A stretch of 19,725 bases of DNA, taken from positions 1-19,725 of the forward strand of contig JANNWY010000104.1 in the NCBI GenBank assembly GCA_031409335.1, written 5' to 3'. The DNA is from Chthoniobacteraceae bacterium (GTDB taxonomy: Bacteria > Verrucomicrobiota > Verrucomicrobiia > Chthoniobacterales > Chthoniobacteraceae). A program made the position numbers and the translations under genes. Shown here piece after piece: positions 1-19,725 of this stretch; position 1 is the first letter of the stretch, and each line of letters opens with the position of its first letter. The notes beneath the pieces were generated by a model. The model did not search any database and had not been told where the DNA came from. It saw nothing but the letters and a program-made list of their open reading frames with translations.

Positions 1-183
1 GATGACCACATTGCCGCCGTTCAATTGCACGAGTAAATCCGTGATATTGATCCGCGAAGGCGAAAGCGTCGGCGTCCAGACGCGCGCGACAAACGAGCCG
101 CCGGTCGAGGCGGCGTTGGAGATAGTGACATTGATCGCCGCCCGCGCCGTAAAGTTTCCGGTCTCGTCGGCCTCGTTCCCAAG
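1..183 (-). pseudogene. 5'-truncated fragment of a probable exported beta-rich protein, running off the left edge of the window
   Basis: Hand translation of 183->1 gives 61 uninterrupted codons, mostly GC3: LGNEADETGNFTARAAINVTISNAASTGGSFVARVWTPTLSPSRINITDLLVQLNGGNVVI. No ATG start in the fragment; it begins at the palindrome arm next to the IS. Not in the supplied ORF track. Confidence 0.5.
171..183. repeat. Left arm of the REP-like palindrome split by the IS (partner arm 1831-1843)
   Basis: cctcgttcccaag (171-183) is the exact reverse complement of cttgggaacgagg (1831-1843). Confidence 0.85.
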
Positions 184-188
184 CTGGA

Positions 189-1826
189 GAGACTGTGTGA
201 AAACTCTTCCCCTTCCTGGGGCGCGGCGATAGGCTGCCGAGCCATGTCCTTTATCACTGGCATGGATCGCTCGCAGACACTGCTGTTGCCGGAAAGCCTG
301 GAGGATTATGTGGGGGCGCAGCATCCGGTGCGCTTCCTCGATGCCTTTGTCGAAGGGCTCGATCTCAAGGCTTGCGGCTTTGGGCGCACCGAGCCGGCGC
401 AGACCGGCCGGCCACCCTTCGCGCCGGGCGATCTTTTGAAGCTCTATCTCTGGGGCTACCTCAACAAGGTGCGCTCCAGCCGCCGGCTGGAGCTGGAGTG
501 CGGGCGCAATCTGGAGGTGCTCTGGCTCTTGCGAAAGCTCCAGCCCGATTTCAAGACGATCGCCGATTTCCGCCGGGAGAACGCGGGTGCTTTCAAGAAG
601 GTCTTCCGCCAGTTCAACCTGCTCTGCCGCGATCTGGGGCTCTTTGGCGGGGAGTTGGTGGCCATCGACGGGACGAAGCTCAAGGCGGTGAACAATGTGG
701 CGCGCAACTTTACCCCGGAGAAGCTGCGCGCGTCGCTGGAGCGCATCGACGCACGGCTCTTGGAGTTCCTCGCCGCGCTGGATGCGGGCGACTCCGCGGA
801 GCCGCCGCCCTCGGCTGCCGGGGCCGCGCCTGTGAGGGGTGGCTTGCAGGAGAAGATCGATGCCTTGCGCGCGCGCCAGCAGTGTTACCAGGAGGCGCTC
901 GCGGCCATCGAGGAAAGCGGCGCGACGCAGGTCTCGCTGACCGATGCCGACAGCCGGCGGATGCGCAAAGTGGGTGTGGGTTACAACGGGCAGATCGCCG
1001 TCGATGCCAGGCACAAGCTCATCGCCGCGGCCGAGGTGGTCAATGAACCCACCGACCACGGACAGCTCGCGCCGATGGCTGCCGCCGCGAAGGAGGCGCT
1101 GGGTGTGGAGAAGCTCAAGGCGGTGGCCGACGGGGGCTACTACGACCACGGGCAGATCGCCGCGTGCGCCGGGATCGGCGTGGAAAGCTATGTCCCCCGG
1201 CCAAAGAAAGGCAGCGCCGAAGCGGGCGGACGCTTTGGCAAGGAGCAGTTTAGCTATGATGCCACCAGCGACACCTACCGCTGCCCCGAGGGCCACGCCC
1301 TTTCGCGGGAAACCGCATGGCTCAAGCGCGGCGAGCCGCACCTCGCCTATGCCAACCCTGAGGCCTGCCGGAGTTGCCCGCTCAAAGCGCAATGCACCAC
1401 GGGTGACTACCGTCGCATCACCCGCTGGGAGGGCGAAGCCATCGTGGAAGCCATGCACGCGCGGGTGGCGGCCCATCCCGAGGTGATCGCGCAGCGCAAA
1501 GCGATCGTCGAGCACCCCTTTGGCAGCATCAAATTCTGGCAGGAGCAGCGAACCTTCATGATGTGCGGCCTGGAGAAAGTGCGCGGCGAATTCCACCTGA
1601 GCGCGCTGGCCTATAATATGAAGCGGGCGATCAACCTCGTGGGGATGGAGCGCCTGCTGGAAGCGGTGCGGCGGCTTGCGGTCGCGACGGCGCGGCTGCT
1701 CGAAGCCCTTTTGGAGGCATTGCACGCCCGATGGGATGCCGAAGAGGCCGAATGGCCGCTGGCCGCGTGAAAATCCCGCCGCGCCCCGCGCCCCGCTCCG
1801 ATGCCTGCGAGTTTTCACACAGTCTC
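189..1826 (+). mobile_element. IS1182-family insertion sequence, 1638 bp
   Basis: Perfect 18-bp terminal inverted repeats gagactgtgtgaaaactc (189-206) and gagttttcacacagtctc (1809-1826) enclose a single transposase ORF. Confidence 0.93.
244..1770 (+). CDS. IS1182-family DDE transposase (508 aa)
   Basis: N-terminal DUF772-type region (LLPESLEDYV..HPVRF, GRPPF, SSRRLE, PDFKTIADFR); catalytic motifs VAIDGTKLKA, VADGGY, IVEHPFGSIK; Cys cluster YRCPEG...CRSCPLKAQCT; ALAYNMKR near the C-terminus. Confidence 0.95.
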   Translation: MSFITGMDRSQTLLLPESLEDYVGAQHPVRFLDAFVEGLDLKACGFGRTEPAQTGRPPFAPGDLLKLYLWGYLNKVRSSRRLELECGRNLEVLWLLRKLQPDFKTIADFRRENAGAFKKVFRQFNLLCRDLGLFGGELVAIDGTKLKAVNNVARNFTPEKLRASLERIDARLLEFLAALDAGDSAEPPPSAAGAAPVRGGLQEKIDALRARQQCYQEALAAIEESGATQVSLTDADSRRMRKVGVGYNGQIAVDARHKLIAAAEVVNEPTDHGQLAPMAAAAKEALGVEKLKAVADGGYYDHGQIAACAGIGVESYVPRPKKGSAEAGGRFGKEQFSYDATSDTYRCPEGHALSRETAWLKRGEPHLAYANPEACRSCPLKAQCTTGDYRRITRWEGEAIVEAMHARVAAHPEVIAQRKAIVEHPFGSIKFWQEQRTFMMCGLEKVRGEFHLSALAYNMKRAINLVGMERLLEAVRRLAVATARLLEALLEALHARWDAEEAEWPLAA

Positions 1827-1830
1827 GCAA

Positions 1831-1843
1831 CTTGGGAACGAGG
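1831..1843. repeat. Right arm of the REP-like palindrome split by the IS
   Basis: Reverse complement of 171-183. Confidence 0.85.
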
Positions 1844-1847
1844 AAAA

Positions 1848-1969
1848 GCCGAAGGCCCTGGACTGCGGTAATTCCTTCACCGCTTTTTGCCAAGCCTTTG
1901 GCGAACAATGCAGGGTGCCGCGTCTTCTCAAGAGCGGTGAAGGAATCACCGCAGTCCAGAGCCTTCGGC
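1848..1969. repeat. REP doublet (REPIN-like) with ~40-bp inverted arms
   Basis: gccgaaggccctggactgcggtaattccttcaccgctttt (1848-1887) pairs with aagagcggtgaaggaatcaccgcagtccagagccttcggc (1930-1969) with 3 mismatches. Each arm has an internal gcggt...accgc hairpin. Confidence 0.85.
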
Positions 1970-2258
1970 GTCCATTGGGCAGACTGTCGAATGAAAGTGC
2001 GCGGCAGCGGCTGGGCCTGCGCAGTCTCCATCTTTGATCGCTCCCTCAAAAAAACCGCGGCTAAAATAGCACTTGTCGAAACCGAGCGGATATGAATGCT
2101 CGACTGTGTCGTGCTGAGCGACTGAAACGTTTTGTGACAGAAACGTGCCCCAGTGAGTCTTCCGCCAGGAACGGGAACTTCATCTTCCGATCTGACGGTT
2201 TCGAGTCCGGTAGCCGAGAACGCATCTTCCTAAAAGTCAGTTGCCTCAAAATCACCCT

Positions 2259-5200
2259 ATGAACTCCCTCCACTCCTCCCTGCGCGCTCCAGCGTGCCTG
2301 CGTCCATTCCACACGCTCATCCTGGCCCTCGCGGGTGCGGCGCTACTGTTCGGAATTTCACCCTCCCGTCTGTCCGCGGATTTGAGCGGTCTTCCACCGA
2401 CGATCCATTTCACCCAGGGTCTGCAAGGGAAGCAGGTGTGCCTGCGCTGGGTGGCGCAACCGGGGGTGCAGTATGTCGTCCAGAAATCGGCAAGTTTAGC
2501 TGTGATGGGTTCGCCCGGCGGGTTCGCCACGGTGGCGCTGGTGACGGCGGAAAGTGCGGCCTGCCAGTGGGTGGACCCGGAAGCGGCCGCGACGAAAGCG
2601 TTTTACCGGATCGAGATCCCAGGGCCACAAGTCTTTGCGCTGGAGCCTGCGGTGATCTCGACGACGGGCGGTGACATTTTCGTGCGCGGTCAGTGCCTGC
2701 CTGCCGGGTCTTTCCTGGCGCTGGAGATACCGGGGCAAGCGCCGATTTTCGTCCCGCTCGTGCCGGTCGCAGGTCAACCGGGACTGTGGCGCGCGAGCGT
2801 TGGCGGAATCGCGGGCGGTGTCGTGGCCGGAATCGTCATCGCCGCGCGGGTGACGGATTCCGATGGCACGACGGTGGCGCTCGTGAATCAGACGATCGAG
2901 GTGACGGAGACGGGCTATGCCTCCGATGCGCCGCCGTGGCTGCCACCAGCGGCGCCAGTGCCCGTGGCGCAAAGCAATCCGATCCCGGGGATTGGAATTG
3001 TCGTCAAAAGGAATCCCAAGAAAAAATATGCCCATCGCGCGACCCCGGGCTCCGATGATGATTGCGATGACATGGACGACGACGCGTCGGGGCTCTGGCT
3101 CAGCAGGAAGGGATACCAATACTACATGGCACAATCGGACATGAGCAGTGCGAGAGCGCACATCAATCCGGCTTTCAAAGAAAATAGCAACTCAGGTTCG
3201 ATGGTTTCCGCGATGGCGGCAGGGAATGGCGGGGAGGACGACGGCGATATCCCAATGAGTGACTCCGTGGCACGGAATTCTGGAATGGGTAGGGGAAAGG
3301 TATCCTTACAAGACTTCCACTTCGCAGTCCACAGAGGTCTGCCCGGCGAAGTTTCCGCCGAGCAATGCGACCTCGCATTGCCTTGTCCGGCGGGTCCGCC
3401 CTTGGAGTGGGTCCGCAGCTACCGCAGCAGGGCACCGGTCGCCTCCGGTCATGGCACGGGCTGGGATTTTTCCTATAACATTTACATCGAGCCCGTCCCG
3501 CTCGCGGCGGGAGTGAATGCGCCCGTCGTGCTGGTCCATGATGGCAGTGGGCGGACGGATAAGTTTGTCCGTCAAGGGGATGGGAGCTACCGCTGCAACG
3601 GCATGTTCCGCGAAGGGCGCTTTAACCCGGACACCTCCTTCACGCTGACCTTTGCGGACAAAGGGGCGTGGATTTTCTGCCGGCTGGTGGGCGCGCCGTG
3701 GTCGGGCCGCATCGGCAGCATCGCCGATCGCAATGGCGTGGCGCTGAACTTCACTTACAACAACGGCCAGCTCGCCACGGTGAGCGATGCCTTTGGCCAC
3801 AGCCTGTCGGTGACGTGGGGTCCCACGGGGCAGATCAGCAGTGTCGCGGATTCCACCGGACGCTCGGTTTCCTACTCTTATTTCGGTGGCGAACCTGGCG
3901 GGAGCGCGGGCGACTTGAAATCCGTCTCCTGTCCGCAAGAGGGCGGCCTGCCTCCCGTGAGCGGCCCGACCACTTACACCTACACCAGTGGCTCTGCCGA
4001 CGACCGGCTCAATCACAATCTCACCAGTGCCACGGACGGTGCGGGCCGGAATCTCGGAGCCTTCACTTACTCGTTATCTGCGAATCCAGCGGAACTGGAG
4101 TTCGATGCCGTGGCTTCCGTCCGCAAAGGCCAGGAACTCCTCGGCAATGTGAAGAACATCAAAATCCCTACCAGTGTCAGCGACGACGATCTTCAAGCTT
4201 ACGTGATCTATGAAAACGATGAGCTGGGCCGCGTCACGGAGACGACCTGCGACCGGATGCACCGGCCCACTTCCGTCCGGGAATATACTGGCTTCGCCAC
4301 GCCGGGCGCGCCCGTCACAGCGACGACGAATCGCCCCACCGGAAAGCTCCGCGCTGCCGACCCTGACTTTTACCAAACGACCTGCCTCTACAATGGCCAG
4401 CACCTGCCCACGCGAGTCACGATGCCGGATGGAGTGCAGGAGCGCACCACTTACGAATACGACCTGAAGCCCGCCTGCCCGCTGCGCGAGCGCGCCAATC
4501 CCCGCGTCTGCACGCTGGTGTCTCCAGCAGGCGAACAACGCACCATTTCCATGGAATATCTGCCGGGCTTCGGGTCGGCTGAGCCTGGGCTCAACGGACT
4601 TCCTCCCGGCGAACCCATCATTCGCCGCATCGGCCTGAACGGTCTGCCACCCGGCCAACCCGTCATCCGCGGCATCAGCCTTAACGGACTTCCTCCCGGT
4701 CAACCCGTCATGGGTGGCATCTGGGATGGCGGTGACGGCGACGGTGGCTGCACGGAGTCCGCGCGCGGGGTCGATCGCGATGGCAAGGACTGCACGAATC
4801 ACGGCCATCACAAGCTGGGTGCGGCAAAGATAGGCCCGAAACAAAAGGCGTGGCTGTGCGCCAACTTCCGCGTCAGTCTGCGGACGTCCCTGGGCCAGCA
4901 GTTCTCCTGGGGCTACGACGCCTCGGGCAACCGCACGAGTAGCCGATCACCCATCGCCGGAGCGGGATGCGACATCGCTTACAACACTCTCGGCCAGGTC
5001 ACCAGCGTGAGGACACTGAACGGCCCCGGCTCCACGTTCATCGACGAGTGCGTCTATGATGCCGACAGCGGTTTCTGCATAAGCTTCATCAGCGACAGCC
5101 CCGGCCTGCACCTCACCACTTCCTGCGCCCGCGATGCGCTGGGCCGGGTCACCAGCATTACCGATCCTCGCGGCTTCGACACGCTCTTTACCTACAATCC

Positions 5201-8200
5201 GCTCGACCAGTGTGTCACCGTGCAATCACCACCCGTCGGCAACGGTGCCGCCGCGCGCATCACCACCACCTACTTTTACGACGCCGGCGGGCTGCCTTCG
5301 GGCTGCGATATCGAGCATCGGGATGCCACCGGAGCCTTGGTCGCCGCCAATCCCGCCTACAGCACCCGCATCCTCCGCGAGAGCCCGAGCCGCCCGCGCC
5401 TCGTCTCCCGCGTGGCGGTGGAAAATCGCCCCGTCGCGCTTCCTGCCGGGAGCACAGACATCGCCTCCGTCGGCCTTGCGAACTTCGATGTTTGCGACTT
5501 TCTCTTCGATGCCGCCGGCCAGTGCATTCAGGAAAGCACACCCGCTGTCTGCCGCGCCCAGCCCACCGACTCCGTGACCAGTTACCAATACGACGAGCGC
5601 CGCCTGCTCCATCGCTGCATCGATGGCCAGCAGGGCGCTCCAGATGCCGTGACCACGACCACGGAATGCGATTACACGCCCGCGGGTGATCTCAGCCGCT
5701 GCGCCACGCTCGCAGCGTCAGGCGGATTGCCCGGAGCGGTGAATCCCACCGTCACGTTCACCTACGATGGTTTCCGCCGCTGCACCTTCAGCACGGATCC
5801 GATGGGAAATGTGGAGACATTTTCATATGACAACCAAGGTTATGTGACGTGCTCGCTCTTTGGAGAACTCGACGATCAACCCGGCTCGGGTGAAAATGTC
5901 CTCCTTTCCCGCGTGAAGGTGAAATTCCATTGGGATTGCTCAAGCGAGGAACGAAAGGCTAGACCAGCGGTCGGCCGCCCGATACTCCAAGGTATTACCA
6001 GCCGCTGGACTCCACTCGTTCCGAAACCGCACGATTCAGCCTTCTTCGACGTCTTCACCAAAGACGAAACCATGACCGTGGATCGCTTCACGGCCACCAG
6101 TTCCGCACAGGAAGTCACCACGGTGAATCGCTCACCGGCGGGATTCGTAATGAGTATTTCGACCAATGGCGACACGCTGGAGAGCAACACCTACGACACC
6201 GCCAGGCGTCTGCTCTCTTGCGCGAACGGCGCCTGTTCCGTGGCATACACGCTGGATGCGTGTGGCAATGTGCTTTCCCTTACTCGCACGGATTTCCCGA
6301 GCGGGGGCGGAAGTCCCGCAGTGAATCTGGTCCGGCTTGCGACTTACGACGCGCTTGGCCGGGCGGTGCAGATGTCGGAACGCGCCAATGTATCCGCCTA
6401 TCAATACGACTCCCTCAGCCGCGAGACCTGCTTCCAGCCGCCAGTGGGAGCCCCCGTTTACAGCAACTACGATGGCACCGACGCCAGCGGACCCTACAGC
6501 GTCCAAACGCAGTGTGATGTCGATGGCAACGGATCGCCTGAAACGCTGGGTAGCTCCTACGCCCGCGCCTGCCCGAAGCGCTACAAGATCAAGATCGACA
6601 TCGGCCCGCCGCGCCCACCCATCTTCGGCCGCTCGGTGACAAACTCAAACGGTCACACCACGACCTTCACGCTCGACTCCCGGGACCACTGTGTGCAGAC
6701 GGATTTCCCGGATGGCACCCAGCAGTTTCGCCAGTTCGATAGCTTGGGACGCCTCGTGTCGGATTCCCGGCAGGACGGAGCGACCTTCATCAGCGAATAC
6801 AATCTGAATGGCGCGGCAACGAGCATCTATACCGGTCCGTGCAGACCACCCTACCTATGCGATTACATCGCCGTGGCGGCAACCTCGCTCCACTACAATG
6901 GCCGCGGCGACTGCACCCGGCTCACCCAAGGCACCTCGGATGTTATCCGCAGCTTTGACTCCTGCGGAAATATGGTGAGCGAAAGCCAGAACGGGCACAT
7001 CGTGCAGCACACCTACACGCACCGCGGACGCGCCAGCACCACTTACCCAAGCGGCGCGCGTTACAATGAAACCCGCAACGCGCAAGGCTTGCTCCTTTCG
7101 GTAGCCGCCGAGGGTGCGGCGGGGACGCCGGTTGCGGCGATCCAGTATCTAGGCTATCGCCCGGCCCAGGAGACGCGGGCCAATGGCGTCGTCACCAGCT
7201 ACGGCTATCGCGGGATCAATGATCCACCGATACAGGGCACCGGACCGGATTTCTCCGTCGATGCCTGCGTCCAGAGTCTCGTCACCGGACCGACTGGCAC
7301 CGTGCTCTCGCGCAGTTTCTTTAGCCGGGATGCGAATCAGCAATTGATCCGCCGTGAAACGATTTTCGGCGAGGGACCGAACACGTCCGCCCCATTGCGC
7401 CGGCAACTCATCACCCGCGATCGGCTGAACCGCCTCACCCGCATGGTCACTGGCGCGCGGCGCAACGCAGGCACCGCCATCGCGCTCGAATCCGACGTTA
7501 CCTACACGCTGGATCTCGAAGGCCAGCGCCTTTCCGCCACCGGCGGATCCCATCCCGGGGCTTACTCTTCCAACGATCTGAATCCCCCCGGCGACCGTCA
7601 GATGAACCAATACTCATCGTGGCCCGGCGGACCGCTGGAGTGGGGTGACAATGGCAGCCTCACCCTGCTTTCGGACGGCACGACGGGCACGAAACACTTC
7701 GTCTATGACGCTTACTCCCGACTCGTGTCCGTGGTGGATCCGAATACAGGCGTTGCCCTGGCGAGTTACAGTTACGATGCCTGCGACCGCCTGGTTTCAC
7801 GCACCATTCCGAACATCATCGCGGCCTTGCCGCCGGTGATCACGTTCTTCATCTATGATGGGGATGCCTGCATCCAGGAACTCAACGAACTCGGCGAGCC
7901 GCAAATGACGTTCGCCGCGATGGGCCTGTGCATCATCCCGATCAATGGCGATCCCATTTATCCGCATGGCAGCAGCGCCTTTTTAGCCCGGTCGATCAGG
8001 GCGGGCCACTATGCGGTGTCGAACTTTCACATCGAGGTCGATGGTGCCAGTGGCGGATACCTTTCGTCATTCCAGCCTCCATCCTATGAAGTGGAGGACG
8101 TTTCCCAATGCCTCACCACCGGCATCGGAGCGGTGCTCGAACGCTTTGATTTCGACGACGGCGGGCAGCCGATATTCCTGACCAGCGATGGCGTGGTCCG

Positions 8201-8390
8201 GCAAGGTGCCAGCAGTTCACTCAGCGGCTTTCGCTGGCTGGCACCTGAATGCATCTGGAGCCCCGAAAGCGGCCTCTTCAACTGCCCCGGCGGCACCTAC
8301 AGCCCGGCCCTCGGGCAGGAGGTCTCCGCGAAGACCAAACCCAAGGAGCGCAAGAAAGAGTACGTCGGCCACGTGACGCTGATGAAGTAG
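2259..8390 (+). CDS. Large exported RHS/YD-repeat protein with DUF6531-like domain and no toxin tip (2043 aa from ATG 2259)
   Basis: Signal peptide (..RPFHTLILALAGAALLFGISPSRLSA); IPT/TIG-like segment PQVFALEPAVISTTGGDIFVRG; DUF6531-like DLALPCPAGPPLEWVRSYRS...GTGWDFSYN; many YD repeats (RDALGRVTSITDPRG, YDALGRAV, FDSLGRLVS, YDAYSRLVSV); degenerate RHS core end (WSPESGLF...YSPALGQ). ORF track starts at TTG 2241; the in-frame ATG at 2259 is preferred. Confidence 0.9.
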   Translation: MNSLHSSLRAPACLRPFHTLILALAGAALLFGISPSRLSADLSGLPPTIHFTQGLQGKQVCLRWVAQPGVQYVVQKSASLAVMGSPGGFATVALVTAESAACQWVDPEAAATKAFYRIEIPGPQVFALEPAVISTTGGDIFVRGQCLPAGSFLALEIPGQAPIFVPLVPVAGQPGLWRASVGGIAGGVVAGIVIAARVTDSDGTTVALVNQTIEVTETGYASDAPPWLPPAAPVPVAQSNPIPGIGIVVKRNPKKKYAHRATPGSDDDCDDMDDDASGLWLSRKGYQYYMAQSDMSSARAHINPAFKENSNSGSMVSAMAAGNGGEDDGDIPMSDSVARNSGMGRGKVSLQDFHFAVHRGLPGEVSAEQCDLALPCPAGPPLEWVRSYRSRAPVASGHGTGWDFSYNIYIEPVPLAAGVNAPVVLVHDGSGRTDKFVRQGDGSYRCNGMFREGRFNPDTSFTLTFADKGAWIFCRLVGAPWSGRIGSIADRNGVALNFTYNNGQLATVSDAFGHSLSVTWGPTGQISSVADSTGRSVSYSYFGGEPGGSAGDLKSVSCPQEGGLPPVSGPTTYTYTSGSADDRLNHNLTSATDGAGRNLGAFTYSLSANPAELEFDAVASVRKGQELLGNVKNIKIPTSVSDDDLQAYVIYENDELGRVTETTCDRMHRPTSVREYTGFATPGAPVTATTNRPTGKLRAADPDFYQTTCLYNGQHLPTRVTMPDGVQERTTYEYDLKPACPLRERANPRVCTLVSPAGEQRTISMEYLPGFGSAEPGLNGLPPGEPIIRRIGLNGLPPGQPVIRGISLNGLPPGQPVMGGIWDGGDGDGGCTESARGVDRDGKDCTNHGHHKLGAAKIGPKQKAWLCANFRVSLRTSLGQQFSWGYDASGNRTSSRSPIAGAGCDIAYNTLGQVTSVRTLNGPGSTFIDECVYDADSGFCISFISDSPGLHLTTSCARDALGRVTSITDPRGFDTLFTYNPLDQCVTVQSPPVGNGAAARITTTYFYDAGGLPSGCDIEHRDATGALVAANPAYSTRILRESPSRPRLVSRVAVENRPVALPAGSTDIASVGLANFDVCDFLFDAAGQCIQESTPAVCRAQPTDSVTSYQYDERRLLHRCIDGQQGAPDAVTTTTECDYTPAGDLSRCATLAASGGLPGAVNPTVTFTYDGFRRCTFSTDPMGNVETFSYDNQGYVTCSLFGELDDQPGSGENVLLSRVKVKFHWDCSSEERKARPAVGRPILQGITSRWTPLVPKPHDSAFFDVFTKDETMTVDRFTATSSAQEVTTVNRSPAGFVMSISTNGDTLESNTYDTARRLLSCANGACSVAYTLDACGNVLSLTRTDFPSGGGSPAVNLVRLATYDALGRAVQMSERANVSAYQYDSLSRETCFQPPVGAPVYSNYDGTDASGPYSVQTQCDVDGNGSPETLGSSYARACPKRYKIKIDIGPPRPPIFGRSVTNSNGHTTTFTLDSRDHCVQTDFPDGTQQFRQFDSLGRLVSDSRQDGATFISEYNLNGAATSIYTGPCRPPYLCDYIAVAATSLHYNGRGDCTRLTQGTSDVIRSFDSCGNMVSESQNGHIVQHTYTHRGRASTTYPSGARYNETRNAQGLLLSVAAEGAAGTPVAAIQYLGYRPAQETRANGVVTSYGYRGINDPPIQGTGPDFSVDACVQSLVTGPTGTVLSRSFFSRDANQQLIRRETIFGEGPNTSAPLRRQLITRDRLNRLTRMVTGARRNAGTAIALESDVTYTLDLEGQRLSATGGSHPGAYSSNDLNPPGDRQMNQYSSWPGGPLEWGDNGSLTLLSDGTTGTKHFVYDAYSRLVSVVDPNTGVALASYSYDACDRLVSRTIPNIIAALPPVITFFIYDGDACIQELNELGEPQMTFAAMGLCIIPINGDPIYPHGSSAFLARSIRAGHYAVSNFHIEVDGASGGYLSSFQPPSYEVEDVSQCLTTGIGAVLERFDFDDGGQPIFLTSDGVVRQGASSSLSGFRWLAPECIWSPESGLFNCPGGTYSPALGQEVSAKTKPKERKKEYVGHVTLMK
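4587..4721 (+). repeat. Three tandem 45-bp in-frame repeats (xLNGLPPG[E/Q]PxxxxI) in the RHS gene
   Basis: Units at 4587-4631, 4632-4676 and 4677-4721 encode GLNGLPPGEPIIRRI, GLNGLPPGQPVIRGI and SLNGLPPGQPVMGGI, with synonymous differences. Confidence 0.92.
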
Positions 8391-8430
8391 GTTGCTTTCC
8401 GCGGCGCTGCCTGACCGGCTGCGAGGCACC

Positions 8431-9951
8431 TCAAAAACTCCCTTTTTGCAAACCAGTCAATGGTGCCGCAACCGAATCGGCGGATACCGCGTGCAGGCGA
8501 ATCTGCATCTCCAGTCCGTGCGGCTCGCGATTGCGCGCGGTGACTGTGCCGCTGCACGAGTCGATGCACGTTTTCACGATGGCCAGACCGAGGCCGGTGC
8601 CGCCGGTGTCTCGCGCGCGTGAACTGTCCACGCGGTAAAAGGCGTCGAAAATTTTCGGCAGTTCTTCCTCGGGGACGCCGGGTCCGTGATCGGCGATGGA
8701 GATCGTCACGTCTTCGCCGTCGCGTGCGGCGCGCAGCTCGATGGGACCGCTCGCGGCAGCGTGGCGGATGGCATTGCGCAGCAGATTTGCGAGCGCGCGG
8801 ATGAGCAGGTCGGGCTCGGCGGATACTGTTAGATCGTCGGCGATATCGACGATGATTTCCACGGCGTCGGTTTTCTCGCGGCGGATTGCTTCGCTGGCGA
8901 TTTCGGCGAGGCGCACTTTGCGAAGCTGAATCGACGCGGCACCGAACGAGGCTTTTGAAAACGAGAGCAGTTCCCCGACCAGTCCGGCGATTTGCTCGGC
9001 CTTTTCCGACGCCGCGCGCACGTAGCTCATCTCATCCTGGGCGGCGCGCTGTTCGAGGATGCCGAGCGCCATTTGCAGGCGCGCGAGCGGCGAGCAGAGT
9101 TCGTGGGCGATGTCGCCGAGGAAACGCTTTTGCCCGCTCACCAGACCGTCGAGCCGCGCGGCCATTTGGTCGATGGATTCGCCGAGCGCGCCGAGTTCAT
9201 CGTGGCGGCGGAGGTTCACGCGCACATCGAAGCGTCCGTCCGCGATTTTGCGCGTCGCGGTTTTCATCTGGCCGATCGTGCGGGTGATGCCGCGGACGAG
9301 CGGCAGCCAGAAAAGCAGCGAGAAAACGAGGATGCCGATGCCGAGCCAGAACCACGGCTTTGGATCGAACACCAGCCCGCCGGCGCTGATCGTGTCGGAC
9401 TTCGCGACGAGGACGATCCGCACGGAATCGCCGATCATCGGATTTTCGAGCCGACCGCTCGCGAGCAGCCAGTATTGCGTCGGCGCGGTCGTGCGCATGA
9501 GCGCGCGCAGCGGCAGGCGCGGCCAGCGCGGTCGCTGGGCTTCCGTGGAGAATTCAGCCGGAAGAGGAGGTGCCGCGGCAGGTGGCTCGCCTGGTCTGCG
9601 GGGACGGATGGGAATCCGTGTGAGGATGCGCTCGCGCACCTCATCGGGCAGCGTGGTGATCTCACCGAGGAACGGCTTCGCATCATCATCGAACAACGCG
9701 AAACGAACGCGGTGCGCCTCGCTGTAGCGCCGCATCACGGCGTTCCAATCGTCCGGCGCGGTGATGGCCAGTTCACCCAGGATCAGATCGCGCACCGCCT
9801 CAATGCGTTCGCGCGCGCCGCTGGCGAAAAACCAATCGAGATCGAAGCGGAATTGGGCGTTGAACAGGATGACGAATACGGCGGCGACGGCGACGAGATT
9901 CAGGAAGAACCACGCGAGGATTTTGCCGTAGAGTGGAAGCCGAAGGCGCAT
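8431..9951 (-). CDS. HAMP-domain sensor histidine kinase (CpxA/BaeS-like)
   Basis: Two TM segments, HAMP (RKIADGRFDVRV..RHDELGALGESIDQMA), H-box GDIAHELCSPLARL, N-box LANLLRNAIRH, G1 DHGPGV, F-box IFDAFYR, G2 GGTGLGLAI. Confidence 0.95.
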   Translation of the reverse strand: MRLRLPLYGKILAWFFLNLVAVAAVFVILFNAQFRFDLDWFFASGARERIEAVRDLILGELAITAPDDWNAVMRRYSEAHRVRFALFDDDAKPFLGEITTLPDEVRERILTRIPIRPRRPGEPPAAAPPLPAEFSTEAQRPRWPRLPLRALMRTTAPTQYWLLASGRLENPMIGDSVRIVLVAKSDTISAGGLVFDPKPWFWLGIGILVFSLLFWLPLVRGITRTIGQMKTATRKIADGRFDVRVNLRRHDELGALGESIDQMAARLDGLVSGQKRFLGDIAHELCSPLARLQMALGILEQRAAQDEMSYVRAASEKAEQIAGLVGELLSFSKASFGAASIQLRKVRLAEIASEAIRREKTDAVEIIVDIADDLTVSAEPDLLIRALANLLRNAIRHAAASGPIELRAARDGEDVTISIADHGPGVPEEELPKIFDAFYRVDSSRARDTGGTGLGLAIVKTCIDSCSGTVTARNREPHGLEMQIRLHAVSADSVAAPLTGLQKGSF

Positions 9952-9989
9952 CGCTCAGGATGATACGGCGAACCTTGGGTGCTGGATCT

Positions 9990-10010
9990 TGAACATCGAT
10001 TCGATGTTCA
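9990..10010. repeat. Perfect 10-bp inverted repeat of the GAACATC heptad family
   Basis: tgaacatcga-t-tcgatgttca lies between the regulator and kinase genes and has the same ends as the 90-bp elements at 17226 and 18639. Confidence 0.75.
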
Positions 10011-10024
10011 TTCCTGTTCCGCGT

Positions 10025-10777
10025 TCATTCCGCATCCGGGTTAATGAGCATGTATCCCACTGCCCGCACGGTGCGGATGAAGCGCGGATTTTTCGGATCG
10101 TCGCCGAGCTTCCGGCGCAGCGACCAGATGTGGACATCGATCGAGCGATCGAGGCCGTCATAACTGCGCTCCGCGATCGTCTCGATGAGTTGCTCGCGGC
10201 TCTTCACGCGACCCCGCGCACGGGCGAGGCTGGCGAGCAATTCAAACTCCAGCGCGGTGAGCGTGAGCGGCTGCTCGCCGAGGATGGCGACGCGTGCGTT
10301 CGGATTGATGCGCAGCGGGCCGACGACGATTTCCGCCTGCTCGCGATCGCCGTCGCCAGCCGCCGGGCGCGCTTTGCGACGGGTGACGGCGCGCAGCCGC
10401 GCGAGCAGTTCGCGTGAGGAAAATGTCTTCGGCAAGTAATCGTCCGCGCCCATTTCGAGACCGACGATTCGATCCGTCTCCTCGCCGCGCGAAGTGAGCA
10501 TCAGGATCGGCACATCGGACGCCGCGCGGAGCCGCTTGAGCACTTCAAAGCCATCCATACCAGGCAGATTCACGTCGAGAATGACCGCGTGAAAATGCTC
10601 GCTTGTCGCGCGCTCGACGCCGTGCGGGCCTTCATGCTCGGCGAAGACTTCGTAGCCGATCGGTTCGAGGTAATCCTTGATCAGCGTGCAAAGTTCGCGG
10701 TCATCGTCGATCACCAGCACGCGCGTCGCGCCGCCGGAAGGCGGGCGCGGAATGGGATGAGAGGTGGAGAGGGACAT
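10025..10777 (-). CDS. OmpR/PhoB-family response regulator (CpxR-like), 250 aa
   Basis: Receiver domain (VLVIDDD, VILDVNLPGMDG, LMLTSRG, GADDYLPKTF) and winged helix (DRSIDVHIWSLRRKLGDDPKNPRFIRTVRAVGY). Start set at ATG 10777 because the upstream extension is translated heptad repeat. Confidence 0.95.
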   Translation of the reverse strand: MSLSTSHPIPRPPSGGATRVLVIDDDRELCTLIKDYLEPIGYEVFAEHEGPHGVERATSEHFHAVILDVNLPGMDGFEVLKRLRAASDVPILMLTSRGEETDRIVGLEMGADDYLPKTFSSRELLARLRAVTRRKARPAAGDGDREQAEIVVGPLRINPNARVAILGEQPLTLTALEFELLASLARARGRVKSREQLIETIAERSYDGLDRSIDVHIWSLRRKLGDDPKNPRFIRTVRAVGYMLINPDAE

Positions 10778-10786
10778 GGGTGGTGG

Positions 10787-10944
10787 AAACTTCCAAGCTC
10801 CAAGCTCCAAGTTCCAAATAAATTTCAAAGCTCAGATTCCAAATTTCAAAGCACCCGTCCGCCGCGGGTTCCGCTTCCTTGAAATGTTCTTCATTTGCAG
10901 CCCTTGGAATTTATTTGGAATTTGGAATCTGGAGCTTGGAATTT
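10787..10944. repeat. Inverted pair of degenerate heptad (TCCAAxx) tandem arrays
   Basis: aacttccaagctccaagctccaagttccaaataaatttcaaa (~10788-10829) is an imperfect inverted copy of cttggaatttatttggaatttggaatctggagcttggaattt (10903-10944). AT-rich compared with the flanks. Confidence 0.8.
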
Positions 10945-10966
10945 GCCGCTTCGGCCATGCCGCAAA

Positions 10967-11019
10967 CTTAACTCTCTCTTAACAATTCTCCGTTTCCGCC
11001 CAAATGAGCAATTAACAAT
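10967..11019. promoter_or_regulatory. Putative OmpR/PhoB-type direct-repeat operator in the divergent promoter region
   Basis: TTAAC at 10968, 10979 and 11012, all in 11-bp phase; the last two extend to TTAACAAT. Lies between the regulator and the divergent exported-protein gene. Confidence 0.5.
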
Positions 11020-11114
11020 GACCAAGTCTATTGAGAGTCGAACCAGCCGCGAAATCACGGTCGGTTCGCAAACAACAAAGGCCCCCGCGGCCGCAAAACA
11101 AAAAAACTGACATC

Positions 11115-11660
11115 ATGAAAATGAAACTGACAATCCTCCTCAGCGCGGTCGCGCTGACAGCCTCCGCATTTCTCGCAACCGCGCAAGACAACCCGCCCGA
11201 TCGTGGCAATCGCGGTGATCGCGGTGATCGCGGCGGCACGCCTGAAGAATGGCGCGCACGCATGTCCGAGCGCCTGAAGACTTCACTCAAAGTGACAGAC
11301 GACGAATGGACCGTGCTGCAGCCGCTCATCGAAAAAGTGACCACCAAACAACGCGATGCCATGTCCGGCCGATTTGGCGGATTCGGCGGTCGCAGCAGCG
11401 GTGGATCTGGGGGTGATCGCGGATCGAGCAGCGGCGGCGGATCGGGCGGGGATCGGCCAGGCACGGCGGAAAGCCAGGCGCTCCGCGATGCGTTGGAAAA
11501 GGAAGGCACGGCCGCGACCGACATCGCGGCGAAGCTGGCTGCCGTGCGCGAGTTTCGCAAAAAGTCCGCAGCCGAACTGGCCGCGGTGCGCGCCGATCTC
11601 CAGAAAGTCGTCACCGCGCGTCAAGAGGCCGTCCTCTTCTCGATGGGCATTCTCGAATAG
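11115..11660 (+). CDS. Exported helical protein, Spy/CpxP-like (181 aa)
   Basis: Signal peptide MKMKLTILLSAVALTASAFLATA-Q; LKVTDDEW and VVTARQEA resemble LTxEQ-type motifs; Gly/Arg-rich linkers; divergent from a CpxRA-like pair. Confidence 0.75.
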   Translation: MKMKLTILLSAVALTASAFLATAQDNPPDRGNRGDRGDRGGTPEEWRARMSERLKTSLKVTDDEWTVLQPLIEKVTTKQRDAMSGRFGGFGGRSSGGSGGDRGSSSGGGSGGDRPGTAESQALRDALEKEGTAATDIAAKLAAVREFRKKSAAELAAVRADLQKVVTARQEAVLFSMGILE

Positions 11661-11688
11661 CCGTCCCGCGCTGGCACCATACGCCTTT

Positions 11689-11733
11689 CCGCTGCCATGG
11701 TTGCGTGCCAACGGCACTCTTCCATGGCGGCGG
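11689..11733 (+). terminator. GC-rich intergenic stem-loop (terminator or mRNA stabiliser)
   Basis: ccgctgccatgg (11689-11700) pairs with ccatggcggcgg (11722-11733), with inner stem gtgcc-aac-ggcac. No clear U-tract. Confidence 0.4.
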
Positions 11734-11783
11734 TGGCGGTGGTCACGTTCCGCTTTCACACCGCACCCGCCTCCTTTTTGAAA

Positions 11784-13481
11784 ATGACACCGCTCAATCT
11801 CATGTTCTGCAATTTCTTCGCCACGGCGACTTTTGCGCTGGCGCAGCAGCCGCCGAATCCACCGCCCGCGGATCGCCCCGCGCAGGAGACTCCGCCGCCT
11901 GCGGGACCGCCGGACGGATTCCGCGGCGGTCCCGGCGGACCGCCGATGCAGAGCGAGATCAAGCTCGTCGATAAGTTCGATGAAAATGGTGACAAGCGGC
12001 TGGACACCGCGGAGCGGAAAGCGGCGCGCGCATTTCTCAACAAAGAACGCGCCGAAGGTCGGCTCGGGCGCGGCATGGGGCCGGGTCGTCGCGGCGGTCC
12101 TCCCGGTGGTCAGCCGCCGGGAGCCGGTGGTCCGCCATCCGGTTTCGGTGGCCCGCGGGAAAATCAGCCGCCGCCGGAGCCCGGTGTGAAGCTCTCGCCA
12201 GCGGACGTGAAAACGTATCGCGCGACGCCGCTTTACGACGCGCAGACGCTGCGGACTTACTTCCTCGATTTTGAAAATGCGGACTGGGAAAAAGAGCTGC
12301 TGGATTTCCACGGCACCGATGTCGAGGTGCCCGCAAAGCTGACCGTGGACGGCAAAATTCACGACGACGTCGGCGTCTATTTTCGCGGCGCGTCGTCGTT
12401 CGGAGTCGGCGAAGGGCGCAAGCATTCGATCAATCTTTCGATCGATCACGCCAAGGGAAGTCAGCGCCTCGGCGGTTATCGCACGCTCAATTTGCTGAAC
12501 TCCTCCGGCGACCCGACGCTGCTCTGCGCGGTGCTTTACCACCAGATCGCCCGCGAATACATCGCGGCACCCAAAGCGAACTGGGCGCGCGTGGCGATCA
12601 ACGGCGAAAGCTGGGGCGTCTTCATCAACGTCCAGCAGTTCAACAAAGACTTCGTCGCGGAATGGTTCGGCTCGAAAAAAGGCGCGCGCTGGAAAGCGCC
12701 GGGCCGCCCGAATGGCAACAGCGGTCTCGAATTTCTCGGCGACGACGCGGCGGAATACAAAAAGCGTTACGAGATCAAATCGAAGGACGATGCGGAATCG
12801 TGGGATGCGCTCATCGAGCTGTGCCGCGTGCTGAATCAAACGCCCGCCGGGCAGCTCGAGGAAAAGCTCGCGCCGCTCCTCGACATCGACGGCGCGCTGA
12901 AATTTCTCGCGCTCGAAAACGTCTTCATCAACACCGACGGCTATTGGACGCGGGCCAGCGACTACAGCCTCTACTGCGATGAAGACGGGCGCTTTCACGT
13001 CATCTCTCACGATGTGAATGAAACCTTCCGCGCCGCGGGAGGACCGGGAATGCGCGGCGGTGGTGGTGGTGGTGGTGGCGGACGCGGCGTGGAACTCGAT
13101 CCGCTGGCCGGCGCGGACGATGCGAAAAAGCCGCTGCTTTCCAAACTGCTCGCCGCGCCCGCGCTGCGCACGCGCTTCCTCCGCCATGTCCGCGAAATCG
13201 CGAGCACCTGGCTCGACTGGGACAAGCTCGGCCCGATCGCGCAGCAGTATCAGGCATTCCTCGCCGACGAGGTGAAAGCCGACACGCGCAAGCTCGGCAG
13301 CTACGAGGCTTTCGTAGATGGCATCGCTGGCGGAGAAGCCGCGCCGGAGCCGCAGCGCGGGCCGGGCCGCGGGATGAGCCTGAAAACTTTTGCCGAGCAG
13401 CGCCGCGCGTATCTGCTCGCGCATCCCGAGATTCAAAAACTCGTCGCCGCGACCGAACCGGAAGCCACCCCAAAACGATAG
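11784..13481 (+). CDS. CotH kinase family protein with N-terminal EF-hand
   Basis: Signal-like N-terminus ending TFALA-QQ; EF-hand loop DENGDKRLDTAE; CotH-type motifs VGVYFRGASS, TLNLLNSSGDPT, PKANWARVAINGESWGVFINVQQ, DGYWTRASDYSLY, FHVISHDVNETF. Start at ATG 11784 inferred. Confidence 0.88.
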   Translation: MTPLNLMFCNFFATATFALAQQPPNPPPADRPAQETPPPAGPPDGFRGGPGGPPMQSEIKLVDKFDENGDKRLDTAERKAARAFLNKERAEGRLGRGMGPGRRGGPPGGQPPGAGGPPSGFGGPRENQPPPEPGVKLSPADVKTYRATPLYDAQTLRTYFLDFENADWEKELLDFHGTDVEVPAKLTVDGKIHDDVGVYFRGASSFGVGEGRKHSINLSIDHAKGSQRLGGYRTLNLLNSSGDPTLLCAVLYHQIAREYIAAPKANWARVAINGESWGVFINVQQFNKDFVAEWFGSKKGARWKAPGRPNGNSGLEFLGDDAAEYKKRYEIKSKDDAESWDALIELCRVLNQTPAGQLEEKLAPLLDIDGALKFLALENVFINTDGYWTRASDYSLYCDEDGRFHVISHDVNETFRAAGGPGMRGGGGGGGGGRGVELDPLAGADDAKKPLLSKLLAAPALRTRFLRHVREIASTWLDWDKLGPIAQQYQAFLADEVKADTRKLGSYEAFVDGIAGGEAAPEPQRGPGRGMSLKTFAEQRRAYLLAHPEIQKLVAATEPEATPKR

Positions 13482-13484
13482 CGC

Positions 13485-15251
13485 ATGAAGAACGCATCCA
13501 CACGCATCCTCGCCAGCGCGCTCGTCGCGTCGGCGATTTTTTCCACCGAAGCCGCCAACTGGCCGGGCTGGCGCGGCGCGGATGGCACCGGCATTTCTTC
13601 GGAAAAAAATCTGCCGCTCAAATGGAGCGCGACTGAAAATGTGAAATGGCGCATCGACCTGCCGGAGCGCGGCAACTCGTCGCCGATCGTATGGGGCGAG
13701 CGTGTATTCGTGACGCAGGCCGTCGGCGATCGGCGCACGCTACTGTGCCTCGACCGCGCAACTGGCAAACAACTCTGGCAGTCCGGCGTGACCTACACCG
13801 AGCGCGAGCAGACGCAGCGCGACAATCCGTATTGCACGGCAACGCCCGTCTCCGACGGCGAGCGCGTCATCGCGGCGTTCGGTTCGGCGGGGCTGTTTTG
13901 CTACGATTTTTCCGGGAAGGAATTGTGGAAGCGCGACCTCGGGAAAATGAGCCATCAATTCGGCAACGGCTCGTCGCCCGTGCTCGCGGGCGATTTGTGC
14001 GTCTTCAATTTCGGGCCGGATGAAAAGGCGCGCGTCGTCGCCGTGAACAAACGCACCGGCGAGATCGCGTGGGAAACAGCCGCACCGAAAGCCGACGGCG
14101 GCGAGCCGCCACCACCTTCACAGCAGGAGCCGCCGCCCGAACCCGTCCGCACTTTCGCTCCCGGCGAAATGCTCGCGCCGCCCATCCTCGCGCAGGCCGA
14201 CAAGAACGCCGACGCGAAACTCAGCCGCGAAGAATTCACCGGACTCGCGCAGGCGTGGTTCGAGAAGATCGACCGAGACAAGGCCGGGAAGCTCGATTCG
14301 CGCACGTTTGGCGAGCGGTTCGCCGAGTTATTCCCGCCGCAACCCAGCGGCAACGACCAGCCCGGCGGACGCCGATTCAGTCCGATGCGCGCTTTCGGTT
14401 TCGGCTTTTTCAGCACGTCCGACGCGGATCGCGACGGCTCGCTGACGCGCGAGGAATTCAGCGGCGCATTTTCAAAATGGTTCGGCGAATGGGATGCCGC
14501 CAAATCCGGCGCGCTCGACAATGTGAAACTCCGCGCCGGGCTCGATGCCGCGCTGCCGCGCCCGCAAATCGGCGGCGGCGGCGGTAGTGGCGGTGGTGGA
14601 TTCGGAGGCGGGCGCGGCGATGGCGGCGGACGCGGGCCCGGTGGGTCGTGGAGCACGCCGCTGCTCATCCAGAGCGGCGGGCGCGAGGAATTGATCGTGA
14701 ATTTTCCCGGCAAAATTTCCGCGCTCGATCCGAAGACCGGCAAGGAACTTTGGTCGGCAAAAGGACTCGGCGGCGCGAGCTACACCACGCCCGTTTTCGG
14801 CGAAGGCGCGCTCGTCGTGACGAGCAGCGGACCTGGCGGCGGCGCGGCGGTCGCGCTCAAACCCGGCGGTGGCGAAAGCTGGAAGCTGGATCGTTTTCAA
14901 AGCGCGATCGGCTCGGGCGTCATCACCGACGACCATCTTTACACGATCAGCCAGAATGGCGTCGCCGCGTGCAGCGATGTGAAAACGGGCGCGACAGTTT
15001 GGGAAGAACGGCTCAAAGGCTCCGGCAGTCGCGGCAGTTCGTGGTCTTCGATCCTGCTGGCCGACGGGAAAATTTTTGTGCCAAACCAGGGCGGCGATGT
15101 CTTCGTGCTGCGCGCTGCGCCGAAGTTCGAGTTGCTCGCGACGAATTCCGTCAACGAATCCACCAACGCCTCGCTCGCCGCCAGCGACGGCGCGCTTTTC
15201 CTCCGCACCGACAAGAGCCTGTGGTGCTTCACGAACGCCGCCGCCAAATAG
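13485..15251 (+). CDS. PQQ-binding-like beta-propeller protein (BamB-like repeats) with internal EF-hand module
   Basis: Signal peptide, then NWPGWRGADGTGIS..LPLKWSATENVKWRIDLP, SSPIVWGERVF, CLDRATGKQLW, ALDPKTGKELW; C-terminal GALFLRTDKSLWCF. EF-hand-like loops DKNADAKLSREE, DRDKAGKLDSRT, DADRDGSLTREE, DAAKSGALDNVK. Confidence 0.9.
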   Translation: MKNASTRILASALVASAIFSTEAANWPGWRGADGTGISSEKNLPLKWSATENVKWRIDLPERGNSSPIVWGERVFVTQAVGDRRTLLCLDRATGKQLWQSGVTYTEREQTQRDNPYCTATPVSDGERVIAAFGSAGLFCYDFSGKELWKRDLGKMSHQFGNGSSPVLAGDLCVFNFGPDEKARVVAVNKRTGEIAWETAAPKADGGEPPPPSQQEPPPEPVRTFAPGEMLAPPILAQADKNADAKLSREEFTGLAQAWFEKIDRDKAGKLDSRTFGERFAELFPPQPSGNDQPGGRRFSPMRAFGFGFFSTSDADRDGSLTREEFSGAFSKWFGEWDAAKSGALDNVKLRAGLDAALPRPQIGGGGGSGGGGFGGGRGDGGGRGPGGSWSTPLLIQSGGREELIVNFPGKISALDPKTGKELWSAKGLGGASYTTPVFGEGALVVTSSGPGGGAAVALKPGGGESWKLDRFQSAIGSGVITDDHLYTISQNGVAACSDVKTGATVWEERLKGSGSRGSSWSSILLADGKIFVPNQGGDVFVLRAAPKFELLATNSVNESTNASLAASDGALFLRTDKSLWCFTNAAAK

Positions 15252-15283
15252 CTCGATGACCAAAGCCCCCGCCATTTCCGAAA

Positions 15284-15469
15284 AGCCTGAAAGGCTGACA
15301 CGTCGCAGCCCAGGGCAACGCCCTGGGTTTGTGCAAAAAAACGGAAAAGCCCTGAAAGGGCGGGACAATCCACACGCGCATTTTTGTGCCGCCCTTTCAG
15401 GGCTGACGCGCTTTACGGCCAATACCCAGGGCGTTGCCCTGGGCTGTGTTGTCACGGCCCCTTGGGCCT
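15284..15469. repeat. Composite REP/BIME-like palindromic element
   Basis: Nested inverted units: cagcccagggcaacgccctgggt (15306-15328) with acccagggcgttgccctgggctg (15424-15446), and agccctgaaagggcgg (15348-15363) with ccgccctttcagggct (15389-15404). Small hairpins at both ends. Confidence 0.88.
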
Positions 15470-15497
15470 GCGGCGGCGGGTTCACCACGATGCTTCC

Positions 15498-17213
15498 ATG
15501 ACCGAAGCGCCCTCCACCTCCACCTCCGCTCCGCGCCAGGATCTGCTGGCCGCGATGATCGAGCGCGCGCAACTCACTTCTATGGATGCCGAGGCGCTGG
15601 CGCAGCAATGCCTCGCGGGCACGGCCAGCGCGGAGACCGAGGAGGAAGTGCTGCGGTGGCTCGCCGCGGAGTACGGGCTCGCTTTCACCACGCTCGAAAA
15701 CATCGAGCCGGATCGCGCGCTGCTCGCGCAATTTTCCGCGCGCATCTTGCTCAAAGAAGAGCTGCTGCCACTCCGCGAAATCGACGGCGTGATCGAAGTC
15801 GCCGCGAGCCGGCTCTTCGCGACGCCGGGGCTCGACAGCCTGCGCTCGGCCACCACGCTGAAACTCCAGCCAGTGCTCGCGCCGAGCGAGGCGCTGCAAC
15901 GGGAGATTAAAAAACATCTCGGCGTCGGCGCGGACACGCTGAATCTGCTCGAACAGGAGGAAGGCTTCCAGGTCGTCTCGGACGATCGGGAAGACGACGG
16001 CGATCTCGACAAGGCGGCGGAAGACGCGTCGATCATTCGGTTCGTCAATCAAGTGCTCAGCGACGCGATTTCACTGCGCGCGTCGGATGTTCACGTCGAG
16101 CCATTCGAGCACGAGCTGCGCATTCGCTATCGCATCGACGGTCTGCTGCAAGAGGTGCCGGTGCCCGGCCAGATCAAGCGTTTCCAGCCCGCGATCGTTT
16201 CGCGCATCAAGATTCTCAGCAATTTGAACATCGCCGAAAAACGCGTGCCGCAGGATGGCCGCATCAAGCTGCGCGTGAAGAGCACGGAGGTGGATGTGCG
16301 TGTGTCCGTCATCCCGATGCTGCACGGCGAAGCGGTCGTGATGCGTCTGCTGCGGCAGGATGCGGGCGTGGTCGGGCTCGACGGGATGCAAATGGCGCAG
16401 CGCGAGCGCGAACTTTTCGAGCGCGTGCTGGAGATGCCGCACGGCATCGCGCTTGTCACGGGGCCGACCGGCAGCGGCAAAACGACGACGCTTTACAGCG
16501 CGCTGCATCAGATCAACGACGAGGTGCGCAAGATCATCACGATCGAAGACCCGGTGGAATATCAGCTCAAGGGCATCAATCAGATTCAGGTGAACGAGAA
16601 GGCCGGGCTGACTTTCGCGCGCGGGCTGCGGGCGATTTTGCGTCACGATCCAGACGTGGTGCTGATCGGGGAAATTCGCGATCAGGAAACCGCGCAAATC
16701 GCCGTGCAGGCATCGCTCACCGGCCACATGGTTTTTTCCACGCTCCACACGAACGATGCGCCCGGTGCGCTGACGCGGCTCGTGGACATGGGCGTGGAGC
16801 CGTATCTCGTCGCATCGTCGCTCGAAGCCGTGATCGCCCAGCGGCTCGTCCGTGTGCTCTGCCCGGATTGCAAAGCGGAGGACACTTCCACAAAAACGAG
16901 CCTGCTCCGCGAGCGCGTGCCGACGCTGCGCGGCACCACGATCTTTCGCCAGACGGGCTGCAAGAACTGCCGCATGACTGGCTTCACCGGAAGGCGCGCG
17001 CTGTTTGAGCTGATGACGATGAGCACGCCGATCCGCGCGATCCTGCTGCGCGGCGGATCGAGCATCGAAATCAAGGACGCCGCGAAAACGGAAGGCATGA
17101 AGACGCTGATCGAAGACGGCTGGCGCGTGGTCGCGGATGGGCAGACGACGCCGGCGGAGGTGCTGCGGGTTTCCAAGGATGAAGGGACGGATGGATTTGC
17201 TGTGAGCGCATGA
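15498..17213 (+). CDS. gspE: Type II secretion ATPase, GspE/PulE family
   Basis: ASDVHVEP, RYRIDG, EKRVPQDGRI, Walker A GPTGSGKTTT, Asp box TIEDPVE, Walker B DPDVVLIGEIRD, His box GHMVFSTLH, CPDC...CKNC zinc site. Start set at ATG 15498 because the upstream extension is REP sequence. Confidence 0.95.
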   Translation: MTEAPSTSTSAPRQDLLAAMIERAQLTSMDAEALAQQCLAGTASAETEEEVLRWLAAEYGLAFTTLENIEPDRALLAQFSARILLKEELLPLREIDGVIEVAASRLFATPGLDSLRSATTLKLQPVLAPSEALQREIKKHLGVGADTLNLLEQEEGFQVVSDDREDDGDLDKAAEDASIIRFVNQVLSDAISLRASDVHVEPFEHELRIRYRIDGLLQEVPVPGQIKRFQPAIVSRIKILSNLNIAEKRVPQDGRIKLRVKSTEVDVRVSVIPMLHGEAVVMRLLRQDAGVVGLDGMQMAQRERELFERVLEMPHGIALVTGPTGSGKTTTLYSALHQINDEVRKIITIEDPVEYQLKGINQIQVNEKAGLTFARGLRAILRHDPDVVLIGEIRDQETAQIAVQASLTGHMVFSTLHTNDAPGALTRLVDMGVEPYLVASSLEAVIAQRLVRVLCPDCKAEDTSTKTSLLRERVPTLRGTTIFRQTGCKNCRMTGFTGRRALFELMTMSTPIRAILLRGGSSIEIKDAAKTEGMKTLIEDGWRVVADGQTTPAEVLRVSKDEGTDGFAVSA

Positions 17214-17225
17214 TTTTCAAAGGCA

Positions 17226-17315
<90 letters not shown>

Positions 17316-17378
17316 GCCCCCGGCAGGGCCATCCCGATCAATCAAACTCCCGCCGTTCGATGTCCCGATTTTAGAGCC

Positions 17379-18622
17379 ATGCCCGCCTTCACCTACAAAG
17401 CAGTGCAAGGAAACGGCGCGACGATCGAAGGCCGCATCGACGCGGGCGGTCGGCAGGATGCCGTGCGCTTGATCGAAGAGCGCGGCCTCACGCCAGTGCG
17501 CATCACCGAATCCGACGCTGGCCCGGAAAACGGTTCGCGGCCCGCGCTGAAGCTGCCGACGGCGACGCAGTTCTCCTTCAAGTCGAAGAAGGTCAATTTC
17601 GCCGCGCTCGAAGATTTCACCCGCTCGCTCTCGAGCCTGCTCACCGGAAACGTCCCGCTCAGTCGCGCGCTGCAGATTCTTTACAAGGAATCGTCGAATC
17701 CTGTCGCTTCCGCGAAGTGGAAGGAGCTGCACGATCTCGTGATCGACGGCGTTCCGCTCGCCACCGCGATGAGCCGCGCGCCGGATGTTTTCCCGCGTGT
17801 GTATGTCGCGATGGTCGAGGCCGGTGAGGCGGGCGGTTTCCTCGATGTCGTGCTCGCGCAGATCGCGGATTTTCAAGCGCGCGAAAAGGAACTGCGCGCA
17901 AAGGTGATGGCGGCGCTGATGTATCCCGCGGTGCTGCTCTTTCTCGCCATCGCGGTGCTGATTTTTCTCATGGTCTTTTTCATCCCGCGCTTCACCACGC
18001 TCTTCGCGGGATTCGACGCCGCGCTGCCCGCGCTCACCCAAGTCATCGTCGCCATCAGCGACATCGTCCGCCACTACGGCCTCTTCCTGCTCGCGGGAAT
18101 CGGCGCGGCGATCTACTTCGGGCGCGCGTGGTTTGCGAAGGAAAGCAGCCGTCGCCTTTGGGAATCGTGGCTGCTGCGGATGCCCGTCATCGGTCCGCTC
18201 GCCTCGAAACTCGCGCTCGCCCGCTTCTGCCGAATGCTCGGCACGCTGCTCGGAGCCGGCGTCTCGCTGATCAGCGCGCTTTCGGTGTCGCGGCGTTCGC
18301 TGGGAAATCAGACGCTGATCGACCTCGTGACCGACGCCACAGAGCGCGTGAAAAAAGGCGAGCCCCTCGGCGCGGCACTCGCGGATTGCCGCGCGCTTTT
18401 CGGCGGATCGACGCTGGAAATGATCGCTGTCGCGGAGGAAAGCGGGCGGTTGGATCAAGAGCTGGTGCGGCTTGCCGGGGTGAGCGAAGTGACGCTCGAC
18501 CGCCAACTCAAGACCGCCGTCGCCCTCGCGGAGCCGCTCATGCTTTTCGCCATCGCCGGATTCATCGGCACGATTTTCGTCGGGATGGTCATCCCGATTT
18601 TTACGATTCAAGACTACATCAA

Positions 18623-18626
<4 letters not shown>
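17379..18626 (+). CDS. gspF: Type II secretion inner-membrane platform protein, GspF/PilC family
   Basis: Typical start MPAFTYKAV..G.IDA; FTRSLSSLL..VPL; MVEAGEAGGFL; ALMYPAVL; MIAVAEESGRLD; LAEPLML..MVIPIF. Directly downstream of gspE. Confidence 0.95.
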
Positions 18627-19137
<511 letters not shown>

Positions 19138-19138
<1 letters not shown>

Positions 19139-19635
19139 TGATCCGCGCCCGGTCAGCACAAGGTTTCACGCTCGTCGAACTCATCATCGTGATGACGTTG
19201 CTCGCGATCGTGGCTGCGCTTGCCGTGCCATCTCTATCGCGCTCGATGCGGCAGCGGAACCTCGATGAAGAGGCGACGCGCCTCCTCGCGCTGACCGAAT
19301 ACGCCCGTGACGAAGCCGTCTCGCAAGGCGTGCCGATGGTCGTCTGGATCGACGCGAAATCGCAGCGGTACGGCATTGAGCCAAAGGCCGGCTTTGATTC
19401 GGATGAAACGCGGGCGCGTGAATACGCGATGAATCCCGACGTGCAGATCGAGGTCGAGAAGGCGGCGGCGAGCGGCGGAATCGTGGAAGCGATCGAGATC
19501 GAAGCGGATGGCGCGATTGGTTCTTCGAGTGTCGCGAGTGTGCGGCTCGTGGATCGGTTCAAGTCGGAGGTCACACTTTCGCAGACGACGGACGGCTGGA
19601 GCTACAAACTGGTGAAGGAGGCGACGACGAAATGA
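19138..19635 (+). CDS. gspH: Minor pseudopilin, GspH/FimT family
   Basis: TAATG overlap with gspG; MIRARSAQG|FTLVELIIVMTLLAIVAALAVPSL; EATRLLALTEYARDEAVSQG is typical of GspH/FimT. Confidence 0.8.
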
Positions 19636-19725
19636 GTAGCCGTGCGCTGCGGATGTTCCGGGTAGCACGCTCGTCCCGAGCGTTGGTGAAGGCGTCCCGC
19701 CTTCGCGGACTTTCTGCCGCGTCGG
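19632..19725 (+). CDS. Partial N-terminus of the next operon gene (probably a pseudopilin leader, GspI position)
   Basis: ATGA overlap with the gspH stop; the frame is open to the window end (MSSRALRMFRVARSSRALVKASRLRGLSAAS). The cleavage motif is not visible within the window. Confidence 0.5.
   Translation, partial: MSSRALRMFRVARSSRALVKASRLRGLSAAS
19660..19714. repeat. Tandem-hairpin REP-like element (probably the left half)
   Basis: Two adjacent stems with TCC loops: acgctcg-tcc-cgagcgt (19667-19683) and gtgaaggcg-tcc-cgccttcgc (19686-19706). Confidence 0.65.

Follow-up and report, generated by a model that had tools for sequence, protein, structure and literature searches.

The window, a 19,725-nucleotide stretch of Chthoniobacteraceae DNA, encodes what is very probably a toxin-less RHS shell, predicted to be exported, with variable sites that carry short peptide words. 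These sites are mosaics of recurring words, which duplicate, swap and change site, and the same vocabulary is found in unrelated proteins of distant microbes. The features of the gene are collected in Table 1.

Table 1. Features of the RHS gene in the window (positions of the whole stretch; V1 to V8, variable sites)
Feature	Position	Strand	Basis or remark
ORF, toxin-less RHS/YD-repeat protein	2259..8390	+	2043 aa counted from ATG
Signal-peptide-like N-terminus, predicted	2259..2378	+	hydropathy 2.76; cleavage site inferred
Conserved N-terminal region	2379..2951	+	conservation across the 107-member alignment
V1, hypervariable word array ahead of the shell	2952..3344	+	alignment
Hcp-type word	3279..3323	+	aligned to Hcp profile positions 37-53
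DUF6531 (Rhs N-terminal plug region)	3345..3566	+	PF20148 E 8e-8, aa 363-436
YD/RHS beta-shell and degenerate core	3567..8315	+	PF05593 E 1e-25; ends before PxxxxDPxGL motif
V2, mildly variable, predicted folded	4104..4208	+	alignment, model
V3, hypervariable loop	4566..4898	+	pLDDT <50 over aa 776-868
Three-copy tandem word inside V3	4587-4709	+	copies diverge at synonymous sites
V4, hypervariable loop	5895..6068	+	pLDDT <50 over aa 1224-1259
VgrG/gpV OB-fold word	5910..5936	+	viral-contig pattern matches
V5, insert in hairpin turn	6546..6644	+	pLDDT <50 over aa 1439-1455
V6, word	6828..6866	+	recurrence in relatives and non-RHS proteins
V7, hypervariable site	7956..8132	+	alignment; includes the gp19-type fragment
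gp19 tail-tube-type fragment	8010-8108	+	gp19 profile positions 9-41
V8, short C-terminal tail, no toxin domain	8310..8387	+	finishes in common terminal word

The protein is one of a Verrucomicrobiota family of RHS/YD shells that start with a predicted signal peptide; the alignment comprised 107 full-length members. Export of the shell is likely, as predicted from the signal-peptide-like start, and an N-terminal hydrophobic stretch is present in 74 of the 107 members. A TTG at 2241 is in frame with the ORF; a sigma-70-like promoter was sought upstream and none was found. The conserved region behind the start gave 0 significant matches to Pfam, PHROG and NCBIfam. The YD-repeat beta-shell is recognised by matches to PF05593 and TIGR01643, by the structural model and by Foldseek: the alignment-based model of aa 360-1555 reaches a pLDDT of 81.7 (a single-sequence prediction, with pLDDT 30, was set aside), and its Foldseek matches to Rhs proteins have E-values of 1e-39 to 1e-36 at a TM of about 0.5. 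The last 101 aa (8085-8387) gave no match to core-domain models.

The family alignment reveals about eight hypervariable sites on a conserved scaffold, with low occupancy and low identity at V1, V3, V4, V5, V7 and V8 and milder variation at V2 and V6. The peptides that the initial annotation listed as interrupting the YD-repeat register are present in the ORF where it placed them, and its view of them as inserts of variable content at fixed permissive sites agrees with the alignment, in which both lengths and words differ (21-221 aa at V1, 52-301 at V3 and 31-136 at V4). The exception is the motif at 6036-6059, which proved largely fixed in the family consensus and is present in 6/68 non-RHS proteins too. 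The three long sites within the folded part, V3, V4 and V5, contain stretches with pLDDT <50 and are predicted by the model to be disordered loops. The V2 segment is swapped for other sequence in a contig of one relative, V4 holds other words in relatives sharing 72-83% scaffold identity, and the V5 insert is missing in most members (median 16 aa, 33 in the window protein). The V6 word was detected at threshold in 1/106 relatives and in 1/68 non-RHS proteins, and one sediment contig shares only 6831-6869 with the window, its flanks being unrelated. The V8 terminal word sits at the same site in 22/106 relatives and was also found in 5/27 and 5/68 non-RHS proteins; terminal words remain mostly terminal.

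The earlier description of a toxin-less cage holds, and this cage has a signal-peptide-like start. PxxxxDPxGL, described in PMC8636562 as the aspartyl autoprotease motif closing the Rhs core, is absent from the window protein and from the family consensus. The tail after the core has a median of 25 aa and reaches at least 80 aa in 3 of 107 members; a variable C-terminal toxin domain is lacking. A Pfam scan of the window protein gave no match to a T6SS/T7SS delivery N-terminus, and the gene that follows, in convergent orientation, encodes a histidine kinase and not an immunity protein.

Recurrence distinguishes the words from the scaffold. Of the 18 window words, ten turn up again, either at a different variable site or in proteins other than RHS, as against 4/60 and 0/60 scaffold control peptides, although the non-RHS set of that test was chosen via the word at 3093-3140 and is circular for that row. 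With a separate set of 68 non-RHS proteins, 8/18 window words recur vs 0/40 controls; the two tests combined give 13/18. More than one site was recorded for 62 of 235 k-mer words and for 24 of the 54 data-derived, unnamed words of a tree test, with a median of 8 changes on the scaffold tree.

The vocabulary also extends to word-only proteins and to CARDB, FG-GAP, beta-helix and carboxypeptidase-regulatory scaffolds. The literature searched contains no description of such a class, in line with the initial annotation, which knew of no RHS class like it; a class confined to RHS is too narrow, however: 26 of 34 metagenome loci carrying one word are not RHS. When a word-only protein was used as the query against the whole library, only 3 of 71 matches belonged to the RHS family, and part of the 71 were native repeat proteins (TSP3, FG-GAP) and not collages.

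The donors supported by our tests are VgrG/gpV, the gp19 tail tube and Hcp, and, in relatives, EF-Tu, HU, Hc1 and eCIS core. The VgrG/gpV source is confirmed: all three viral-contig matches to the pattern fall in PF04717, one of them containing the 9 residues unchanged, and a longer version of the word occurs in P0008. The score of the gp19 fragment was reached by 0/1000 shuffles, with a profile built from one narrow clade. The Hcp assignment stands at the family level (6/747 segments vs 0.2 shuffled), but the window word alone is weak, being equalled by 30/1000 shuffles. Carboxypeptidase-regulatory domains are indicated as donors only indirectly. For the proposed CHU_C source of the 12-aa tail, PF13585 is absent from the window protein and from the host genome, G000, so the protein is not full-domain T9SS type B cargo; a donor search of 201 genomes found no full CHU_C domain, its control also being without a match. 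Of the secretion and injection proteins named in the initial annotation, VgrG, gp19 and Hcp are supported, and housekeeping EF-Tu, HU and Hc1 of another phylum contribute as well. Pfam matches at E<1e-3 were obtained for 7/87 segments (EF-Tu three times, HU, Hc1, eCIS core and EGF). Searched against the G000 proteome at E<1e-3, 31 of 522 segments matched, 30 of them to EF-Tu (shuffled controls 1, 0 and 0; reversed 0). The EF-Tu words differ from the host EF-Tu in four checked hosts and in G000; among the best 120 matches, all 16 with a named organism are Bacteroidota. The words thus match Bacteroidota EF-Tu and not that of the host, and the donors are non-self. Presumably, the Lit protease cleavage falls inside one EF-Tu word.

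Separate searches with the window inserts, which the initial annotation had proposed, were uninformative: Pfam and PHROG scans of 14 segments gave nothing of use, PDB sequence searches with three inserts returned only unrelated chains at E>0.3 or nothing, and tblastn against phages and plasmids, queried with V7 or a word-only protein, gave no meaningful match. Viral contigs were matched by only one of four word patterns, V1 had no match among shorter proteins, and in the ESM Atlas V1 was without a usable match and the word-only protein matched only hypothetical clusters <0.9. Reads aligned to V1 revealed no donor, and no recombination junction was caught together with its donor. No RNA data set was listed among those containing the sequence.

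Compared with Rhs polymorphic toxins (RhsA 7Q97, Rhs1-Tre23 7PQ5, 8QJA; PF05593, PF20148), the window protein has DUF6531, the YD-repeat shell and the fold in common, and likewise bears variable content on a conserved scaffold. Those toxins, however, have PxxxxDPxGL, a C-terminal toxin, an immunity gene and a PAAR/VgrG N-terminus, all missing here, and swap one C-terminal domain, whereas the window protein starts signal-peptide-like and accepts short foreign peptides at about eight internal sites. Teneurins and bacterial teneurin-like proteins (9IFO, 6FB3) place a YD shell in an extracellular protein, as predicted here, but their NHL propeller and C-terminal toxin-like domain were absent from the Pfam scan, the tail being short, and the window protein bears peptide mosaics. 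Alpha-2-macroglobulin has an unstructured, variable bait region on a cage-like protein; the likeness would lie in the variable unstructured segment on a cage, with no thioester or trap known here and no homology claimed. One report (PMC5871332) describes ankyrin ORFs of Bodo saltans virus in which a repeat scaffold is fused to essential-gene fragments, for which the authors proposed a decoy role. The fragments there come from the virus's own genes and lie at 5' ends, whereas those considered here are non-self, 6-50 aa long, multi-site and common to unrelated scaffolds and hosts.

We tentatively suggest that the peptides of the variable loops act as a bait or decoy array, one of the roles offered in the initial annotation and our preferred reading, to which we give not quite even chances. 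The peptides would soak up or trigger factors recognising conserved motifs, candidates being proteases, toxins or receptors of competitors, predators or phages. Since many of the donors are cytoplasmic proteins, an extracellular factor recognising the words is not obvious, which counts against bait. Also against the overall account, codon adaptation of the window words is not significantly below the rest (p 0.65). As to origin, the words probably enter by a recombination route, and short-patch recombination with selection is the likeliest origin because no linked insertion machinery was found. Patches of 30-150 bp from environmental DNA or other collage genes would enter in frame via microhomology-type recombination, often in place of a strand or terminus that resembles them, and would next duplicate in tandem and shuffle between sites and genes, with shared words as homology anchors; selection on the peptide would keep the words. 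A preprint on SPDIR, short-patch double illegitimate recombination (bioRxiv 10.1101/2023.11.22.568220), describes heterologous patches of 3 to about 100 bp at microhomologies, foreign DNA included. In Acinetobacter baylyi such events are random and very rare, and SPDIR alone does not account for a fixed, in-frame vocabulary.

The combination of words might instead be an identity code or a sensor surface and not a sink for hostile factors, serving kin or partner recognition, or adhesion as in teneurin YD shells. We regard this as unlikely, even though the fold is common to teneurins, the words vary combinatorially and in copy number, and the annotated co-scaffolds are all of surface or secreted type, one of them (P0244) combining a FecR domain with Hcp-type pieces: a membrane anchor, an output domain and a cognate receptor gene were not found, and an identity code has no need of another phylum's conserved motifs. 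It is quite improbable that the words serve as interface strands with which the protein would hitchhike on foreign machines for secretion and injection (Hcp, tube, VgrG, pilin) or jam them. Recurrent Hcp and gp19 motifs of several distinct kinds do exist, terminal words mostly keep their place, and in the model the first half of the VgrG word extends a scaffold strand; yet the EF-Tu, HU and Hc1 words do not fit, PF04717 and PF06841 have 0 matches in G000 (98% complete), and such machines assemble in the cytoplasm, whereas the RHS protein has a signal-peptide-like start.

Neutral accumulation, in which permissive loops gather abundant environmental DNA patches and repeated donor-gene conversion alone restores the conserved motifs, likewise has only a small chance of being correct. 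The donor genes are abundant and conserved, and GC3 is slightly lower in variable segments than in scaffolds (0.70 vs 0.74; 22 genes, p 0.0008, amino-acid composition uncontrolled). The word codons, however, are adapted to each host and do not resemble a low-GC donor: third-position GC follows locus GC (Spearman 0.85, 28 distinct versions). In four low-GC groups dN/dS was 0.07-0.12 in words and 0.17-0.35 outside, with dS near saturation in three of the four and word masks taken from one sequence per pair, which biases word dN downwards. In eight RHS pairs, where swapped words misalign, the values were 0.20-0.54 for words, mostly not under the scaffold range of 0.20-0.35 and equal to linkers in two pairs. 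The words are thus under purifying selection in non-RHS collage proteins, and the signal in RHS pairs is weak, as neutrality would have it. Against neutrality, tandem copies retain the peptide while synonymous sites have diverged, word-only genes are kept whole in conserved gene clusters, and a search of G000 for the words in other genes found them in none but its own EF-Tu.

The dedicated mechanism proposed initially, a cassette system (RT, recombinase or template array, possibly in trans) that writes or swaps words, has a slim chance. It would suit a vocabulary that is finite and spans distant hosts although it is seldom met (1/301 genomes of the phylum for one word), and that turns over fast (at a scaffold identity of about 90%, the fraction of 7-mers in common averages 0.27). 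But no neighbour is conserved among ORFs of at least 150 aa in 30 loci and the window, a comparison restricted to that length; no RT is linked, and the two RTs of G000, which resemble an RT of group II introns and one of DGR type, sit on other contigs. In G000 the variable segments had no further copy and a silent word array was not found, nor was a silent array found in 23 genomes (one query), and inspection by eye revealed no conserved DNA signature at word flanks. With no linked RT and no second copy, the gene is not a DGR target; segment exchange underlies the variation, where a DGR would give adenine-specific changes. That the gene is an assembly chimera or annotation artefact can be practically dismissed: the genome assembly is fragmented (326 contigs) and the gene is not covered in full by any one Logan piece, but contigs from runs X2, possibly the source sample, and X3 overlap and cover 2000-8575 with zero differences, and full-length members of the same design occur in named species (e.g. 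Haloferula helveola, 5.68 Mb contig).

In the widest reading, which is possible but doubtful, short peptide cassettes, copied from the best-conserved motifs of abundant proteins and of injection machines, would form a finite dictionary that circulates horizontally among distant prokaryotes. Plugged into exported scaffolds that are unrelated to one another, perhaps by a dedicated writing mechanism, they would act as a combinatorial array for bait, sensing or memory, with the RHS family as the cage-shaped version. Collage proteins also pose an annotation hazard, since they acquire misleading Hcp or EF-Tu domain calls, as seen here. Should the words be baits, the vocabulary would list motifs recognised by microbial antagonists; a writing mechanism, should there be one, would be a new diversification system. 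RHS is one scaffold among unrelated proteins that share the vocabulary, so the class is not RHS-specific; it represents protein evolution through sub-domain peptide cassettes exchanged across phyla, in which the peptide is kept and the DNA is host-adapted.

The RHS open reading frame of the window (2259-8390; 2043 aa) lies on contig C104 of the source genome, G000, an assembly of 7.94 Mb in 326 contigs that is 98% complete. Pfam finds RHS repeats (E 1e-25) and DUF6531 (aa 363-436) in its product. A search of 5.8 billion proteins gave 498 matches among 8000 scored candidates, of which the best 120 (33-75% identity) were examined and the 107 that reach 1900 aa aligned; the named relatives are Verrucomicrobiota, and the window presumably comes from that phylum too. 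The scaffold is kept along its full length in this alignment, and conservation collapses where the initial annotation had seen the repeat register interrupted. Within the family V1 spans 21-221 aa and V3 52-301 aa, and the expectation of variable content at a fixed site is borne out by V4, which differs among relatives whose scaffold identity is 72-83%. In public runs, contigs from related organisms have sequence replaced or skipped at V1, V2, V4 and V7, and also at some scaffold positions. Two loci, L011:7923-10920 and L026:7980-14158, hold members broken into several ORFs (frameshifted or broken). The suspicion of an assembly chimera is very unlikely to be correct, because contigs from runs X2 and X3 (same study, X2 possibly the source) match the gene throughout with zero differences and full-length members are present in named species.

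The model of aa 360-1555, built on a 54-sequence alignment, has a pLDDT of 81.7 and a pTM of 0.78, with values below 50 only in V3, V4, V5 and one 5-residue turn. Foldseek finds Rhs and teneurin shells as matches. Rhs proteins have a PxxxxDPxGL motif ahead of the toxin (PMC8636562), and the window core ends before this motif. The shell is indeed toxin-less, as supposed, the tail after the core having a family median of 25 aa. A hydrophobic N-terminal stretch occurs in 74/107 members. In contrast to Rhs toxins, the window protein lacks four of five membership features.

Variable sites of the RHS protein (aa) and other features of the window (nt)
Feature	Coordinates	Observation	Basis or detail
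V1	aa 232-362	conservation collapse	107-member alignment
V2, V6		milder loss of conservation	107-member alignment
V3	aa 770-880	conservation collapse	107-member alignment
V4	aa 1213-1270	conservation collapse	107-member alignment
V5		conservation collapse	107-member alignment
V7	aa 1900-1958	conservation collapse	107-member alignment
V8 (C-terminal tail)		conservation collapse	107-member alignment
Insertion sequence (IS)	189-1826	upstream of RHS gene	transposase ORF 244-1770, DUF772 + DDE_Tnp_1_6
IS terminal inverted repeats	189-206, 1809-1826	18-nt, perfect	
REP-like inverted repeat	1848-1969	between IS and RHS gene	40-nt, 93% complementary, 42-nt spacer
Heptamer-repeat inverted elements	17227-17316, 18640-18728	intergenic	pair flanks gene 17250-18626
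Two other palindromic elements	10785-10947, 15293-15459		
Downstream genes	8431-19725		convergent two-component pair, CotH kinase, PQQ/EF-hand propeller, type II secretion ATPase

The variable segments are chains of recurring short peptides (words), many in tandem. More than one site is used by 62 of 235 k-mer-derived words, both numbers being inflated by overlapping fragments, and by 24 of 54 in a stricter data-derived set. On the scaffold tree 50 of these 54 need at least three changes (the median is 8), in most cases far fewer than with shuffled labels. Multi-site occurrence and these changes together indicate that words are inherited, yet gained, lost or moved again and again; recombination among family members would contribute to this turnover. 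Of the 18 window words, ten are found again at a different site or outside RHS proteins (controls 4/60 and 0/60) and eight occur in a second, separate group of 68 non-RHS proteins (control 0/40), while five recur neither at other sites nor in either non-RHS set.

Word use is not confined to RHS proteins. A metagenome scan with a single word yielded 34 loci, most with additional words of the vocabulary: eight RHS proteins and 26 others, comprising 12 small word-only proteins of low GC whose starts resemble signal peptides, five carboxypeptidase-regulatory proteins, four of another small family, and one FG-GAP, one CARDB, one beta-helix, one further word-only and one unassigned protein. When the whole library was searched with a word-only protein, 71 matches emerged, three from the window's RHS family and some being native TSP3 or FG-GAP repeat proteins rather than word-bearing collages. 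Among the 41 that were scanned are CARDB, Ig-like, carboxypeptidase-regulatory, OMP-barrel and FecR proteins, some with partial Hcp or kinase matches. Judged by GC content and neighbours, the low-GC collage proteins look like products of Bacteroidota. The vocabulary is rare: one word occurs in 1/301 genomes of the phylum, namely G000, where only the RHS gene and the true EF-Tu match clearly. A single query against 23 carrier genomes retrieved mostly copies of the RHS gene, together with a different collage scaffold, L123. The vocabulary, RRM-type pieces among it, is also used by a second RHS family, distant at ~29% identity (L034:1-3360, minus strand, and L051). A low-GC gene cluster is conserved at seven loci (L031, L036, L039, L040, L049, L060, L063). 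It encodes a DUF3078 protein of ~300 aa, a word-only protein of ~150 aa and one or two further proteins of ~200 aa that bear words, and is a candidate operon for the export or anchoring of collage proteins. P0244 (3375 aa) combines FecR, FG-GAP and cohesin domains with Hcp-type pieces and is possibly an anti-sigma sensor bearing the vocabulary. That words in general form a recognition or sensing code is an unlikely reading, and we consider docking or poison peptides improbable.

Three donors are supported for the RHS gene. The proposed VgrG/gpV origin stands: the pattern of word 5910-5936 matches three viral contigs, each time in a PF04717 gpV/VgrG protein and once with all nine residues unchanged, and P0008, another retrieved protein, has a longer piece. 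For Hcp the claim holds at family level, where a 20-protein profile finds 6/747 segments of at least 6 bits against 0.2 shuffled, on several distinct Hcp motifs, but is weak for window word 3279-3323 (Hcp positions 37-53), which alone is equalled by 30/1000 shuffles. With a narrow-clade gp19 profile, 8010-8108 aligns to positions 9-41 with 0/1000 shuffles as high, but the family-level excess is small (2/747 segments of at least 6 bits against 0.1). The link of a window word to carboxypeptidase-regulatory domains is indirect; in L035 a similar word opens a true PF13620 domain. Searched singly, the window inserts gave no informative match in Pfam, PHROGs, PDB, phages or plasmids. Against the G000 proteome (E<1e-3), 31/522 family segments match, 30 of them EF-Tu, where three shuffled sets gave 1, 0 and 0 and the reversed set 0; in Pfam (E<1e-3) 7/87 do, to EF-Tu (three segments), HU, Hc1, eCIS core and EGF.

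The EF-Tu words are of non-self origin. They are distinct from the host's own EF-Tu both in four carrier genomes (nucleotide identity 55-80%) and in G000. The closest matches of a 46-aa EF-Tu insert are whole or fragmentary EF-Tus, and 16/16 organism-named rows among its best 120 are Bacteroidota, with identities up to 97%. G000 has no match to PF04717 or PF06841, though two Hcp-like genes are present. Three EF-Tus of 477-491 aa with internal duplications (P0121-P0123) are probably assembly artefacts from two tuf copies.

Word codons are adapted to the host: for one word, third-position GC follows locus GC (Spearman 0.85), being 0.32 in 17 low-GC and 0.72 in 11 high-GC versions. GC3 is slightly lower in variable segments than in scaffolds, and codon adaptation of the window words is not significantly lower than in the rest (p 0.65). 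Tandem copies diverge at synonymous sites and retain the peptide. Words have a dN/dS of 0.07-0.12 in four low-GC groups, against 0.17-0.35 elsewhere, with a mask bias favouring words and dS near saturation in three groups; in eight RHS pairs (words 0.20-0.54, linkers 0.31-0.69, scaffold 0.20-0.35) the selection signal is weak. Neutral accumulation of words seems to us as improbable an explanation as docking.

A dedicated system that writes the words is an improbable reading. Neither of the two reverse transcriptases of G000 is linked to the RHS gene, both lying on contigs other than C104. One (L092, G000:C149:32890-36489), unlinked to the RHS gene, adjoins an ORF resembling an FGE-sulfatase/C-type-lectin target and looks like a diversity-generating retroelement arrangement. 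No neighbour gene of at least 150 aa is common to more than 4 of 31 loci, and the genes of 8431-19725 are not conserved next to RHS relatives; after the ATPase, further ORFs resemble secretion-system and pilin genes.

The scaffold, its variable sites and the shared vocabulary are secure. Words are probably captured by short-patch microhomology recombination; in the structure model the VgrG word takes the place of a scaffold strand in register, which fits with such capture. SPDIR involves 3-100 bp patches, foreign DNA included (bioRxiv 10.1101/2023.11.22.568220). Words would then spread between collage genes via shared words and duplicate in tandem, followed by selection on the peptide. Searches of the openly accessible literature gave no description of the RHS family or vocabulary, and a prior report may exist. 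The only published parallel found is the ankyrin ORFs of Bodo saltans virus, for which a decoy role has been proposed (PMC5871332). Putative bait or decoy display is, tentatively, the likeliest function of the RHS shell.
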